Assembly (NCBI RefSeq): GCF_031260295.1
Contig: NZ_JAIRKE010000052.1
Source: Azonexus sp.
Lineage (GTDB): Bacteria > Pseudomonadota > Gammaproteobacteria > Burkholderiales > Rhodocyclaceae
DNA length: 64,000 bases
Reading direction: 5' to 3' (one strand)
How positions within the stretch are numbered: the stretch's first letter is position 1; the number at the start of each line of letters is the position of its first letter. The translations under genes were made by a program, and so were the position numbers. The notes below the pieces were generated by a model. The model was not told the DNA's origin and searched no databases. It worked only from the letters and a program-made list of their open reading frames with translations. Of this stretch, positions 1 through 64,000 are shown piece by piece.

Positions 1-1521
1 CGCTTCGACATCATCCTGTCCGATTTTGTCCTCGACGATGGCCGCGACGGCCAGCAATTGCTTGAAGAATTGCGCCATGCCCGCCTGATTCCGCTGTCGA
101 CGGTGTACATGATCATCACCAGCGAGCGCGGCTACACCAATGTCGTGGCCCTGGCCGAACTGGTGCCCGACGATTATCTGATCAAGCCGTTCACCGCCGA
201 CCAGTTGCAGGCCCGGCTGATCAAGGCCATCTACCGCAAGCACGTGCTGCAAAAATGCTACGAGCAGATCGAGCGTGGCGCTCGGCAGGAGGCTATCGCC
301 GCCTGCGATCGGGTGATCCAGCAGCAGCCCCAATACATGTACGACGGGCTGCGCATCAAAGGCGAATTGCTGCAAAGCCTGGGGCGCACCGATGAAGCCG
401 AAGCGGTATACCGCCGGGTGCTGGAAGATCGACCCGCACCCTGGGCCAGGATGGGCCTGGCGACCGCCCTGCGCGACCGCGGCGCGCTCGACGAAGCCGG
501 GCAACTGGCTGGGCAGGTACTGCAAGAGGCGCCGAATTTCCTGTCGGCCTACGATTTCCTGGCTACGGTGTACGAAGCCAGGGGCGACCTGGCGGCCGCC
601 CAGCAGGCGCTGCAGCAGGGGGCCGATGCTTCGCCGCACAATACCGTGCGCCAGCGCTTGGTCGGCGACGTCGCCGCCCGCAACAACGACCTGCTGGTGG
701 CGGAAAAAGCCTACGGCAAGGCGTTGGCGCGCAGCAAAGGCTCCAGCCTGTGCGGTATCGATGATTTCGCCAACCTGTCGCGGGTCTTGGTCGAACGCGG
801 CAATGTCGCCGCCTCGCGCAAGCTGATTGCCGACATGAAGCGTGAATGGCGGGGTGACAAACAGGCCGACCTGGCGGCGCTGGTCGCCGAATCGCTGTGC
901 CTGGCCCAGGAGGGCTCGCCGGATAAAGCCAAGGCGCTGGTCGGGCAGGCCCTCGAATTGCAACAGCAAATCGAGAGCGAGGCCGATCCCTGGCGCCGGC
1001 CGCCGTCGCAGCGGCTGGCCATCGATCTGGCCCACGCCTGCTATACCACCGGCGAGGCGGCGGCGGCGCAGAAAATCATGCGCCAGGTGGCTGCGGAGAA
1101 TAACGAGGACCCGCAGCTGATCGCCCACATCACCCAGGTATTCGCCAAGACCGGCCAGTCCGACGCCGGCCAGGCCATGCTCGATCAGGTTGGACGCGAG
1201 ATTGTCGAACTCAACAACCGGGGCGTGCTGGCCGCCCGCGCCGGCGATTTTGCCGGTTCCGTGCAATTGCTGATCCAGGCCGCCGAACAGGTGCCCAACC
1301 TGCAATTCCTGGTCAACGCCGCCAAGGCCATCTACACGTTGATGGAACGTGACGGCTGGGATCCGGAACTGGCGGCGCGTGCCTACGACTACCTGATGCG
1401 CGCCGGGCAGAAGGACCGCAAGAGCCCGAAAGTTGCTTCGGCGCGCGAACTCTACGGCGTGGTGGCGAAAAAGTACGGCATGGCCATCGACAACCTGGAT
1501 TCTGGACCGGCAACATCCTGA
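1..1521 (+). CDS. Response regulator with receiver domain and TPR repeats (5' partial; gene begins upstream of the window)
   Basis: The frame is open from nt 1 and reads RFDIILSDFVLDDGRDGQQLLEEL...LIKPF, a CheY-like receiver with the acidic pocket and a conserved K. It is followed by multiple TPR-like helical repeats (AEAVYRRVLEDRP..., LATALRDRGALDEA...). The 'M' at nt 58 in the ORF track is a TTG internal to the receiver. Confidence 0.75.
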   Translation, partial: RFDIILSDFVLDDGRDGQQLLEELRHARLIPLSTVYMIITSERGYTNVVALAELVPDDYLIKPFTADQLQARLIKAIYRKHVLQKCYEQIERGARQEAIAACDRVIQQQPQYMYDGLRIKGELLQSLGRTDEAEAVYRRVLEDRPAPWARMGLATALRDRGALDEAGQLAGQVLQEAPNFLSAYDFLATVYEARGDLAAAQQALQQGADASPHNTVRQRLVGDVAARNNDLLVAEKAYGKALARSKGSSLCGIDDFANLSRVLVERGNVAASRKLIADMKREWRGDKQADLAALVAESLCLAQEGSPDKAKALVGQALELQQQIESEADPWRRPPSQRLAIDLAHACYTTGEAAAAQKIMRQVAAENNEDPQLIAHITQVFAKTGQSDAGQAMLDQVGREIVELNNRGVLAARAGDFAGSVQLLIQAAEQVPNLQFLVNAAKAIYTLMERDGWDPELAARAYDYLMRAGQKDRKSPKVASARELYGVVAKKYGMAIDNLDSGPATS

Positions 1522-1629
1522 AACGACTTGCCACGTACTGCCGCTGGTTCGCTGGCTGGATTGGTGCGTTAATGGACGGTACGGATCGCGGCTTGAGCGG
1601 CGGCCGGCATTCCTCTAGGGAGTCGAAAA

Positions 1630-3369
1630 ATGACCAACCTGTATCGCCTGATCGGCAGCCTGCTGCTGGCCCAGGTTCTGTCCCTATCCCTGCCGCTGGC
1701 GGCGCAGACCGAGCCGGCGGCCGACCCGCCCGGTCGCGTCGGCCGTCTCGGTCATATCGAGGGCGAGGTCACGTTCCGTCCGCAGCCCGATGAGGCTCCC
1801 GACCCGGCCACCCGCAACTGGCCGCTGAGCAGCGGGGCGGTGCTGGAAACCGGAGCGGACGGCCGGGCCGAAGCCTGGATCGACTCGACCGCCGTGCGCC
1901 TGGACGAAGACAGTCAGCTCGAATTTGCCGCCATTGGCGACCACCAGGTGTTGCTCGACCTGAATGCCGGCCGCCTCGGCCTCAGCATCATGGATGCCGA
2001 GCAGGCCACCGACCTGCGGCTGCGTCTGCCCGAGGGCCAAATCCTTTTCGACGCGGCGGGACGCTACCGCTTCGACGTCCTGGCCGATCGCAGCGAACTG
2101 ACCGTTTTCGCCGGCCACATCCGCATCGAGCACGACGGCGGCAGCAGCCAACTGGCCGCCGGTAAGCGCGCCACGCTGTTCGCCGATGGCAGCCTGCGCG
2201 TCGATACGGCCGGACAGCCCGATGCCTTCGACCATTGGGTCGCCGAGCGCGAAAACGCCAGCGTTGCCAACACTGCCCGCCAGCACGTTTCGCCCTACAT
2301 GACCGGCTACCAAGATCTCGATGCCCACGGCGACTGGAGCAGCCATGCAGATTACGGCGCGATCTGGATGCCGCGCGCCGTTGCCAGCGACTGGGCACCC
2401 TACCGTTTCGGCCGCTGGGCCTGGATTTCACCCTGGGGCTGGACTTGGATCGATGCCGCGCCGTGGGGCTTCGCGCCCTTCCATTACGGCCGCTGGGTGA
2501 TGCTCGGCGGCCGCTGGGCCTGGGCGCCGGGAAAGCGCACCGTCCGGCCGGTGTATGCCCCGGCGCTGGTGGGCTGGCTCGGCAATCCCGGCTGGAGCGT
2601 CAGTTTTGGCTTCGGTACAGCGCCAGCCGTCGGCTGGTTCCCGCTGGCGCCGCGTGAAGTCTTCGTGCCGCGCTACCGTTACAGCCCGGTCTACATATGG
2701 CGCATCAATATCATCCATGTTCGTGATGTCAAGGTCATCGAGCACGCTGCCCGTGGTGGGCCGCCGCGCTTCGCCTACCGCGACAACCCGCGGGCGGCGA
2801 CCGTGGTGCCGGCGCGGCAACTGCGCGAAGGGCGGCCGATCGGCGGCCGCGATTTCCAGCCCGTCGAGCGTCGCGACCTGGAAGGGGCGCCGGCGAGCGC
2901 TGGCCGCGACTGGCTGGCGCCTACCGCCGGAGCTCGCCAACCGTGGCCCGGCAGCCGGCAGGCATGGCCGGCGCCGCAGCGCGAGGCGCGCGACATGCCG
3001 CGCCCCGATGTCGCGCCAGTTTTCCGTCGACCGGCAGCGGTGCCCACGCAACCGCAACGCCCGATGCAGCGGCCGCGCGAGGAGCAAATCCTTCGTCCGG
3101 CAGCGCCGTCGTCCAATCCGTTCGGGGCATCGGCGCCGAATGTCCGGCGCGGCGACGTTTTTTCGCGGCCGGCAACCGGGATGCCGAATGCGACGCCATC
3201 GCGCGCCCTGCCGACGCCGGAAATACGCCGCGAGTCGCGGGAAATCATGCGCCCGGCGCCGCGTCTGAGCGAAGGCCAGAACTTTCGCCGGGCCGAACCG
3301 GCAGCGCCGCGACCGTCCCGCGGGCCGGGAGCCGGCGGGGACGGGCCGCGCAGTGCTCGCGGGCGCTGA
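1630..3369 (+). CDS. Secreted protein with a FecR-like N-terminal region, a Trp/Gly-rich repeat core (W..GW.W / PWGF.PFHYGRW) and a Pro/Arg-rich C-terminal tail
   Basis: N-terminal signal peptide MTNLYRLIGSLLLAQVLSLSLPLAAQ. Repeated aromatic motifs WAPYRFGRWAWISPWGWTWIDAAPWGFAPFHYGRWV. Low-complexity proline-rich C-terminus. The family is not firmly identified. Confidence 0.55.
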   Translation: MTNLYRLIGSLLLAQVLSLSLPLAAQTEPAADPPGRVGRLGHIEGEVTFRPQPDEAPDPATRNWPLSSGAVLETGADGRAEAWIDSTAVRLDEDSQLEFAAIGDHQVLLDLNAGRLGLSIMDAEQATDLRLRLPEGQILFDAAGRYRFDVLADRSELTVFAGHIRIEHDGGSSQLAAGKRATLFADGSLRVDTAGQPDAFDHWVAERENASVANTARQHVSPYMTGYQDLDAHGDWSSHADYGAIWMPRAVASDWAPYRFGRWAWISPWGWTWIDAAPWGFAPFHYGRWVMLGGRWAWAPGKRTVRPVYAPALVGWLGNPGWSVSFGFGTAPAVGWFPLAPREVFVPRYRYSPVYIWRINIIHVRDVKVIEHAARGGPPRFAYRDNPRAATVVPARQLREGRPIGGRDFQPVERRDLEGAPASAGRDWLAPTAGARQPWPGSRQAWPAPQREARDMPRPDVAPVFRRPAAVPTQPQRPMQRPREEQILRPAAPSSNPFGASAPNVRRGDVFSRPATGMPNATPSRALPTPEIRRESREIMRPAPRLSEGQNFRRAEPAAPRPSRGPGAGGDGPRSARGR

Positions 3370-3424
3370 AGTCGGCGGGCGGTCGCCCCGCCCGGCCGCC
3401 CAATGCCGGTGACCGAGCCCAGTA

Positions 3425-7822
<4,398 letters not shown>

Positions 7823-7900
7823 TCCACGTTGTTTTTTCTATGGACAGCGATTTCTCCGGCAGCGAGCTGGCCGGGTTTTTCGGGGGACGGCACGATGGAA

Positions 7901-9064
7901 TTACGCGTTATGAGCGATAGCCCGTTCCAGGTAATCCGCCTTTTTCTGGATGTCGCGATCCGAATCCACGTAGCGTTGGGAAATTGCCTGGAAATCGTCC
8001 TGAGTTGCTGAAAAGGCGTCGACGATGTCCGGGTCGAAGTGGGAGCCCTTGCCTTCAAGGATAATGGCGATCGCCTGGTCATGCGGCATGGGTTTCTTGT
8101 AAACGCGCCTGCTGATCAATGCGTCGTATACGTCGGCCACCGCCATCAGGCGCGCTGAAATGGGAATGTCATCGGCCCCGAGGCCTTGCGGGTAGCCTGA
8201 GCCGTCCCATTTTTCCTGGTGGGAATAGGCGATTTCCTTGGCCGTTGCCAGAAAATCGACCGTCGTGCCCAGCGCCTGCTCGGCGTGTTCGATGGCGTCG
8301 CGCCCGAGCGTGGTATGGGTTTTCATGACTTCGAATTCATCAGGTTCGAGGCGTCCCGGCTTCAACAGAATGTGATCGGGAATGCCTACCTTGCCGATGT
8401 CGTGTAAGGGGGCGGACTTGAATAGCAGGTCGATATTGCGCTCGGTCAGGTAGCGTGAAAAGCGAGGGTGTCTCTGAAGTTCCTTGGCCAGGGCCTTGAC
8501 GTAGAACTGGGTGCGACGGATATGGTTGCCGGTTTCCGAATCCCGCGTTTCCGCCATCGAGGCCATGGCCAGTACGGTCACATCCTGAATGGCCATCACC
8601 TCGCGGGTCCGTTTGACGACTTCCTGTTCGAGAAAGGCATTTTGATTGCGCAGGAAATCGGCGGCGGCCTTCAGGTTCAATTGGGTCTGCACCCGGGCCA
8701 GGAGGATGGGAGGATTGATCGGTTTGGTGATGTAATCGGCGGCGCCCATCTCCAGCCCCTTCCTTTCATCCTCCACCGCCGTCATGGCCGTCAGGAAGAT
8801 GATGGGAATGTGGCTGGTCGCCGGATCGGCCTTCAATTCCCGGCAAACGTCGTAGCCGGAAAGCCCCGGCATCATGATGTCGAGCAGGATGAGGTCGGGG
8901 GGGCTGCCGTTGCGGACGATCTTGAGCGCCTTGTCGCCGTTATGAGCGACCTTGACCTTGTAACAGTCCTTGAGCAGGGCGGACATGAGGGACAGATTGT
9001 CCGGCGTATCGTCCACCACCAGAACGGTCTGCCTTTCGGTGAAATCGAGTACATCCGTTGCCAT
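7901..9064 (-). CDS. Two-component response regulator with receiver plus HD-GYP phosphodiesterase domain (RpfG-like)
   Basis: Receiver N-terminus VLVVDDTPDNLSL...LILLDIMMPGLSGYD. HD motif HDIGKVGIPDHILLKPG and GYP motif WDGSGYPQGL. It lies 79 bp upstream of, and on the same strand as, the hybrid kinase. Confidence 0.9.
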   Translation of the reverse strand: MATDVLDFTERQTVLVVDDTPDNLSLMSALLKDCYKVKVAHNGDKALKIVRNGSPPDLILLDIMMPGLSGYDVCRELKADPATSHIPIIFLTAMTAVEDERKGLEMGAADYITKPINPPILLARVQTQLNLKAAADFLRNQNAFLEQEVVKRTREVMAIQDVTVLAMASMAETRDSETGNHIRRTQFYVKALAKELQRHPRFSRYLTERNIDLLFKSAPLHDIGKVGIPDHILLKPGRLEPDEFEVMKTHTTLGRDAIEHAEQALGTTVDFLATAKEIAYSHQEKWDGSGYPQGLGADDIPISARLMAVADVYDALISRRVYKKPMPHDQAIAIILEGKGSHFDPDIVDAFSATQDDFQAISQRYVDSDRDIQKKADYLERAIAHNA

Positions 9065-9477
9065 TTACCATCTCCCGTTCAAATATGTTTGGTGATTGAT
9101 TAGTCAGGCCAGCCCCCAGATTCGGCCGTTGCGTGCGGCCTTGGCTGTGACGTATTGGATAGAGATTGTTTCAGCGTATTTGTACTTTGTGATATTCCAA
9201 GCGCGATATTCTATAGTACTTATTTTTTTGGAATTTCCAAGGGCAACAACCCTCACAGGTTGACTTTTTGGTTGCCCACTTTTCGGCGGTGACGGTGATG
9301 TTAAGCGTAACGCGCAGCAACCCCACAGGTTGACTTTAGTTGCCTGCTCCAGGCTTGGCGATCTCTCGCCCAGCCAGCCGATTACCTGTAAACCGGTACC
9401 TCCCGGCTGCGTGCTGGAGCCGGCGGTGTGGAGCTTGTACGATTTCGTCTCTTTTTTTTCGTTGGCTGAACGGAATC
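9065..9477. promoter_or_regulatory. AT-rich divergent promoter region between the HD-GYP regulator gene and the LysE-family exporter gene, carrying repeated dyad motifs
   Basis: A 410-bp AT-rich non-coding stretch in a 65% GC genome. Two copies of GCAAC-N-CACAGGTTGACTTT-N-GTTGCC sit at ~9242-9276 and ~9317-9344. The palindrome TTGGAATTTCCAA is at ~9228-9240. GATATTC is directly repeated at ~9191-9212. Confidence 0.4.
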
Positions 9478-10128
9478 ATGTTTTATGGCGTCACCGACCT
9501 GGCGACTTTCATGCTGGGCACCCTCTTCATCGTGCTGTTACCCGGGCCGAATTCGCTCTACGTGATGACGGTCGCCTCGCGCTTCGGCATCGCGGCCGGC
9601 TACCGGGGGGCGGCGGGTATTTTCGTCGGCGACCTGATCCTGATGATTCTCGCCGCTACCGGCGTGGCCTCGCTGTTCCAAGCCAATCCGGCGCTATTCG
9701 TGGCGCTCCGGTACGCCGGGGCGGTCTATCTGGCGTATCTCGGCATCGGGCTGGCGCACACCGCCTTCCTCCGCTGGCGCGGCACTACGGCGGCGGACGA
9801 TGAGCAACTGCCCGATATCAGTACGCCGCGGCCGTTTCGCGTGGCATTGGCGATCAGCCTGATGAACCCGAAGGCGATCCTGTTCTATGTCTCTTTCTTC
9901 ATCCAGTTCGTCGATCCGGCCTACGCGCATCCGGCGCTGTCCTTCCTGATTCTCGGGGCCATCGTCGAGTTCTTCAGCATGCTCTATTTGTCGGTACTGA
10001 TTCTCGGCGGCACGTTTCTGGCCGAGAGCTTGCGCCGTCGGCACCGGCTGACGGCGGCTGCAACCGGCGGGGTAGGTGGGCTGTTCATCGGCTTCGGGGC
10101 CAAGCTGGCCGGCGGTGGCCTGGGCTGA
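9478..10128 (+). CDS. LysE/RhtB-family amino-acid exporter (LeuE/YeaS-like)
   Basis: MFYGVTDLATFMLGTLFIVLLPGPNSLYVMT matches the LysE-family N-terminus. About 216 aa with six TM segments. The ATG at 9478 is in frame with ORF 9340..10128; the upstream part of that ORF lies in the AT-rich leader. Confidence 0.8.
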   Translation: MFYGVTDLATFMLGTLFIVLLPGPNSLYVMTVASRFGIAAGYRGAAGIFVGDLILMILAATGVASLFQANPALFVALRYAGAVYLAYLGIGLAHTAFLRWRGTTAADDEQLPDISTPRPFRVALAISLMNPKAILFYVSFFIQFVDPAYAHPALSFLILGAIVEFFSMLYLSVLILGGTFLAESLRRRHRLTAAATGGVGGLFIGFGAKLAGGGLG

Positions 10129-10164
10129 ACCTCAGGTCCGGCAGCCACGCCAGGCCGATGGCCG

Positions 10165-11289
10165 TCAGTCCCAAGCCAGCGCGCCGCCGGTCTGGTACTC
10201 GGTGACCCGCGTCTCGAAGAAGTTCTTCTCCTTACGCAGGTTGGCCTGTTCGTCGAGCCAGGGCAGCACGTTTTCGGCGCCGGGGAAGGGTTCCTCGATG
10301 CCGACTTGGCGGGCGCGGCGGTTGGCGATAAAGCGGAACTGCTGCACATGCAGTTCGGCGTTGTAGCCGAGGATCGGCTCGCGCAGAATGTAGCCGGCGT
10401 AGGCATTTTCGGCAGCCTCGGCCTCGTCCCACAGTTGGCGTAGCGCCTGCGGATCGAGCGCTAGTCCCTCTTCCTTCAACAGTTCGCGGACGACGCGGAT
10501 GCCGAAGGCGCAGTGCAGCACCTCGTCGCGCATGATGTATTGCAACTGCTCGGCGGAACCCTTCATCAGGCCGCGCCGCTGCAGGGCGAATACCGGCGTG
10601 AAGCCGTTGTAGAACCAGCAGCCCTCGAAAATCACCGCGAAGAAGAAGTAGGACAGCGCGAATTCGTGCAGATTGGCGCGGTCGGTCAGGTCGAAGTCGG
10701 AGCGCAGCACCTTTTCCAGCCGGCGGTTGGCCAGCGCGATCTTGCCGTGGATTTCGGGCACGACGCGGTAGCGGTTGTAGATTTCCTGCTGGTCGAGGCC
10801 GAGGCTCTCGATGCAGTGCTGGTAGGTCCAGGTGTGCAGCGCTTCCTCGTAGACCTGGCGAGCCTGGTAGATCTGTAGTTCCGGTGCGCTCATCTTCTCC
10901 ATCACCGCCAGGCCGATGTTGCGCATGGCCAGGATGTCGGAGGTCGTCAGGTAGGCCAGCACGTTCTCGAAAACGTGGCGCTCGGCCGCCGTCAGCTTGT
11001 GGTGGTAGTCGTGCACGTCCTGCGCCATCGAGATTTCCAGCGGCGTCCAGTGGTTGCGGTTGGCCTTGAGGAAAAATTCCCAGGCCCACGGGTACTTGAA
11101 CGGCGCTAGCTGGTTGATGTCGGCCTGGCCGTTGACGATGCGCTTGTCGGCGGCGTTGATCGGGGCCAGCGCCGGTGCGCCGATGCCGAGCGCGGTTTGC
11201 GCCGCTGCGCTAGTGGCGATCACTGGCGTTGGCGACGGGCTGTCCCAGTCGGCGAAGTGGTGGGCGGCGTTCATTGGCAAGCCTCGCAT
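10165..11289 (-). CDS. nrdB: Ribonucleotide-diphosphate reductase beta subunit (class Ia R2)
   Basis: Ferritin-like diiron protein with EALHTWTYQHC and FEGCWFYNGF. It lies immediately downstream of nrdA (the 19-nt overlap applies to the over-extended ORF start 11289; the plausible start MNAAHH is at 11274). Confidence 0.9.
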   Translation of the reverse strand: MRGLPMNAAHHFADWDSPSPTPVIATSAAAQTALGIGAPALAPINAADKRIVNGQADINQLAPFKYPWAWEFFLKANRNHWTPLEISMAQDVHDYHHKLTAAERHVFENVLAYLTTSDILAMRNIGLAVMEKMSAPELQIYQARQVYEEALHTWTYQHCIESLGLDQQEIYNRYRVVPEIHGKIALANRRLEKVLRSDFDLTDRANLHEFALSYFFFAVIFEGCWFYNGFTPVFALQRRGLMKGSAEQLQYIMRDEVLHCAFGIRVVRELLKEEGLALDPQALRQLWDEAEAAENAYAGYILREPILGYNAELHVQQFRFIANRRARQVGIEEPFPGAENVLPWLDEQANLRKEKNFFETRVTEYQTGGALAWD

Positions 11290-14021
11290 TCCGGATCGTC
11301 GATCGAGCAGAACTTCGGGGTTTCCTCCGCCAACGCCTCATCGCGGCCGCCAGCCTTTTCGGCCTGGCTGGCGCCTAGCGTGCGCAGGTAGTAAGTGGTC
11401 TTGAGGCCGCGCAGCCAGGCCAGCTTGTAAAGCTCGTCGAGCTTCTTGCCCGAGGGCCGCGCCATATAGAGATTCAGCGACTGGGCCTGGTCGATCCATT
11501 TCTGGCGTCGGGCGGCGGCCTCGATCAACCACCTCGGGTCGATCTCGAAAGCGGTGGCGTAGCGTGCCTTCAGTTCGTCCGGGATGCGGTCGATGCGGGC
11601 CAGCGAGCCGTCGAAATACTTGAGGTCGGCAACCATGACTTCATCCCACAGGTTGAGCGCCTTGAGGTCGCGCACCAAGGCCTCGTTGACGACGGTGAAC
11701 TCACCGGAGAGGTTGGATTTGACATAGATGTTCTGGTAGGCCGGCTCGATGCTGGCCGAGACGCCGACGATGTTGGAGATGGTGGCGGTGGGGGCGATGG
11801 CGACGCAGTTGGAGTTGCGCATGCCGTGCTGGGCGATGCGTGCTTTCAGCGCCGGCCAGTCGAGGTGGGTTTGGCGGTCGGTTTCGAGTTGGCCGCCGCG
11901 CGCTGTGGCCAGCAGGTCGAGCGATTCGTGCGGCAGGATGCCACGGTCCCACAGGCTGCCGGCGAAACTGGAATAGCGGCCACGCTCCTCGGCCAGTTCG
12001 GTCGAGGCCCAATAGGCGTGGTAGCAGACCGCCTCCATGCTGCGGTCGGCGAATTCGACCGTTTCCTCTGAGGCATAAGGCAGGCCCAGGGCGTGGAGGC
12101 AGTCGGCGAAGCCCATGATGCCGAGGCCGACCGGCCGGTGGCGCAGGTTGGCGTTGCGTGCCTTGGGCGTGGCGTAGAAATTGATGTCGACTACGTTGTC
12201 GAGCATGCGCAGGGCGGTGCTCACGGTGCGCGCCAGCTTGGCTGGGTCGAGTTTGCCGTCGCGCAGGTGGGCGACCAGGTTGATCGAGCCCAGGTTGCAT
12301 ACCGCTGTTTCCGCATCCGAGGTGTTCAGCGTGATCTCGGTGCACAGGTTGGAGCTGTGCACGACGCCGGTATGCTGTTGCGGTGAGCGCAGGTTGCAGG
12401 CGTCCTTGAAAGTGATCCAGGGATGTCCGGTCTCGAACAGCATGGTCAGCATCCGCCGCCACAGCTGCACGGCGGAAACCTTCTTGTGCAGGCGGATCTC
12501 GCCGGCGGCGGCGCGGGCTTCGTAAGCGCGATAGGCGGCGGCGAACTCGGTGCCGTACTTCTCGTGCAGGTCCGGCACGTCGACCGGGGAGAACAGCGTC
12601 CACTCGCCGTTTTCATGCACCCGTTGCATGAACAGGTCGGGAATCCAATGGGCGGTGTTCATGTCGTGCGTGCGCCGGCGCTCGTCGCCGGTGTTTTTAC
12701 GCAGGTCGAGGAACTCCTCGATGTCCAGATGCCAGGTTTCGAGATAGGCGCAGACCGCGCCCTTGCGCTTGCCGCCCTGGTTGACCGCCAGCGCCGTGTC
12801 GTTGACTACCTTGAGGAAGGGAATCACGCCCTGGCTTTGGCCGTTGGTGCCCTTGATGCGGCTACCGAGAGCACGCACTGGCGTCCAGTCGTTGCCCAGC
12901 CCGCCGGCGTACTTTTGCAGCAGGGCATTTTCCTTGATGCTCTGGTAAATGCCTTCGAGATCGTCGGAGACAGTGGTCAGGTAACACGACGACAGTTGCG
13001 AATGCCGCGTGCCGCTGTTGAACAGCGTTGGCGTCGAACACATGAAGTCGAAGCTGGAAATCAGGTCGTAGAACTCGATGGCACGCGCCTCGCGGTCGAT
13101 TTCGTTGAGCGCCAGACCCATCGCTACGCGCATGAAGAAAATCTGTGGCAATTCGAGGCAGCGTCCCTCGCTGTGCAGGAAATAGCGGTCGTACAGGGTT
13201 TGCAGGCCGAGATAGCCGAACAACTGGTCGCGCTCCGGCTTGAGGGCGGCGGCCAGTCGCCCGAGGTCGAACTCGGCCAGCCGGGGATCGAGCAGTTCGG
13301 CGGCGATGCCGTGCGCCACGAAACGCGGCAGGTAGTCGGCGTAGGCCGCGGCGGCCGGCGCCTCGCCCAGCACTTCCTCGGCCAGTCCGGCCAGCAGCAG
13401 GCGGGCAGTAGCGAAGTTGTAACCCGGCTCGCGTTCGATCAGGGTGCGGGCGGAAAGGACCAGGGCCTGCTGCACTTCGGCCAGGGACACGCCGTCGTAG
13501 AGATTCTTCAGGGCTTGGTCGAGGATCAGGCGCGGCGAAACGGCGCCGTCGAGTCCGGCGCAAGCCGCTTCGCAACGGCGCAGCAGGGCGGCGATGTCGA
13601 GCGGGCGGCGTTCGCCGCCGACCGTCAGGTGCAGGGGCGATGCCTGCACCTCGTCCAGCGCCGCCCGTTCGGCCGCCCGGCGTTCGCGGTAGAGCACGTA
13701 GGCGCGGGCCACGTCATGCTCGCCGGAGCGCATCAATGCCAGTTCGACATGATCCTGGATGTCTTCGATATGGACCGTGCCGCCGTCCGGTAGGCGCCGG
13801 GTCAGCGCGCGGACGACGTTGTCGGTCAGGTGCGCCACGACTTCGCGGATGCGGGCCGAGACGGCGCTCTGGCTGCCTTCGACGGCGAGGAAGGCCTTGG
13901 TCATCGCCAGCGAAATCTTCTCGGCTTTGAAGGCGACGACGGCGCCGTTGCGGCGGATGGCCTGCAGCGCGGCCAAGGCGGACTCGCTGCCGGCGGGGAG
14001 GACTAGGACGTTCGAGGACAC
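11271..14021 (-). CDS. nrdA: Ribonucleotide-diphosphate reductase alpha subunit (class Ia R1) with N-terminal ATP-cone
   Basis: ATP-cone IRRNGAVVAFKAEKISLAMTKAF followed by a large R1 body (NLCTEI, CNLGSINL...). I chose the GTG start at 14021, preceded by GGAGAA. The ORF-track extension to 14309 encodes an R/P/S-rich low-complexity stretch and is likely leader, not protein. Confidence 0.85.
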   Translation of the reverse strand: MSSNVLVLPAGSESALAALQAIRRNGAVVAFKAEKISLAMTKAFLAVEGSQSAVSARIREVVAHLTDNVVRALTRRLPDGGTVHIEDIQDHVELALMRSGEHDVARAYVLYRERRAAERAALDEVQASPLHLTVGGERRPLDIAALLRRCEAACAGLDGAVSPRLILDQALKNLYDGVSLAEVQQALVLSARTLIEREPGYNFATARLLLAGLAEEVLGEAPAAAAYADYLPRFVAHGIAAELLDPRLAEFDLGRLAAALKPERDQLFGYLGLQTLYDRYFLHSEGRCLELPQIFFMRVAMGLALNEIDREARAIEFYDLISSFDFMCSTPTLFNSGTRHSQLSSCYLTTVSDDLEGIYQSIKENALLQKYAGGLGNDWTPVRALGSRIKGTNGQSQGVIPFLKVVNDTALAVNQGGKRKGAVCAYLETWHLDIEEFLDLRKNTGDERRRTHDMNTAHWIPDLFMQRVHENGEWTLFSPVDVPDLHEKYGTEFAAAYRAYEARAAAGEIRLHKKVSAVQLWRRMLTMLFETGHPWITFKDACNLRSPQQHTGVVHSSNLCTEITLNTSDAETAVCNLGSINLVAHLRDGKLDPAKLARTVSTALRMLDNVVDINFYATPKARNANLRHRPVGLGIMGFADCLHALGLPYASEETVEFADRSMEAVCYHAYWASTELAEERGRYSSFAGSLWDRGILPHESLDLLATARGGQLETDRQTHLDWPALKARIAQHGMRNSNCVAIAPTATISNIVGVSASIEPAYQNIYVKSNLSGEFTVVNEALVRDLKALNLWDEVMVADLKYFDGSLARIDRIPDELKARYATAFEIDPRWLIEAAARRQKWIDQAQSLNLYMARPSGKKLDELYKLAWLRGLKTTYYLRTLGASQAEKAGGRDEALAEETPKFCSIDDPECEACQ

Positions 14022-14410
14022 GGCGATTCTCCGGATCGGGGGGCGGAGAACCGGAAGCGCCTGCCGGGTTGCGGACGCGCGCCGGCCCGGGGCGAACCCA
14101 CGACTGACCCGGCTGGACGAACGAAAGCGAACCGCAACATGCACAAACCTTTCGTCAGGGACACCCCGCCCCATCGTTGGTTGGAAGGACGTTGCGGCAG
14201 GTCTCCTGGCTCTCGGGTCATGGCGCTTCTCCCGCCTTCCCGGACACAAGCCAGTGGCAGAGGGTGGCGAAGCGCTCGCCGACGACAGTTGCGGGGGCAG
14301 CTCCGGCATTCAGGCAAACGCCTGGCACCGGATTCCCTTTTAATCCCGGGACGGGAACCATCAACGGGGCCGAGTCTAGCGGCAGGCCGGCGGCAGCGTC
14401 AAGCGCTGGG

Positions 14411-14458
14411 CTACTACCAGTAGTGGTTAATGGTGGTTTTGGCTACTAGATATTGATT
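14411..14458 (-). promoter_or_regulatory. Candidate NrdR-box pair and promoter region upstream of nrdA
   Basis: Palindrome ACTAC-N2-GTAGT at ~14413-14424 and an AT-rich CTACTAGATATTG element about 31 bp away. They lie in the dinB-nrdA intergenic leader, matching the usual tandem NrdR-box geometry. No exact consensus match was verified. Confidence 0.3.
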
Positions 14459-14503
14459 GAATGGTGCCGTCGCGGGGATGTAGCCATTGCCCGTCGCCGG
14501 GCG

Positions 14504-15661
14504 CTAGGCGAACAGTGGCAGTTGCGGTTGTTCGGCTGGTGCCGGCGTCGCCGCGTGCAGCGGCTGCAGCCCGCCGGCGCGAACGCCAAGCAGGCGGATG
14601 CGCTGTTGCAGCGGCACGCGTTTGAGACACTCACCGGCGGCGCGGCGGATAACCACGGCGTCGGCGGTGGTGGCGGGCAGCGTGAGGTCGCGAGTGACGA
14701 TCTGGAAATCGGCAAAACGCAGCTTGATGCCGATGGTTCGGCTGGCGTAGCCCTTGCGTTGCAGGTCGGCGGCGACATGGCGGCAGAGCGCAGTGAAGAT
14801 TTCCGAGAGTTCGGCCCGGTCCTGTTGCGGGTGCAGGTCGCGCTCGAAGGTGCTTTCGCGGCTGACCGACTTGATCTCGCGCTCGACGGCCACCGGACGC
14901 TCGTCGAGTCCGTGAGCAACCTGGTGCAGCCAGTCGCCGTAGCGCTGGCCAAAGTGGCGGCACAGCAACTCGCGCGGCGCGGCGGCCAGCTCGCCGATGG
15001 TGACGATGCCGAGCCCGGCGAGTTTGTCACCGGCCTTCGGGCCGATGCCATTGATCCGTCGGGCTGGCAGCGGCCAGATGCGCGCCGGAACGTTGTCCAG
15101 GCCGAGAATGGTGATGCCGTTCGGCTTGTCGAGGTCGGAGGCGATCTTGGCCAGCAGCTTGTTCGGGGTGATGCCGATCGAGCAGGTCAGGCCGGTGGCG
15201 GCGAATATCGCCGCCTTGATCTGCCGGGCCAGAGTCGGGCTGTCCTCCGGCAGGTCGCTGAGATCGATGTAGATTTCGTCGATGCCGCGATCCTCGATGT
15301 GTGGCGCGATCGTCGCCACCGCCGCCTTGAAGCGCCGCGAATAGTCGCGGTAGGCGTCGAAGTTGGCCGGCAGCAGGATGGCACCGGGTGCCCGTTGCGC
15401 CGCCTTCATCAGGCCCATCGCCGAAAAGACGCCGAGCGCCCGGGCTTCGTAGGTCGAGGTGGTGACGACACCACGGCCGGCGTAATCGCGCAAACGGGCG
15501 AACTGCCGGCTGCCGTCGGGCAGGATTTGCGGCGGGGCGACGCGGCGGCCGCCGACGACCACCGGCTGGCCGCGCAGTTCTGGGTAGTGCAGCAACTCGA
15601 CGGAAGCAAAAAAGGCATCCATGTCGAGGTGAGCGATGCGGCGATGACTGTGCATATACAC
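14504..15661 (-). CDS. dinB: DNA polymerase IV (Y-family translesion polymerase)
   Basis: RRIAHLDMDAFFASVELLHYPELRGQPVVVGG is the canonical DinB N-terminus, and the catalytic and little-finger regions are present. GTG at 15661 or ATG at 15655 (MHSHRR) are both possible starts. Confidence 0.9.
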   Translation of the reverse strand: MYMHSHRRIAHLDMDAFFASVELLHYPELRGQPVVVGGRRVAPPQILPDGSRQFARLRDYAGRGVVTTSTYEARALGVFSAMGLMKAAQRAPGAILLPANFDAYRDYSRRFKAAVATIAPHIEDRGIDEIYIDLSDLPEDSPTLARQIKAAIFAATGLTCSIGITPNKLLAKIASDLDKPNGITILGLDNVPARIWPLPARRINGIGPKAGDKLAGLGIVTIGELAAAPRELLCRHFGQRYGDWLHQVAHGLDERPVAVEREIKSVSRESTFERDLHPQQDRAELSEIFTALCRHVAADLQRKGYASRTIGIKLRFADFQIVTRDLTLPATTADAVVIRRAAGECLKRVPLQQRIRLLGVRAGGLQPLHAATPAPAEQPQLPLFA

Positions 15662-15663
15662 AG
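15648..15663. promoter_or_regulatory. LexA (SOS) box overlapping the dinB start
   Basis: CTGTGCATATACACAG is a perfect CTGT-N8-ACAG dyad with an AT-rich centre. It sits directly over the dinB initiation codon region. Confidence 0.6.
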
Positions 15664-15873
15664 TATAATGCTTGAATAGTCCGCCGCGCTCGCTGTGGCT
15701 TATCCCCGGAAGCTGTGGATAAGCCTGTGGGCCGGGACTGGGGTGTTGTCGCAGATACCTGACGCGACAGGGTTTTTGTGCCGTCGCTCAAGAATTAGGC
15801 AGTCGTTGCACGCCCTGACATCGTGGCCATCCGCGCCGGGACGGCCGCCATATCGTTGCTGGAGCTTGTGCCG

Positions 15874-16167
15874 ATGAAAATCCATCTTGAGCCTAGGGCG
15901 GTGAAACCCTGGTTCCTGTACCTGATCGAGTGCGTAGACGGCAGCATCTACACCGGCATTACCACCGACGTTGCCGCGCGCTACGCCGCCCATTGTCGCG
16001 GAGTAGGCGCTCGCTACACGCGCTCGCGGCCACCGGTCAGGCTGCTTGGGTTCGAGGCGCGTCCCGACCGGGCCAGCGCCGCGCGCGCCGAATACCGCAT
16101 CAAGCAGTTACTGGCGGCGGCCAAGCGCGAGTATGCGCGCCGCCTGGCCGAGGCCGGGAGGGCGTGA
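15874..16167 (+). CDS. GIY-YIG nuclease-family protein (UPF0213-like)
   Basis: WFLYLIECVDGSIYTGITTDVAARYAAH is a GIY-YIG motif in a ~97-aa protein starting at MKIHLE. Confidence 0.8.
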   Translation: MKIHLEPRAVKPWFLYLIECVDGSIYTGITTDVAARYAAHCRGVGARYTRSRPPVRLLGFEARPDRASAARAEYRIKQLLAAAKREYARRLAEAGRA

Positions 16168-16178
16168 GCGCCATCATT

Positions 16179-16275
16179 CCATTTTCAAATCGGCCGAGTA
16201 CGCGAAGGCAAAGCGCAGACAGTGCTGTTGCACGGCAAGCGAAGCCGACAAAGTAATCGGTTGATTTGAAAATGG
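16179..16275. repeat. AT-rich 16-bp perfect inverted repeat (ATTCCATTTTCAAATC / GATTTGAAAATGGAAT) flanking about 71 bp between convergent genes
   Basis: Arms at ~16179-16191 and ~16263-16275 (extendable to 16 bp) were read directly from the sequence. The AT-rich arms contrast with the flanking GC-rich DNA. Confidence 0.5.
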
Positions 16276-16277
16276 AA

Positions 16278-16919
16278 TCAGCCGAGCAGCTTGCGCTGGT
16301 CGAGATAGGTTTCGAGAATTTGCAGGCGAGCCAGCGGGTCGTCGAGTTCCAGCAGCTTCTGTTTGGCCAGGTTCTGGATCGGCAGTACCTCGGTGATGCG
16401 GTAGCCGACCCAGGCCGCATCGTCGAAACGATGCGGTTCGGGAATACGCTTCGGCCCGAGGTCGCCCACGATGCGCCGCAGCAGCGGCAACAGCCGGCGC
16501 CGCTCGGGGGGCGGTGTCACCGGCTTCGGCTCGGTAAGTAGTTCGACCGTCGCTTCGAGCAGGTTAGCCGGGCCGACCTGCGATTCGATGATGCGGAAAC
16601 GCCGGCCACCATTGGCGCTGATCAGCAAGATGCCGAGCTGTTCCATTTCCCAACTGGCGATGGTGGCCAGCGTGCCGACCGGATGCGGGGTCGCGCTGCC
16701 GGTTTCGCTGCCGCTGGCGATCAGGCAGATGCCGAATGGCTTGGCTTCTTTCAGGCAGTCGGCCGCCATGTCGAGATAGCGCTGCTCAAAAATCTTCAGC
16801 GCCAGCAAGCCACCGGGAAAGAGCACGGCGTTCAGCGGCAGCAGCGGCAGATGCATCGTCTCGACAGCGGCGCCGGCCGGCGCGCGGGTGAAGTCGAACC
16901 AGCCCATCAGCTTCCCCAA
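16278..16919 (-). CDS. Lon protease N-terminal (LON substrate-binding) domain protein
   Basis: LPLLPLNAVLFPGGLLALKIFEQRYLDM is typical of the LON N-domain. About 213 aa. Confidence 0.75.
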   Translation of the reverse strand: MGKLMGWFDFTRAPAGAAVETMHLPLLPLNAVLFPGGLLALKIFEQRYLDMAADCLKEAKPFGICLIASGSETGSATPHPVGTLATIASWEMEQLGILLISANGGRRFRIIESQVGPANLLEATVELLTEPKPVTPPPERRRLLPLLRRIVGDLGPKRIPEPHRFDDAAWVGYRITEVLPIQNLAKQKLLELDDPLARLQILETYLDQRKLLG

Positions 16920-17512
16920 CGTTGTATTAGTGTATGCGGCACGGCCAGTTGGTCGAGGATGCGGGCGACGACGAAATCGACGAGATCGCCGACGGCCTGT
17001 GGGTGGTGGTAGAAGCCCGGGCTGGGCGGCAGGATCACCGCGCCGGCGCGCGTCAGGCGCAGCATGTTTTCCAGGTGGATGGCCGACAACGGTGTTTCAC
17101 GCGGGACCAGCACCAGCTTGCGGCCTTCCTTGAGCGCCACGTCGGCGGCGCGACTGATCAGGTTGGTCGCCAGGCCCTGGGCGATGGCCGCCAGGGTGCC
17201 CATTGAGCACGGGCAGACGATCATGGCGTCGGGCGGATTGGAGCCGGAGGCGAGCGGGGCGAACCATTCCTCGCGGCCGTACACGGCCAGCAATTCCGGG
17301 TCGGCCGCCGGCAGGTGGGCGAGCAGGGCGGCGCGGGCCTCGGCCGGGCGCGACGACAGCTCCAGTTCCATTTCCTGGCGAGCGACCACTTGGGCCGCCT
17401 GCGAGTACAGGAGCTGCACGCGGCAGCCGGCCGCCAGCAGGCAATCCAGCAGGCGCAGCCCGTAGGGCATGCCGGAGGCGCCGGTCAAGGCGAGGCAGAC
17501 GGTTGTGGACAT
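16907..17512 (-). CDS. ubiX: Flavin prenyltransferase UbiX
   Basis: LALTGASGMPYGLRLLDCLL is the flavoprotein N-terminus of UbiX/Pad1. About 200 aa. Confidence 0.9.
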   Translation of the reverse strand: MSTTVCLALTGASGMPYGLRLLDCLLAAGCRVQLLYSQAAQVVARQEMELELSSRPAEARAALLAHLPAADPELLAVYGREEWFAPLASGSNPPDAMIVCPCSMGTLAAIAQGLATNLISRAADVALKEGRKLVLVPRETPLSAIHLENMLRLTRAGAVILPPSPGFYHHPQAVGDLVDFVVARILDQLAVPHTLIQRWGS

Positions 17513-18108
17513 GGAGGGTCTTCGGTGGCAGCTTCAGCCAGCAGTTTAGCCGCGATCAGGCCGTTGAGGGTGCCGAAGACGAGGGCGGCGGCGGCGAACA
17601 GCGGCGCCAGCAGGAACACGCCGTCGTGCGGAATCAGCCAGGCACGGGCGAGTAGCAACTGGCCGCCGATGTGGGCGAAAGCAGCGAACAGCGACAGGCT
17701 GACCGGGCCGAACCAGCGTGCCGGCAGGTGCCGCGCCAGGCCCAGCGTCAGCAGGCTTGCCGTGGTGCCGGTCAGCGACAGGAAGAAGCCGGGGGCAAGA
17801 AAGTGACCGAGCAGCAGGCTGCCGGCCAGCACGCGCAGGATGCTGACCCAGACGGCGGTGCCCCAGCCGTAGCGCAGCAATACGACCAACGTGACGATGT
17901 TGGCCAGGCCCGGCTTGATGCCCGGCAGTGGTGTCGGGATCGCGGCGTCCACTAGCGACAGGCCGACCGCGGCGGTGGCCAGCCAAGCGACACGGTGGTC
18001 CTCGGCAGTGACCGTCAGTTCAGTTTCAGTAACTGATCGAGTCATAGAGGCGGGTACGGCCGGCAATCTGCAGGCTAACGCGGTTGGGGGCGCAGATGGC
18101 GATTTCAC
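17485..18108 (-). CDS. Gx-transporter-family membrane protein (heptaprenyl diphosphate synthase component I-like, PF07456)
   Basis: Polytopic membrane protein with GIKPGLANIVTLVVLLRYGWGTAVWVSILRVLAGSLLLG. It is usually paired with a NusG-domain-II protein, as it is here. Confidence 0.6.
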   Translation of the reverse strand: MKSPSAPPTALACRLPAVPASMTRSVTETELTVTAEDHRVAWLATAAVGLSLVDAAIPTPLPGIKPGLANIVTLVVLLRYGWGTAVWVSILRVLAGSLLLGHFLAPGFFLSLTGTTASLLTLGLARHLPARWFGPVSLSLFAAFAHIGGQLLLARAWLIPHDGVFLLAPLFAAAALVFGTLNGLIAAKLLAEAATEDPPCPQPSASP

Positions 18109-18403
18109 CGGGGCGTGTCAGCCAGCCCTGGCGCACGCAATACTGGCGCGGGCCGGGATCGCTGACGACGCGGGCGCGGCCGGGTTCGACGGCGATCAGC
18201 GTGAGGCCGAGCGGCCCGGCGACTTCGAATTCACGCCGGGCGCGTAGGTCGACTTCGGCGAAGACCCTGCCTTCCTGGCGGATGATGGCGCGCTCGCCAA
18301 CACCACCTCGCCAGAACAGCGGAATGCTCAGGCCGGCGCACAGGGCGCCGGCGAGAATGACCAGCCAGTCACCCGGCCGGAACAGCGCCAGCCAGGGTTT
18401 CAA
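18026..18403 (-). CDS. NusG domain II-containing (DUF1312) membrane-anchored protein
   Basis: N-terminal TM helix, then a beta-rich domain RQEGRVFAEVDLRARREFEVAGPLGLTLIAVEPGRARVV. It overlaps the neighbouring Gx-transporter gene, a conserved pairing. Confidence 0.55.
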   Translation of the reverse strand: MKPWLALFRPGDWLVILAGALCAGLSIPLFWRGGVGERAIIRQEGRVFAEVDLRARREFEVAGPLGLTLIAVEPGRARVVSDPGPRQYCVRQGWLTRPGEIAICAPNRVSLQIAGRTRLYDSISY

Positions 18404-19257
18404 TTTCCTGCCAGGCTGCGATGACGGACTAGGACGCGGGCGCGCTGGGCGAACTCACGGCCCAGCCATTCGGTGATGTACACCGAGCGGTGCTGGCCGC
18501 CGGTACAGCCGATGGCCACCGTCAGGTAGCTGCGGTTGTCGCGAATGTAGGCTGGCAGCCAATCGCCGACGAAGCGGCCGATGTCGTCGCGCATGCGCAC
18601 GACTTCGGCTTCAGCTTCGAGGAATTCGACTACCGGCCGGTCGCGCCCGGTCAGCGGGCGTAGCGCCGTGTCGTAGTGCGGGTTGGGCAGGCAGCGGACG
18701 TCGAAGACCAGGTCGGCGTCGAGCGGAATGCCGTGCTTGAAGCCGAAGGATTCGAACATCAGGGTCAGCCCCTGGCCCGGCTCGGCCTCGATGAACTGGC
18801 GCACCCACTCGCGCAAAGCCGCCGGCTTCAGGCCGCTGGTGTCGATGCGGTGGCCGAGGCTGGAGATTGGGTCGAGCAGTTCGCGCTCGGCGCGGATCGC
18901 TTCCTCCAGCGTTTTCCCGGCGCTGGCCAGCGGGTGTCGGCGGCGCGACTCGGAATAGCGCTTGAGCAGCGTTTCGGCGTCGGCGTGCAGGTAGAGAAAG
19001 GTCGGATTGACGTCCTCTTCGGCCAGCTTGTGCAGCCTCTCCGGCAGCAGGTCGATACCATGTCCGGAGCGGGAGTCGATGGCCACCGCCACCTTGCGCG
19101 TATGTTCCTCCTTGAGCATCCGGACCAGCACCGTCAGCATCACCACTGGCAGGTTATCTACACAGTAATAACCGGAGTCCTCCAGCAAGTTGAGCGCGAC
19201 GGATTTGCCAGAACCGGAAAGGCCACTGATGAGGATGAGTTGCATGCGGCGCAGCAT
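18400..19257 (-). CDS. rapZ: RNase adapter protein RapZ
   Basis: MLRRMQLILISGLSGSGKSVALNLLEDSGYYCVDNLPVVML carries the Walker A motif, giving a ~285-aa protein. The ORF-track N-terminal extension to 19497 was rejected (RapZ is ~284 aa). Confidence 0.85.
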   Translation of the reverse strand: MLRRMQLILISGLSGSGKSVALNLLEDSGYYCVDNLPVVMLTVLVRMLKEEHTRKVAVAIDSRSGHGIDLLPERLHKLAEEDVNPTFLYLHADAETLLKRYSESRRRHPLASAGKTLEEAIRAERELLDPISSLGHRIDTSGLKPAALREWVRQFIEAEPGQGLTLMFESFGFKHGIPLDADLVFDVRCLPNPHYDTALRPLTGRDRPVVEFLEAEAEVVRMRDDIGRFVGDWLPAYIRDNRSYLTVAIGCTGGQHRSVYITEWLGREFAQRARVLVRHRSLAGN

Positions 19258-19442
19258 AATCAAGGCGGTGCGGTCCCGCAAGCCGGGCATAATAATGGGA
19301 TGAGCCGCCCGCGTCGGGCGGCTGCCGATTCCGCGCTCGCGGCCTGCAGGCGGCCGCTGGAGCCGGATCGGATGCCGCCACTCGCAGCGCGGGAACATGC
19401 CGTATTGCGGCCCGGTCAACTCGCGATCAAAAGGAGACGAAC

Positions 19443-20621
19443 ATGCCCCCGACCCTGCCCTTGCTCGAATTACCTTTCCTCGCCGAACTGATGGCACAGC
19501 GGCGCGACATCCACGCGCACCCGGAACTGGCGTTCGATGAATATCGCACGGCTGATCTGGTGGCGGGCGAACTGGCGCGCTACGGGCTCGAAGTGCATCG
19601 CGGCATTGCCCGTACCGGTGTTGTCGGCGTGCTCAAGGCTGGCACTTCGTCACGCATGATCGGCTTGCGTGCCGACATGGACGCGCTACCGGTCGCCGAA
19701 CTGAACGAATTCCCGCATCACTCGAAGCATCCGGGCAAGATGCACGCCTGTGGCCACGATGGCCATACCGCGATGCTCCTCGGCGCTGCCCGCCATCTGG
19801 CAGCGCATCCGGATTTCGACGGCACCGCCGTGTTCATCTTCCAGCCGGCCGAAGAGTCGGAGGGCGGCGCCGCGGTGATGATCGAGGAAGGCCTGTTCGA
19901 GCGCTTTCCGGTCGACGCAGTGTTCGGCCTGCACAACTGGCCGGGTATCCCGGTCGGCGAGATGGCGGTGATGCCGGGACCGGTGATGGCTGGTACCTGT
20001 GCCTTCGAGATCTCCGTGCGCGGCCACGGTTGCCACGCGGCGATGCCGCATCAGGGTGTCGATGCCATCGTTGCCGGGGCGCAACTGGTGCAGGCGCTGC
20101 AGACGGTGGTCAGCCGCAACCTGCATCCCTGCGAGTCGGCCGTGGTCAGCGTTACCCAGTTCCACGCCGGCGAGGCCTGGAATGTCATTCCCGAGGAAGT
20201 CGTGCTGCGCGGCACTATCCGCAGCTTCAAGGCCGAGGTGCAAGAGCTGGTCGAGCGCGCCATCGAGCGCCTGTGCAGTGGCGTCGCCGCGGCCAATGGA
20301 GCGCAGATCGGCGTGCGTTTCGACCACCGTTATCCGCCAACGGTAAACAGCCCGGCCGAAGCCCGCTTTTGCCAGGAAGTAGCGGCCGCGGTGTTGGGCG
20401 AGGAGCGGGTGCTGACTGACGCGTTGCCGTCGATGGGCGCTGAGGATTTTGCCTACATGCTGCGCGAGAAGCCCGGCTGCTACGTGTGGCTCGGCAACGG
20501 GCCGGGCACCGGCGGCTGCACGCTGCACAACCCGCACTACGACTTCAACGACGAACTCTTGAACTTCGGCATCAATTACTGGGTGCGCCTGGTGCAGCGG
20601 GCGCTGCCGAAGGGGGATTGA
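19443..20621 (+). CDS. M20D-family amidohydrolase (hippurate hydrolase / N-acyl-amino-acid amidohydrolase-like)
   Basis: MHACGHDGHTAMLLGAARHLA metal-binding motif with the characteristic M20 dimerisation domain. 392 aa. Confidence 0.85.
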   Translation: MPPTLPLLELPFLAELMAQRRDIHAHPELAFDEYRTADLVAGELARYGLEVHRGIARTGVVGVLKAGTSSRMIGLRADMDALPVAELNEFPHHSKHPGKMHACGHDGHTAMLLGAARHLAAHPDFDGTAVFIFQPAEESEGGAAVMIEEGLFERFPVDAVFGLHNWPGIPVGEMAVMPGPVMAGTCAFEISVRGHGCHAAMPHQGVDAIVAGAQLVQALQTVVSRNLHPCESAVVSVTQFHAGEAWNVIPEEVVLRGTIRSFKAEVQELVERAIERLCSGVAAANGAQIGVRFDHRYPPTVNSPAEARFCQEVAAAVLGEERVLTDALPSMGAEDFAYMLREKPGCYVWLGNGPGTGGCTLHNPHYDFNDELLNFGINYWVRLVQRALPKGD

Positions 20622-20789
20622 GCGTCGCAGGCCGGCGTGCTATCGGCTTGCTTTGTCCCCGATTGCACCGGCAGGATTTTGTTGCCAACGTCATTTTGCG
20701 ACTACGTGCAGCATGACGTTCTCCTCAGCCCAGGCCAGAGCGGGCAGCTGCGACAAGGCGGCCAATAGACGCCAGGACGACGGATGCGG

Positions 20790-21122
20790 TCATGGCAAAA
20801 CCTCCAAGTCGGACGGCTGTATGTAGAGGCTGTTGAGAACAGGGTTATGGCAAGGTAGCCCCAGTTGCACAACGGATGTATCGAAACAGACAAGAACACG
20901 CCCTCTGCCATTTAGCGGTTCGACAATCCTTCCGCTTTTCCCGATAAGTGCCCAGTAGTTTTCATCCTGACGGCAGCAATCTGGAGCCGAGTCCGTGCCG
21001 TTGAAGGATTTCAGAATGACTCGCGTATTGACCGGTAGCATGAGAGGGCTTGGTAGATCATGGCTCATCGCTTCGCCGATGCGAGTTGGACCCGCCGACT
21101 TGTCATGTTTCAGTTCGACCAT
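20790..21122 (-). CDS. Small hypothetical protein in a low-GC islet
   Basis: MVELKHDKSAGPTRIGEAMSHD..., ~110 aa. It overlaps the end of the upstream zinc-ribbon gene by ~20 nt. No recognisable domain. Confidence 0.35.
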   Translation of the reverse strand: MVELKHDKSAGPTRIGEAMSHDLPSPLMLPVNTRVILKSFNGTDSAPDCCRQDENYWALIGKSGRIVEPLNGRGRVLVCFDTSVVQLGLPCHNPVLNSLYIQPSDLEVLP

Positions 21123-21573
21123 GTTTGTGCGCCAATCCTTCCAGATGAACTCGTCGCGCTTCCGTTTTCCTGTCTTTGTCTGCGCTGCGGCAACTGCGGC
21201 AGAGAACCGCCTGAGTATTGATATTGCCCTTGGCAACTTCGTACCACCACTTTTGTCGCTCGGCCGGCCACACTTCCTCTTTTCCACACTGCCGACATAC
21301 CACGATCTTGTCCATATAGAACCGGGGCAGGAGGCCATAGGTGTTGTTGTGGGCGAGCTGCGCCGCATCGGCCGTCACTGCCCCCGGCGGAACTGGCGTG
21401 TATTCGTCTGTCGGGTCCACGCCAGAAAGCTGCTTCGCTCTTTGAAGTCGATCCTCTTCCAGGCGTTGCTGCTTGCGCTTGCGGATCGTCATCGTTTTTC
21501 TGAAACATGAGCGCCTTGGCGCGGCGGCGCGGGATGCAGCAGTGGGGCTGGACATTGACCGGTTGTGGCGCAA
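21103..21573 (-). CDS. Zinc-ribbon domain protein ('probable zinc-ribbon' family); the true start is likely MTIRKRKQQ at 21492
   Basis: C-x2-C-G ... W..ERQKWWYE ... C-x2-CR (VCRQCGKEEVWPAERQKWWYEVAKGNINTQAVLCRSCR) matches the small bacterial zinc-ribbon family. It sits in a local ~50% GC stretch. Confidence 0.5.
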   Translation of the reverse strand: MRHNRSMSSPTAASRAAAPRRSCFRKTMTIRKRKQQRLEEDRLQRAKQLSGVDPTDEYTPVPPGAVTADAAQLAHNNTYGLLPRFYMDKIVVCRQCGKEEVWPAERQKWWYEVAKGNINTQAVLCRSCRSADKDRKTEARRVHLEGLAHKHGRTET

Positions 21574-21631
21574 GACACTGAAAACGGCTTGGGCTTGAAC
21601 ATGATTGCGGTGCGGCTTGAATGCCAGGTTT

Positions 21632-22615
21632 TCAGATCAGCATGAAACGGCGCTGTTGGTCGCGCATGGTGTCGACCGCCTCGCGGGCTTCGGCGCGGCT
21701 GATGCGGACGAGCATGGCCAGGTGAAGACGCTGGTCGCGAGTGCTGAGTTCCGGGAAATGCAGGGTCTGGACGCTGGCGTCATCGGTCGGATCGCGGACG
21801 ACGCCCAGGCGGTCGACGCTGATGCTGAATGGCGTGAGGCGCAGCGCGGGCTCGGGTTTGAGCAGGAAATCGCCGAGTGCGTCGAGCAGTGGATCGGGCA
21901 TCAAGGTATCGGCAATCTGGCGCAGGCGGGCGTCGAGTTCGGCCAGATGGCGGGTACAACCCTCGATCTCGCGGCCCGAGGTGGCGTGCAGCACGGTCAA
22001 GTAGGTGCGCTCGACCGAAGCATCGGCGCGCAGGTCGTCGCGTTCGTGGCGCAAGGCGTCGAGGTGCGCCTGGAAGGTCTGCAGCAGGCTTTCCAGCGCC
22101 ATGCCGCGCAGGCGTTCGCGCAGATCGCCGAGGTCGCACTGCGGTGCGATCAGCGTTTGGTTGGAGAAGAACAGCACCCGTTGCGGCACGTCATTTTCGA
22201 TCAGGTCGCCACGGCGCTTCATGCCGAGCTGCTGCTTTTCCTGGTGGCGGGCGACGAGCAAGGCGTGGAAGTGGTCAGCCTGACAACTGGCTGGGCTGCT
22301 CAGGAAGTCGCGTACCGCCTGGCTGCGTCCGAGCATCTGGTCGATGTCGTCGGCGGTGGCGAACAACGCATGCACCAGCGGGTCGCTGGCGAAGGCCTGG
22401 CGGTCGACGGCGATCGGCCCCGGCAACGCGTCGACCAGGCCGGCGCAGTAGCCGAGGGCGTGAGTCAAAGGCGTGGCCAAGCGATGGTCGAAATGGCTGG
22501 CGGCGCGCAACATCGGATCGACCAGGCCGGCCACCCGGGCCAGTGCATCGACCAGTTGTGGGTCGGGTGGCGGGGCGGGTTTGAGGAAGTTGGCGACGGC
22601 GGAGAAAAGGCTCAC
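21632..22615 (-). CDS. Hypothetical protein (327 aa), translationally coupled to HMG-CoA lyase
   Basis: A long ORF with protein-like composition and no recognisable motif. Its start overlaps the stop of the upstream lyase gene. Confidence 0.6.
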   Translation of the reverse strand: MSLFSAVANFLKPAPPPDPQLVDALARVAGLVDPMLRAASHFDHRLATPLTHALGYCAGLVDALPGPIAVDRQAFASDPLVHALFATADDIDQMLGRSQAVRDFLSSPASCQADHFHALLVARHQEKQQLGMKRRGDLIENDVPQRVLFFSNQTLIAPQCDLGDLRERLRGMALESLLQTFQAHLDALRHERDDLRADASVERTYLTVLHATSGREIEGCTRHLAELDARLRQIADTLMPDPLLDALGDFLLKPEPALRLTPFSISVDRLGVVRDPTDDASVQTLHFPELSTRDQRLHLAMLVRISRAEAREAVDTMRDQQRRFMLI

Positions 22616-23529
22616 TCGGGACTTTGGGCGCGGAGGGCCCGGCCGGCCTTGGCGCCGTTCGGGCGGTTGAGGGCGTTGGAAATCCAGTCGCCGATAGCTG
22701 TCAGTTTAGCCAGATCGATCCCGCTTTCAATGCCCAAGCCGGCCAGCAGGTAGGCAACATCTTCGCTGGCCACGTTGCCGGAGGCGCCGCAGGCGTAAGG
22801 GCAGCCGCCGAGGCCGGCGACCGAAGCGTCGAAGGTGGCCATCCCGGTCTGCAGCGAGGCGTAGATATTGGCGATGGCCATGCCATAGGTGTCGTGGTAA
22901 TGGCCGGCCAGTCGGCCGAGTGGGATGTCGCGGGCGCAGGCCTCGATCAGCCGCACGATGCTGGCCGGGGTGCCGACGCCGATGGTGTCGCCGAGCGACA
23001 CCTCGTAGCAGCCCATCGCGAACAGCGCGCGGGCGACGTCGGCGGCCTGGCGCGGGGCGATGGTGCCCTCGTAAGGGCAGCCGACGACGCAGGAGACATA
23101 GCCGCGCACCGGGATTTCCAACGCACTGGCGGCCGATACTACTGGCTCGAAGCGTTTCAAGCTCTCGGCGATCGAGCAGTTGATGTTTTTGCGGGAGAAG
23201 CTTTCCGAAGCGGCGGCGAAAATCGCCACTTCGTCGGCGCCGGCCTGCACTGCCATGTCGAAGCCTTGCAAATTGGGCGTCAGCGCTGAGTAGGCGGTAC
23301 CCGTGCGGCGGCGAATGCCCTGCAGCACGGCGCTGTTGTCGGCCATCTGCGGTACCCAGTGGCGCGAGACGAAGGAAGTAGCCTCGACGCTGCGCAGACC
23401 GGCCTCGGCCAGACGCTCGATCAGCTCGATCTTGACCGGCGTCGGGACGATCTGTTTTTCATTTTGCAGCCCGTCGCGGGGGCCGACTTCGACAATCTTG
23501 ACTTGGCTGGGCAGGGACATGGCGATCAA
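22612..23529 (-). CDS. Hydroxymethylglutaryl-CoA lyase
   Basis: VKIVEVGPRDGLQNEKQIVPTPVKIELIERLAEAGL is the HMGL TIM-barrel N-terminus. Catalytic His/Cys residues are present. Confidence 0.9.
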   Translation of the reverse strand: MIAMSLPSQVKIVEVGPRDGLQNEKQIVPTPVKIELIERLAEAGLRSVEATSFVSRHWVPQMADNSAVLQGIRRRTGTAYSALTPNLQGFDMAVQAGADEVAIFAAASESFSRKNINCSIAESLKRFEPVVSAASALEIPVRGYVSCVVGCPYEGTIAPRQAADVARALFAMGCYEVSLGDTIGVGTPASIVRLIEACARDIPLGRLAGHYHDTYGMAIANIYASLQTGMATFDASVAGLGGCPYACGASGNVASEDVAYLLAGLGIESGIDLAKLTAIGDWISNALNRPNGAKAGRALRAQSPE

Positions 23530-23592
23530 ACCCGGAACAGGGCGGTAAACACGGGGAAAATCCGGCGGGCAACGGCCGGGGTGCGGCCGGGC

Positions 23593-24009
23593 CTAGCGTA
23601 GCCGGAAGCCCATGACGTTGCTCATCACATGCAGGTTCGGTTGTTTGTCCAGCCAATTGCGGGCGGTGCTCGGCGAATCGAACACGGCGATTTCGTAGGA
23701 AGCCATTTCCGGTGCCGTGAGGATGCGCTTGATCAGCTCGGCGAGGGTCGCGTCGGTGGTTACGAAAACAATCCGGCAGTTCGGGTGCGAGGCGTAAGCG
23801 CCGTAATGCAGGGCCGACAACTCGACGAAGGCCTCTTCGCTAAGCTCCCACCCGGCATCGTCCGGGAGTTTGTTGATGACGTAGTGTCTCTCGTCGAAGC
23901 GTCCATCGGCGTGCATCTGCCGCGCCGAATTGATGAGATCGCGGGCCGTGACGCGGCCGGAGAACGTCACCAAGACGCCTTCGGGTTCCCAGATGATCTC
24001 ATAGGGCAT
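23593..24009 (-). CDS. Hypothetical protein (138 aa)
   Basis: MPYEIIWEPEGVLVTFSGRVTARDLIN... No family recognised. Confidence 0.45.
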   Translation of the reverse strand: MPYEIIWEPEGVLVTFSGRVTARDLINSARQMHADGRFDERHYVINKLPDDAGWELSEEAFVELSALHYGAYASHPNCRIVFVTTDATLAELIKRILTAPEMASYEIAVFDSPSTARNWLDKQPNLHVMSNVMGFRLR

Positions 24010-24181
24010 ACAGATGTCTCATGATACGAGGTTGAACCAAACGGCCAAGAGCAGCGTATTGTCGCTCTTGATGGTTTTCATGCTACGCCAAAAGTAAGGG
24101 TTTGCGCATCCGGGACGAGTACGAGGCATGGCCAGTCGCACCGGTGTGTTGCCTAGATGCTCTCGATTCTGCAACGACCAC

Positions 24182-24781
24182 TCACAACTGCTTTTCTTCT
24201 TGCAGCCACTTGCCGACCGGCTCCGGCCGATAGCCGGCCATCGCCGCCAGTAGGCGCTCGTGGTTGGTGTCGGCCAGCACCATCGCCCGGTTCTGCGGGC
24301 GCAGAAAGCCATCGGCGACGGCGCGGTCGAACATCGCCAGCAAGGGATCGTAGAAGCCGTTTACGTTGAGCAGACCCATCGGTTTTACGTGAAACCCGAG
24401 TTGCCCCCAGGTCAGCACTTCGCAGAATTCCTCGAAGGTGCCGAAGCCACCGGGCAGGGCGATGAAACCGTCGGCCAGTTCGGCCATGCGCGCCTTGCGG
24501 GTATGCATCGAATCGACTACTTCCAGGCGGGTCAATGCCCGGTGGTCGACGTTACGGCCGGCCACCTCCTTGCCCATCAGCGCTTGCGGAATGATGCCGA
24601 TGACGGTACCGCCGGCTGCCAAGCAGGCATCGGCAATGATGCCCATCAGGCCGATGTTGCCGCCGCCATAGACCAGTTCGATACCGTGCTCAGCGAGCAG
24701 GTGGCCGAGACGCTCGGCTTCGCCGCGGTAGAGGGGATGCTTGCCGGCATTGGAACCGCAAAAGACGCAGAGTCGTTTCAT
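24182..24781 (-). CDS. LOG-family (TIGR00730) cytokinin-riboside-5'-monophosphate phosphoribohydrolase-like protein
   Basis: GGGNIGLMG and PGGFGTFEEFCEV motifs. Confidence 0.9.
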   Translation of the reverse strand: MKRLCVFCGSNAGKHPLYRGEAERLGHLLAEHGIELVYGGGNIGLMGIIADACLAAGGTVIGIIPQALMGKEVAGRNVDHRALTRLEVVDSMHTRKARMAELADGFIALPGGFGTFEEFCEVLTWGQLGFHVKPMGLLNVNGFYDPLLAMFDRAVADGFLRPQNRAMVLADTNHERLLAAMAGYRPEPVGKWLQEEKQL

Positions 24782-25692
24782 GATGGGCTAGGGGCGGAAA
24801 GGTGTAGGACGACGGTTTCCGGCGGGCAGTTGAAGCGGAGGGGGAGAATGCTGGTGCCGACGCCGACGGTAACGAAGGTCGGTACCGGTGCATCGGGAAT
24901 CCAGCCGCCAGCGTGCCGGCGCGGCGAGCGACCGGGCGTGATAAGCGCGCCGATGAAGGGCAGGCGGACCTGGCCGCCGTGCGTGTGACCGGCGAAGGCG
25001 ACCAGGGCGCGGGCGGGCAAGTCCGGGGCGTTGGCCGGGTCGTGCATCATGACGATCAGTGGCGCGGCTGCGGGAACCTGGGCGAAAGCTTGATCGGGCC
25101 GGGCGTGGCCGGTCATGTCGTCGCCGATGCCGACCAGCCACAGCGAGCCGGCGGCGGTCGGCAGCGCCACGGCAGCATTTTCCAGAACCGTGATGCCGAC
25201 CTTCTGCAAAGCTTGCCGTACCTGCTCGCCGTCATATCCCCAATCGTGGTTGCCGAGCGTTGCATAGACGCCGAGCGGTGCCTTGAGGCGGGCGAGTTCA
25301 CCGGCGATGGCGGCCGGTTCGATCGTCTCGCCGCCGGGCACGCCCCGGGTCATGAAGTCGCCGGGTAACAGGATCAGGTCGGGCTGGCTGGCATTCAACT
25401 GGTCGACGACACGACGCAGCATCGGCAATCCGGCGTGCGGCGAACCGACGTGCAGGTCGGCGGCCACGGCGATGGTCAGGGGCGGGCCGGACCAAGCCGG
25501 CGCGGTCAAGGTCAGTTCGCGCTGCTGCAACCAGCCCGGCTCGAAGCCAACGCTCCAGACGGCCAGACAGAGGATGGTCAGCCGGACAATCCAGCGCAGG
25601 CGTTTCATGCGCCGCTCAAAAACCACCCGCTTCCCGCCAGCGTTCGATTCGCGGCAGGCGGTCGGCGTCGAAGAAGGCTTCACCTTGAACAC
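24778..25692 (-). CDS. Membrane-anchored calcineurin-like metallophosphoesterase
   Basis: N-terminal TM helix. AVAADLHVG, GDF and LGNHDWG metallophosphatase motifs. Confidence 0.85.
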   Translation of the reverse strand: MFKVKPSSTPTACRESNAGGKRVVFERRMKRLRWIVRLTILCLAVWSVGFEPGWLQQRELTLTAPAWSGPPLTIAVAADLHVGSPHAGLPMLRRVVDQLNASQPDLILLPGDFMTRGVPGGETIEPAAIAGELARLKAPLGVYATLGNHDWGYDGEQVRQALQKVGITVLENAAVALPTAAGSLWLVGIGDDMTGHARPDQAFAQVPAAAPLIVMMHDPANAPDLPARALVAFAGHTHGGQVRLPFIGALITPGRSPRRHAGGWIPDAPVPTFVTVGVGTSILPLRFNCPPETVVLHLSAPSPS

Positions 25693-28600
25693 TCAGTTGT
25701 CCGGCAAGACTTTTTCCAGTCTTTTCAGGGTTTCGTTCATGCGTTTAACATTTTCCCAGATGCTGTGATCCAGCTTCAGCTTGTGGTAATTGGCGGAAAT
25801 CAGCGGTGACAGGACGTTGTTATATAGCTGCTTCATCTCCTGGAGGCTCTCGCCAAATGCCTTGGTATCCGGCGCGGCAATGGCGATATTGGGCTGGACG
25901 TCGATCCGGGGTTCCAGGCTGCCCACGGTTTTTATCAGCGAAGCCAGTCCCTTTTTCAGGATTTGCGTGGTTTCCGACTGGGTGCGCAGTTCGTCGACAG
26001 CGCGCGAGATGTCGAGCAGGGTGTTGGCGATGCGCTGGCTGCCGTCGGCATCGTCGCCGCCCAATTTTTTTCGGCGCACGAATTCTTCGCGAATTTCCCG
26101 CCAGCGCGCCTGTTCTTCTTTGTTGAGGCTGCCGAGCAGTTCGGCGAGCTTCAACAGGTTCTCTTCCGCGCCCGTGGTGAGCGTCTGCGCTTCGCCGCGG
26201 TAATGATCGCGCAGGAGCGCATCCAGTTCGCCCTCGTCCATCAGCGGGGTGATGCGGGCGGCGAGCTTGGTCATATTACGGTAGCTGCCTTGCAGCCTGA
26301 ACGGGGGTTCAACGCGATAGGCGTCCTGTTGCGCGGCGGATTCGATGTAGGCGAGGTTAACTTTCAGCAGCAGGTCGCGGGCGCGGAAGAGCCGTTGCAT
26401 GAGAGCAACCAGTTCGTTGAGTTCGGCGGTGCTGTAACCATGCGCAAATTCGCTGCCGGCAATCGACTCGCCTTCCGCCATGCGCACGAGCAGATGCACG
26501 TCCTTGGGATCGCGTGAAGACAGCGGCAGCAGCACAGGATTGGCGGTGAGGCTGTTTTCGATGTAGGAAAGGGCGAATAGTGCCTCGCGCCCGGAGAGAA
26601 CGTCGCCGAGGTTGTAGATGTCGGCGCGGTTGGCGAGCATGTCGGGAATCTTGAAGACGTCGCCGGACTCGGTGTAGGGGTTGCCGGCCATGACGATGGC
26701 AAAACGCTTGCCGCGCAGGTCGCACGTGGTCGGCTCGCCGTTTCGCGTCGCCTCGATGCGGCGGGTGCCGTCGGCCAGGGCGATGAATTTTTGCAGGAAC
26801 TCGGGGTTGGTGTGCTGGATGTCGTCGAGATAGAGCATGACGTTGTTGCCCATCAGCAAGCCGAGGTTGAGCTTTTCGAGTTCCTGGCGCGCGGCGCTGT
26901 TGGGCGCGGTCGTTGGGTCGAGCGCGGTGATGCCGTGGCCCAGCGCCGGGCAGTTGATGCGGACAAAGATCATGCCGAGGCGGTCGGCGACGTATTCCAT
27001 CAGGGTCGTCTTGCCGTAACCCGGCGGGGAGATCAGGAGCAGCATGCCCATGCGGTCGCTCCGGCTGGCATCGCCGGTGGCGCCGATCTGCTTGGCAAGG
27101 TTGTCGCCGACAATGGGCAGGTAGAGTTCGTCGATCAGGCGGTTGCGCACGAAGGACGACAGCGGCTTGGCCTGAAACTGTTCGAGGTGCAGCCGCCGTT
27201 TTTCGGCTTCGAGAATGCGGTGGCGCACGGCTTGCAGTTCGGAGAAGCCGGTGGCGACGACTTCGGCGTGGTGCAGGTAACGACGCCAGAAATCGTGCAG
27301 GTTGAGGGCAATGGCGCCATCATGGATGTGCGGGTGCTCGCCCAGCAGGTTTTGCAGGGAGGTATCGAGGTCGGCGTTGACCCGCTCGCGTGGAATGTCG
27401 AGGGCGAAGCGCGTTGCGGCGTCGTCGGCCCAAATCGCCAGCTGCGGCTGGCTGGCGGTGGCGGCAAGCATCCAGTCCCGCGCCAGCCGCCAACGCTCAC
27501 CCGGCGCGGCAGCAGCAAGGTCGCGCTGCCAGGTGGCGAGCAGGCCGCTGCTTTCGAGTTTTCTTTGCAGGTCGTTGGCCAGATCGTCGGCAGCGGCGGC
27601 GATTAGCCAGCGTTCGTCGGTGTGCGAGGAGGCCAGTTGGCGAACCAGGTAGCGGGCGGCCTGGCGCCCGAGCCCGTTGCGGCCCGCATCGAAGTCAAAA
27701 TCGGGGGCAAAAGCGATGATCTTCTCGGCCAGCGTTTGTTCGAGGCGCTTCTGGCTGGCGCGCGTACCGTACTGGGCACGGATGCCCATGGCCGCCTGGG
27801 CCTGACGGAAGAAGGCGGAACGCTCTTCATCGCGGCAGCCGACGTGCCAGTAAAGCATGGCCAGCGCGCGCGCATCCGGCCCGTAGGAGAGAAGCCCCGC
27901 CGCCGCCTGCATGGCGACGAGGGCAGCGAGAATGCGGGCGGCATCGGCGTCGTGCACGCCTTTCTGGTAGCCCTCCTGGTAGCGGGGGGCGGCCCAGATG
28001 CGCAGCTTCTCAAGCAGGGGTTCCTTGTTTTTGTCGGCGCACAAGGCTTGCAGGCTTCGCCAGTCGAGCGCGAGATCTCCGGTTTCGTCGGCAATGACCG
28101 CTTCCAGCAAGCTGCCGGCGAGGTATTCGGCGCGGTAGAAGTCGGGCGTTTCGGAAATCAGCAGTTGATCCCACTGGGCGCGGAAGGCTTCCAGTTCGGC
28201 ACTGTGCTGCGGCAAGAGTGGGGCATAGTAGTCGGTGCCGCTCAGGTGGTATTGCATCACGCCTTCGCGCGGCACCAGCGTCAGATCGAGCGCCTGACGG
28301 CTAATGGTGAAAGCATGCTTGCCGAAACGCAGGGTATTGCCATCGTCGGAGACGAGTTCGCTCTGATCGCGTACCGAGCGGATGGCCTGATCGCGCGCGG
28401 TCTTGAATTGGGTGTCGAGATCATCGGCGCCGACACCATCGCCGAGCGTGCGCAGGCTGGTAATCTGTTGGCGCAATTTGCCGATCAACGGATCGGAGGC
28501 GAAATAGCTGTGCAGTTGCGCAAGCTCGTTGAATTGCGCGACGCGGCGCGGGATGCCGGCGAGGATGCGGGCGGCGGCATCAACGATGGCGCGGGCGCGG

Positions 28601-30927
28601 CGGTTTCTGGCGTCAAGCAGGATCTGCCGCTTGGCGAGGATCGATTCATAGACGGTTTCGCGCTTGGCGGCGATGTCCGCGAGAAATTGCTCCTGCTCGG
28701 CAAAACGCCCCTCCAGTTCTTCCAGTTGGGTCAGGAGGCGCGTCAGGGCGTCGTCGCACTTTTCAGGCGTGTCCGCCAGTTCGATGGCGTTTTCGAGCGA
28801 CTGCCCGAACAGTTTGAATTGTGCGCCAAACTCGGCGGTGGATTCCGTCGCGGACAAGCTGCGCCGACGATTCCTCGCCTCGGCGCGCAAGCGGTTGATT
28901 TCGGCGTAAACGGCGGAGATGGTGTCGAGAATCCGGGTGCGCACGACCGCGTCGCCGCCGGGCAAATTGCCAACCTGCCCGGTCAATAAATCGAGCCCGG
29001 CGGCGGAAGCATCGAGTTCGGCGAGCATTTTGGCGATGTCTTCGCTCGTTGCTGCCTTGTCGAGCCGCTCTTCGACGCGGACAAGTTCCTGACGGGTGCC
29101 ATCGAACGCTTTTTCCTGCGACAGGAAGGCCAGCGCTTTTTCCCCCACGCGGTCACTCTCGGTCGCGTAAGCGGCATCGAGCGCGCTGATGCGCCCGGCG
29201 TCGGCATAGCGCATTTCCAACAGCAATTGCAGTTGCCCGCGCTCCCCGCGCAAACGATCGAGCGCATGCACGAAATCTTCCGGTCTCTTCCAGATCGTCC
29301 CCGTGATTTCGGAGAGCAATTCCTGCTGGCGGCCTTCGGCCTGGTCGGTCGCCTGACGCGCGGCGCGGCGGATGCTTTCGACCTTTTCAAATTCGTCGAG
29401 TGTGTTCCTTGCTTCCTCCACGATGCCGTGCAACTCGGCATCCATCGCTCCCGCTTCCACGGCATCGAGCCAGAAGAAGGCATCCAGCGCGTTATCGCAC
29501 TGGCGGATGATTCCCTCGTAAGCGACGCGGGTCGGCACCTGTTCGCGCACGGCGCGGGCGATAGCCGTCAGTTCGGCAATTCCCCTGACCAGCTCGGGAT
29601 TGCCGATGCGTCCCCAAAACCCTCTCGCCGCTTTGGCGCGAGTGACGTGGTCCTCGTCGAAGAAGGGGGTTTGCCAGAGTTGCATCGGGTGGGTACGGGT
29701 CGGGTCCGGATTGCCGCCCTGGAAGGTGAGGATGCGCCCGTCCTCGAAACGGGCATACCCGTGGCAAAGGATGGGCGGCGACAGGCTTCTTTCGATCAGG
29801 TTGTACGAAAAAAGCATGTATTGCCCGCCTTGCGGCTGGTAAAAGACGTAGAGCACGTCTTCGCCATTGGGCGAACGCAGCATGCGCTTGAAGCGCGACG
29901 TGGCGGCCAGCGCTTCGGGCAGGTCGAACGCCTTGGTTTCGCCCGACTGCAGGTAATAGCCGCCGGGAAAGATCAAGCCATGATCCTCCGGCAACTGCAC
30001 GCAGGACTGGCCGATGGCGTCGATCCGGGTCACGGTGTTGGTGCGGGCGTTGAAGACCAGGTAGCGATCATGTTTTTCCCGGTAGGGGCGCACCTTCAGA
30101 AGGATCAGGGTGCCGAGCCGCGCATAGGCGATTTCCGCATCGGCAAGCGCCTGATTCTTGTCCTCGACCGGCTCGGAATAAATGCCGAGGCCCGTCTCGG
30201 TATTGTTCTCGACCTTGACCGTCAGATCGCCGTGTATGGTTTCGACGAATACGGTGTCCAGAATGTTGATATGCGGATGGCGCCCGCCAACGTGCTGATC
30301 GCGCGTACAAAGCGTCCATTCGAAATCGTGCGTGGACGGCAGGGCCATTTCGCGTTCGCCGCGATTGTCGATGTATTGGAGGCTGCCGTCGTTTTTCAGG
30401 GACCAGCGGAACACCCGCTGGTCGGTCAACTTTTCGCCGATCTGAAAAGCCGCGAAAAGCTTGTGCTGATGCACGCGCAATTGCGTGAGGTTTGCCTGCT
30501 TGTAATAGGCGTAAAGCTCGCGGAAATCGGCGACGAAGCGGGGATCGTCAAGAAAGGTTCCGGCCAGCGGCACGGGTTCCAGTTCCTCGACGCTCTCCGC
30601 GTTTTCCTGCAAGCGGTAGAGCGAAAACACGTCGTCGACCGCCGTTTCCTTGCGCAGACCGATGAAGACGTTGTAGCCGAACAGGAGCAGGTCGCCGCCG
30701 ATGCGGGTCAGGTCGCGGGCCACGCAATTGTTTTCGGTACGGGCGCGCGTGCGCAGGATCAGCGATTGTGTAGCGCGGCCGAATTCGGCAATCCGCGCTT
30801 CGTTCAAGCCTTGCGTTTTCTCAAGCAGCCGATCGCCCCGATCGGCGAGGCGTTTTTTCAGGAGTTCGTAACTGCCGCTCTCGGCAACAAGGGATTCGGT
30901 GGCGTCGATTTCGGGGATGTTGGCCAT
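25693..30927 (-). CDS. Giant (1744-aa) AAA+ ATPase-containing protein of unknown function
   Basis: One continuous ORF with an ATG at 30927. A single P-loop module sits at roughly residues 1250-1450 (Walker A LLISPPGYGKTTL, Walker B VMLYLDDIQHTNPEF, AAA_5/MoxR-like). The ~1200 N-terminal residues and ~300 C-terminal residues are largely helical or coiled-coil with no recognisable domain. It is co-oriented with the flotillin, NfeD and PspA genes. Confidence 0.8.
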   Translation of the reverse strand: MANIPEIDATESLVAESGSYELLKKRLADRGDRLLEKTQGLNEARIAEFGRATQSLILRTRARTENNCVARDLTRIGGDLLLFGYNVFIGLRKETAVDDVFSLYRLQENAESVEELEPVPLAGTFLDDPRFVADFRELYAYYKQANLTQLRVHQHKLFAAFQIGEKLTDQRVFRWSLKNDGSLQYIDNRGEREMALPSTHDFEWTLCTRDQHVGGRHPHINILDTVFVETIHGDLTVKVENNTETGLGIYSEPVEDKNQALADAEIAYARLGTLILLKVRPYREKHDRYLVFNARTNTVTRIDAIGQSCVQLPEDHGLIFPGGYYLQSGETKAFDLPEALAATSRFKRMLRSPNGEDVLYVFYQPQGGQYMLFSYNLIERSLSPPILCHGYARFEDGRILTFQGGNPDPTRTHPMQLWQTPFFDEDHVTRAKAARGFWGRIGNPELVRGIAELTAIARAVREQVPTRVAYEGIIRQCDNALDAFFWLDAVEAGAMDAELHGIVEEARNTLDEFEKVESIRRAARQATDQAEGRQQELLSEITGTIWKRPEDFVHALDRLRGERGQLQLLLEMRYADAGRISALDAAYATESDRVGEKALAFLSQEKAFDGTRQELVRVEERLDKAATSEDIAKMLAELDASAAGLDLLTGQVGNLPGGDAVVRTRILDTISAVYAEINRLRAEARNRRRSLSATESTAEFGAQFKLFGQSLENAIELADTPEKCDDALTRLLTQLEELEGRFAEQEQFLADIAAKRETVYESILAKRQILLDARNRRARAIVDAAARILAGIPRRVAQFNELAQLHSYFASDPLIGKLRQQITSLRTLGDGVGADDLDTQFKTARDQAIRSVRDQSELVSDDGNTLRFGKHAFTISRQALDLTLVPREGVMQYHLSGTDYYAPLLPQHSAELEAFRAQWDQLLISETPDFYRAEYLAGSLLEAVIADETGDLALDWRSLQALCADKNKEPLLEKLRIWAAPRYQEGYQKGVHDADAARILAALVAMQAAAGLLSYGPDARALAMLYWHVGCRDEERSAFFRQAQAAMGIRAQYGTRASQKRLEQTLAEKIIAFAPDFDFDAGRNGLGRQAARYLVRQLASSHTDERWLIAAAADDLANDLQRKLESSGLLATWQRDLAAAAPGERWRLARDWMLAATASQPQLAIWADDAATRFALDIPRERVNADLDTSLQNLLGEHPHIHDGAIALNLHDFWRRYLHHAEVVATGFSELQAVRHRILEAEKRRLHLEQFQAKPLSSFVRNRLIDELYLPIVGDNLAKQIGATGDASRSDRMGMLLLISPPGYGKTTLMEYVADRLGMIFVRINCPALGHGITALDPTTAPNSAARQELEKLNLGLLMGNNVMLYLDDIQHTNPEFLQKFIALADGTRRIEATRNGEPTTCDLRGKRFAIVMAGNPYTESGDVFKIPDMLANRADIYNLGDVLSGREALFALSYIENSLTANPVLLPLSSRDPKDVHLLVRMAEGESIAGSEFAHGYSTAELNELVALMQRLFRARDLLLKVNLAYIESAAQQDAYRVEPPFRLQGSYRNMTKLAARITPLMDEGELDALLRDHYRGEAQTLTTGAEENLLKLAELLGSLNKEEQARWREIREEFVRRKKLGGDDADGSQRIANTLLDISRAVDELRTQSETTQILKKGLASLIKTVGSLEPRIDVQPNIAIAAPDTKAFGESLQEMKQLYNNVLSPLISANYHKLKLDHSIWENVKRMNETLKRLEKVLPDN

Positions 30928-31142
30928 GACATGAATTTCCGGGTTCTGGATGTGTCGGACGGATCAGTGCTTCACGGGGAAACCCAAAAGGTCCCGCCGA
31001 AAAAGGGAATTGCATTTGACTCCCTCCCCCGCGAGGGGGGGAGGGTTGGGGTGGGGGGCATTCAGCGGCACTCGCCCCCATTCCGACCTTCCCCCGCCAA
31101 GCGGAGGAAGGAGCAAAACCGTCTTCGCGGTGGAGCCTTTCC

Positions 31143-33281
31143 TTATTTCTTCCCGAATTCATCCATCAGCGTTTTCAGCGCCGCCTTCTGTTCGGTGCTG
31201 CCTTCCTGCGCCACCTTGTTCACCAGCGCGGCGATGGAGAGGTTCTGCACGCTGCCGGAGGCGTTGCCCAGCGCGCCCAGCAGATCCTTGACATCTTCCA
31301 CCAGATCGCGCTGCCCGTTCAGGCGGTCGCGCAGGCCGACCTTCAGCGTGTTGCTCTTGCTGATGGCGCCGTCGATGCCCTTGCCAACCGCCAGCGCACT
31401 GACGAAACGCTCGAAGTAATCGCCTTCGCCGCCGACGATGTCGATGTTGGCTTTGCCCATCGCCGTGCCAAGCACTTCCGCCTGTTCGCGAGCGATGCTG
31501 CTTTGCGCTTCGATGGCTTTCAGGGTCTCGGTATGGGTGCGTTCGAGCTGCATGCGGAATTCCTCATGGGCGCGGGTTTCCGCGCTCATGGCCTTCATCG
31601 CATCGAATTTTTCTTTGAGACCCTTGGCTTCCGCAGCGAAGCGGAGCGCGATAACGTCCGCCTCGGCCTGACCGACGCTGGCGATGGCCTCTCCCTCCGC
31701 GGCGCGCACTTTCACCTCGGCCATGCCCTGTTTCTCCGTGGCCTCCGCGGTAGCCTGGCCAACGCTCGAAATGGCCTGCGCCTCCGCTGTGCGCACATTC
31801 ACCTGTGCCATGCCCTGTTTTTCCGAAGCTTCGGCATCGGCGATTTTCACCTTGGCATCGATCATGCCCTGCTTCTCCTTGGCATCCGCAGTAACCAACA
31901 ATACCTTGGCCTGGGCGAGGCCCGGCGCGGCGGCAATGGCTTCCATCCCTTCGGCTTCGCGCTTTTTCGCTTCCGCCGCCTTTTCGGCGACCTTCAACCT
32001 GGCTTCGGCCAGCGTCAGTTCCTCGGCGGCCTTGAACTGGGCGCGGCGCTCGGCGGCCTCGGCTTCCTTGACGTCCTTGATGAGCTTTTCCTCCGCCGCG
32101 CCTTCGGCGGTGATGACGACGGATTTCTTGATCCGGTCGGCCTCGGCGACGACGCGCACTTCCTTGATCGCCTCTTCCTGCTCGGCCACCGTGCGCTCGA
32201 CGATGACGCGCTCACGGATCACATCGGCAATCGCCTTCTTCTGGATTTCGACGGCGCGTTCCTTGTCGATTGCTTGCAGGGTGACTTCCTTCTCGCGGTC
32301 GACGATTTCCAGTTGCCGGGCGCGGGTGACCTTTTCCTCTTCCACCGCCACGACGCGCTTGCGGTTGTTTTCCGCCACTTCCTTCTCGCGGGCGACGTTT
32401 TCCATCTGCACGGCAATGAGCTGTTCGGCTTGCAGGCGCGCCAGTTCCGCCTTGGCATGCTCCTCCGATTCGATGCGGTGGGCTTCGGCTTCCTCGCGCG
32501 CCTTCACCGAGGCGATTTCGCGCTGCTGCTTGAATTCGGCATCGGCTTGTTGACGCTCAAGCTCAAGAATCGCCTCGCGCGTTTCGACATTCTTTTTCGT
32601 GATCTGCATTTCTTCGTTGCGCTTGTATTCATTGGTGCGCACGTTTTCATACGTCGTGAGTTCGGTAATTTTCTTGATCCCCTGCGCATCGAGGATGTTG
32701 TTCTTGTCGAGCATGGAGAGCGGCGTCTGCTCCAGGTAATCGATGGCGACATCGACCAACTCGTAGCCGGAAAGATCCTTGCCGATCTGCCTGACGATCT
32801 TGTCGCGGAAATCGTCGCGCTCCTGGTAAAGCTGGACAAAATCCATCAACTTGCCGACGGTTTTCAAGGCTTCCGAGAACTTGGCGGAGAACAGTTCCTC
32901 CAATGTTTCCTTGTTGGAAGCGCGCGCGCAGCCGATACCCTGCGCCACTTTCAGCACATCCTCGGTGGTCTTGTTGACCTGCACGAAGAAGGTCACCTTG
33001 ATGTCGGCCCGGATGTTGTCCCGGCAGATCAGGCCATCCTTGCCGGTTCGCGCGATTTCGATGGTCTTGCGGGCGATGTCCATCATCTCCGCCTTGTGGA
33101 TGATCGGATACACCATGCGCCCGGTGAAAGTGACATCCGGCTCGCTTCGGGTCGTATTGACGATCATGGCGTATCCCTGCTCGACCTTGCGGTAGAACTT
33201 CGAAAACAGCGCGAACAGGCCGAAGATGAAGATGGCGATAATGCCGACTGCAACGGCCATGACGATCAGGCTGGATCCCAT
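31143..33281 (-). CDS. Flotillin / SPFH (band-7) family protein (YqiK-like) with a long coiled-coil C-terminus
   Basis: N-terminal TM helix. SPFH domain (GYAMIVNTTRSEPDVTFTGRMVYPIIHKAEMMD...). An extended Ala/Glu/Lys-rich repetitive coiled-coil follows. 712 aa. Confidence 0.9.
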   Translation of the reverse strand: MGSSLIVMAVAVGIIAIFIFGLFALFSKFYRKVEQGYAMIVNTTRSEPDVTFTGRMVYPIIHKAEMMDIARKTIEIARTGKDGLICRDNIRADIKVTFFVQVNKTTEDVLKVAQGIGCARASNKETLEELFSAKFSEALKTVGKLMDFVQLYQERDDFRDKIVRQIGKDLSGYELVDVAIDYLEQTPLSMLDKNNILDAQGIKKITELTTYENVRTNEYKRNEEMQITKKNVETREAILELERQQADAEFKQQREIASVKAREEAEAHRIESEEHAKAELARLQAEQLIAVQMENVAREKEVAENNRKRVVAVEEEKVTRARQLEIVDREKEVTLQAIDKERAVEIQKKAIADVIRERVIVERTVAEQEEAIKEVRVVAEADRIKKSVVITAEGAAEEKLIKDVKEAEAAERRAQFKAAEELTLAEARLKVAEKAAEAKKREAEGMEAIAAAPGLAQAKVLLVTADAKEKQGMIDAKVKIADAEASEKQGMAQVNVRTAEAQAISSVGQATAEATEKQGMAEVKVRAAEGEAIASVGQAEADVIALRFAAEAKGLKEKFDAMKAMSAETRAHEEFRMQLERTHTETLKAIEAQSSIAREQAEVLGTAMGKANIDIVGGEGDYFERFVSALAVGKGIDGAISKSNTLKVGLRDRLNGQRDLVEDVKDLLGALGNASGSVQNLSIAALVNKVAQEGSTEQKAALKTLMDEFGKK

Positions 33282-33354
33282 TTCATTTCCTTTTCAAATA
33301 AACGGGTGGAAAGCTACAAATGACGCCATCCCGCGTTCGCGGGAAGCTGTTGTT

Positions 33355-34017
33355 TTAAAACGAACTTTTTTCCGCAATGCGGTAGATCCCAGCTGCCTCA
33401 TCGTATTCCATGATGCAGGCCGTATCGCCGCGCTTCAGATTGTTGGGCGTATCCGCGATGACGTGGATGTGATACCCCGCGCCACGCGCCGCGACCTCGG
33501 CGCGACCGAATTTTTCATCGACGGAACCGCTCAGCACCACGCATTCCTGACCGACCAGGGAAACGTTGGAAATGGCGTTGTGCGTGACGAAAAGCCGGCG
33601 CATCGGGCGCACGCAGGTCGCCGTGGCGGGAATGGCCAGCGCGAGGGCGCCGCCGAGCACGGCGGTGCCGACGACGAAACGCAACAGGCCATCCGGAAAA
33701 AAGGCAAGCGCCCAGATTGCCGCAATGCTGCTGATGACCCAGGCAAACAGCGTGAGTAGGCTGATCACCACCGAAAACGGCACGCCGCCCAAACCGAGCG
33801 CGACGAGATAAGCGGCCAGCGTGCTGACATTCGCCGGTTCGCCCAAGTCAATATCGGTTACCGATGTTCCCGGCTCCAGGTCGATATCCAGATCCGGCCC
33901 GCCGCTCTCGAAATCCACGAGACCAACGATGGCGAGCAACCAATACACCAGCCCCACGCCGAGAAGGGCCGTGTAGATGATGGTCGGGTAACTCAGGATG
34001 ACTTCAAAGAAGTCCAT
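33355..34017 (-). CDS. NfeD/YqiJ-like membrane protein (flotillin partner)
   Basis: Multi-TM N-terminal half with a C-terminal OB-fold-like soluble domain (ECVVLSGSVDEKFGRAEVAARGAGYHIHV). Gene order matches yqiJ-yqiK, consistent with an NfeD-flotillin pair. Confidence 0.7.
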   Translation of the reverse strand: MDFFEVILSYPTIIYTALLGVGLVYWLLAIVGLVDFESGGPDLDIDLEPGTSVTDIDLGEPANVSTLAAYLVALGLGGVPFSVVISLLTLFAWVISSIAAIWALAFFPDGLLRFVVGTAVLGGALALAIPATATCVRPMRRLFVTHNAISNVSLVGQECVVLSGSVDEKFGRAEVAARGAGYHIHVIADTPNNLKRGDTACIMEYDEAAGIYRIAEKSSF

Positions 34018-34062
34018 GACGCTTCCTTTTTCTTAACGAAAAATCCGTGGCTGGCGAGGGGC

Positions 34063-34392
34063 TCATGCACCGTTCTGCTGCCTGGCAAAATCAATCAGAT
34101 CCTGCGTGACGCGCTCCTTGATCGCCAGACGGTCCGTGGCGAGAAGCCCGTAGCGCTTCGCCAGCGCTTCGTAGTCTTCCGGCGCCAGGGTGACGGTGAG
34201 CCGGGGCCGCTTGGGATGGCGGTTGACCGCCAGACCCAGAAAGCTGCGGATCTGGTCGGAGTTCGAGAGATTGTTCTCGAACGCGGCCTGGCGCACCGCC
34301 TCCAGCACGGCGGCCTCGACGTCGAACGCGACCTGCACCGCATGCAGGGCCGCATCCGAGCTTTGCCAACGCGCGGGTTTTCGTGCCGTCAT
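34063..34392 (-). CDS. Small hypothetical protein (109 aa), translationally coupled to the pspA-like gene
   Basis: Its start overlaps the PspA-family stop by 4 nt (ATGA). Helical; possible RHH-like or regulatory partner. No firm family assignment. Confidence 0.5.
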   Translation of the reverse strand: MTARKPARWQSSDAALHAVQVAFDVEAAVLEAVRQAAFENNLSNSDQIRSFLGLAVNRHPKRPRLTVTLAPEDYEALAKRYGLLATDRLAIKERVTQDLIDFARQQNGA

Positions 34393-35090
34393 GCCTTGTC
34401 CGCTGCCGCGCGGGCGCGGATGCGCTCCATCACCTTTGCCTTGCGCTGCGCGTCATCGCCAATGCCCGCTGCCGCCAGCTTCGCTTCCAGCGCCTTGGTG
34501 CCGAATTCCTTGTCCAGCGCCTCGGAGGCGGTCATCCGGTCGGCCTGATCCTCGTGGCGCTTCTTGATGCGCTCCAGCGATTCCTTGGCGCTCATCAGCT
34601 TCGAGCCGGAGGAGCCGATGCTCTCGGAAATCGTCTGGGTCGCCTTGTAGACGCTCTCGGTGGTCTTGGCCATCTGCACTTCGCGCTCATGCTCGCGAAT
34701 CCGGGCCTCGGAAGCCTTGATGAGATCTTTCAGCCGATTGGCATGCAGCGCGTAGTCGGCATGCAGTTGCGTTTGCTTTTCCAGCTCGGCCTCTTGCTCC
34801 GCGACCTTGGCCGCCACCTCTTCAGCCAGATCTTCCTTGCTCTTCTCCAGGGCTTCGAGCGCCAGGTTCTCCAGCCGAGCGATTTCCGCGCGCGCCCGTT
34901 CGATTTCCCGCGCGCTTTGCATTTCCTTGGCCATGACACCCGTCAGATCCGTTTTCGCCTTGGTAATTGCCTCGTGCGCGTCGCGGATTTCCTGCTCGTA
35001 GATGCGCACGCCATTGGCGTCGACAATGCTCTCGCCCAACTCGCGGGCGCTGCCCTTGATGAGGGTGGCGATTTTTCCAATCACGCTCAT
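34389..35090 (-). CDS. PspA/IM30 (Vipp1) family protein (YjfJ-like), ESCRT-III superfamily
   Basis: Typical ~230-aa all-helical IM30 protein (MSVIGKIATLIKGSARELGESIVDANGVRIYEQEIRDA...). Confidence 0.9.
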   Translation of the reverse strand: MSVIGKIATLIKGSARELGESIVDANGVRIYEQEIRDAHEAITKAKTDLTGVMAKEMQSAREIERARAEIARLENLALEALEKSKEDLAEEVAAKVAEQEAELEKQTQLHADYALHANRLKDLIKASEARIREHEREVQMAKTTESVYKATQTISESIGSSGSKLMSAKESLERIKKRHEDQADRMTASEALDKEFGTKALEAKLAAAGIGDDAQRKAKVMERIRARAAADKA

Positions 35091-35125
35091 GATGATGCTC
35101 CTTTCAAAATCCGTTCAACGGATGG

Positions 35126-35542
35126 TCAGTTCAGGTATTCCGCCAGCGCCTCCAGTGCATCGAGGGCGTTGTCGCTCAAGGCCACGATGTCGTCCGCGAT
35201 GGCCTCGCGCCTGGCGTTGGCGGACAGCGCGCCGAACAGCACGTGGCACCCTTCCACCCGGCCGAAGGAGGAAAGCGGTATCGCCGGATTCAAATCCAGC
35301 ATCAGTTCGAGCAATTCCAGCCGCTTTTCGGGGCGAATTTCCGCATCCCGCCAGAGATAACAGATGCACAGGATCTGATCGGGTGACGCGGTAATGAAGA
35401 TTGGCAACTCCTCGCGCCCGCCGATCACTACCTGCACGACCGGCACCTCCCCGGGGATCGGCTGCAAGCTGACAGGCACGTCGAACAAGCGCGCCTCAAG
35501 CAGGGCATCCAGACCTTCGAGCCGTTTTTGTAAGGACTGCAT
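35126..35542 (-). CDS. YjfI-like protein (DUF2170)
   Basis: ~138 aa, start MQSLQKRLEGLD. The position upstream of the yjfJ-like pspA gene mirrors E. coli yjfI-yjfJ. The family call rests on context plus weak sequence recollection. Confidence 0.5.
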   Translation of the reverse strand: MQSLQKRLEGLDALLEARLFDVPVSLQPIPGEVPVVQVVIGGREELPIFITASPDQILCICYLWRDAEIRPEKRLELLELMLDLNPAIPLSSFGRVEGCHVLFGALSANARREAIADDIVALSDNALDALEALAEYLN

Positions 35543-35695
35543 TTTTTGCTTCCTCGCATGAAAAAGATTGGTAGAGATGGTGCACCGTGAATATAGGCAC
35601 GGCGACATAAGATGTCAAGACATATTATGTCGCCGTGAAAAATCGCGGATGGATACGTTATGGCCGGACCAACCCGGCGGCCGCCGGGCGGGGCT

Positions 35696-36832
35696 TTACT
35701 CGCTGGCGATGGTGCGGCCGATCACCAGGCGCTGGATGTCGTTGGCGCCTTCGTAGATCTGGCTGATACGCACGTCGCGGTAGATGCGCTCGACCGGGAA
35801 GTCGCTGGTGTAGCCGACGCCGCCGTGGATCTGGATGGCGTCGGAAGCAATCTTCTCGGCGGCTTCCGAGGCGAACATCTTGGCCATCGAGGCTTCCTTC
35901 AGGCAGGGCTTGCCTGCGTCCTTCAGGGTCGCGGCACGCCAGACCAGCAGCCGGGCGGCGTCGAGCAGCGTGTTCATGTCGGCGAGGCGGAAATTGACTG
36001 CCTGATGCTCGATGATCGGTACGCCGAAGGTCACGCGCTCCTTGGCGTAGCGCACGGCGGCCTCGAACGCGGCGCGGGCCATGCCGATGCTCTGCGCGGC
36101 GATGCCGATGCGCCCGGCTTCGAGGTTGGACAGCGCGATCTTGTAACCCTCGCCTTCCTTGCCGAGCAGTGCCGAGGCCGGCACGCGGCAGTTCTCGAAA
36201 ATGATTTGCACGGTGTCGGAAGCATGCTGACCCATCTTGTCCTCGGTGCGGCCGACGATGAAGCCCGGCGTGGCGGTCGGGATCAGGAAGCAGGAGATGC
36301 CTTTCTTGCCGGCGGCCTTGTCGGTGACGGCGAAAACGATGGCCATGTGGGCGTGCTTGCCGGTGGTGATGAATTGCTTGACGCCGTTGAGCACGAAACC
36401 GTCGCCGTCGCGGTCGGCGCGGGTGGTGATGGCGGCGGCGTCGGAGCCGGTGTGCGGTTCGGTCAGGCAGAAGCAGCCGAGCTTCTCGCCGCGGGCCAGC
36501 GGCTTCAGCCATTCTTCCTTCTGCTGGTCAGTGCCATATTTCTGCGTGATGCCGCAGGCCAGCGAGTTCTGCACCGAAACGATGGTCGAGGTGGCGCCGT
36601 CGCCGGCGGCGATTTCCTCAATCGTCAGGACCAGCGACATGTAATCCATGCCAGCGCCGCCCCACTCTTCGGGCACGCACATGCCCATGGCGCCGAGTTC
36701 GCCGAGTTCTTTCAAGGCCTCGGCCGGAAAGGTGTGGTGCTTGTCCCATTCAGCGGCGAAGGGCGCCAGACGCTCCTGAGCGAAAGCGCGCATCGAGTCG
36801 CGGATCATTTCCTGTTCTTGCGTGAGAATCAT
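35696..36832 (-). CDS. Acyl-CoA dehydrogenase (short/medium-chain type)
   Basis: 378 aa. N-terminal alpha domain, FAD-binding beta-barrel and C-terminal catalytic helices with ...[12 protein letters not shown]... It matches the butyryl-CoA dehydrogenase type. Confidence 0.9.
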
Positions 36833-36873
36833 GAGGTTTCTCCTGAGTAATAGCTTTCAAAAATGTGGCTGGG

Positions 36874-37233
36874 TCAAGCTTGACTCATGTGCTCCAGCCA
36901 GGCTTTCAATACCAGCGGATGGCAATGTCCCTGATCGTGCGCGGCATAGAGCAAGGTGATTTGTTCATGGCCTTTCATGCGTGCCATGAATTCCTGAGTA
37001 GCGGTTCCCGCTTGGAGTTCCGCCGTGTATTTTTCGGCAAAGGATTTCCATAGCGCCGGGTCGTGGCCAAACCATTTTCTGAGCGCGCCGGATGGCGCAA
37101 GATCTTTGTTCCATTCATCCAGTGCGGCGGCGTCTTTGGTAACACCGCGTGGCCACAGACGATCGACCAGCACACGATAACCATCGCTTGCCGCTGGTTT
37201 TTCGTAAATCCGTTTCAGTGCGATCTTCGTCAT
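36874..37233 (-). CDS. DUF488 (YeaO-like) family protein
   Basis: KRIYEKPAASDGYRVLVDRLWPRGVTKDAAALDEWNKDLAPS is collinear with E. coli YeaO. Confidence 0.8.
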   Translation of the reverse strand: MTKIALKRIYEKPAASDGYRVLVDRLWPRGVTKDAAALDEWNKDLAPSGALRKWFGHDPALWKSFAEKYTAELQAGTATQEFMARMKGHEQITLLYAAHDQGHCHPLVLKAWLEHMSQA

Positions 37234-37506
37234 GGCTTGGCTGAATTTGATGCCGCTCTGGTCGATGTCGGCGCGGCAAGTTCTACAAATTCTTCGCCCT
37301 CACGGCTTCACGAATTTCAGGACGAACTGATCCGTCTTGCCGCGACGAAAAGCATTTGAGATGCGCGCATGGAAGGTTTCCTTCGCAAAAGACAGGCTAT
37401 CAGCGGGCCAGGCCGCCGGGGCCGCGTTGCCGATGACCCGGCGACATTTTCTGTGTTTTTGGAATGCCGCCGATCATCGAACTGGCACATCCGGCGCCGG
37501 AGGAAA

Positions 37507-38697
37507 TCAGAGCATTTCCACCGCCATGGCCGTGGCTTCGCCGCCGCCGATGCACAGCGCGGCGACGCCGCGCTTCTTGCCGTACTTTTTCAGCGCGCCG
37601 AGCAGGCTGACCAGGATACGGGCGCCGGAAGCACCGATCGGGTGGCCGAGGGCGCAGGCGCCGCCATGCACGTTGACCTTGGCCGGGTCGAGCTTGAGAT
37701 CATGCAGCGCGGCCATCGTAACAACCGCGAAGGCTTCGTTGATCTCGTACAGGTCGACCGAGTCGGTCGTCCAGCCGGTCTTGGCGAACAGCTTTTGCAT
37801 GGCGCCGACCGGGGCCGATGGGAACAACGCCGGCAGGCCGGCATTGGTGGTGTGGCCGACGATGCGGGCAAGCGGCTTGAGGCCCAGTTTTTCGGCTTGC
37901 GAGGCACGCATCAGCACGAGCGCGGCGGCGCCGTCGGAAATGGACGAGGAATTGGCGGCGGTGACCGTGCCATCCTTCTTGAAGGCCGGCTTCAGCGTCG
38001 GAATCTTGTCGACATTGACCGCGAACGGGCCTTCGTCCTTGTCCACGACGACATCGCCCTTCCTGCCGGCGACGGTGACCGGGACGATTTCCCAGGCGAA
38101 GCTGCCGTTGTTGCTGGCCTCGATGGCGCGGGTGGTCGAGCGCACCGCGAATTCGTCCTGCGCCTCGCGGGTGAAGCCGTAGCTGGTGGCGCATTCCTCG
38201 GCGAAGGTGCCCATCAGGCGGCCGCGGTTTTCCTTCGAATAGGCATCTTCCAGGCCGTCCAGGAACATGTGGTCCATCAACTGGCCGTGGCCGAGGCGAT
38301 AGCCGCCGCGAGCCTTGGGCAGCAGGTAGGGGGCGTTGGTCATCGACTCCATGCCGCCGACCACGGCGACGTTGTAAGAGCCGGCGAGGATGCCGTCGTG
38401 GCCGAGCATGGCGGCCTTCATGGCCGAGCCGCAGACCTTGTGGATGGTGGCGCAGCCGGCGGTCAGCGGCAGCCCGGCCTGCAACGCGGCCTGGCGGGCC
38501 GGGGCCTGGCCCTGGCCGGCCTGCAGCACGCAGCCGAGGAGCACTTCGTCCACCAGGTTGGCGTCGAGGCCGGCGCGCTCAATGGCGGCCTTGACCGCGA
38601 CAGCGCCCAGGTTGGCGGCGGTCAGGCTGGCAAAGGCGCCCTGGAAACTACCCATCGGGGTGCGGGCGGCGGAAACGATGACGATCGGATCTTGCAT
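37507..38697 (-). CDS. Acetyl-CoA C-acyltransferase (beta-ketothiolase, PhaA/BktB-like)
   Basis: Active-site Cys at VCGSAMKA. C-terminal GGGCALGHPIGASGARIL thiolase signature. 396 aa. Confidence 0.9.
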   Translation of the reverse strand: MQDPIVIVSAARTPMGSFQGAFASLTAANLGAVAVKAAIERAGLDANLVDEVLLGCVLQAGQGQAPARQAALQAGLPLTAGCATIHKVCGSAMKAAMLGHDGILAGSYNVAVVGGMESMTNAPYLLPKARGGYRLGHGQLMDHMFLDGLEDAYSKENRGRLMGTFAEECATSYGFTREAQDEFAVRSTTRAIEASNNGSFAWEIVPVTVAGRKGDVVVDKDEGPFAVNVDKIPTLKPAFKKDGTVTAANSSSISDGAAALVLMRASQAEKLGLKPLARIVGHTTNAGLPALFPSAPVGAMQKLFAKTGWTTDSVDLYEINEAFAVVTMAALHDLKLDPAKVNVHGGACALGHPIGASGARILVSLLGALKKYGKKRGVAALCIGGGEATAMAVEML

Positions 38698-38736
38698 GTT
38701 GCTCTCTCCTTGCGGGTTCGTTGTGGGAAGGCGAAA

Positions 38737-39879
38737 TCAGTTTTCGAGGGCTTTAAGCGCCGCGTCGTAGCGGGCCGGCAGATCAGCGAGGGCATCCACG
38801 GTGATGCCGAGGTTGTGCACGTGACCGTCCTTGAGGCCATAGATCCAGCCGTGCACGGTCAGTTGCTGGCCACGCTGCCAGGCATCCTGGACGACGGGGT
38901 TATGGCAGATGTTGACCACCTGTTCGAGCACATTGAGTTCGCACAGGCGATCGTAGCGTTTTTCCGGCGGCAGCTTGTCGATGGCGGCGAGATGCTTGTT
39001 GTGCACGTCGTGCACATGGCGCAGCCACAGGTCGACGATGCCGACGCGATCCCGGTTGAGCGCGGCCCCGACGCCGCCGCAGCCGTAGTGGCCGACGACC
39101 ATGATGTGCTTGACCTTGAGCACATCGACCGCGTACTGGATGACCGACAGGCAGTTGAGGTCGGTATGGACGACGACGTTGGCGACATTGCGGTGGACGA
39201 AGACCTCGCCGGGCAAGAGGCCGACGATCTGGTTGGCCGGCACGCGCGAGTCGGAGCAGCCGATCCACAGGAACTCCGGCGCCTGCAACTGGGCCAGCTT
39301 GTCGAAGTAGCTCGGATCGGCTTCGCGCATCTGGCGCGCCCAGGCCCGGTTGTAGCCGAACAGGCGGGACAGGTTGCCGTTGTGGATTTTCTCTTCCGTC
39401 CAATTGTCGAGGTCCAGGGTAAAAAAGACCGTGTTCTCGACCGGCGTCGGGCAGTAGGCCGGGGCTTCGTTGATGCCCAGTTCGCGAAACAGTTTCGCGG
39501 CCATGCGCATGTTCGGCAGGATGCTGAGCAAAAGCTGCCGGTAGCCGATTTCCTTGGCCGACTGGATCGCCGCCAGCACCAGCGCCCGGCCGATGCCGTG
39601 GCCGCGCTCGGCTGGGGCGACGTAGAGGCGCGTCATTTCGCAGCTGCCCTCGGAAACGCGGCGAATCCCGATGCAGCCGGCCGGCCGGCCGTCGACTTCG
39701 GCGATGAGCAGGCGGCCTTCCGGCATGGCGTAGGCGCCGGGCAGCGAGGCCATTTCCTGCGCGAAATTCTGGTACGACCAATCGACGTCCAGCTCGGCCG
39801 CGTAATTGCGCAAATACTGGCGAACCTGCTCGATGGCTTCGCTGTCGTCGGCGGTGAGGGTACGTAGGATCAGGGTCAT
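38737..39879 (-). CDS. Fusion protein: N-terminal GNAT acetyltransferase + C-terminal beta-class carbonic anhydrase
   Basis: Residues ~1-165 carry the GNAT fold (RLYVAPAERGHGIGRALV). Residues ~175-380 are collinear with E. coli Can (FLWIGCSDSRVP, HRNVANVV, GHYGCGGV). No in-frame stop or plausible internal start lies between the two halves. Confidence 0.8.
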   Translation of the reverse strand: MTLILRTLTADDSEAIEQVRQYLRNYAAELDVDWSYQNFAQEMASLPGAYAMPEGRLLIAEVDGRPAGCIGIRRVSEGSCEMTRLYVAPAERGHGIGRALVLAAIQSAKEIGYRQLLLSILPNMRMAAKLFRELGINEAPAYCPTPVENTVFFTLDLDNWTEEKIHNGNLSRLFGYNRAWARQMREADPSYFDKLAQLQAPEFLWIGCSDSRVPANQIVGLLPGEVFVHRNVANVVVHTDLNCLSVIQYAVDVLKVKHIMVVGHYGCGGVGAALNRDRVGIVDLWLRHVHDVHNKHLAAIDKLPPEKRYDRLCELNVLEQVVNICHNPVVQDAWQRGQQLTVHGWIYGLKDGHVHNLGITVDALADLPARYDAALKALEN

Positions 39880-40068
39880 GGCTGTTCAGCTTCCTTTGCC
39901 GGGCTCCGCTCCGGGACTCGGCGGGAGCATGTTATGCGGGATCGGCTGGCGGCGGATTACGGACGTGCCGGCAGCGATTTCATAGAGCTTAACATCCCGC
40001 CACAAACGGAGGCGTTTTTCAATCCGCTACCGTATGGTAATTTGCCGGTCTCCCATCGGAAGCCGCCC

Positions 40069-41094
40069 ATGTCCCCGCGTTATCCCCATGCCGTGCCGCC
40101 GGCTGCCGGCGAGCGTTGCGAAGTCGCTCCCGGCGTTTTCTGGCTGCGCATGCCGCTGCCTTTCCAGCTCGATCACGTCAATCTCTGGCTGCTGCGCGAC
40201 GGCGATGGCTGGACCATCGTCGATACCGGCTTCTCCGACGATGCCGTATGTGCCACCTGGCGCCAGGTCATCGCCGGCCTCGACGGGCCGGTGCGCCGGC
40301 TGATCGTCACCCACTTTCACCCCGATCACCTGGGGCTGGCCGCTTGGTTGTTGGAAGAGACTGGCGCTGCCCTGTGGATGACCAGCGGCGAGTTCCTGAC
40401 CGCGCATGCGGTGTGGCATGAAATCGGCGGTCACGGCGCCCGCTTCATGGTCGAGCAGTTCCGCCGCCACGGGCTGGACGAGGCGCGCCTGAGCAAGTTC
40501 GCGCGGTGCGGTCCCGGCTACCGCCAGGCGGTGCCGGCGCTGCCCGAGCACTACCACCGGCTGCGCGCCGGTGACGTTGTCGGCATCGGCGGCCAGGGCT
40601 GGCGGGTGCTGATCGGCTACGGTCATGCGCCGGAGCATCTGGCGCTTTACTGTGCCGAACTCGGCGTGTTAATTTCAGGCGACATGCTGTTGCCGAAAAT
40701 TTCCACCAACATCAGTGTTTTCGCGGCGACGCCCGATGCCGACGCCTTGGGCTGGTATCTGGATTCGCTGGATGATCTGGTGCGCGAAATTCCGGACGAC
40801 GATACGTTGGTACTGCCTTCGCACGGACTGCCCTTTTACGGGATGGCGGCTCGGGTCCAGGCGCTGCACGCGCACCATGCCGAACGCTTGCGGGCGCTGG
40901 AGGACAGCTGTCAAGACGCGCCGCAGAGCGCGGCCGGAGTGCTCGAAGTTCTGTTCCAGCGGGCGCTCGATACGCATCAAATGATGTTCGCGATGGGCGA
41001 AGCGATTGCCCATCTGAACTATCTGGAGCAAGCCGGTCGGCTGTCGCGCAGAGACGACGCCGATGGCGTGATTCGATTCCAGCGGCCGCGCTAG
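40069..41094 (+). CDS. MBL-fold metallo-hydrolase
   Basis: HFHPDHLG (HxHxDH) motif. Start MSPRYPH at 40069, in frame within ORF 39934..41094. It lies immediately upstream of phaC. Confidence 0.8.
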   Translation: MSPRYPHAVPPAAGERCEVAPGVFWLRMPLPFQLDHVNLWLLRDGDGWTIVDTGFSDDAVCATWRQVIAGLDGPVRRLIVTHFHPDHLGLAAWLLEETGAALWMTSGEFLTAHAVWHEIGGHGARFMVEQFRRHGLDEARLSKFARCGPGYRQAVPALPEHYHRLRAGDVVGIGGQGWRVLIGYGHAPEHLALYCAELGVLISGDMLLPKISTNISVFAATPDADALGWYLDSLDDLVREIPDDDTLVLPSHGLPFYGMAARVQALHAHHAERLRALEDSCQDAPQSAAGVLEVLFQRALDTHQMMFAMGEAIAHLNYLEQAGRLSRRDDADGVIRFQRPR

Positions 41095-41129
41095 CACGCC
41101 GCCGCGCACTGACAGAGGGGGATTCACAT

Positions 41130-42962
41130 ATGTCGCAGCAAACCGAAGAACAATGCAACCTGCCTGATCCGGCCGAGATAGCCAAGACCTATGCCGAGGT
41201 CGCCCAGCGTGCCTCGCGGGTGATCACCCAGTTCATGGAAAAGAAGGCCAAGGAAGGCGTCGATACGCCGAGCGACGAACTCGGCGTGGCCCGGGCCTTC
41301 ATGGATCTGTCAGCGCGCCTCTTGGCCAATCCGTACAAGGTGGCCCAGACCCAGATGAACATGATGTGGGACTACTTCTCGCTGTGGCAGAACAGCTCAA
41401 TGAAGATGATGGGCGTTGCGGTCCAGGCGCCAGTGGCGGCGCCGAAGAAGGGCGACAACCGCTTCAAGGACGAGGAATGGGAGCAGCATTTCCTGTTCGA
41501 TTTCGTCAAGCAGTCCTACCTGATCACCGCCCGTCACATCCACGACACCGTCGCCGGTACCGACGGCCTAGACGAGTCGACGCAGCAGAAGGTCAATTTC
41601 TTCACCCGTCAGTACATCGACGCGCTGTCGCCGTCCAACTTCGCCTTGACCAATCCGGCCGTCTTCCGTGAAACCGTCAAGTCGCACGGCCAGAACCTGA
41701 TCAAGGGCCTGAACAACCTGTTGCACGATGTCGAATCCGGCGATGGCCAGTTGCGCATCCGCATGACCGATACCTCGGCCTTCGAGATGGGCAAGAATGT
41801 TGCCACGACGCCGGGCAAGGTGATTTTCCAGAACGAACTGTTCCAGTTGATCCAGTACGACCCGCAGACGCCGGATCAGTACAAGAAACCCTTCCTGATC
41901 GTCCCGCCGTGGATCAACAAGTACTACATCCTCGATCTGCGCGAGAAAAACTCGCTGGTCAAATGGGCGACCGACCAGGGCCACACCACCTTCATCATGT
42001 CCTGGGTCAACCCGGACGAGAAGCTGGCCGAGAAATCCTTCGAGAATTATTTGCTGGAAGGCGCGCTCGAGGCCGTCAACCAGGTCTGCGCCCACACCGG
42101 CGAGGACAGCATCAACATGGCTGGCTACTGCCTGGGCGGTACGCTGTTGATGACCATGCTCGCCTGGATGACGGCGAAGAAAGACAAGCGCGTCAATTCC
42201 GCGACCTTCTTCACTTCCATGATCGACTTTTCCGAACCGGGCGAACTGGGCGTTTTCCTCGACGAGGGCAGTGTCTCCGGCCTCGAAAAGAAGATGAATG
42301 AGCGTGGCTTCCTGGAAGGGGCGGAAATGGCCACCACCTTCAACATGCTGCGTGCCAACGACCTGATCTGGTCCTTTGTGGTCAACAACTACTTGATGGG
42401 CAAGGACCCGTTCCCGTTCGATCTGCTGTACTGGAACTCCGACTCGACGCGCATGCCGGCGGCGATGCACAGCTTCTATCTGCGCAATATGTATCTGGCC
42501 AACAAGTTGAAGGATCCGGGCGGCCTCACCATCGGCGGCGTCAAGATCGACATCGGCAAGGTCAAGACGCCGTGCTACTTCATTTCGACCATCGAGGACC
42601 ACATCGCACCCTGGAAGAGCACCTACACGGGCGCCCGCCTGCCGACCGGCCCGACCAAGTTCGTGCTCGGCGGCTCCGGTCACATCGCCGGCATCGTCAA
42701 TCCGCCGGTCGCCAACAAGTACGGCTACTGGACCAATGACGCCACCGATGGCAACTTGCCGGAGAGCCCGGAAGACTTCCTGGCCGGTGCCACGCAGAAT
42801 GCCGGTTCATGGTGGACCCATTGGAATCAGTGGGTCACCGCGCTGCCGGGCGGCTCGACCAAGGTCAAGGCGCGCCAGCCCGAAGCCGGTTCCCTCGAGG
42901 TCATCGAACCAGCACCGGGTAGCTACGTCAAATTCCGTCTAGATGCCCAGAAAAAGTCCTGA
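41130..42962 (+). CDS. phaC: Class I poly(3-hydroxyalkanoate) synthase
   Basis: Lipase-box GYCLGGT. 610 aa with the alpha/beta-hydrolase core and N-terminal PhaC domain. Confidence 0.9.
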   Translation: MSQQTEEQCNLPDPAEIAKTYAEVAQRASRVITQFMEKKAKEGVDTPSDELGVARAFMDLSARLLANPYKVAQTQMNMMWDYFSLWQNSSMKMMGVAVQAPVAAPKKGDNRFKDEEWEQHFLFDFVKQSYLITARHIHDTVAGTDGLDESTQQKVNFFTRQYIDALSPSNFALTNPAVFRETVKSHGQNLIKGLNNLLHDVESGDGQLRIRMTDTSAFEMGKNVATTPGKVIFQNELFQLIQYDPQTPDQYKKPFLIVPPWINKYYILDLREKNSLVKWATDQGHTTFIMSWVNPDEKLAEKSFENYLLEGALEAVNQVCAHTGEDSINMAGYCLGGTLLMTMLAWMTAKKDKRVNSATFFTSMIDFSEPGELGVFLDEGSVSGLEKKMNERGFLEGAEMATTFNMLRANDLIWSFVVNNYLMGKDPFPFDLLYWNSDSTRMPAAMHSFYLRNMYLANKLKDPGGLTIGGVKIDIGKVKTPCYFISTIEDHIAPWKSTYTGARLPTGPTKFVLGGSGHIAGIVNPPVANKYGYWTNDATDGNLPESPEDFLAGATQNAGSWWTHWNQWVTALPGGSTKVKARQPEAGSLEVIEPAPGSYVKFRLDAQKKS

Positions 42963-42987
42963 ACCGACAAGGTTCCGAACACTAAAT

Positions 42988-43012
42988 GGGAGGCTTCGGC
43001 CTCCTTTTTTTG
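42988..43012 (+). terminator. Rho-independent terminator downstream of phaC
   Basis: GGAGGCTTCGGCCTCC followed by TTTTTTT. Confidence 0.6.
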
Positions 43013-43111
43013 TCCCAGTTTTCCCTTGATAGCGATGGCCACAAGCAAGATGCCTGCAATAGCTGTGCAATTCGTAGTGCCAGCAAAATCCTTAAAAACC
43101 CGGCGTCGGAG

Positions 43112-44218
43112 CTAAGGTGAGCGTTTCTCCATCACGCCCACGACCAAGTGCCATCCGGCGAGCACGGGCAGCAGGAGCAGGATGCCGACCAGGCTGCCGG
43201 TGAGCCGCGCGATGCCGGGGGAAAGCTCGGCATTCAGATAGCTGTCGGGCACCAGCGTGACCAGGATGACCAGCACAAACTGGGTTCCTCCGTAGGCAAA
43301 GGCGCTTTTGCCGTTCTCGATATGCCGGCCCAGCATCACGCCAAGCGCCATTCCGGCAATCAGTACGGGGGTGGCAAGGTACGTCGAGACATGTGCCAAA
43401 AGCAGGAATGCTGCGGCGAATGCCGCGCCGGAGGCACAGCCGATCACCCGCAGAGCGATGCGTCGGCTCACTGGCCGAAAGCCGCTTTTGCCAATGCCGC
43501 TCAAGGGGATGAGCATCAGCGCCATGATGGTGATGGCGCCTTGCGAAAGTTGCGGAATCTGGAAGGCCGCCCAGAGGAAGGGCAGGATGGCAAGGGCTAT
43601 GGCGCCTTGGCTGGCGTGGCGGGCGGCGTCCGGCAGCCAACTGAAACGGGGCGGCGGCGGGCTGGGCAAACTGGGCCAGCGTTGTCGCAGCGTCAAGGTT
43701 GAGATCATGCTGATCAGGATGCAGGCAAGCGTACCCGCAGCGGTTTCGCGTATCCGTGTCGAAATGAAAGCCTCCACGACATGCTGAGGATGTTCGAGTT
43801 TGTCCATCAGGATCATGGCGAAGGTCAGGCCGACGAATAGCCGGGCATAGCTGTGCCTGCCCATCAGTGCCCCATAGATCGTGGTGCCGCCAATCAGTGC
43901 CAAGACTGCGGCGGTGGCTGCCGGACTGTGCCAGACCTGCGGCACGATGAGGAACGCCAGCAGCGCGCCGCCGAGGGTGCCGATGATGCGCAGCGCGCCA
44001 CGCCACAGGCTTTCCGAGACATGGCCGCGCATCACCATATAGCCGGAGAAGGCAGCCCAAGAGATGTTCTGCACGTCGGCGAGATGGCCGAAGACGATAG
44101 CGAGCAGTACGGATGCCACACATTCGAGTTCGTCGACCAGGCGCGGGCCGGTGGTAAAAACAGCCCTTACCTCTGCCGCTACACGCTGGTACCACCCGTC
44201 GTCCGCCATATTTAGCAA
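43112..44218 (-). CDS. FUSC / aromatic-acid-exporter family inner-membrane protein
   Basis: Polytopic membrane protein of ~368 aa with FUSC-like topology. The family call is moderate. Confidence 0.65.
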   Translation of the reverse strand: MLNMADDGWYQRVAAEVRAVFTTGPRLVDELECVASVLLAIVFGHLADVQNISWAAFSGYMVMRGHVSESLWRGALRIIGTLGGALLAFLIVPQVWHSPAATAAVLALIGGTTIYGALMGRHSYARLFVGLTFAMILMDKLEHPQHVVEAFISTRIRETAAGTLACILISMISTLTLRQRWPSLPSPPPPRFSWLPDAARHASQGAIALAILPFLWAAFQIPQLSQGAITIMALMLIPLSGIGKSGFRPVSRRIALRVIGCASGAAFAAAFLLLAHVSTYLATPVLIAGMALGVMLGRHIENGKSAFAYGGTQFVLVILVTLVPDSYLNAELSPGIARLTGSLVGILLLLPVLAGWHLVVGVMEKRSP

Positions 44219-44275
44219 CGCTTCATGGCGAGGAAGCCTCGGTATTTATGCCGAGGTGACTGACTTCTTCCAGTC

Positions 44276-44725
44276 TCAGTGGCTGGTCTGGATCAGAGGG
44301 AGGCGTGGCCATTCGATGGCGTCGAGCATGTTCTTGACCACCAGGCCCAGTTCGGTGTCGCCGGTGATTTCCAGTTCGCGGTTAAAGAACAGTGTGTCCG
44401 GGTCTTCCTGGCGGGCCAGCAGTTGCAGGTAGGCGGACAGGTTGGCGGCGAAGGCCAGGTCGGGTTCGCGCTCTGGCCGGAAGACCGGGCGGAACAGGCC
44501 ATTTCGATAGGTATATGAGGCTTCGCCGCCGGTGTCGTTGACCCGCACGCGGAACAGCTTGTCTTCGAGCAGGGCCAGTTCGCTGGCCGGCAGCAGCTTC
44601 ATTTTCAGTGCCGCGTTGAGGCCGGCGACCAGGGCCAGCGCATGCGGCCACTGCGGCAGCCGTTCGCCGAGGCGGGCGACGAAGGACGGCAGGCGGAACT
44701 TGGGAATAGTGAAATGGGTGTTCAT
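44276..44725 (-). CDS. ubiT: SCP2-domain ubiquinone biosynthesis accessory factor UbiT (O2-independent pathway)
   Basis: SCP2 sterol-carrier fold (ELEITGDTELGLVVKNML). It lies immediately downstream of ubiU-ubiV on the same strand. Confidence 0.7.
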   Translation of the reverse strand: MNTHFTIPKFRLPSFVARLGERLPQWPHALALVAGLNAALKMKLLPASELALLEDKLFRVRVNDTGGEASYTYRNGLFRPVFRPEREPDLAFAANLSAYLQLLARQEDPDTLFFNRELEITGDTELGLVVKNMLDAIEWPRLPLIQTSH

Positions 44726-44741
44726 GATCAGGCTCCCCTTG

Positions 44742-45641
44742 TCAGGCGGCTTGCGTGTGGTGCTGGACGATGCCGGCAGCGCCGAACCAGTAGCCGTCAA
44801 CCAGGCCGCTGGCGTTCCAATCGCTGCTGTCGACTGCCACCGCTTCGCCGCGGCGGGCTGCGTCGAAGGCGGCGATGATCGCCGGCATGTGTTGCTGCTG
44901 TGGACTGAGGCGAACGATGTCGATTCCCATGGCCAGCATGTCGGGCATTTCGTGCAGCAGATTGTAGCTCTGCGCCGACATCGTTTGGATGCCGTTGATG
45001 GTCAGGAAATCCTGTCCTTCCCGCGTCTTCAGCGTCAGTCCCTCGGCGTGGTCGAGGCACTTGAACTGGCAGTCATCCTTGTTCAGCTCGTAGTGGCGGG
45101 CCGTGAAGCAGCGTGCCGAGAAGGCCAGGGCGATCTTGCCGAAGGCGAACACCTCGGTCTCGACGCCGGCCGGGCGGCTTTTGTGCAGCGTCTCGATCAG
45201 CGTGCGCGGCGCTTCCAGCGGCGGCACCCAGCGCTTCATGCCGTAGCGGGCGAAGGTGGCCAGTGTTGCCTCGTTGTAGATGTTCAGGTGCGGCCCGGCG
45301 ACGAAACCACCCAACTGCGCACGGCCCTGTACGAGATTGACTGCGCCCAGGTCATTGGCCTCGACCCGGCAGCCGGCCTCGTCGATCAGCCGGCGCAGCG
45401 CTTTCAGATCGCTTTCCGATTCGAGCAGGGCCTGTGCCGAGACGACGACTTCCTTGCCGGCGTCGGTCAGGTCGCGAGCCAGGCCGATCCAGTCGGCGGT
45501 GCGCAATTGCTGGCGGCGCGAGCAGACGACCTCGCCGACGTAGATGATGTCGAGGGCCGGGTTCTGCGCCATTGCGGCGTAAAACTCCATGACCTCGGCC
45601 TTGGGCCAGAAATAGAGCAGGGGGCCTAGGGAGAGTTTCAT
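44742..45641 (-). CDS. ubiV: U32-family peptidase-like UbiV (O2-independent ubiquinone hydroxylation)
   Basis: [25 protein letters not shown]-terminus typical of YhbV/UbiV. About 300 aa. Conserved Cys cluster. Confidence 0.8.
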
Positions 45642-45651
45642 CGTATATCTT

Positions 45652-46659
45652 TCAGCGCCACGGCCGGTTGTAGGCGCCCAGCGTTGCCTGGCTGCCTTCG
45701 GAGACCTTGGCCAGCTCGGCCTGCCAGGCCGGCTTGACGTGATAGCGCTCGGCGCCGTCACGCAGCGCGTCGAGCGCCGCGCGCAACGTGCGGGTGACCT
45801 GGGTGACATAGGCCGGGCTGCGCTGGCGGCCCTCGACCTTGATGGCGCGCACGCCGATCTTGACGATATCCGGCAGGATCGGCAGCACGTTGAGGCTGGT
45901 CGGCTCCTCCAGCGCGTAATAGGTATCGCCTTCGACCTCGAAGCGGCCCTTGCACAGGGTTGGGTAGCCGGCTGGCTCGGCGTCGCCGAAACGGTCGATC
46001 AGGATGCCGTTGAGGCGGGTGTCCATCCGCCCCGGCTGCTTGTCCCATTTGACGTACTTGGCCGGCGAGCAGGCGCCGACGGTATTGGGCGACTCGCCGC
46101 AGGCGTAGGAGGATAGCCAGCAGCGGCCCTCGTTCATCACGCACAGGCTGCCGAAGCCGAACACCTCGATTTCGACAGAAGTGTTTTGGATCACATGTTC
46201 GACCTGGGCCAGCGTCAGTACCCGCGGCAGGACCGCGCGGTGGATGGCGAATTCGCGCTGGCAGAAGTTGATGGCCTCGTAGCTGGTGGCCGAGCCTTGC
46301 ACCGACAGATGCAGGCGCTGCTGCGGGTGGCGGTTGCGGGCGTAGTCGAGCAGCCCGACATCGGCCAGGATGATGGCGTCCACGCCCTGGTCGACGGCGG
46401 CGTCGATGGCTTTATGCCAGTCGTCGACGCGCCCGGCCTGGGCGAAGGTGTTGATCGCCAGCAGCACTTCGCGGCCCTTGCCGTGGGCGTAACGGATGCC
46501 GTCGGCCAGGGCTTTCGCCTCGAAATTCAGGCCGGCGAAATTGCGGGCGTTGGTGTCGTTCTTGTAGCCAAGATAAACGGCGTCGGCCCCGTTATCGACG
46601 GCGGCCTTGAGCGCCGGCAAGCTGCCGGCGGGGCAAATCAGGTCGGGCAGCTGACTCAT
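45652..46659 (-). CDS. ubiU: U32-family peptidase-like UbiU
   Basis: [40 protein letters not shown] is collinear with E. coli YhbU. About 335 aa. Confidence 0.8.
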
Positions 46660-46740
46660 GGGTGCGTCCGGAAGATCAAGCAAAACAGTATAGCCAGCCC
46701 TTCCCGGACCCCATTGATCCTGGTCAAACCCCCCCTTCCT

Positions 46741-47703
46741 TCAGCGAGTGACGATGGTCGGCCGCTGGCCGAGGGTGGCGCGGATCTTCTCGGCGACCTG
46801 CTCGGCGTCGCCGCGGCTGGCGTAGGGGCCGAGTTGTAGGCGGTGGATGCCGCTACCGGGACGGATGACCATAGTCTCGGTCAGCCAGTCCAGTTCGCGC
46901 GTCAGGTGGTTGCGCAGGTTCTCGGCGTTGTCGGGGTTGGCGAAGGCGCCGAGTTGCAGATAGATGCCGGGCCGGTTGTCGTCGCCGTTGGCCGCGACCG
47001 GAGCCTCGTCGCGCAAAGCCAGGCGGGCGATTTCGTCGTCGCCGGAGGCCGGTGGTGCGACCTGGGCGTAGGTGATGCCGGTCGGCTCGCCGGGCAGGAT
47101 GGCTTCGACCTCGACCAAGCCGCTGCCGCCGGTAATCAGACCAAGCTTGTAGGCGGCGGTGTAGGAGAGGTCGATGACGCGCCCGGCATGGAAGGGGCCG
47201 CGGTCGTTGACGCGGACGATCACCGCGTTGCCGGTGTTCAGGCTGGTGACGCGGACGTAGGAGGGCAGCGCCAGCGTCGGGTGGGCGGCAGTCATGCCGA
47301 ACATGTCGTAGATGTCGCCGTTCGAGGTTTTCTGGCCATGGAATTTCTTGCCATACCAGGAGGCAACGCCGCGCTCCTTGTGGGGCTTGACCGCGGTATT
47401 CGGCACGTATTCCTTGCCGAGCACGACGTAGGGGCGGGTCGCCGGCCTGTGTAGCGGCTCCCATTTCGGCTCGGCGTTGGGAATGTCGTCGAGGCCATCG
47501 GGAATCTCATCGCCCGGGCCATCGTCCTTGTAGAAACCGCCGCCACGCTTCAGGGTCACCGTCGGCTTGCTCGTTGGCGTACGGCTGCTGGGCGTGCTCG
47601 CCTCGGTGCCGCCGCCGCTGGGCGAGCGGTGCGTGCTTGTACCGCAGGCGGCGAGCAGCAGCGCGGGTAGCAGCAGGACGAGGAGACGGGAGAGCGGGCG
47701 CAT
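46741..47703 (-). CDS. rlpA: Septal ring lytic transglycosylase RlpA (DPBB + SPOR domains), lipoprotein
   Basis: Lipobox LLLAAC. DPBB WYGKKFHGQKTSNGDIYD. C-terminal SPOR domain. Start at ATG 47703, overlapping the rodA stop (TAATG). Confidence 0.85.
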   Translation of the reverse strand: MRPLSRLLVLLLPALLLAACGTSTHRSPSGGGTEASTPSSRTPTSKPTVTLKRGGGFYKDDGPGDEIPDGLDDIPNAEPKWEPLHRPATRPYVVLGKEYVPNTAVKPHKERGVASWYGKKFHGQKTSNGDIYDMFGMTAAHPTLALPSYVRVTSLNTGNAVIVRVNDRGPFHAGRVIDLSYTAAYKLGLITGGSGLVEVEAILPGEPTGITYAQVAPPASGDDEIARLALRDEAPVAANGDDNRPGIYLQLGAFANPDNAENLRNHLTRELDWLTETMVIRPGSGIHRLQLGPYASRGDAEQVAEKIRATLGQRPTIVTR

Positions 47704-48806
47704 TATTTCTTGACCAGCATGCGGTGGGTCTGGATCGACATCAGGATGCCGATGCCGAGCATCAGCGTGACCAGGGCGGTGCCGCCGTAGCTGATGAAGG
47801 GCAGCGGCACGCCGACCACGGGCAGGATACCCGAGACCATGCCCATGTTGACGAAGGCGTAGATGAAGAAGACCAGCGTGATGGCGCCGGCCAGCAGGCG
47901 CGAGAACAGCGTCGGGGCGCCGGCGGCGATCATCAGGCCGCGGCCGATCAGGAGCGTGAACAACACCAGCAGGATACCGTTGCCGAGTAGCCCCCATTCT
48001 TCGGAGAAGACGGCGAAGATGAAGTCGGTGTGTTTTTCCGGGATGAATTCGAGGTGGGTCTGGCTGCCGCCCAGGTAGCCCTTGCCGAAACTGCCGCCGG
48101 AACCGATGGCGATGGTCGATTGGATGATGTGGTAGCCGGCGCCGAGTGGATCGGAGGTCGGGTCGATCAGGGTCATGACCCGCCGCTGCTGGTAGTCGTG
48201 CATCAGCGACCAGGCGAAGGGCAAGGCGGCGCCAGCGGCGGCGGCGAGGCCGAACATGACCTTCCACGGCAGGCCGGCGAGGAAGATGACGAAAAAGCCG
48301 GCGGCGCCGATCAACAGCGAGGTACCGAGGTCGGGTTGCTTGAGCACGAAACCGATGGGCAGCAGCAGGATGATGCTGGCGATGATGAAATGCCGCGCCT
48401 GGAGCATCGCCTCGTTCTTCTGGAAATACCAGGCGAGCATCAGCGGCATGGCGATCTTCATGATCTCGGAGGGCTGGATGCGCACGATGCCCAGCGACAG
48501 CCAGCGCCGCGAGCCGTTGACGACGACGCCGAACAAGGCCACGCCGAGCAGCAGCACGAGGCCGGTGACGTACAGCGGCACGGCGAAGCGCATCAGCGTC
48601 TGCGGCGGGGTGCGGGCGACCAGCAGCATGATGACGCCGGCCATCGCCATGTTGACCAACTGCTTGTCGAGCTTGTCGAAACCGGCGCTGGAGGTGGCGG
48701 AAAACACCGTCAGCAGGCCGACCGCCATCAACGCCAGGACGATCATCAGCAACGGCAGGTCGAGATGGGCGACGAGGCCCCGGAGGAAGCGCTTAATCAG
48801 CCTCAT
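47703..48806 (-). CDS. mrdB: Peptidoglycan glycosyltransferase RodA (SEDS family)
   Basis: 10-TM SEDS protein. Start MRLIKRFLRG. Downstream of mrdA. Confidence 0.9.
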   Translation of the reverse strand: MRLIKRFLRGLVAHLDLPLLMIVLALMAVGLLTVFSATSSAGFDKLDKQLVNMAMAGVIMLLVARTPPQTLMRFAVPLYVTGLVLLLGVALFGVVVNGSRRWLSLGIVRIQPSEIMKIAMPLMLAWYFQKNEAMLQARHFIIASIILLLPIGFVLKQPDLGTSLLIGAAGFFVIFLAGLPWKVMFGLAAAAGAALPFAWSLMHDYQQRRVMTLIDPTSDPLGAGYHIIQSTIAIGSGGSFGKGYLGGSQTHLEFIPEKHTDFIFAVFSEEWGLLGNGILLVLFTLLIGRGLMIAAGAPTLFSRLLAGAITLVFFIYAFVNMGMVSGILPVVGVPLPFISYGGTALVTLMLGIGILMSIQTHRMLVKK

Positions 48807-50721
48807 GCAGATCATCCTCGAGCAGCGGGCCGTCGCTGGCATCCTCCGGCGCCTCGGTTTCTAACGCCGGCCCGCCGGGCACTCGGCCGGTCAGGTAGTA
48901 GTCGAACACCTGGCGGACGATCGGCGCCGCCGACTGGGCGCCGAAGCCGCCATTCTCGACCATTACCGCGACGACAATCCTCGGCTCGTCCACCGGCGCA
49001 AAGGCGATGTACCACGAGTGGTCGCGCAGGCGTTCGCGCACCTGGCCGGCGACGTAGCGGCCGCCCTTCAGGCTGTACACCTGGGCGGTGCCGGTCTTGC
49101 CGCCGGACTCGTAGGCGGCGCCGGCAAAGGCGCGGGCGCCGGTGCCTTCCCGGGTGACGCTGTGCATGGCCCGCTTGATCAGGTCGACGTGTTCTTTCTT
49201 GTGCGCTATCTGGCGGATCGGTTCGGCCTCGACGGTACGCGTTTCGCCGGTGTTTGGGTTGCTGATGGTGTGCACCAGGTGCGGGCGGAAGACCTTGCCG
49301 TAATTGATGATGTTGGCCAGGGCGTGGGCCATGTGTAGCGTCGAATAGGCGTTGTAGCCCTGGCCGATGCCGACCGAGATGGTCTCGCCGGCATACCACT
49401 TCTGCTGTTCCTTTTTCTTGAAGCGCTGCTGCTTCCATTCCGGCGACGGCAGGATGCCGGTCGCCTCGCCGGGAATATCGATGCCGGTTTTCTGGCCCAG
49501 ACCGAGTTCGCCCATGAAACGGGCGATGGTGTCGATGCCCATGTCGTTGGCCAGGGTGTAGTAATAGGTGTTGCAAGAGACGACGATGGATTTGTACATA
49601 TCAACCATGCCGTGGCCGCCAATCTTGTCGTCCATGAAGCGGCGGTTGCCGAAATTGAAGTAACCCGGGTCGGCGATCGCCTGGCCCGGTGTGCGCTTGC
49701 CGCTGGTCAGCGCGGCCAGCGCCATCAGCGGCTTGAAGGTCGAGCCGGGCGGATGGGTGCTGTAGATGGCGCGGTTGAGCATCGGCTTGTCGGGATTGTT
49801 GTTCAATTCGTCCCAGTCGTCGAAGCGGATGCCGTCGACGAACAGGTTGGGATCGAAGGCCGGCGACGAGACCAGCGCCAGGATCGCGCCGTTGCGCGGA
49901 TCGATCGCCGCCAGCGAGCCGCGGCGGCCGCCGAAAGCCTGCTCGGCGACTCTTTGCAGCCCACTGTCGAGGGTCAGCGCCAAGTTGTTGCCGGGCACCG
50001 GCGGCGTTTGCGACAGCACGCGCACGGCCCGCCCGCCGGCATCGACCTCGACCTGCTCGTAGCCGGCGACGCCGTGCAGTTCGTACTCGTAGTGGGCCTC
50101 CAAGCCGACCTTGCCGATGTGGTCGGTACCCTTGTAATTGGCTTCTTGGCCGCTTTCCTCGATGGCTTCCTTGTCCTTGGCGTTGATCCGGCTGATGTAG
50201 CCGATCGCGTGCGCGGCCAGTGCGCCTTCCGGATACTGGCGGAACAGCCGGGCCTTGACCTCGACACCGGGGAAGCGATAGCGGTTGGCGGCGAAGCGGG
50301 CCACCTCTTCGTCGGAGAGGCGGGTGCGGATCGGGATCGACTCGAAGGTTTTCGATTCCTCGAGCAGGCGCTTGAAACGGCGGCGGTCCTTGAGCTGAAT
50401 CTCGACGATCTCGGCCAGGCCGTCGATGGTTTCCTCCAGGCCAAGCGTTTTCGACGGCGTGATTTCCAGCGTGAAGGCCGAGTAGTTGCGGGCCAGGATG
50501 ACGCCGTCGCGGTCGACGATGGTGCCGCGATTGGGCACGATCGGTACCAGCGAGATACGGTTGCTCTCGGCACGCGTCTTGTAATAGTCGTGTTGCAGCA
50601 CTTGCAGGTAGAAAAAGCGGGCGAACAGCAACAGGAAGGCGAGCAGAATGCCGGCGCTGGCCACCAGCAGGCGGTTGCGAAAGCGGTCGGTATCCTGCTC
50701 CTGGTGGTAGAAGTCGCTCAT
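48793..50721 (-). CDS. mrdA: Penicillin-binding protein 2 (elongasome transpeptidase)
   Basis: SxxK (STFKP) and KTG (GKTGTAQV) motifs. N-terminal TM anchor. Start MSDFYHQEQ. Confidence 0.9.
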   Translation of the reverse strand: MSDFYHQEQDTDRFRNRLLVASAGILLAFLLLFARFFYLQVLQHDYYKTRAESNRISLVPIVPNRGTIVDRDGVILARNYSAFTLEITPSKTLGLEETIDGLAEIVEIQLKDRRRFKRLLEESKTFESIPIRTRLSDEEVARFAANRYRFPGVEVKARLFRQYPEGALAAHAIGYISRINAKDKEAIEESGQEANYKGTDHIGKVGLEAHYEYELHGVAGYEQVEVDAGGRAVRVLSQTPPVPGNNLALTLDSGLQRVAEQAFGGRRGSLAAIDPRNGAILALVSSPAFDPNLFVDGIRFDDWDELNNNPDKPMLNRAIYSTHPPGSTFKPLMALAALTSGKRTPGQAIADPGYFNFGNRRFMDDKIGGHGMVDMYKSIVVSCNTYYYTLANDMGIDTIARFMGELGLGQKTGIDIPGEATGILPSPEWKQQRFKKKEQQKWYAGETISVGIGQGYNAYSTLHMAHALANIINYGKVFRPHLVHTISNPNTGETRTVEAEPIRQIAHKKEHVDLIKRAMHSVTREGTGARAFAGAAYESGGKTGTAQVYSLKGGRYVAGQVRERLRDHSWYIAFAPVDEPRIVVAVMVENGGFGAQSAAPIVRQVFDYYLTGRVPGGPALETEAPEDASDGPLLEDDLHEAD

Positions 50722-50728
50722 CGGTGGA

Positions 50729-51253
50729 TCATAGCGGCCGGTTCTCGTCGCGTTCAACCGGCTGGTATTGCGGCAGCAGCAGCAGGAAAGTGCCGGGAAT
50801 CCACAGCAGGGCGCCAAGGACAGGGCCGATCAGGTAGCCCCAACCGGGAAAATCGCCGCCGGCGACAAGGCGCATCAGCAATTGCAGCACCTGCGAGCCG
50901 AGCAGCAGCGGCAGGATCTGCAATGCCTGCTGCGCCACCGGGAACCACAAGATGCGCCGCGACTGGGCGGCGGCCATATAGGCCAGCAGCACGTAGGCAA
51001 AGCAGTGCTGGCCGAGCACCGCGCCATCGGCGACATCCATCGCCAGGCCGAGGGCGAAGGCCCAGCCCATGCCGACCCGGCGCGGCTCGCGGATGCTCCA
51101 GAAGCAGAGGAGCAGCGCCACCCAGTCGGGAATGCCCGGCCAGTAGGCGGTCGGCAGCAGGTTGCCGAGCAGCGCGAAGAGCAGGCTGGCGACGATGAAC
51201 CAGGGACGGACCGGCAGCAGGATGCGGGACGAAGTGAAGGTCGGCTGCATCAT
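50729..51253 (-). CDS. mreD: Rod shape-determining protein MreD
   Basis: Small 5-TM protein immediately downstream of mreC. Confidence 0.85.
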   Translation of the reverse strand: MMQPTFTSSRILLPVRPWFIVASLLFALLGNLLPTAYWPGIPDWVALLLCFWSIREPRRVGMGWAFALGLAMDVADGAVLGQHCFAYVLLAYMAAAQSRRILWFPVAQQALQILPLLLGSQVLQLLMRLVAGGDFPGWGYLIGPVLGALLWIPGTFLLLLPQYQPVERDENRPL

Positions 51254-52167
51254 TTGCTTCTGGCCTTTTTCGCGGGGGCGACATTGCTGCTTTTTCGGCT
51301 GGGCGCCTGCGGGGGCGGCGGGGGCAGTTCCTGGCGCGGGGCGAGGACCATGACCTCGGCGAAATTCTCGACGCCGGCCAGTGGCGCCGCCGCGATGCGG
51401 GCGAAGGCAAAGGCGCTGTCGCGCTCGACCTTGGTCACCCTGGCCACCGGAAAACCGGGCAGGAAAATGCCGTCGAGGCCCGAGGTGACCAGCAGGTCGC
51501 CAACCTGGACGTCGGCGTTGGCCGGGATGTAGCGCAGTTCCAACTGGCCGTTGCCGAGGCCGAAGACGACCGAGCGCTGGCCGCTGCGCACGATCTGCAC
51601 CGGCACCGCCTGGTCCTTGTCGGTGATCAGGGTAATTTCCGCCGAGAACGGGAAGACGCGGGTCACTTGGCCGACGACGCCGGCTTCGTCGATGGCCGGC
51701 TGGCCGGCGACGATGCCCGACTGCTGGCCCTTGTCGATGATGATGCGGCGGGAGAAGGGGTCGCGTGTCGTATACATGATTTGTGCCACCTGACCGTGGG
51801 CCTTTTCCCGCTCATTGACGGCCAGCAGCCGACGCAGGCGCTCGTTCTCGGCTTCCAGATGTTCGAGGCGTTGCAGGTTTGGCGCCGTCAGCAACTGGGC
51901 TTGCTTCAGCCGCATGTTGTCCTCGCGCATGTCATCCAGGCCGCGCAAGTAAGCCAGCGCGTGATCGACCAGGCTGCCCGGCATCTGCGCCACGCGCTGT
52001 ACCGGATCGACGATCAGTGCCACGGTCTGGCGCAGTAAGCCGAGGCTCTGCATGCGCAGATCGACGACGAACAGGGCCAGTGAAAAGGCCAGGTAGAAAG
52101 TCAGCAGGGCCAGCGGTGCCGGCCCACGCTTGAAAAACGGTGGCGGTGCGTGGTCGATGCCGGCCAT
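51250..52167 (-). CDS. mreC: Rod shape-determining protein MreC
   Basis: N-terminal TM segment and coiled coil, then beta-rich domains and an Ala/Pro-rich tail. Confidence 0.9.
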   Translation of the reverse strand: MAGIDHAPPPFFKRGPAPLALLTFYLAFSLALFVVDLRMQSLGLLRQTVALIVDPVQRVAQMPGSLVDHALAYLRGLDDMREDNMRLKQAQLLTAPNLQRLEHLEAENERLRRLLAVNEREKAHGQVAQIMYTTRDPFSRRIIIDKGQQSGIVAGQPAIDEAGVVGQVTRVFPFSAEITLITDKDQAVPVQIVRSGQRSVVFGLGNGQLELRYIPANADVQVGDLLVTSGLDGIFLPGFPVARVTKVERDSAFAFARIAAAPLAGVENFAEVMVLAPRQELPPPPPQAPSRKSSNVAPAKKARSK

Positions 52168-52200
52168 CGCGTCAACTCTGCTGTACGGCTGCGGTCAAGC

Positions 52201-53340
<1,140 letters not shown>

Positions 53341-53348
53341 TCAAGCCC

Positions 53349-53636
53349 ATGTCGCTTACATTAGAACAGGTCCAGCGGATCGCCCTCCTTGCCCGCATCG
53401 AGATCAGCGAAACCGAGGCCCAGACCACCCGGGGTCACCTCAACGGGATTTTCGAACTGATCGAGCAGATGCAGGCGGTCGATACCCGCGGCGTCGAGCC
53501 GATGGCCCATGCCCAGGAGCTCAGCCAGCGCCTGCGCGCCGACGTCGTCGGCGAACCCGACCGCCGTGCCGCCTATCAGGCCGTGGCGCCGGAAACCGAG
53601 GCCGGCCTCTACCTGGTGCCGAAGGTGATCGAATGA
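53349..53636 (+). CDS. gatC: Asp-tRNA(Asn)/Glu-tRNA(Gln) amidotransferase subunit C
   Basis: [24 protein letters not shown]. 95 aa. Immediately upstream of gatA with a 4-nt overlap. Confidence 0.9.
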
Positions 53637-55090
53637 TCGATAAGAGCCTCAAACAGCTTGGTCAAGCGCTCGCCGCCAAGGAAATTTCCAGCGTCGAATT
53701 GACGACGCTGTTCCTCGACCGCATTGCCCGCCTGAATCCCGAAATTAACGCTTTTGTCACTGTCGACCGCGACAAATCGCTGGCCGTGGCGCGGGCCGCC
53801 GATGCCCGCATCGCCAACGGCACGGCCGGGCCGCTGACCGGCATTCCGATTGCCCAGAAGGACATCTTCTGCGCCGAGGGCTGGACCACCACCTGCGGCT
53901 CGAAAATGCTGGCCAATTTCGTTTCGCCCTACGACGCGACGGTGATCGCCAAGCTGCATCGGGAGGCCGGCATGGTCTCGCTGGGCAAGACCAATATGGA
54001 CGAGTTCGCCATGGGCTCGTCGAACGAAACCTCGTACTTCGGCCCGGTCAAGAATCCCTGGGATCGCGCCCGCGTGCCCGGCGGTTCGTCCGGCGGTTCG
54101 GCCGCGGCCGTGGCTGCCCGTCTGGCGCCGGCGGCGACTGGCACCGACACCGGCGGCTCGATCCGCCAGCCGGCGGCGCTGTGCAACCTGACCGGCCTCA
54201 AGCCGACCTACGGCGTAGTGTCGCGCTACGGCATGATCGCCTTCGCTTCCTCGCTCGACCAGGGCGGCCCGATGGCCGCCTCGGCCGAAGATTGCGCGCT
54301 CTTGCTCAATGCCATGAGCGGCTTCGACGAGCGCGATTCGACCTCGCTCCAACGTCCGGCCGAAGACTATGCCCGCGACCTGGAAAAACCCTTGGCCGGC
54401 TTGCGCATCGGCCTGCCCAAGGAATTTTTCGGCGACGGCTGCGACCCGGCGGTAATGGCAGCCGTGCAGGCGGCGCTTGACGAATACCGCAAGCTCGGCG
54501 CGACCACTGTCGATGTCTCGCTGCCCAATTCCCACCTGTCGGTGCCGGCTTATTACGTGATCGCGCCGGCCGAGGCCAGTTCCAACCTGTCGCGCTTCGA
54601 CGGCGTGCGCTACGGCTATCGCGCCCCGGATTACGACAGCCTCGACGACATGTACATGAAAACCCGCGCCCAGGGCTTCGGGGCCGAGGTCAAGCGGCGC
54701 ATCCTGATCGGCGCTTACGTGCTGTCGCATGGCTATTACGATGCCTATTACCTGCAAGCGCAGCGCATTCGCCGGCTGATCGCCGACGATTTCGTCGCCG
54801 CTTTCAAATCCTGCGACGTGATCATGGGGCCGACCTCGCCGTCGACCGCCTTCAAGCTTGGCGAGCGGGCGGCCGATCCGGTGCAGATGTACCTGTCCGA
54901 CATCTACACCATTGCCGTCAACCTCGCCGGCCTGCCCGGCATGTCGATTCCCTGTGGCTTTGCCGATGGCCTGCCGGTCGGCCTGCAACTGATCGGCGAT
55001 TACTTCGCCGAGGCCCGGCTGCTCAACGCTGCCCACCGTTTCCAGCAGGCGACCGACTGGCACCGGCGGCGGCCGGCGGATATCGTTTGA
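53633..55090 (+). CDS. gatA: Asp-tRNA(Asn)/Glu-tRNA(Gln) amidotransferase subunit A
   Basis: Amidase-signature [13 protein letters not shown] plus the catalytic Ser-cisSer-Lys context. Confidence 0.95.
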
Positions 55091-55091
55091 C

Positions 55092-55613
55092 ATGCGCAAA
55101 CTCGCGGCGCCGCTGGCGGCCTTGATGCTGGCCGCTTGCGGCACGAAGCCGCCGGAACCGGTTGTCGAGCAGCTTCCAGAAAGTACGCCGGCCAAGGAAG
55201 AAAAGCCGGCGCTCGGCAATTCGACGCTGAAACACCTGGCCAAGCGCAAGCTGAAACCGCAACCAACGCGCCCGCTCAACGTCAAGTCGCGCTGTTCGCA
55301 CACGGACGAGATCGGCACCCGGATGCGCCTCGACCTCCTGGTCAAGAATGCCGAGGTCAAGACCTTCGCCGCCCAGGTGACGATGCAGGAGCACGGCGCT
55401 TGCCGCTTCGACCTCAAGGATTTCGAGCAGGTCGAGAAACTGCCGCAGCCGCTGCTGCGCCATAAATTGGCCGGTGACTGCACGGTGCGCATGTGGGAGC
55501 AGGGAAGCAATGTCACCATCGCCTTCAACAGTTGCCCGAGCGCCTGCGAGGGCAAGGCTTTTGATTATCTGTGGCCGCTCATCGTCGATGCGCGTAACGG
55601 CCGCTGCTATTAG
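55092..55613 (+). CDS. Cys-rich lipoprotein of unknown function inserted between gatA and gatB
   Basis: Lipobox MRKLAAPLAALMLAACG. Six Cys in the mature part. It sits 1 nt after the gatA stop and ends 12 nt before the gatB start. Confidence 0.6.
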   Translation: MRKLAAPLAALMLAACGTKPPEPVVEQLPESTPAKEEKPALGNSTLKHLAKRKLKPQPTRPLNVKSRCSHTDEIGTRMRLDLLVKNAEVKTFAAQVTMQEHGACRFDLKDFEQVEKLPQPLLRHKLAGDCTVRMWEQGSNVTIAFNSCPSACEGKAFDYLWPLIVDARNGRCY

Positions 55614-55625
55614 CAGGATGAAACC

Positions 55626-57140
55626 ATGACTCAGTGGGAAGTAGTGATCGGCATCGAGACGCACGCGCAATTGGCGACCGTTTCGAAAATCTTTTCCGGC
55701 GCGTCTACGGCGTTTGGTGCCGAACCCAATACCCAGGCCTGCGCCGTTGACCTGGCGCTGCCCGGCGTGTTGCCGGTGCTGAACCGCAAAGCCGTCGATT
55801 GCGCGATTCGCTTCGGTCTGGCGATCGGCGCCCGAGTCGCCGAAAAGTCGGTGTTCGAGCGCAAGAATTACTTCTATCCTGACTTGCCCAAGGGCTACCA
55901 GATCAGCCAGTTCGAGCTGCCGGTGGTACAGGGCGGCAGTCTGACCGTGCAGGTCGGCAGTGGTGACAAAACCTACGAAAAAACCATCAACCTGACCCGC
56001 GCCCATCTGGAAGAAGACGCCGGCAAGTCGCTGCACGAGGATTTCCACGGCAAGTCCGGCATCGACCTCAACCGCGCCGGCACGCCGCTGCTCGAAATCG
56101 TCACCGAGCCGGACATGCGTTCCTCCGACGAGGCCGTTGCCTATGCCCGCGCCCTGCACGCGCTGGTGCGCTGGATCGGCATCTGCGACGGCAACATGCA
56201 GGAAGGCTCGTTCCGCTGCGATGCCAACGTCTCGGTGCGGCCCAAGGGCCAGGCCGAGTTCGGCACCCGGCGCGAGATCAAGAACCTCAACTCTTTCCGC
56301 TTCCTCAAGGAAGCCATCGATTACGAAGTCCACTGGCAGATCAACGAAATCGAGGAAGGGCGCAAAATTCGGCAGGCCACCGTGCTGTTCGACCCGGACA
56401 GCGGCGAGACGCGGATGATGCGCAGCAAGGAGGACGCCCACGATTACCGCTACTTCCCCGATCCCGACCTGCTGCCGCTGGTCATTTCCTCAGAATGGAT
56501 TGGCGAAGTGAAGGAAGATATGTGGGAATTGCCCAATGATCGTAAATCTCGTTTTGAACGCGAATACGGTCTTTCCTCCTATGACGCATCCTTGCTTAAT
56601 ACTAACTATGATATTGGCAATTATTTTGAAGGTGTTGTACTGCATGCTCTTGTCAGCGGCGAACGTATTGGAACAGAATTATCAAAACTTGCTGCCAACT
56701 GGGTTATCAACGAAGTGTCGGCGAAAATGAACCAAGAAGGAGATGGACATCCGATGTGGAAATTCGGTGTGTCGTCCGAAACATTGGGGCATTTATTGCG
56801 CCGTATGCGCGAAGGGGTAATAGGCGCAAAAACGGCAAAAGAACTATTCACTGAGTTTTGGGAAGAAGCCCGCGCCAACAACTATGCACATCATGGCGGA
56901 CACCCAGGAAAAGTTGACGAGCTTGTCGAGACTCGCGGGTTAAAACAGATATCTGATACCGGTGCCATCGAGGCGCTGGTGGATGAGGTGCTGACCGCCA
57001 ATCCGGGCAATGTCGCCGAGTTCAAGGCAGGCAAGGAAAAGGCCTTCAATGCCTTGGTCGGTCAGGTGATGAAGGTGGCCAAGGGCAAGGCCAACCCGCA
57101 GCAGGTCAACGAACTGTTGAAGAAGAAGCTGGCCGGTTGA
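55626..57140 (+). CDS. gatB: Asp-tRNA(Asn)/Glu-tRNA(Gln) amidotransferase subunit B (with an internal low-GC mosaic segment)
   Basis: Canonical GatB N-terminal and catalytic regions. The C-terminal GatB/YqeY helical domain is intact in frame. Nucleotides ~56515-56950 drop to ~45% GC. Confidence 0.9.
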
Positions 57141-57771
57141 CGGCGGGGCTGGTCGAAGTGCGGCCGGTCAGTTCGAAATAGCGCTTGCGGTCGGCCTCGT
57201 ACTTACTGCGAATGGTCGCCAGCTCGCGTTGTTTAACGTCGATCAGTTCCTGCTGCACCTTGATTTCGTGATCAATGGCCCGCAGTTCCTTTTGCAACTC
57301 GGACGGCATGGTTTTCTTCTGGTAAAACTCGGCTTCCGCTTCGAGTTTCTGGCGTTTGGCCAGTGACGTCTCGATATGTTCCTGGGCGTTGCGAATGGCC
57401 AGATTGACGTCGTCTTCCGCCTTGCGCTGGGCGATGTTGATATCCTGCGGCGTGGCGTAGGTGTCGAGCAGAGCCTGGTCCATGCGCCGCAGTTCGCGGG
57501 CGGCCTCTTCCTGCTTCTTGCGCAGGCGGTTTGCCGCCGCCAGCTCGGCCTTCTGCTCCGGGGTCAGCGGCGGGCCGACTTCCTGGACGACGTTGCCGGC
57601 GCGGTCGAGTATCTGATAAGCGCGGCCGCGGCACTGCTCGGGCAGCGTGTCGCCGCAGACACGGCGGCCGGTGGTTGCATCCTGGCAGCAATAAAACTCC
57701 CCGGCCGCCTCGGCGGCCGGCGCCAGCAACAGCAGCGCGAGGGGGAGCAGCAATTGTCTAGAGATCGACAC
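57106..57771 (-). CDS. Secreted coiled-coil protein (possibly DUF4124-like)
   Basis: Signal peptide [23 protein letters not shown]. Cys-rich N-terminal motif [22 protein letters not shown]. The rest is charged coiled coil. Its 3' end overlaps the gatB 3' end convergently. Confidence 0.5.
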
Positions 57772-58399
57772 CGTATTGCTCCCGGTAGCGGGTGACGTTG
57801 GCGCGGTGGGCGGCGAATTCGGGATGCTGGCCGAGATAAGCCATCAGGTCGCCGAGTCCGGCGACGGCGGTGACCGGGATGCCATAGTCGCGCGTGACTT
57901 CCTGTACTGCCGACAGTTCGCCCTGGCCGCGTTCCTGACGGTCGAGGGCGATCAACACGCCGGCCGGCGTGGCGCCGGCCTGGCGGATCAATTCGACCGA
58001 TTCGCGCACCGAGGTGCCGGCGGAAATGACATCGTCGACGATCAGCACGCGCCCGCTCAGCGGCGCGCCGACGATGCTGCCGCCTTCGCCGTGGTCCTTG
58101 GCTTCCTTGCGGTTGTAGGCGAAGGGGTAGTTGTTGCCGCGCTGGGCCAGCGCCATGGCGATCGTCGCCACCAGCGGGATGCCTTTATAGGCCGGGCCGA
58201 ACAGCATGTCGAAGCGGATGCCGCCGGCTTCGGCGGCTTTGGCGTAAAATTCGGCGAGGCGGGCGATGGCCTTGCCGTCGTTGAACAGGCCGGCATTGAA
58301 GAAGTAGGGTGACAGCCGGCCGGCCTTGGTCTTGAATTCGCCGAAGCGCAGTACTTGGCTGGCGAGTGCGAATTCGATGAAATCCTGGCGAAAATCCAT
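57758..58399 (-). CDS. pyrE: Orotate phosphoribosyltransferase
   Basis: PRPP motif [13 protein letters not shown]. Start [12 protein letters not shown] at 58399. About 213 aa. Confidence 0.9.
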
Positions 58400-58448
58400 A
58401 TTTTCCCTGCATGCTCCAGCGCCGCGGAAAGCGGCCGATTGGCAAACA

Positions 58449-59240
58449 ATGTTACGCATCATCTCCTTGAACCTCAATGGTATTCGCTCCGCCTGGAGCA
58501 AAAATGTCCTGCCCTGGCTGGCCGCACAGCAGGCCGATATCGTCTGCCTGCAAGAACTGAAAGCCCAGGCTGCCGACTTGACGCCGGAAATGCTTGCGCC
58601 GGATGGCATGCAGGCGTTTTATCACTGCGCCGAGAAGAAAGGCTACAGCGGCGTCGGCATCTGGAGTCGGCAACTGCCGGAGCGTGTCGTCGAAGGCTTC
58701 GATGGCGGTGAGTTCGATGCCGAGGGGCGCTACCTGCGCGTCGATTTCGGCAATCTCTCGGTCATTTCCCTGTATCTGCCGTCAGGTTCCTCGTCGCCGG
58801 AACGGCAGGAAGCGAAATTCCGCTTTCTGGCCGCCTTCTTCCCACAGATGCAGGCGCTGCGTGCCGAGGGCCGGGAAATTGTGTTGTGTGGCGACTGGAA
58901 TATCGCCCACCAGGAAATCGACCTGAAGAACTGGAAATCGAATCAGAAGAACTCCGGCTTCCTACCCGAGGAACGCGCCTGGCTCTCCCGCGTGTTCGAT
59001 GAACTGGGCTGGGTCGACGTCTATCGCCGCCTGTACCCGGAGGCGACCGGCGATGCCTACACCTGGTGGAGCAACCGTGGCCAGGCGTGGGCCAAGAACG
59101 TCGGCTGGCGGATCGACTACCAGATCGCCACCCCAGGATTGGCGGCAACAGCCGTGGCGGCGAGCGTGTATAAAGCACAGCGATTCTCCGACCATGCCCC
59201 GCTGAGCGTCGATTACGGTTTTCCGCTTGATCCGAAGTGA
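58449..59240 (+). CDS. xthA: Exodeoxyribonuclease III
   Basis: [15 protein letters not shown]... is the EEP-fold nuclease N-terminus. About 263 aa. Confidence 0.9.
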
Positions 59241-59306
59241 ATTGATTTCACTGCCCCGACGGGCTACTCTGTACGCTCTGCTCAACCATGACAAAAGAGG
59301 TCGAAA

Positions 59307-59621
59307 ATGTCCAAACAACTGACTGCCGCCAACAAAGACAAACTGGTTTCCGACATGAAGGTCGTCATTGCCGATACCGAAGAGCTGCTGCGGGCAACCA
59401 CCGGTGTTGCCGGTGAAAAGGTCGGCGAGCTGCGCGAGCGTCTGGGCGTTCATCTGCGCGTTGCCAAGGACCGTGTGATCGACCTGGAGCATGCGGTGAT
59501 CGACAAGACCAAGGCCGCTGCCCGTGCTACCGACGATTTCGTGCATGACGAGCCGTGGAAAGCGGTCGGCGTTGCCGCCGCCATTGGCCTGGCGCTCGGC
59601 GTGCTGATCGGCCGTCGCTAA
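59307..59621 (+). CDS. DUF883 (YqjD/ElaB/YgaM) membrane-anchored ribosome-associated protein
   Basis: Charged helical N-terminus with a C-terminal TM helix, WKAVGVAAAIGLALGVLIGRR. Confidence 0.8.
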   Translation: MSKQLTAANKDKLVSDMKVVIADTEELLRATTGVAGEKVGELRERLGVHLRVAKDRVIDLEHAVIDKTKAAARATDDFVHDEPWKAVGVAAAIGLALGVLIGRR

Positions 59622-59625
59622 GCAT

Positions 59626-60036
59626 ATGACGCAGCAGGCAGGCGGCGAAGGGGGCCGCCAGGGCCTCTTCACCTCCGTCAAGAACACCCTCGCAACGCTG
59701 CTGACGATTGGCCGGACGCGGCTCGAATTGCTGGTCGTCGAACTCGAGGAAGAAAAGCTCCGCCTGATGTCGCTGTGGTCGAAGGCGATCGCGGCGGCTT
59801 TTCTCCTGTCGCTCGGCGTGATCATGGCCATCTTCTGTTTGGCAGTCGTTTTCTGGGAACACCGGGTGCTCGTTTTCGGCCTCTTCGCCGCGCTGTTCAT
59901 CGTTAGCGCGCTGCTGTTGGTGGCTTCGCTCAAACGGCAGGTCGGCGAACCGAGAAAACTGTTCCGCAACAGCCTGGGCGAACTTGAAACCGATATCGCG
60001 TTGCTGCGGCGAGACCGCGAGCAGGCCCCGGAATGA
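59626..60036 (+). CDS. YqjE-like (DUF1469, holin-like) inner-membrane protein
   Basis: Two TM helices with conserved post-yqjD position. Confidence 0.7.
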   Translation: MTQQAGGEGGRQGLFTSVKNTLATLLTIGRTRLELLVVELEEEKLRLMSLWSKAIAAAFLLSLGVIMAIFCLAVVFWEHRVLVFGLFAALFIVSALLLVASLKRQVGEPRKLFRNSLGELETDIALLRRDREQAPE

Positions 60037-60326
60037 GCGCCAAGGCGCTGGAACTGGCCGTCCGCCGGGGCGCCCTGGACGAACGCATCGCCAGCCAGCG
60101 GGCACTGCTGGCGCAACAAACCGCCGGGATCGAGCAACTCTGCGCCGGCGGCGATACGCTGCTACACGGCGTCGACTGGCTAAAGCAGTACCCGGCGGTA
60201 GCCGGCGTCGCTGCCTTTGCCTTCGTCCTCATCCGCCCGCGCCGCGCTTGGCGCTGGGCCGGTCGCGGCTTCGTCCTGTGGCGGGGATGGCGTTCGGTAC
60301 GGCGATGGGTGGGTGTGGGGCGGTGA
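60033..60326 (+). CDS. YqjK-like small protein
   Basis: ~97 aa, Arg/Trp-rich C-terminus. Conserved third position of the yqjD-yqjE-yqjK operon. Confidence 0.55.
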   Translation: MSAKALELAVRRGALDERIASQRALLAQQTAGIEQLCAGGDTLLHGVDWLKQYPAVAGVAAFAFVLIRPRRAWRWAGRGFVLWRGWRSVRRWVGVGR

Positions 60327-60342
60327 TTGGCGGTTAGGCATC

Positions 60343-60633
60343 ATGCCCAGGAAACGCAGTGAACTCGAAAAAGCGGCAGGGAAATTAATCAGCGCCATCC
60401 AGAGAGAATGGTCTGATGAGGCGGGTTTGGATTGCTCGGCGGAAAGCGAAGAGGTCATGCATCGATCACACGACCTGCTGCAAGCTGCAAAGGGAGGCTC
60501 GTTTGATTCGGCTGTTCTTGGCGGCAGCTCAATTGCACAGTTCCTCGGAGATAGATGGGTTGAACAGCATCCTCACGTCATTTCAGCAATCAAAGAATTG
60601 CAGCGGCATATTCAGATCGGCAGGTTGAGCTGA
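60343..60633 (+). CDS. Small hypothetical protein in a local low-GC segment
   Basis: ATG at 60343, 17 nt after the yqjK stop. ~96 aa, MPRKRSELEKAAGKLISAIQREW... The local ~50% GC contrasts with its neighbours. Confidence 0.35.
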   Translation: MPRKRSELEKAAGKLISAIQREWSDEAGLDCSAESEEVMHRSHDLLQAAKGGSFDSAVLGGSSIAQFLGDRWVEQHPHVISAIKELQRHIQIGRLS

Positions 60634-60902
60634 GCCACTGTGAGTCGTGGTTTCTACCTTGGCCGTTGCGCCGTAACGTCTCTACGGTCCCCATGTGAAG
60701 CGCCGAGCAACGCAGACGGGCCGGGGGTAGTCGGCTGGCGTCTATAAGCCAGCCGCCCGGCCCGGCGAGTAGCGCAGGGCAGTCGGTGCAGCTTGGGGTG
60801 GCCTTCTTTTTGGCTACTTTTTCTTGGCCAAGCAAGAAAAAGTACGCTCGCGCGTCAGGCGCGGAAAACAGCGCCTAAATAAGAAAAAAGAGGAAAGCCG
60901 CG

Positions 60903-62159
60903 TCAGGCTTCCCTGTCCCCATTCCACGGCGCAACCTTGAACAGCAGCAGCATGCCGGGAAAAGCCAGCACGAAGCATAACCAGAAGAAGCTCGTCCAGC
61001 CCAAGGCTTCGATCAGCCAACCGGCGGTGGCGTTGATGAAGGTGCGCGGCACCGCCATCAGGCTGGTGAACAGCGCCAGTTGGGTCGCCGTATAGGCCGG
61101 GTGCGTGGTTCGCGCCATGAAGGCGACGAAGGCGGTGGTGCCCAGACCGACGCCGAGGGCTTCACCGGCGATCACGATGGCCAGCGCGACTAGGCGCGCC
61201 GGGTTCGATTCAGCGGGGCCGAGCCAGGCCATCCAGACGAAGCCGAGGATGCTGACGACCTGGACTACGCCGAATAGCCACAGCGCCCGGTTGATGCCGA
61301 GCTTGAGCATCCAGATGCCGCCGAGAATACCGCCGATGACCGCCGGCCATAGGCCGGCGTTCTTGGCGATGACGCCGATCTCCGTCTTGCTAAAGCCCAT
61401 GTCGAGATAGAAGGGCGTGGCCAGCGCGGTACACAGTGAATCGCCGAGTTTGTAGAGGAACAGGAAGGCGAGCACCAGCAGCGCCGAGCGCACGCCGTGG
61501 CGGCCGAAGAATTCGCGAAAGGGCTCGACTACCGCGTCGCGCAGGGTGCGCGGGCTGCCGCGGGCGGCCTGCGGCTCGGCGACGCTTAGCGTCATCAGCA
61601 AGCCCGGCAGCATGAAGGCGGCGGTGATGAGAAAAACCTGGCTCCACGGCAGGTGATCGGCCAGGATCAGCGACAGCGAGCCGGGCACTAGGCCGGCGAT
61701 GCGATAGGCGTTCACATGGATGGCGTTACCCAGGCCGAGTTCCTCGTCGGGCAGGATTTCGCGGCGGAAGGCATCGAGTGCGATGTCCTGGGTGGCCGAG
61801 AGAAAGGCCAGCAGGGCTGTCAGGCCGACCACCAGCGACAGGTGCTCGGCCGGCGCCAACTGCCCGAGCCAAGCGATGGCGGCGATCAGGCCGACTTGCG
61901 CGACGAGCATCCAGCTACGCCGACGGCCGAGCCAGGGCAGGATGCCGTAGCGGTCGAGCAGCGGCGCCCAGAGGAATTTCCAGGTGTAGGGAAACTGGAT
62001 CAGCGCGAAGGCGCCGATGGTGCGTAGCGACAGACCTTCGGTCTTCAGCCAGGCCGGCACCAAGTTGAGCAGCAGGTACAGCGGCAGCCCGGAGGCGAAG
62101 CCGGTGAAGATGCAGATCAGCATCCGCCGGTTGAGCAGGGCGGCGAGCCAGGCCGGCAT
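60903..62159 (-). CDS. ampG: Muropeptide permease AmpG (MFS)
   Basis: MFS 12-14 TM protein with the AmpG-type N-terminus [30 protein letters not shown]. Its start overlaps the metW stop (ATGA). Confidence 0.9.
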   Translation of the reverse strand: MPAWLAALLNRRMLICIFTGFASGLPLYLLLNLVPAWLKTEGLSLRTIGAFALIQFPYTWKFLWAPLLDRYGILPWLGRRRSWMLVAQVGLIAAIAWLGQLAPAEHLSLVVGLTALLAFLSATQDIALDAFRREILPDEELGLGNAIHVNAYRIAGLVPGSLSLILADHLPWSQVFLITAAFMLPGLLMTLSVAEPQAARGSPRTLRDAVVEPFREFFGRHGVRSALLVLAFLFLYKLGDSLCTALATPFYLDMGFSKTEIGVIAKNAGLWPAVIGGILGGIWMLKLGINRALWLFGVVQVVSILGFVWMAWLGPAESNPARLVALAIVIAGEALGVGLGTTAFVAFMARTTHPAYTATQLALFTSLMAVPRTFINATAGWLIEALGWTSFFWLCFVLAFPGMLLLFKVAPWNGDREA

Positions 62160-62770
62160 CAGCGCTGCTGCGTCAGGCGATAGACCGCCAGGCTGCCGAG
62201 GAAGTTGAGTTCGCGTTCGTCGTCGTTGTCGACCGGTTGCCCGTGTTCATCGAGCACCTTGCGCTCGCGGATCAAGAGGCCCGTCTGCCGGCACAGTGAT
62301 TCGAAGTCGAGCAGCGTGAAGAAGCGCACGTTGGGCGAGTCGTACCACTGGTAAGGCAGGTCTTCCGAGACCGGCATGCGGCCGTCGAGCACCGAGCGCA
62401 GGTTTTTCCAGTAGGCGAAATTGGGGAAGGAGACGACCGCCTCGCGCCCGACGCGCAGCATCTCAAGCAGGATGCCCTCGGTGTGGCGCACGGTTTGCAG
62501 GGTGCGCGACAGGATGACGTGATCGAAAGCCTGGTCGGCGAATTCATCCAGCCCCTTTTCCAGATTGCCCTGGATGACGTTGATGCCGTTCCTGATCGCC
62601 GCCAGGATGTTGGCGTCGTCGATCTCGACGCCGCAGCCGCTGACACCGCGGCTGTCGATCAGGTGGCGGAGCAGGCTGCCGTCGCCGCAGCCGAGGTCGA
62701 GCACCTTGTGCCCCGGCTCGATCCAGCCGGCGATGACGTCGAAATCGGGGCGCTTCTGGATGTGCGTCAT
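62159..62770 (-). CDS. metW: Methionine biosynthesis protein MetW
   Basis: SAM-methyltransferase-like [11 protein letters not shown]. 203 aa starting [10 protein letters not shown]. Only the C-terminal part of the 503-aa ORF-track entry is real; the upstream part of that ORF is an alternative frame of metX. Confidence 0.9.
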
Positions 62771-63891
62771 AGCGTGATGTTTTTGAGCCAGGCGTCGATG
62801 AGGCCGTGATAGTGGGCATCCGCCATCAAAAAGGAGTCGTGGCCGAAATTGAGGTCGATTTCGGCGTAGGAAACGTTGCGGCCGCTGGCCAGCAGCGCCG
62901 CGACGATTTCCTTGGAGCGCGCCGGGGCGAAGCGCCAGTCGGTGGTGAACGAGGCGATGAGAAAATTGGCCCGGCTGCGCGCCAGCGTCGCCTTCAGGTC
63001 GCCGCCGTCCTCGCGCGAGGGGTCGAAATAATCGAGCGCCTTGGTCATCAGCAGATAGGTATTGGCGTCGAAAGTGCCGGCGAATTTGTCGCCCTGATAG
63101 CGCAGATAGGATTCGACCTCGAATTCGACGTCGAAATCGAAGGCGAAGGAGCCATTTCGCAACTCGCGGCCAAATTTTTCGCCCATCTGGTCGTCCGACA
63201 GATAGGTGATGTGGCCGAGCATCCGCGCCAGACGCAGGCCGCGCGTTGGCCGCGTGTTGTGCTCGTAGTAGTGGCCGCCGTGAAAATCCGGGTCGGTCAG
63301 GATGGCCTGGCGGGCCACGTCGTTGAAAGCGATGTTCTGCGCCGACAGTTTCGGCGCGGCGGCGATGACGACGGCGTTGCGGATGCGCTCCGGGTAGGTG
63401 ATGCTCCAGCGCAGCGCCTGCATCCCGCCCAGGCTGCCGCCGATGACCGCCGCCCAACTGTCGATGCCGAGCAGATCGGCCAGCCGCGCCTGGGCATGCA
63501 CCCAGTCGATGACCGCGACCATCGGGAAATCCGCTCCCCACGGCTTGCCCGTGGCCGGATTGAGGGTCGACGGCCCGGTCGAGCCGTGGCAACCGCCCAG
63601 GTTGTTCACGCCGACGACGAAGTAGCGGTCGGTATCGAGCGGTCGGCCGGGGCCGATGAGGTTGTCCCACCAGCCGATGTTCTCCGGCTGATCGGCATAA
63701 TGACCGGCAACGTGGTGATGCCCGGAAAGAGCGTGGCAGACGAGAATAGCGTTCGATTTGGCGGCATTGAGCGTGCCGTAAGTCTCATAAACCAGATCGT
63801 AAGCCGGCAGCACGCCGCCGCTGCGCAGGTTCAGCGGTTGCTCGAAATGGGCGCGCTGTGAATGAACGACGCCGACGGATTGTCCTGGCAT
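62767..63891 (-). CDS. metX: Homoserine O-acyltransferase MetX
   Basis: Alpha/beta-hydrolase with [10 protein letters not shown] nucleophile elbow. 374 aa. Its TGA overlaps the metW ATG. Confidence 0.9.
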
Positions 63892-63894
63892 GTG

Positions 63895-64000
63895 CTTCCT
63901 GAAAACAAAAAACCCGGTTGGCCGAAAACGCGAACCGGGCGATTCCCGTTTAGCGGCATTTGTCGCGCGCCCGCAAGCAGAGCAAATCGGCGCGGCTGGC
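63895..64000 (-). ncRNA. Putative SAM-II-like riboswitch with intrinsic-terminator expression platform in the metX leader (may be truncated by the window edge)
   Basis: The leader on the minus strand reads ...CGAUUUGCUCUGCUUGCGGGC...GCCGCUAAAC..., resembling the SAM-II core (GCUUGC / GCUAAA). Then a hairpin CCCGGUUCGCGUUUUCGGCCAACCGGG (plus strand ~63913-63939) and UUUUUUGUUUU. Then the AGGAAG Shine-Dalgarno and ATG. Confidence 0.4.

Follow-up and report, generated by a model that had tools for sequence, protein, structure and literature searches.

The question raised by this locus is whether a compact run of genes for two kinds of membrane scaffold protein, PspA and flotillin, together with a gene for a giant AAA+ ATPase, makes up a new kind of bacterial system, and what the ATPase might do there. 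Six co-oriented open reading frames, all on the minus strand, were found within positions 25693-35542 of the window (the whole 64-kb stretch of Azonexus DNA that was analyzed), each where the initial annotation had placed it (Table 1). From yjfI to the ATPase gene the intergenic gaps were 35, -4 (an ATGA overlap), 45, 73, and 215 bp, which reproduced exactly the gap lengths reported earlier and the 4-nt overlap between pspA and the small open reading frame. The start of yjfI was taken from the NCBI gene model, which gives a protein of 138 aa; a longer open reading frame extends to 35608. Metallophosphoesterase and LOG genes abut the operon downstream. Its extension to include them was considered and dropped, because neither was conserved beside the ATPase gene in any of 80 loci, and the flanking metallophosphoesterase, LOG, and acyl-CoA dehydrogenase genes were conserved in none of the loci compared. 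An Rfam scan of positions 24000-37500 matched no family.

Table 1. Features of the yjfI-to-ATPase locus, in window positions.
Feature	Position	Strand	Description
yjfI/bacA-like gene, 138 aa	35126-35542	-	DUF2170, CesT/Tir-like chaperone fold
pspA/yjfJ/bacB-like gene, 233 aa	34389-35090	-	PspA/IM30, ESCRT-III superfamily
Conserved 109-aa gene	34063-34392	-	4-nt overlap with pspA stop
NfeD/YqiJ-like gene, bacC-like, 220 aa	33355-34017	-	3 TM and C-terminal OB-like beta domain
YqiK-type flotillin/SPFH gene, bacD-like, 712 aa	31143-33281	-	N-terminal TM, SPFH, long coiled coil
Flotillin-ATPase spacer, 215 bp	30928-31142	-	G/C-rich hairpin
Giant ATPase gene, bacE-like, 1744 aa	25693-30927	-	DUF3686 (N-terminal), DUF7902, helical regions, one AAA+ module
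AAA+ alpha/beta core of giant ATPase, about aa 1285-1445	26593-27075	-	
Sigma-70-type promoter upstream of yjfI	35590-35618	-	TTGACA, 17-nt spacer, TATATT
Two 13-bp palindromes GACAT-N3-ATGTC, putative operator	35604-35631	.	15 bp between centers

The gene identities named in the initial annotation were all borne out by Pfam searches, profile comparison, and fold prediction. The first protein, YjfI, belonged to Pfam family DUF2170 (E = 5.1e-27), was related to E. coli YjfI in sequence comparison, and matched PDB entry 8q8o, a 'DUF2170 family protein' (E = 1.1e-7). This entry is presumably the crystal structure of BacA. The window YjfI scored 43.2 bits against the NCBIfam BacA model NF050185, far under the cut-off of 300; judged by these scores, it is a member of the same Pfam family as BacA, but not a BacA equivalog. 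The second protein matched Pfam PspA_IM30 (E = 1.4e-32) and was 30% identical to E. coli YjfJ from end to end (E = 3e-23). Members of the PspF, PspB, and PspC families of the classical Psp regulon were not found by Pfam among the operon genes and the neighbors scanned.

Pfam and NCBIfam searches with the 712-, 220-, and 109-aa proteins of the window gave no useful match, even at an E value of 10, and sequence and profile searches of the PDB returned nothing significant for any of the three. The predicted fold of the 220-aa protein was NfeD-like, and the model matched the solved domain of B. subtilis YuaF; hhalign detected no similarity between its profile and E. coli YqiJ. With the same program, the flotillin was aligned to E. 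coli YqiK over 389 columns (probability 99.7, E = 5.6e-27). It was also 45% identical (E = 1e-161) to the SPFH protein of plasmid pQBR103, which passes the Pfam Band_7 threshold. Weak matches to Pfam Flot were found in eight of 21 flotillin homologs, and the homologs are named 'flotillin family protein' or 'YqiK' in their sources.

The giant ATPase was assigned to Pfam DUF3686 (E = 9.1e-190) and DUF7902 (E = 1.2e-23), contained one P-loop AAA module, and had at least 5,967 homologs. No confident match to an unrelated characterized family, an outcome that the initial annotation had named as evidence against its proposal, was found. The fold of DUF3686 is given as a beta-propeller in PMC11237479. 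The core motifs of the AAA+ module were recognized as Walker A (PPGYGKTT), Walker B (LYLDDIQH), the sensor-1 residue Asn1416, and Arg1434. The Walker B motif has DD rather than DE, and the enzyme may therefore be slow or regulatory.

Comparison of related loci showed that the linkage of these genes is far above chance. Of the 69 related betaproteobacterial loci, 68 had the flotillin gene upstream of the ATPase gene, and flotillin was itself preceded by the NfeD gene in 68 of 68. All six genes were present and colinear, with yjfI, pspA, and the small open reading frame in the same order, in 56 of the 65 informative loci, and these three genes were jointly missing in eight of the 65. The ATPase gene was also found without an adjoining pspA in loci from Streptomyces and Deinococcus, whereas a single locus, L001, was the sole case in which it occurred without flotillin and NfeD. 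Genes for the NfeD-like protein, flotillin/SPFH protein, and ATPase also occurred together on replicons (plasmids or chromids) from Pseudomonas (pQBR103), Streptomyces, Hymenobacter, and Deinococcus, and the order in the Hymenobacter locus was CesT_Tir-PspA-DUF1449-flotillin-like-ATPase. In other words, NfeD-flotillin-ATPase is the invariant core, and yjfI-pspA-small ORF is an optional upstream module. The ATPase is thus physically, and probably functionally, linked to flotillin and PspA, as the initial annotation had proposed. Its homologs do not lie mostly away from flotillin, a possibility raised there as a ground for doubt, since all but one of the 69 loci, and loci from four further phyla or classes, have flotillin beside the ATPase.

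The initial annotation did not recognize this arrangement as a described system. However, the class had been defined by Ravi et al. (2024, mSystems, PMC11237479), and the bac cluster of P. aeruginosa has been studied since 2008. Ravi et al. describe the class as CesT/Tir (YjfI)-PspA together with YqiJ/NfeD, flotillin, and a giant AAA+ ATPase, and all five of these component types are also in the operon in the window. They also report abbreviated versions without PspA, which were likewise found among the betaproteobacterial relatives of the window, and a phospholipase D gene in some Proteobacteria, which is absent from the window locus. In the portion of the paper that was consulted, neither a palindromic operator nor a small RHH-like gene lying after pspA and before the YqiJ-like gene is mentioned for this class, and an RHH gene is reported in a different YjfI-PspA operon class.

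The P. aeruginosa operon, bacABCDEF (PA3732-PA3727; Mace 2008, Wallart 2024), encodes in the same order a DUF2170 protein (BacA), a PspA-like protein (BacB), a 23-kDa TM protein (BacC), a 76-kDa protein (BacD), and a large 'ATPase involved in DNA repair' (BacE). The sizes agree with those of the 138-, 233-, 220-, and 712-aa proteins of the window, and the putative equivalence for BacC to BacF draws on published sizes, annotations, and the BacA/DUF2170 matches. RT-PCR has shown the bac genes to be co-transcribed, and a bacA mutant has 6- to 13-fold more BacB-F (PMC10948618); the independent regulation that would have counted against a functional unit is therefore not the case for the P. aeruginosa homologs. 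Osmotic shock induces PA3731, which is also required for biofilm formation and virulence (PMC2587700). The two operons differ in that a sigma-54 site has been proposed for bac, whereas a sigma-70-type promoter and a putative operator, with no sigma-54 consensus, were found in the window. In addition, bacB and bacC are not separated by a small open reading frame in P. aeruginosa, and bacF, an additional gene there, is absent from the window.

Parts of the operon are also recognizable in other model species. E. coli YjfI and YjfJ are homologs of the first two window proteins and YqiK of the flotillin, and in E. coli yqiJ-yqiK, as in the window, an NfeD-like gene is followed by an SPFH gene. However, yjfIJ(KLMC) and yqiJK are unlinked in E. 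coli, the yjf operon includes polyamine-related genes, and a DUF3686 ATPase gene was present in neither of the two loci, both of which were inspected. On plasmid pQBR103 the two E. coli contexts are joined in one string of genes. In B. subtilis, PspA has a functional connection with an SPFH protein and with membrane anchors (PMC8581546). The pspA-ydjGHI (samGHI) operon resembles the window in this PspA-SPFH link, with a cytosolic SPFH protein, YdjI, and the NfeD protein YuaF is encoded beside flotillin in yuaF-floT, but the B. subtilis systems have neither a giant AAA+ ATPase nor a YjfI-type chaperone.

These comparisons make it probable that the window holds the Azonexus copy of a known membrane-maintenance operon, that of the Ravi 2024 class and bac, for which the following working model is proposed. 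The operon would be transcribed from a single sigma-70-type promoter upstream of yjfI, and the 109-aa RHH-like protein would probably bind GACAT-N3-ATGTC over the -35 element as an autorepressor. YjfI, a chaperone-like dimer, may hold or regulate the YjfJ-type PspA, which under envelope stress would polymerize on the inner membrane like other proteins of the ESCRT-III superfamily. At this membrane, the NfeD-like protein and flotillin could form an SPFH microdomain or cage. The giant ATPase would dock on these scaffolds via its N-terminal DUF3686 domain and coiled-coil regions. Acting presumably as a ring oligomer, its one MoxR-like AAA+ module would then assemble, remodel, or recycle them, with flotillin/NfeD as the primary client and PspA as a secondary one. 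The window does not represent a new kind of system, but the comparative data bring two testable points into sharper focus. [quoted passage not shown]

The first point is the role of the ATPase, whose most likely function, as predicted from sequence, is the remodeling of flotillin/PspA membrane scaffolds. A narrower version of this proposal can be put forward tentatively: that the giant ATPase is a dedicated ATP-driven remodeler of cages formed by SPFH/flotillin and NfeD, that PspA polymers are an optional second client, and that the betaproteobacterial unit is autoregulated by the RHH-like protein at GACAT-N3-ATGTC. No SPFH-specific ATPase is known to us; if true, the proposal would make the giant ATPase the first of its kind, and a bacterial counterpart of Vps4 in function, though not by homology. 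The tie of the ATPase to NfeD and flotillin rather than PspA indicates that the dynamics of flotillin deserve the first look.

The initial annotation had instead drawn its analogy from ESCRT-III and Vps4, and the corresponding explanation is that the ATPase is chiefly a Vps4-like motor that disassembles PspA polymers, with flotillin a mere accessory. There is a real likeness, since a gene for an ESCRT-III-superfamily polymer lies near a gene for an AAA+ ATPase in the window, and ATP-driven remodeling is a natural hypothesis. However, the window ATPase is about four times larger than Vps4, has DUF3686 at its N-terminus, and has an AAA+ module that is not of the classical clade: Pfam AAA was matched at no more than the first 35 of its 131 positions. 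The best structural neighbors of the module were NorQ/CbbQ, which are of the MoxR type, and ClpB-D2, and Vps4 was not among the best. No MIT domain was found in the giant ATPase with Pfam, and sequence and profile searches of the PDB gave only P-loop-level matches. The gene neighborhoods also count against this explanation, because the ATPase gene comes after flotillin, not pspA, NfeD and flotillin are its constant partners, and, as described above, it dispenses with an adjoining pspA far more often than with flotillin and NfeD. The analogy is therefore weak, and a role centered on PspA is doubtful. The likeness to MoxR ATPases is itself partial: the Pfam AAA_5 match scored 19.7 bits, below the 22-bit threshold. 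MoxR ATPases usually have a VWA partner, and no VWA domain was found in the open reading frames scanned between 20.8 and 41 kb. The operon thus differs from NorQ/NorD and CbbQ/CbbO in the lack of this partner, as well as in the DD of the Walker B motif and in the embedding of the module in a protein of 1744 aa.

Phage induction is a classic trait of Psp stress systems, and the induction of bac homologs by phage does not imply defense. This bears on another explanation, raised as an alternative in the initial annotation, that the island is an anti-phage module that senses the perturbation of the membrane on infection. PA3728-PA3732 are indeed up-regulated upon infection with two virulent phages (PMC12041424), and the cassette can be plasmid-borne and lies in variable genomic neighborhoods. 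However, none of eight proteins matched a PADLOC 2.0 model (E ≤ 0.001), no nuclease, toxin, or abortive-infection effector domain was present, and the phenotypes known from P. aeruginosa are those of osmotic stress, biofilm formation, and virulence (PMC2587700), all of which makes a defense role quite unlikely. The name of the ATPase suggests still another role. In Pfam, DUF3686 carries the description 'ATPase involved in DNA repair', wording of the type that recurs in the annotation of PA14_16190 (PMC8855297), and the database names are 'DNA repair ATPase' (NCBI) and 'MoxR-like ATPase'. That the protein is a DNA-repair ATPase which merely adjoins membrane genes is very improbable in spite of these names and of weak P-loop-level matches to RuvB, since those matches extend over only about 45 residues at the P-loop and score 17-18 bits where the cut-offs are 27 to 299, nuclease, helicase, and DNA-binding domains were not detected in the giant ATPase, its gene accompanies NfeD and flotillin in several phyla, and a literature search on 'DUF3686' found no papers. 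The largest protein of the operon class thus bears a misleading name.

The second point is the regulation of the betaproteobacterial operon. The promoter upstream of yjfI matched the sigma-70 consensus at 11 of 12 positions, and the same -35 element and -10-like CTAnnnT, with the same spacing, were found in 57 upstream regions, including that of the window. The sigma-54 consensus TGGCA-N6/7-TGC[AT] was absent from the 220 bp upstream in the window and in 56 relatives. The promoter-proximal palindrome covers part of the -35 element and spacer. The two copies of GACAT-N3-ATGTC there were the only matches in the 64-kb window, compared with 0.05 expected, and the palindrome was found upstream of yjfI in all 56 of the related loci with sequence in that region. 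There were no further sites in 1.26 Mb of the related loci, and none in loci without yjfI-pspA-small ORF.

The distribution of the 109-aa protein, which is annotated as 'hypothetical protein', is the same: it was found, with 59-77% identity, across the 56 loci that carry yjfI-pspA, and was missing where yjfI-pspA was missing. The window protein itself had no match to RHH families at E ≤ 0.01. Among 62 members of its family there were six weak RHH-family matches (NikA-like, with the best E value of 7.7e-6; RHH_1; FitA-like; RHH_10). The N- and C-terminal halves of the protein aligned in RHH register (E = 0.013), and its PDB profile match to NikA was non-significant (E = 0.49). Larger proteins with this domain at the C-terminus had no Pfam matches. 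The 109-aa protein is, on these sequence comparisons, probably an RHH-like DNA-binding protein and a candidate autoregulator. The presence of the palindrome over the -35 element in every locus with the small RHH-like gene suggests putative autoregulation, though a regulator other than the 109-aa protein could bind the palindrome. The sigma-70 promoter, palindrome, and candidate RHH-like protein could together serve as a device to switch the operon on, and the small regulator-like gene with its conserved promoter palindrome is possibly the only part of the operon not yet described. A separate comparison of the C-terminal half of the 109-aa protein with the Vps4 MIT domain was non-significant (E = 0.42) and was not relied on.

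The spacer between flotillin and the ATPase also varies among relatives. No remnant of a zinc-ribbon gene was found in the 215-bp gap of the window, and the sole weak zinc-ribbon match in the window was spurious, as it falls inside a ribonucleotide reductase gene. The G/C hairpin that the initial annotation had noted in this gap is present; it is long and G/C-rich, with a minimum free energy of -94.9 kcal/mol (z = -2.45). In about 50 relatives, a gene for a double zinc-ribbon protein of about 185 aa sits between flotillin and the ATPase, and zinc-ribbon proteins also accompany the B. subtilis system, as in most of the betaproteobacterial relatives of the window.

The proteins of the window were mapped onto 80 loci encoding relatives of the giant ATPase (54-89% identity), all from species-representative genomes of Betaproteobacteria. 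Flotillin was encoded on the same strand upstream of the ATPase in 68 of the 69 loci with sufficient upstream sequence, and an NfeD-like gene preceded flotillin in 68 of 68. The complete colinear order yjfI-pspA-small ORF-nfeD-flotillin-ATPase was found in 56 of 65 loci, and yjfI, pspA and the small ORF were jointly missing from eight. One locus, L001, had no flotillin within 8.3 kb upstream of the ATPase. A translated search of plasmid records identified 13 further, more distant ATPase homologs (40-49% identity) in Pseudomonas, Proteus, Halomonas, Vibrio, Photobacterium, Streptomyces, Nonomuraea, Deinococcus, and Hymenobacter, and in all four of the loci inspected the ATPase gene was immediately preceded by genes for an SPFH/flotillin-sized protein and a small membrane protein. 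The Hymenobacter order was CesT_Tir-PspA-DUF1449-722 aa-ATPase, while the Streptomyces and Deinococcus loci contained the NfeD-flotillin-ATPase triad only. On the Pseudomonas megaplasmid pQBR103, a polyamine-type YjfI-PspA operon was joined to the triad, in the order YjfI, PspA, rhomboid, DUF2491, DUF350, DUF1190, glutathionylspermidine-synthase-like, NfeD-like, SPFH, and ATPase. From the 80-locus mapping and the four plasmid-record loci, therefore, NfeD and flotillin are the constant companions of the ATPase, which travels with PspA often, not always. The linkage proposed in the initial annotation was borne out, whereas its wider interpretation was supported in part.

The pQBR103 string unites both known YjfI-PspA contexts. 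In L001, L003, L059, L062, and L077, which include several termite-gut Azoarcus/Zoogloeaceae metagenome-assembled genomes and one from Acidovorax, an extra 2-5 kb of DNA separated flotillin from the ATPase.

Within the window, the coordinates of six consecutive ORFs confirmed the co-oriented genes first described, with gaps, in gene order, of 35 bp, a 4-nt ATGA overlap, 45, 73, and 215 bp. The mechanical yjfI ORF reaches 35608, longer than the gene model adopted here.

Coordinates of operon features in the window and of genes in comparison loci
Feature	Location	Strand	Remarks
yjfI	35126-35542	minus	138 aa; start fits Pfam match and NCBI gene model
pspA	34389-35090	minus	
109-aa ORF	34063-34392	minus	
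220-aa ORF (NfeD-like)	33355-34017	minus	
712-aa ORF (flotillin)	31143-33281	minus	
1744-aa ORF (giant ATPase)	25693-30927	minus	
Walker B DD codons	26821-26826		D1368-D1369 of ATPase
sigma-70 promoter and two palindromes	35590-35631		upstream of yjfI
zinc-ribbon gene, example	L019:9395-9940		
zinc-ribbon gene, example	L071:9383-9946		
pQBR103 string (L081)	NC_009444.1 84437-97641		ten genes, Pseudomonas megaplasmid

YjfI was assigned to Pfam DUF2170 (E 5e-27) and also matched 8q8o, a solved structure from that family. PspA matched PspA_IM30 (E 1.4e-32) and was homologous over its full length to YjfJ from E. coli, at 30% identity (E 3e-23). The 712-aa and 220-aa proteins had no Pfam matches, even at E 10. 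The flotillin label stood without such a match: a profile of 21 homologs of the 712-aa protein aligned with E. coli YqiK over 389 columns (probability 99.7, E 5.6e-27), a stretch that starts at the N-terminal TM helix, covers the SPFH domain, and continues into the coiled coil, and the pQBR103 SPFH protein, which is 45% identical, scored above the Pfam Band_7 threshold. The NfeD label was also upheld by a route other than Pfam. Public names for several NfeD-like homologs ('ubiquinone biosynthesis protein') and for one other ('co-chaperonin GroES') look unfounded.

The arrangement, initially annotated as not recognized among described systems, belongs to a known and already published kind. Ravi et al. 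2024 (PMC11237479) describe an operon class joining the CesT/Tir(YjfI)-PspA dyad with three more genes, report abbreviated operons without PspA, and suggest chaperone-like and remodelling roles. The biofilm-associated bac cluster of P. aeruginosa comprises PA3732 (16 kDa, DUF2170, crystal structure solved), PspA-like PA3731, PA3730 (23 kDa, TM), and PA3729 (76 kDa), and extends to bacE and bacF; RT-PCR gave products across every junction, and a bacA mutant accumulated all partners 6- to 13-fold (PMC2587700, PMC10948618). Osmotic shock induces PA3731, on which both biofilm formation and virulence depend (PMC2587700). The layout is that of the window, with BacC-F equated by published sizes and annotations. 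However, a sigma-54 site was proposed in P. aeruginosa, whereas no sigma-54 consensus was found upstream of yjfI in the window or its relatives.

The giant ATPase in the window, 100% identical to one from an Azonexus sp. metagenome-assembled genome, contained DUF3686 (aa 34-485, E 9e-190), DUF7902 (aa 606-690), and one P-loop AAA module near aa 1293-1423 (Pfam). Walker A was intact (PPGYGKTT), and a sensor-1 Asn and candidate Arg finger were present; in Walker B (LYLDDIQH), Asp-Asp (hhhhDD) replaces Asp-Glu (hhhhDE). These motifs were invariant or nearly so across 12 homologs, the Walker B pair being invariant, and Asp in place of the catalytic glutamate may indicate slow or regulated ATP hydrolysis.

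The most economical model, because of the co-occurrence pattern, is scaffold remodelling with flotillin/NfeD as the probable primary client. With identities and linkage as the observations, each step is proposed: NfeD and flotillin would form an SPFH scaffold, YjfI would chaperone or regulate the YjfJ-type PspA, which would polymerize on stressed membrane, and the giant protein would dock via its large non-ATPase regions and spend ATP to assemble, remodel, or recycle both scaffolds, NfeD/flotillin being its main client. A Vps4-like PspA disassemblase, the analogy first drawn, is a weaker explanation: Pfam detected no MIT domain and its AAA match was confined to the P-loop segment, so the module is predicted to be MoxR-like rather than Vps4-like, though the customary VWA partner of MoxR proteins is missing from this operon. 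Anti-phage defence, also raised initially, is likewise weaker; phage infection induces PA3728-PA3732 (PMC12041424), but PADLOC returned no matches for the eight proteins screened. A DNA-repair role is weaker too, the family name 'DNA repair ATPase' appearing unfounded, with no supporting evidence found. The flotillin-centered, MoxR-like remodeller is offered as a sharper hypothesis, together with a conserved pair of putative operator and candidate small regulator.

The 109-aa ORF, annotated 'hypothetical', is on sequence grounds a real gene: its product was 59-77% identical in every locus with yjfI-pspA and missing wherever these were missing. An exhaustive HMMER search of 1.84 billion representatives found only 118 clusters (50% identity), some forming the C-terminal domain of 330-580-aa proteins (e.g. 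P0439, P0448, and P0476). In these larger proteins, which had no Pfam matches, the N-terminal domain is beta-rich and conserved, and the linker is long and rich in Pro, Ala, and Lys. By eye, each half resembles one RHH unit (strand, helix, G-x-S/T-x-S/D turn, second helix). RHH-type Pfam matches in 6 of 62 members (NikA-like, E 7.7e-6; RHH_1; FitA-like; RHH_10) and alignment of the two halves in RHH register (E 0.013) weakly but consistently suggest an RHH-like protein. The best PDB match of the family profile, a non-significant one to the Vps4 MIT domain (E 0.42; C-terminal half, window 34063-34240), contradicts this reading and is curious beside an ESCRT-III-type gene but without statistical weight; the RHH protein NikA came next (E 0.49, non-significant).

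Upstream of yjfI was a near-consensus sigma-70 promoter (TTGACA, 17 nt, TATATT; 11/12 positions). It is accompanied by two copies of the palindrome GACAT-N3-ATGTC, spaced 15 bp from each other, and the promoter-proximal copy overlaps the -35 and spacer. These were the only two copies in the window, versus 0.05 expected. The palindrome preceded yjfI in 56 of 56 relatives, occurred nowhere else in 1.26 Mb of their loci, and was absent from loci without the yjfI-pspA-small ORF module. Because it overlaps the -35 and strictly accompanies this module, the evidence points to the small protein as an autorepressor at a putative palindromic operator; no report of this was found in the literature examined.

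Downstream (24182-25692 region, minus strand), the stop codon of the ATPase is followed at once by a metallophosphoesterase ORF, which shares 4 nt with a LOG/SLOG-family gene; these genes may be co-transcribed here. Neither was conserved beside the ATPase in any of the 80 loci, nor was the upstream acyl-CoA dehydrogenase gene in any mapped locus, so all three were placed outside the unit. Between flotillin and the ATPase, about 50 betaproteobacterial relatives encoded a ~185-aa double zinc-ribbon protein (Pfam Zn_ribbon_TFIIB, PF13453), which was missing without remnant from the window and also missing from about 19 other loci. Its position in the window is occupied by the 215-bp spacer (30928-31142), which is predicted to fold into an extended hairpin rich in G and C (-94.9 kcal/mol, z -2.45).

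Follow-up and report, generated by a model that had tools for sequence, protein, structure and literature searches.

A giant AAA+ ATPase of the BacE family encoded in a flotillin operon of Azonexus: a candidate remodeller of flotillin and PspA scaffolds

In this study, we analysed a stretch of 64,000 nucleotides from Azonexus sp. (contig NZ_JAIRKE010000052.1; hereafter the window) and its giant 1744-aa ATPase, which is almost certainly the ortholog of Pseudomonas aeruginosa BacE and a member of a flotillin operon. The overall explanation that we moderately favor is that this BacE ortholog uses ATP to remodel membrane scaffolds made of flotillin and PspA. The protein is a soluble, cytoplasmic, approximately 190-kDa member of the DUF3686-DUF7902-AAA+ family. 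This family (BacE) is already known, its operon has been published, and it is not a new family.

The ORF at 25693..30927 on the minus strand runs from ATG to TGA without interruption, and the first-pass annotation was right to treat the 1744-aa protein as real. Residues 34–485 match Pfam DUF3686 (PF12458) with an E value of 9.1e-190 and a score of 631 bits (cut-off 25), over profile positions 2–448 of 448, and residues 606–690 match DUF7902 (PF25472; E 1.2e-23). These two domains, together with the placement of the whole protein in a large named family with a published operon, replace the earlier premise that nothing was recognisable in approximately 1500 "unassigned" flanking residues. An Azonexus MAG encodes a protein of identical sequence (100%) named "DNA repair ATPase", which is also the NCBI product name for the homologues. 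Over 5900 homologues were found. Thousands of them, at 1600–1900 aa, are colinear with the window protein, as are all of the 120 best-scoring ones listed, and full-length representatives (1590–1931 aa) have the same domain order. The possibility that assembly errors or frameshifts had fused several genes, raised in the first-pass annotation as a finding that would overturn it, had only the unusual length in its favor; because the same colinear architecture occurs in hundreds of independent genomes, complete chromosomes included, we consider it refuted. No transmembrane segment was found in the 1744-aa protein, and no solved structure of a family member was matched by either the single sequence or the family profile. 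The features of the gene are as follows.

25693..30927 (stop codon included), minus strand: BacE-family giant AAA+ ATPase (ORF, Pfam, and homologues)
29473..30828, minus strand: aa 34–485, DUF3686 domain, with an N-terminal helix and then a beta-rich, propeller-like part
30142–30294, minus strand: aa 212–262, insert inside DUF3686, conserved and poorly modelled
28348..29472, minus strand: aa 486–860, helical rod built from 3- or 4-helix bundles in tandem
28858–29112, minus strand: aa 606–690, DUF7902, within the rod (Pfam)
27208..28347, minus strand: aa 861–1240, small beta unit (866–903), then a helical domain without a recognised fold (model)
27940–27960, minus strand: invariant motif G990-V-H992-D-x-D995 in the aa 861–1240 region (family-wide invariant columns)
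26488..27075, minus strand: aa 1285–1480, the single AAA+ module (pattern search and model)
27007–27030, minus strand: aa 1300–1307, Walker A SPPGYGKT (one match in the pattern search)
26821–26838, minus strand: aa 1364–1369, Walker B MLYLDD (one match in the pattern search)
aa 1391–1402, minus strand: predicted pre-sensor-1 beta-hairpin (model)
26674–26685, minus strand: sensor-1 GNPY, with N1416 as the sensor-1 Asn
26620–26646, minus strand: PDMLANRAD, carrying R1434, a candidate trans-acting arginine
26008..26487, minus strand: aa 1481–1640, helical C-module 3' of the ATPase core (lid and extension; conservation 0.63–0.73)
26272–26292, minus strand: QGSYRNM in the C-module, invariant, a sensor-2 candidate
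25696..26007, minus strand: aa 1641–1744, variable helical C-terminal tail (conservation 0.14–0.18, gaps 38–50%)

In the AlphaFold models, beta structure at approximately aa 55–420 is followed by helices (425–856), the small beta unit (866–903), further helices (906–1175), the AAA+ core (approximately 1290–1470), and helices up to the C-terminus, and the broad picture of a beta-rich region followed by long helical stretches drawn by the first-pass annotation holds. The region at aa 861–1240 has no sequence match in Pfam, NCBIfam, or PDB, and structural matches to the C-module at aa 1481–1640, to which the conserved DHYRGEAQTLTTGAEENLL block belongs, stop at the AAA+ core. The C-terminal tail is missing or divergent in many family members.

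The helical region is predicted to form approximately 800 residues of tandem spectrin/talin-like bundles, and the modelled layout of a propeller followed by a helical leg weakly resembles the N-terminal region of clathrin. Both predictions suit a mainly structural element, such as a long tether, a coat component, or a ruler (the conjecture of the first-pass annotation) beneath the membrane, with the nucleotide state serving as an assembly switch and not as a source of force, and so do the Walker B sequence, which reads DD in place of the usual DE, and the motif scan, in which no canonical aromatic (GYVG-type) pore loop was present. However, the AAA+ block, with its sensor-1, arginine, and sensor-2-like residues, is the best-conserved portion of the protein, and this speaks for real hydrolysis, while the rod is its least conserved part and varies in length among members of 1590–1931 aa, and therefore fits a precise ruler poorly. 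We consider such a mainly structural role improbable.

The window protein has all of the motifs SPPGYGKT, DD, QH, GNPY, PDML..R, and QGSYR, which are invariant across 65 representatives, as would be expected of a ring-forming, hydrolysing AAA+ module, which is what we infer from the sequence. Since the invariant R1434, N1416, and sensor-2-like GSYR fit such a module, the contrast with a classical hexameric machine drawn in the first-pass annotation is doubtful. Its reading of a single P-loop unit is borne out by the one Walker A and the one Walker B; when five stretches of the family alignment were compared with one another by hhalign, neither a second or cryptic AAA module nor an internal duplication emerged (probabilities all < 1%), and a degenerate further ATPase module was ruled out by this segment-against-segment comparison and the motif scan.

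To examine the clade of the module, seven E. coli AAA+ proteins were scored against the family profile. HCLR-type translocases appear to be its nearest relatives in sequence; RavA is last but one of the seven. The HCLR matches (RuvB, ClpX, Lon, and ClpB-D2) are mostly confined to the P-loop region, and the giant ATPase differs from these proteins in having no GYVG-type pore loop and in its unrelated flanking domains. In comparison with MoxR proteins (CbbQ, NorQ, and RavA) and midasin, it is without a VWA/MIDAS partner, an AAA_3 match, and, as far as the model shows, a helix-2 insert: no VWA domain was found in the protein, its window neighbours, or six annotated homologous loci; AAA_3 gave no match at E <= 0.1; and only a loop and a short helix are predicted between beta2 and alpha2 (aa 1326–1343), with no helix-2 insert appearing in the model. 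The AAA_5 score (19.7 bits) is below the cut-off of 22. A short-form protein from Thiomargarita passes AAA_5 with 26.9 bits. PF00004 aligns over profile positions 1–35 of 131 only and the pre-sensor-1 hairpin is present in the model, which places the module outside the classical AAA clade (Vps4, FtsH, and p97).

The ATPase gene is adjoined by scaffold genes, as the first-pass annotation had stated, and these comprise flotillin, YqiJ-like, and PspA genes. The elements upstream of the ATPase gene are as follows.

30928..31142, minus strand: intergenic spacer of 215 bp between the flotillin and ATPase genes, GC-rich, with a long hairpin
31143..33281, minus strand: YqiK-like flotillin, counterpart of BacD/PaFlo3, 712 aa, with an N-terminal transmembrane segment
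33355..34017, minus strand: YqiJ/short-NfeD-like multi-pass membrane protein, counterpart of BacC, 220 aa
34063..34392, minus strand: 109-aa protein with no assigned family (translation)
34389..35090, minus strand: PspA/IM30-family protein (YjfJ/BacB-like, ESCRT-III superfamily), 233 aa (PspA_IM30, E 1.4e-32)
35126..35542, minus strand: DUF2170 protein (YjfI/BacA-like, CesT/Tir-type chaperone or regulator; Pfam E 5e-27)
35590..35637, minus strand: candidate operon promoter, TTGACA-17-TATATT at 35618-35590 (11/12 matches)

By plain HMMER, the flotillin had no Pfam match and reached only E 0.26 with NCBIfam FloT; therefore, a profile comparison with YqiK was needed. In hhalign, its family profile matched E. 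coli YqiK with a probability of 99.9% (E 7e-34, 417 columns). A C-terminal extension particular to BacE-linked flotillins was considered and could not be demonstrated, as the alignment with the YqiK tail scored 72 against 74 for the best shuffle. The YqiJ-like protein, whose hydrophobic segments lie within aa 6–136, matched E. coli YqiJ with a probability of 84% (E 7e-6). The 109-aa protein has no significant Pfam match; judged by eye, its sequence may be a tandem ribbon-helix-helix and the protein an operon regulator. The DUF2170 protein scores 43 bits with NCBIfam BacA, below the cut-off. The longest ORF of its gene begins at 35608, within the candidate promoter, and the gene is called at 138 aa in a 92%-identical relative; the real start is probably 35542 (138 aa). 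The candidate promoter, the sole strong site in a promoter scan across 23.5–36 kb, is embraced by an inverted repeat with perfect 13-bp arms (at 35637-35625 and 35610-35598).

The 215-bp spacer has a predicted RNA fold of -94.9 kcal/mol (z -2.45). It matched no Rfam family, all hairpin-like matches being sub-threshold, and it occurs as a single copy within the window. In relatives, a gene for a 182-aa Zn-ribbon protein occupies this position, and no trace was found of the spacer being a remnant of that gene. Downstream of the ATPase gene, the Metallophos and LOG genes were rejected as members of the system: neither is carried by any of 80 homologous loci (0/80), and the 92%-identical relative alone has them too, with a gap of 173 bp between them and the ATPase gene. 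The apparent abutment of stop and start codons in the window is a product of taking the longest ORF.

Across the 80 loci examined, flotillin lies immediately upstream of the ATPase in 71 of the 71 informative loci; of the remaining nine, eight are contigs that break off at the gene and one encodes a short-form protein. A YqiJ-like gene was found in 57 of the 80, PspA in cis in 37, and a DUF2170 gene in 23, while the 109-aa gene is conserved in 20, together with PspA and DUF2170. PspA is absent nearby in all Xanthomonadales-type loci. The triad of YqiJ-like protein, flotillin, and ATPase persists in the most divergent representatives (30–34% identity). In other genomes, membrane-related accessory genes stand next to the ATPase, namely PLDc_2 (20 loci), TelA (13), and rhomboid (12). 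The core of the system is the YqiJ/NfeD-like protein, flotillin, and ATPase, and the PLD, TelA, rhomboid, Zn-ribbon, and RHH-like accessories are variable.

The window protein is 48% identical end to end to a P. aeruginosa protein (P0145; 1759 aligned columns), whose cluster contains 3222 member sequences. The order of its locus is DUF2170-PspA-213aa-688aa-P0145-PLDc_2-YaeQ-RecJ-M4 peptidase, and the DUF2170 protein there passes the NCBIfam BacA equivalog (339 bits against 300). Because of these neighbours, including the BacA equivalog, and the published gene order, P0145 is identified as PA3728/PA14_16190 (BacE). The bacABCDEF "biofilm-associated cluster" of P. aeruginosa (Mace 2008; Wallart 2024) is co-transcribed, and BacB-F are upregulated 6–13-fold in a bacA mutant (PMC10948618). 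Links of the operon to biofilm formation, virulence, osmotic stress, phage infection, and RsmA control have been described; osmotic shock induces BacB (PMC2587700), and the P. aeruginosa ortholog has been reported as recurrently mutated in cystic-fibrosis isolates. Deletion of PaFlo3 lowered biofilm by 20% with no further phenotype (PMC13086221), so that under laboratory conditions the system is dispensable. The literature searched held no biochemical, structural, or genetic datum on BacE itself. The window shares with bacABCDEF the upstream genes (BacA/DUF2170, BacB/PspA, BacC/YqiJ-like, and BacD/flotillin) and the domain order of BacE, but the 109-aa gene is additional, lying between the PspA and YqiJ-like genes; PLD-family BacF is missing, and the unrelated Metallophos and LOG genes come next in its place; and the candidate promoter with palindrome is of the sigma-70 type, whereas a sigma-54 site is reported for P. 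aeruginosa.

Ravi et al. 2024 (mSystems) described computationally CesT/Tir-PspA-YqiJ/YuaF-Band-7/flotillin operons with a "beta-propeller + coiled-coil + AAA-ATPase" protein. Their gene-neighbourhood logic and domain description are identical to those of the window, and they gave no Pfam assignment, AAA+ clade, or mechanism. The "coiled coil" models here as tandem helical bundles, and the propeller call is only weakly reproduced.

These neighbourhoods also bear on the function implied by the database name. A role as a DNA-repair ATPase is suggested by names only (the Pfam DUF3686 title and the NCBI product name), a weak P-loop similarity to RuvB, and the position of recJ three genes downstream in P. 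aeruginosa. However, the RuvB similarity is limited to approximately 40–75 residues around the P-loop; Pfam, NCBIfam, and PDB profile searches found no DNA-binding, nuclease, or helicase domain; and conservation around the gene in the 80 loci extends to membrane-scaffold and stress genes but to no repair gene. DUF3686 is not mentioned in the literature searched. Therefore, we give DNA repair hardly any credence.

Phage infection induces PA3728-PA3732 (PMC12041424), and the ATPase could on that basis be the infection sensor of an anti-phage or abortive-infection module with PLD-family BacF as the effector. A BacF-like PLDc_2 gene, weakly similar to the NucT, DrmC, and DpdK nucleases, follows the ATPase in 20 loci, and a TIR_2 gene adjoins one homologue. 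On the other hand, PspA systems generally answer membrane damage caused by phage, the PLD gene is missing from the window and most loci, and the conserved partners are all membrane-scaffold or stress proteins. PADLOC gives P-loop noise only (IetA, E 0.005–0.01 over 30 residues), and the 3222-member P. aeruginosa cluster resembles a core gene and not a variable island. We regard a defence function as very improbable.

The coupling of an AAA+ ATPase to a gene for an ESCRT-III-superfamily protein (PspA) is the likeness to the archaeal and eukaryotic Vps4/ESCRT-III systems, and it makes a polymer-recycling role comparable to that of Vps4 plausible. According to a 2025 review (PMC7619361), bacteria appear to have no Vps4-like ATPase, which leaves this role apparently vacant. 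In a strict Vps4 analogue, the true substrate would be the BacB/YjfJ-type polymer, from which PspA subunits would be extracted so that the polymer is recycled after repair, and flotillin would be a mere membrane recruiter of PspA and the ATPase. In the window, and in 37/80 loci overall, the operon begins with PspA and its BacA-type partner, and an SPFH protein is reported to be required in B. subtilis for PspA to reach the membrane. In addition, family members that retain a window-like C-terminal tail tend to have PspA in cis (odds ratio 6.2, p 9e-4), a correlation that is confounded by phylogeny. Furthermore, approximately half of the loci have no PspA nearby while flotillin is never missing, so that BacE is linked more strongly to flotillin than to PspA; no MIT or MIT-like domain was detected in Pfam and profile searches of the giant ATPase; the hairpin and the 35 of 131 PF00004 positions set the module apart from the classical Vps4 clade; and BacE is approximately four times larger than Vps4. 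A strict analogue of Vps4 is therefore unlikely.

SPFH scaffolds are paired with AAA+ machines in HflK/C-FtsH, prohibitin-m-AAA, and SLP2-YME1L-PARL. The BacE operons resemble these pairs in that an SPFH/flotillin assembly recurs together with an AAA+ machine, and the rhomboid gene that follows the ATPase in 12 loci echoes SLP2-PARL-YME1L. Unlike the FtsH-type partners, BacE is soluble, has neither a protease domain nor a transmembrane anchor, and is not of the FtsH clade.

We propose a mechanism in which BacE remodels flotillin/PspA scaffolds. The AAA+ modules, one per subunit, would form a ring and hydrolyse ATP. Each subunit would extend a long spectrin/talin-like helical-bundle arm tipped by a beta-rich, propeller-like head, which would bind the cytoplasmic flotillin assembly and reach PspA polymers directly or indirectly. 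ATP turnover would then reshape the sub-membrane scaffolds (by assembly, opening, or disassembly and recycling) in envelope stress. Here, we infer ring formation, the pairing of domains with partners, and the direction of remodelling; the gene linkage itself is silent on what the ATPase does to the scaffold. The Walker B DD, the absent canonical pore loop, the mild phenotype of the PaFlo3 deletion, and the presence of PspA in cis in only approximately half of the loci count against remodelling, and that it is the activity of the giant ATPase is a little short of an even prospect. More tentatively still, the BacE family could be the missing motor of bacterial sub-membrane scaffolds, a non-Vps4, convergent AAA+ that opens or disassembles flotillin cages and recycles PspA/ESCRT-III polymers in membrane repair, its propeller-tipped arm extending to the scaffold from an ATPase ring in the cytoplasm.

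The window brings no new principle, and it corrects the misleading "DNA repair ATPase" annotation. The domain map supplies testable residues: K1306, D1368/D1369, N1416, R1434, R1550, the insert at 212–262, and H992/D995. Flotillins and PspA/Vipp1 (bacterial ESCRT-III) have been much studied as membrane organisers, and a recognised energy source for assembling, opening, or recycling them in bacteria is lacking. An ATPase with invariant motifs that is tied to a YqiK-type flotillin everywhere examined, and to PspA in approximately half of the loci, is therefore an obvious candidate for this motor. If true, the turnover of ESCRT-III and flotillin assemblies in bacteria would be accounted for.

An uninterrupted ORF (25693..30927, minus strand) encodes the 1744-aa ATPase, which is 100% identical to the NCBI entry 'MAG: DNA repair ATPase [Azonexus sp.]'. 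Database matches at E <= 1e-5 number more than 5900; the best 120 of these share 62-92% identity, and nearly all of them are 1710-1820 aa long with an identical Pfam string. A search with the first 500 residues against 1.84 billion cluster representatives returned 698 clusters at E <= 1e-3 and 247 at E <= 1e-30, and a DUF3686-type domain is N-terminal in all full-length matches (1590-1931 aa). Pfam places DUF3686 at aa 34-485 (E 9.1e-190) and DUF7902 at aa 606-690 (E 1.2e-23). Therefore, the first-pass annotation erred as a database statement in calling about 1500 residues unassigned, but both assignments are DUFs, and to that extent its wording stands. A literature search for DUF3686 found no mention, and no solved structure of a relative was found. 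The same annotation had considered that the ORF might be a fusion created by frameshifts; this was excluded by the colinear architecture and shared Pfam string of homologues of equal layout. Nor is the protein an orphan.

A motif scan found one Walker A and one matching Walker B, while two further hhhhD[DE] strings (aa 943 and aa 1110) have no P-loop partner. A family alignment of 65 members was cut into five segments, and their cross-comparison with hhalign (all probabilities <1%) detected neither a second or degenerate ATPase module nor an internal duplication. No transmembrane segment was found in the protein, whose Kyte-Doolittle 19-residue average peaks at 1.63. The earlier physical description, with its single Walker A/Walker B unit, is therefore correct. 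Two AlphaFold2 models were built from 78-sequence alignments (aa 1-1200, mean pLDDT 77; aa 1151-1744, mean pLDDT 73).

Motifs and domains of the ATPase
aa 866-903, minus strand: small beta unit (AlphaFold2 model)
aa 906-1175, minus strand: helical domain after the beta unit, carrying invariant G990, H992 and D995 (AlphaFold2 model)
aa 1300-1307 (window 27007-27030), minus strand: Walker A, SPPGYGKT (motif scan)
aa 1364-1369 (window 26821-26838), minus strand: Walker B, MLYLDD (motif scan)
aa 1391-1402, minus strand: hairpin at the pre-sensor-1 position of the AAA+ core (AlphaFold2 model)
aa 1481-1640, minus strand: conserved helical C-module, carrying invariant QGSYRxM
aa 1641-1744, minus strand: variable C-terminal tail (family conservation)

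The modeled AAA+ core has no obvious helix-2 insert. Matches to the middle domain (the beta unit and the helical domain) were sought, and none was found. This otherwise poorly conserved helical domain contains the motif G-V-H-D-x-D-A (aa 990-996; 27940-27960, minus strand), in which G990, H992, and D995 are invariant family-wide; the motif is reminiscent of a candidate metal- or ligand-binding site. In the N-terminal head, the best-conserved stretch (aa 212-262; 30142-30294; HPHxNILDTVFVETxGGDLTxKxENNTE...) has a pLDDT of only 34-43 despite its high conservation, and it may be an insert ordering only upon partner binding. A Thiomargarita MAG (locus L036, 9992-11878) encodes a 628-aa stand-alone AAA+ module with the conserved C-module, lacking head and rod and about 50% identical to the corresponding C-terminal part of the window protein; its gene adjoins ABC-ATPase, SNase, and DUF2066 genes. 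In evolutionary terms, the last 600 residues therefore constitute a unit of their own.

Tests of the AAA+ clade were mutually discordant. Pfam gave only weak or partial hits in the ATPase region (AAA across 35 positions, AAA_22, and sub-threshold AAA_5) and no AAA_3. Against E. coli proteins, the family profile ranked RuvB first (E 8.6e-9), followed by ClpX (1.3e-6), FtsH (2.2e-6), Lon (3.3e-6), McrB (7e-5), the MoxR protein RavA (1.2e-3), and NtrC (0.3); RuvB was again first against the PDB. For the DNA repair function stated in the database, nothing beyond this P-loop similarity to RuvB gives support, and we consider such a role extremely improbable. No VWA partner was present in any inspected locus. 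The earlier label 'MoxR/AAA_5-like' is thus permissible as a resemblance but not as membership, and we conclude that the ATPase probably forms its own family within the pre-sensor-1-hairpin superclade of AAA+ proteins.

Residues S1300-T1307, D1368, D1369, Q1371, H1372, G1415-Y1418, P1428-L1431, R1434, and Q1546-R1550 are invariant in 65 BacE-family representatives (32-53% identity), and conservation along the protein peaks in the AAA+ block (majority fraction 0.67-0.83 vs 0.26-0.59 elsewhere). The rod would suit a mostly structural ruler or tether, but neither this conservation pattern nor the variable length fits, and we regard that role as improbable. The invariant Arg at the trans-acting finger position argues for an oligomeric ring. 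Walker B reads DD, not DE, and PALGH occupies the loop that bears the aromatic pore residue in unfoldases; these sequences are compatible with remodeling, and threading is neither proven nor excluded by them.

The ATPase gene is preceded on the same strand, outermost first, by a promoter, DUF2170, PspA/IM30, a 109-aa ORF, a 220-aa multi-pass membrane protein, and a 712-aa protein that carries a transmembrane segment at its N-terminus along with a long stretch rich in Glu and Ala.

Features flanking the ATPase gene
35618-35590, minus strand: sigma-70-like promoter TTGACA-17-TATATT, the sole 11/12 match in 12.5 kb
35590-35637, minus strand: perfect 13-bp inverted repeat CACGGCGACATAA / TTATGTCGCCGTG bracketing the promoter (sequence read)
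34063-34392, minus strand: 109-aa ORF with a 4-nt overlap with the PspA stop codon
30928-31142, minus strand: GC-rich spacer of 215 bp separating the flotillin gene from the ATPase gene, with an extended predicted hairpin (-94.9 kcal/mol, z -2.45)
24182-25692, minus strand: Metallophos (calcineurin-like phosphoesterase) and LOG (Lysine_decarbox) genes directly downstream of the ATPase

For the DUF2170 gene, the start given by the longest ORF (35608) falls within the promoter; therefore, the true start is probably 35542. This near-consensus sigma-70 promoter differs from the sigma-54 site reported for the P. aeruginosa operon. The 109-aa product looks, by eye, like a tandem ribbon-helix-helix protein, has no Pfam support, and is a candidate repressor for the promoter palindrome. 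Plain HMMER did not recognize the 712-aa and 220-aa proteins. When profiles from 29 and 24 orthologues, respectively, were aligned to E. coli proteins, the 712-aa family matched the flotillin YqiK (probability 99.9%, E 7e-34, 417 columns) and the 220-aa family matched YqiJ (probability 84%, E 7e-6). The spacer occurs once in the window and belongs to no Rfam family; relatives carry a 182-aa double Zn-ribbon gene in this slot. The hairpin could be an intra-operon attenuator setting the flotillin:ATPase ratio. Separately, window 4001-10000 has a GC content of 0.58 (0.65-0.69 in the flanks) and negative AT skew, and may have been acquired horizontally.

With each species represented by one genome, a scan yielded at least 595 loci; tblastn with the window's neighbor genes was run on the best 80, which came from beta-, gamma-, and zetaproteobacteria, Myxococcota, and one actinobacterial record. 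Flotillin lies directly upstream of the ATPase in 71/80 loci; eight of the nine exceptions are contigs ending in or at the ATPase gene, and the other is L036, whose short protein is a different one. YqiJ-like genes were found in 57/80 loci, PspA in 37/80, DUF2170 in 23/80, and the 109-aa ORF in 20/80, always with PspA and DUF2170 and absent in P. aeruginosa. Thus, the core comprises the YqiJ-like protein, flotillin, and the ATPase, and PspA, DUF2170, and others are accessories. Neither the phosphoesterase gene nor the LOG gene was found in any of the 80 loci, and both are bystanders; only a 92%-identical relative shares them, and there 173 bp lie between them and the ATPase. That the ATPase is a PspA-specific Vps4 analogue, a sub-case of scaffold remodeling, is unlikely given universal flotillin linkage vs PspA linkage in about half. 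PspA in cis is commoner among homologues with a window-like C-terminal tail (28/37 vs 9/27, p 9e-4, a comparison confounded by phylogeny).

Pfam-verified accessory genes next to the ATPase encode PLD-family PLDc_2 (BacF-like, 20/71), TelA (13), rhomboid (12), and double Zn-ribbon (Zn_ribbon_TFIIB, about 18) proteins. A gene for a 227-241-aa protein without family assignment is beside it in 8 loci. They occur downstream or just upstream of the ATPase (e.g., L002, L024, L032, and L085), and the window has none; those that could be identified are all linked to membranes or stress. The two most divergent placeable representatives (head 30-34% identity) still have, in this order, a ~210-aa gene, a ~650-aa gene (Band_7 in one of them), the ATPase, and an adjacent downstream TelA. 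At L084, a TIR_2-domain gene (12221-13180), probably an unrelated defence gene, is convergent with the adjoining gene of a 76%-identical ATPase.

The window DUF2170 protein weakly matches the NCBIfam model of P. aeruginosa BacA. Starting from a Pseudomonas homologue, a search retrieved P. aeruginosa P0145 (1746 aa, representative of a 3222-sequence cluster), which is 48% identical to the window protein end to end. Its locus encodes DUF2170 (206 aa), PspA (231 aa), 213-aa and 688-aa proteins, P0145, PLDc_2, YaeQ, RecJ, and an M4 peptidase, and this DUF2170 protein clears the BacA equivalog cut-off (339 bits vs 300). For the 'biofilm-associated cluster' of P. aeruginosa, the published order bacA-F is PA14_16140 to PA14_16200 (PA3732 to PA3727), and the published sizes of PA3729 and PA3730 agree with the P0145 locus. 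Gene order and sizes therefore identify P0145 as BacE (PA3728/PA14_16190). We are highly confident in the identification of the window protein and its operon membership; it adds one more member, in its standard operon, to the BacE/DUF3686 family, and is genuine and well described rather than new.

The P. aeruginosa bac genes form a single transcript and respond jointly to envelope-type stresses. Co-transcription covers all six genes, and mutation of bacA raises BacB-F 6-13-fold (PMC10948618). The PspA-like PA3731 protein is induced by osmotic shock, and its mutant is impaired in biofilm, rhamnolipid production, swarming, and virulence (PMC2587700). PA14_16190 ranks near the top of the genes regulated by RsmA (PMC8855297), PA3728 is listed with mutations in cystic-fibrosis isolates from three studies (PMC8190622), and deletion of the flotillin PaFlo3 has almost no phenotype in the laboratory (PMC13086221). 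Phage infection induces PA3728-PA3732 (PMC12041424). Support for a phage-defence module is circumstantial, PADLOC was negative, and we consider this role very improbable.

The ATPase is a giant soluble protein with intact catalytic motifs, encoded as a fixed partner of flotillin and an NfeD-type companion, and genes for a CesT-like regulator and a PspA-type ESCRT-III protein are often in the same operon. SPFH assemblies are recurrently paired with AAA+ machines (HflK/C-FtsH, prohibitin-m-AAA, and SLP2-YME1L-PARL), a parallel to the flotillin-ATPase pairing, and ESCRT-III polymers require Vps4, a parallel for the ATPase with PspA. A Vps4-like ATPase has been said to be missing from bacteria (PMC7619361). 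We infer that the ATPase would assemble into a ring, whose propeller-like heads on spectrin-like arms would dock onto PspA polymers, the cytoplasmic flotillin dome, or both, and that ATP hydrolysis would power the assembly of these scaffolds, their opening, or their disassembly. Scaffold remodeling as its activity is tentative, with chances slightly short of even; we lean modestly towards the overall statement of a BacE ortholog, operon member, and scaffold remodeler.

The BacE-type operon has already been described, computationally (Ravi et al. 2024) and experimentally for regulation only; experimental knowledge concerns regulation and phenotypes of the P. aeruginosa operon. For bacterial membrane biology, the molecular function of the BacE-family ATPase is a subject of genuine interest.
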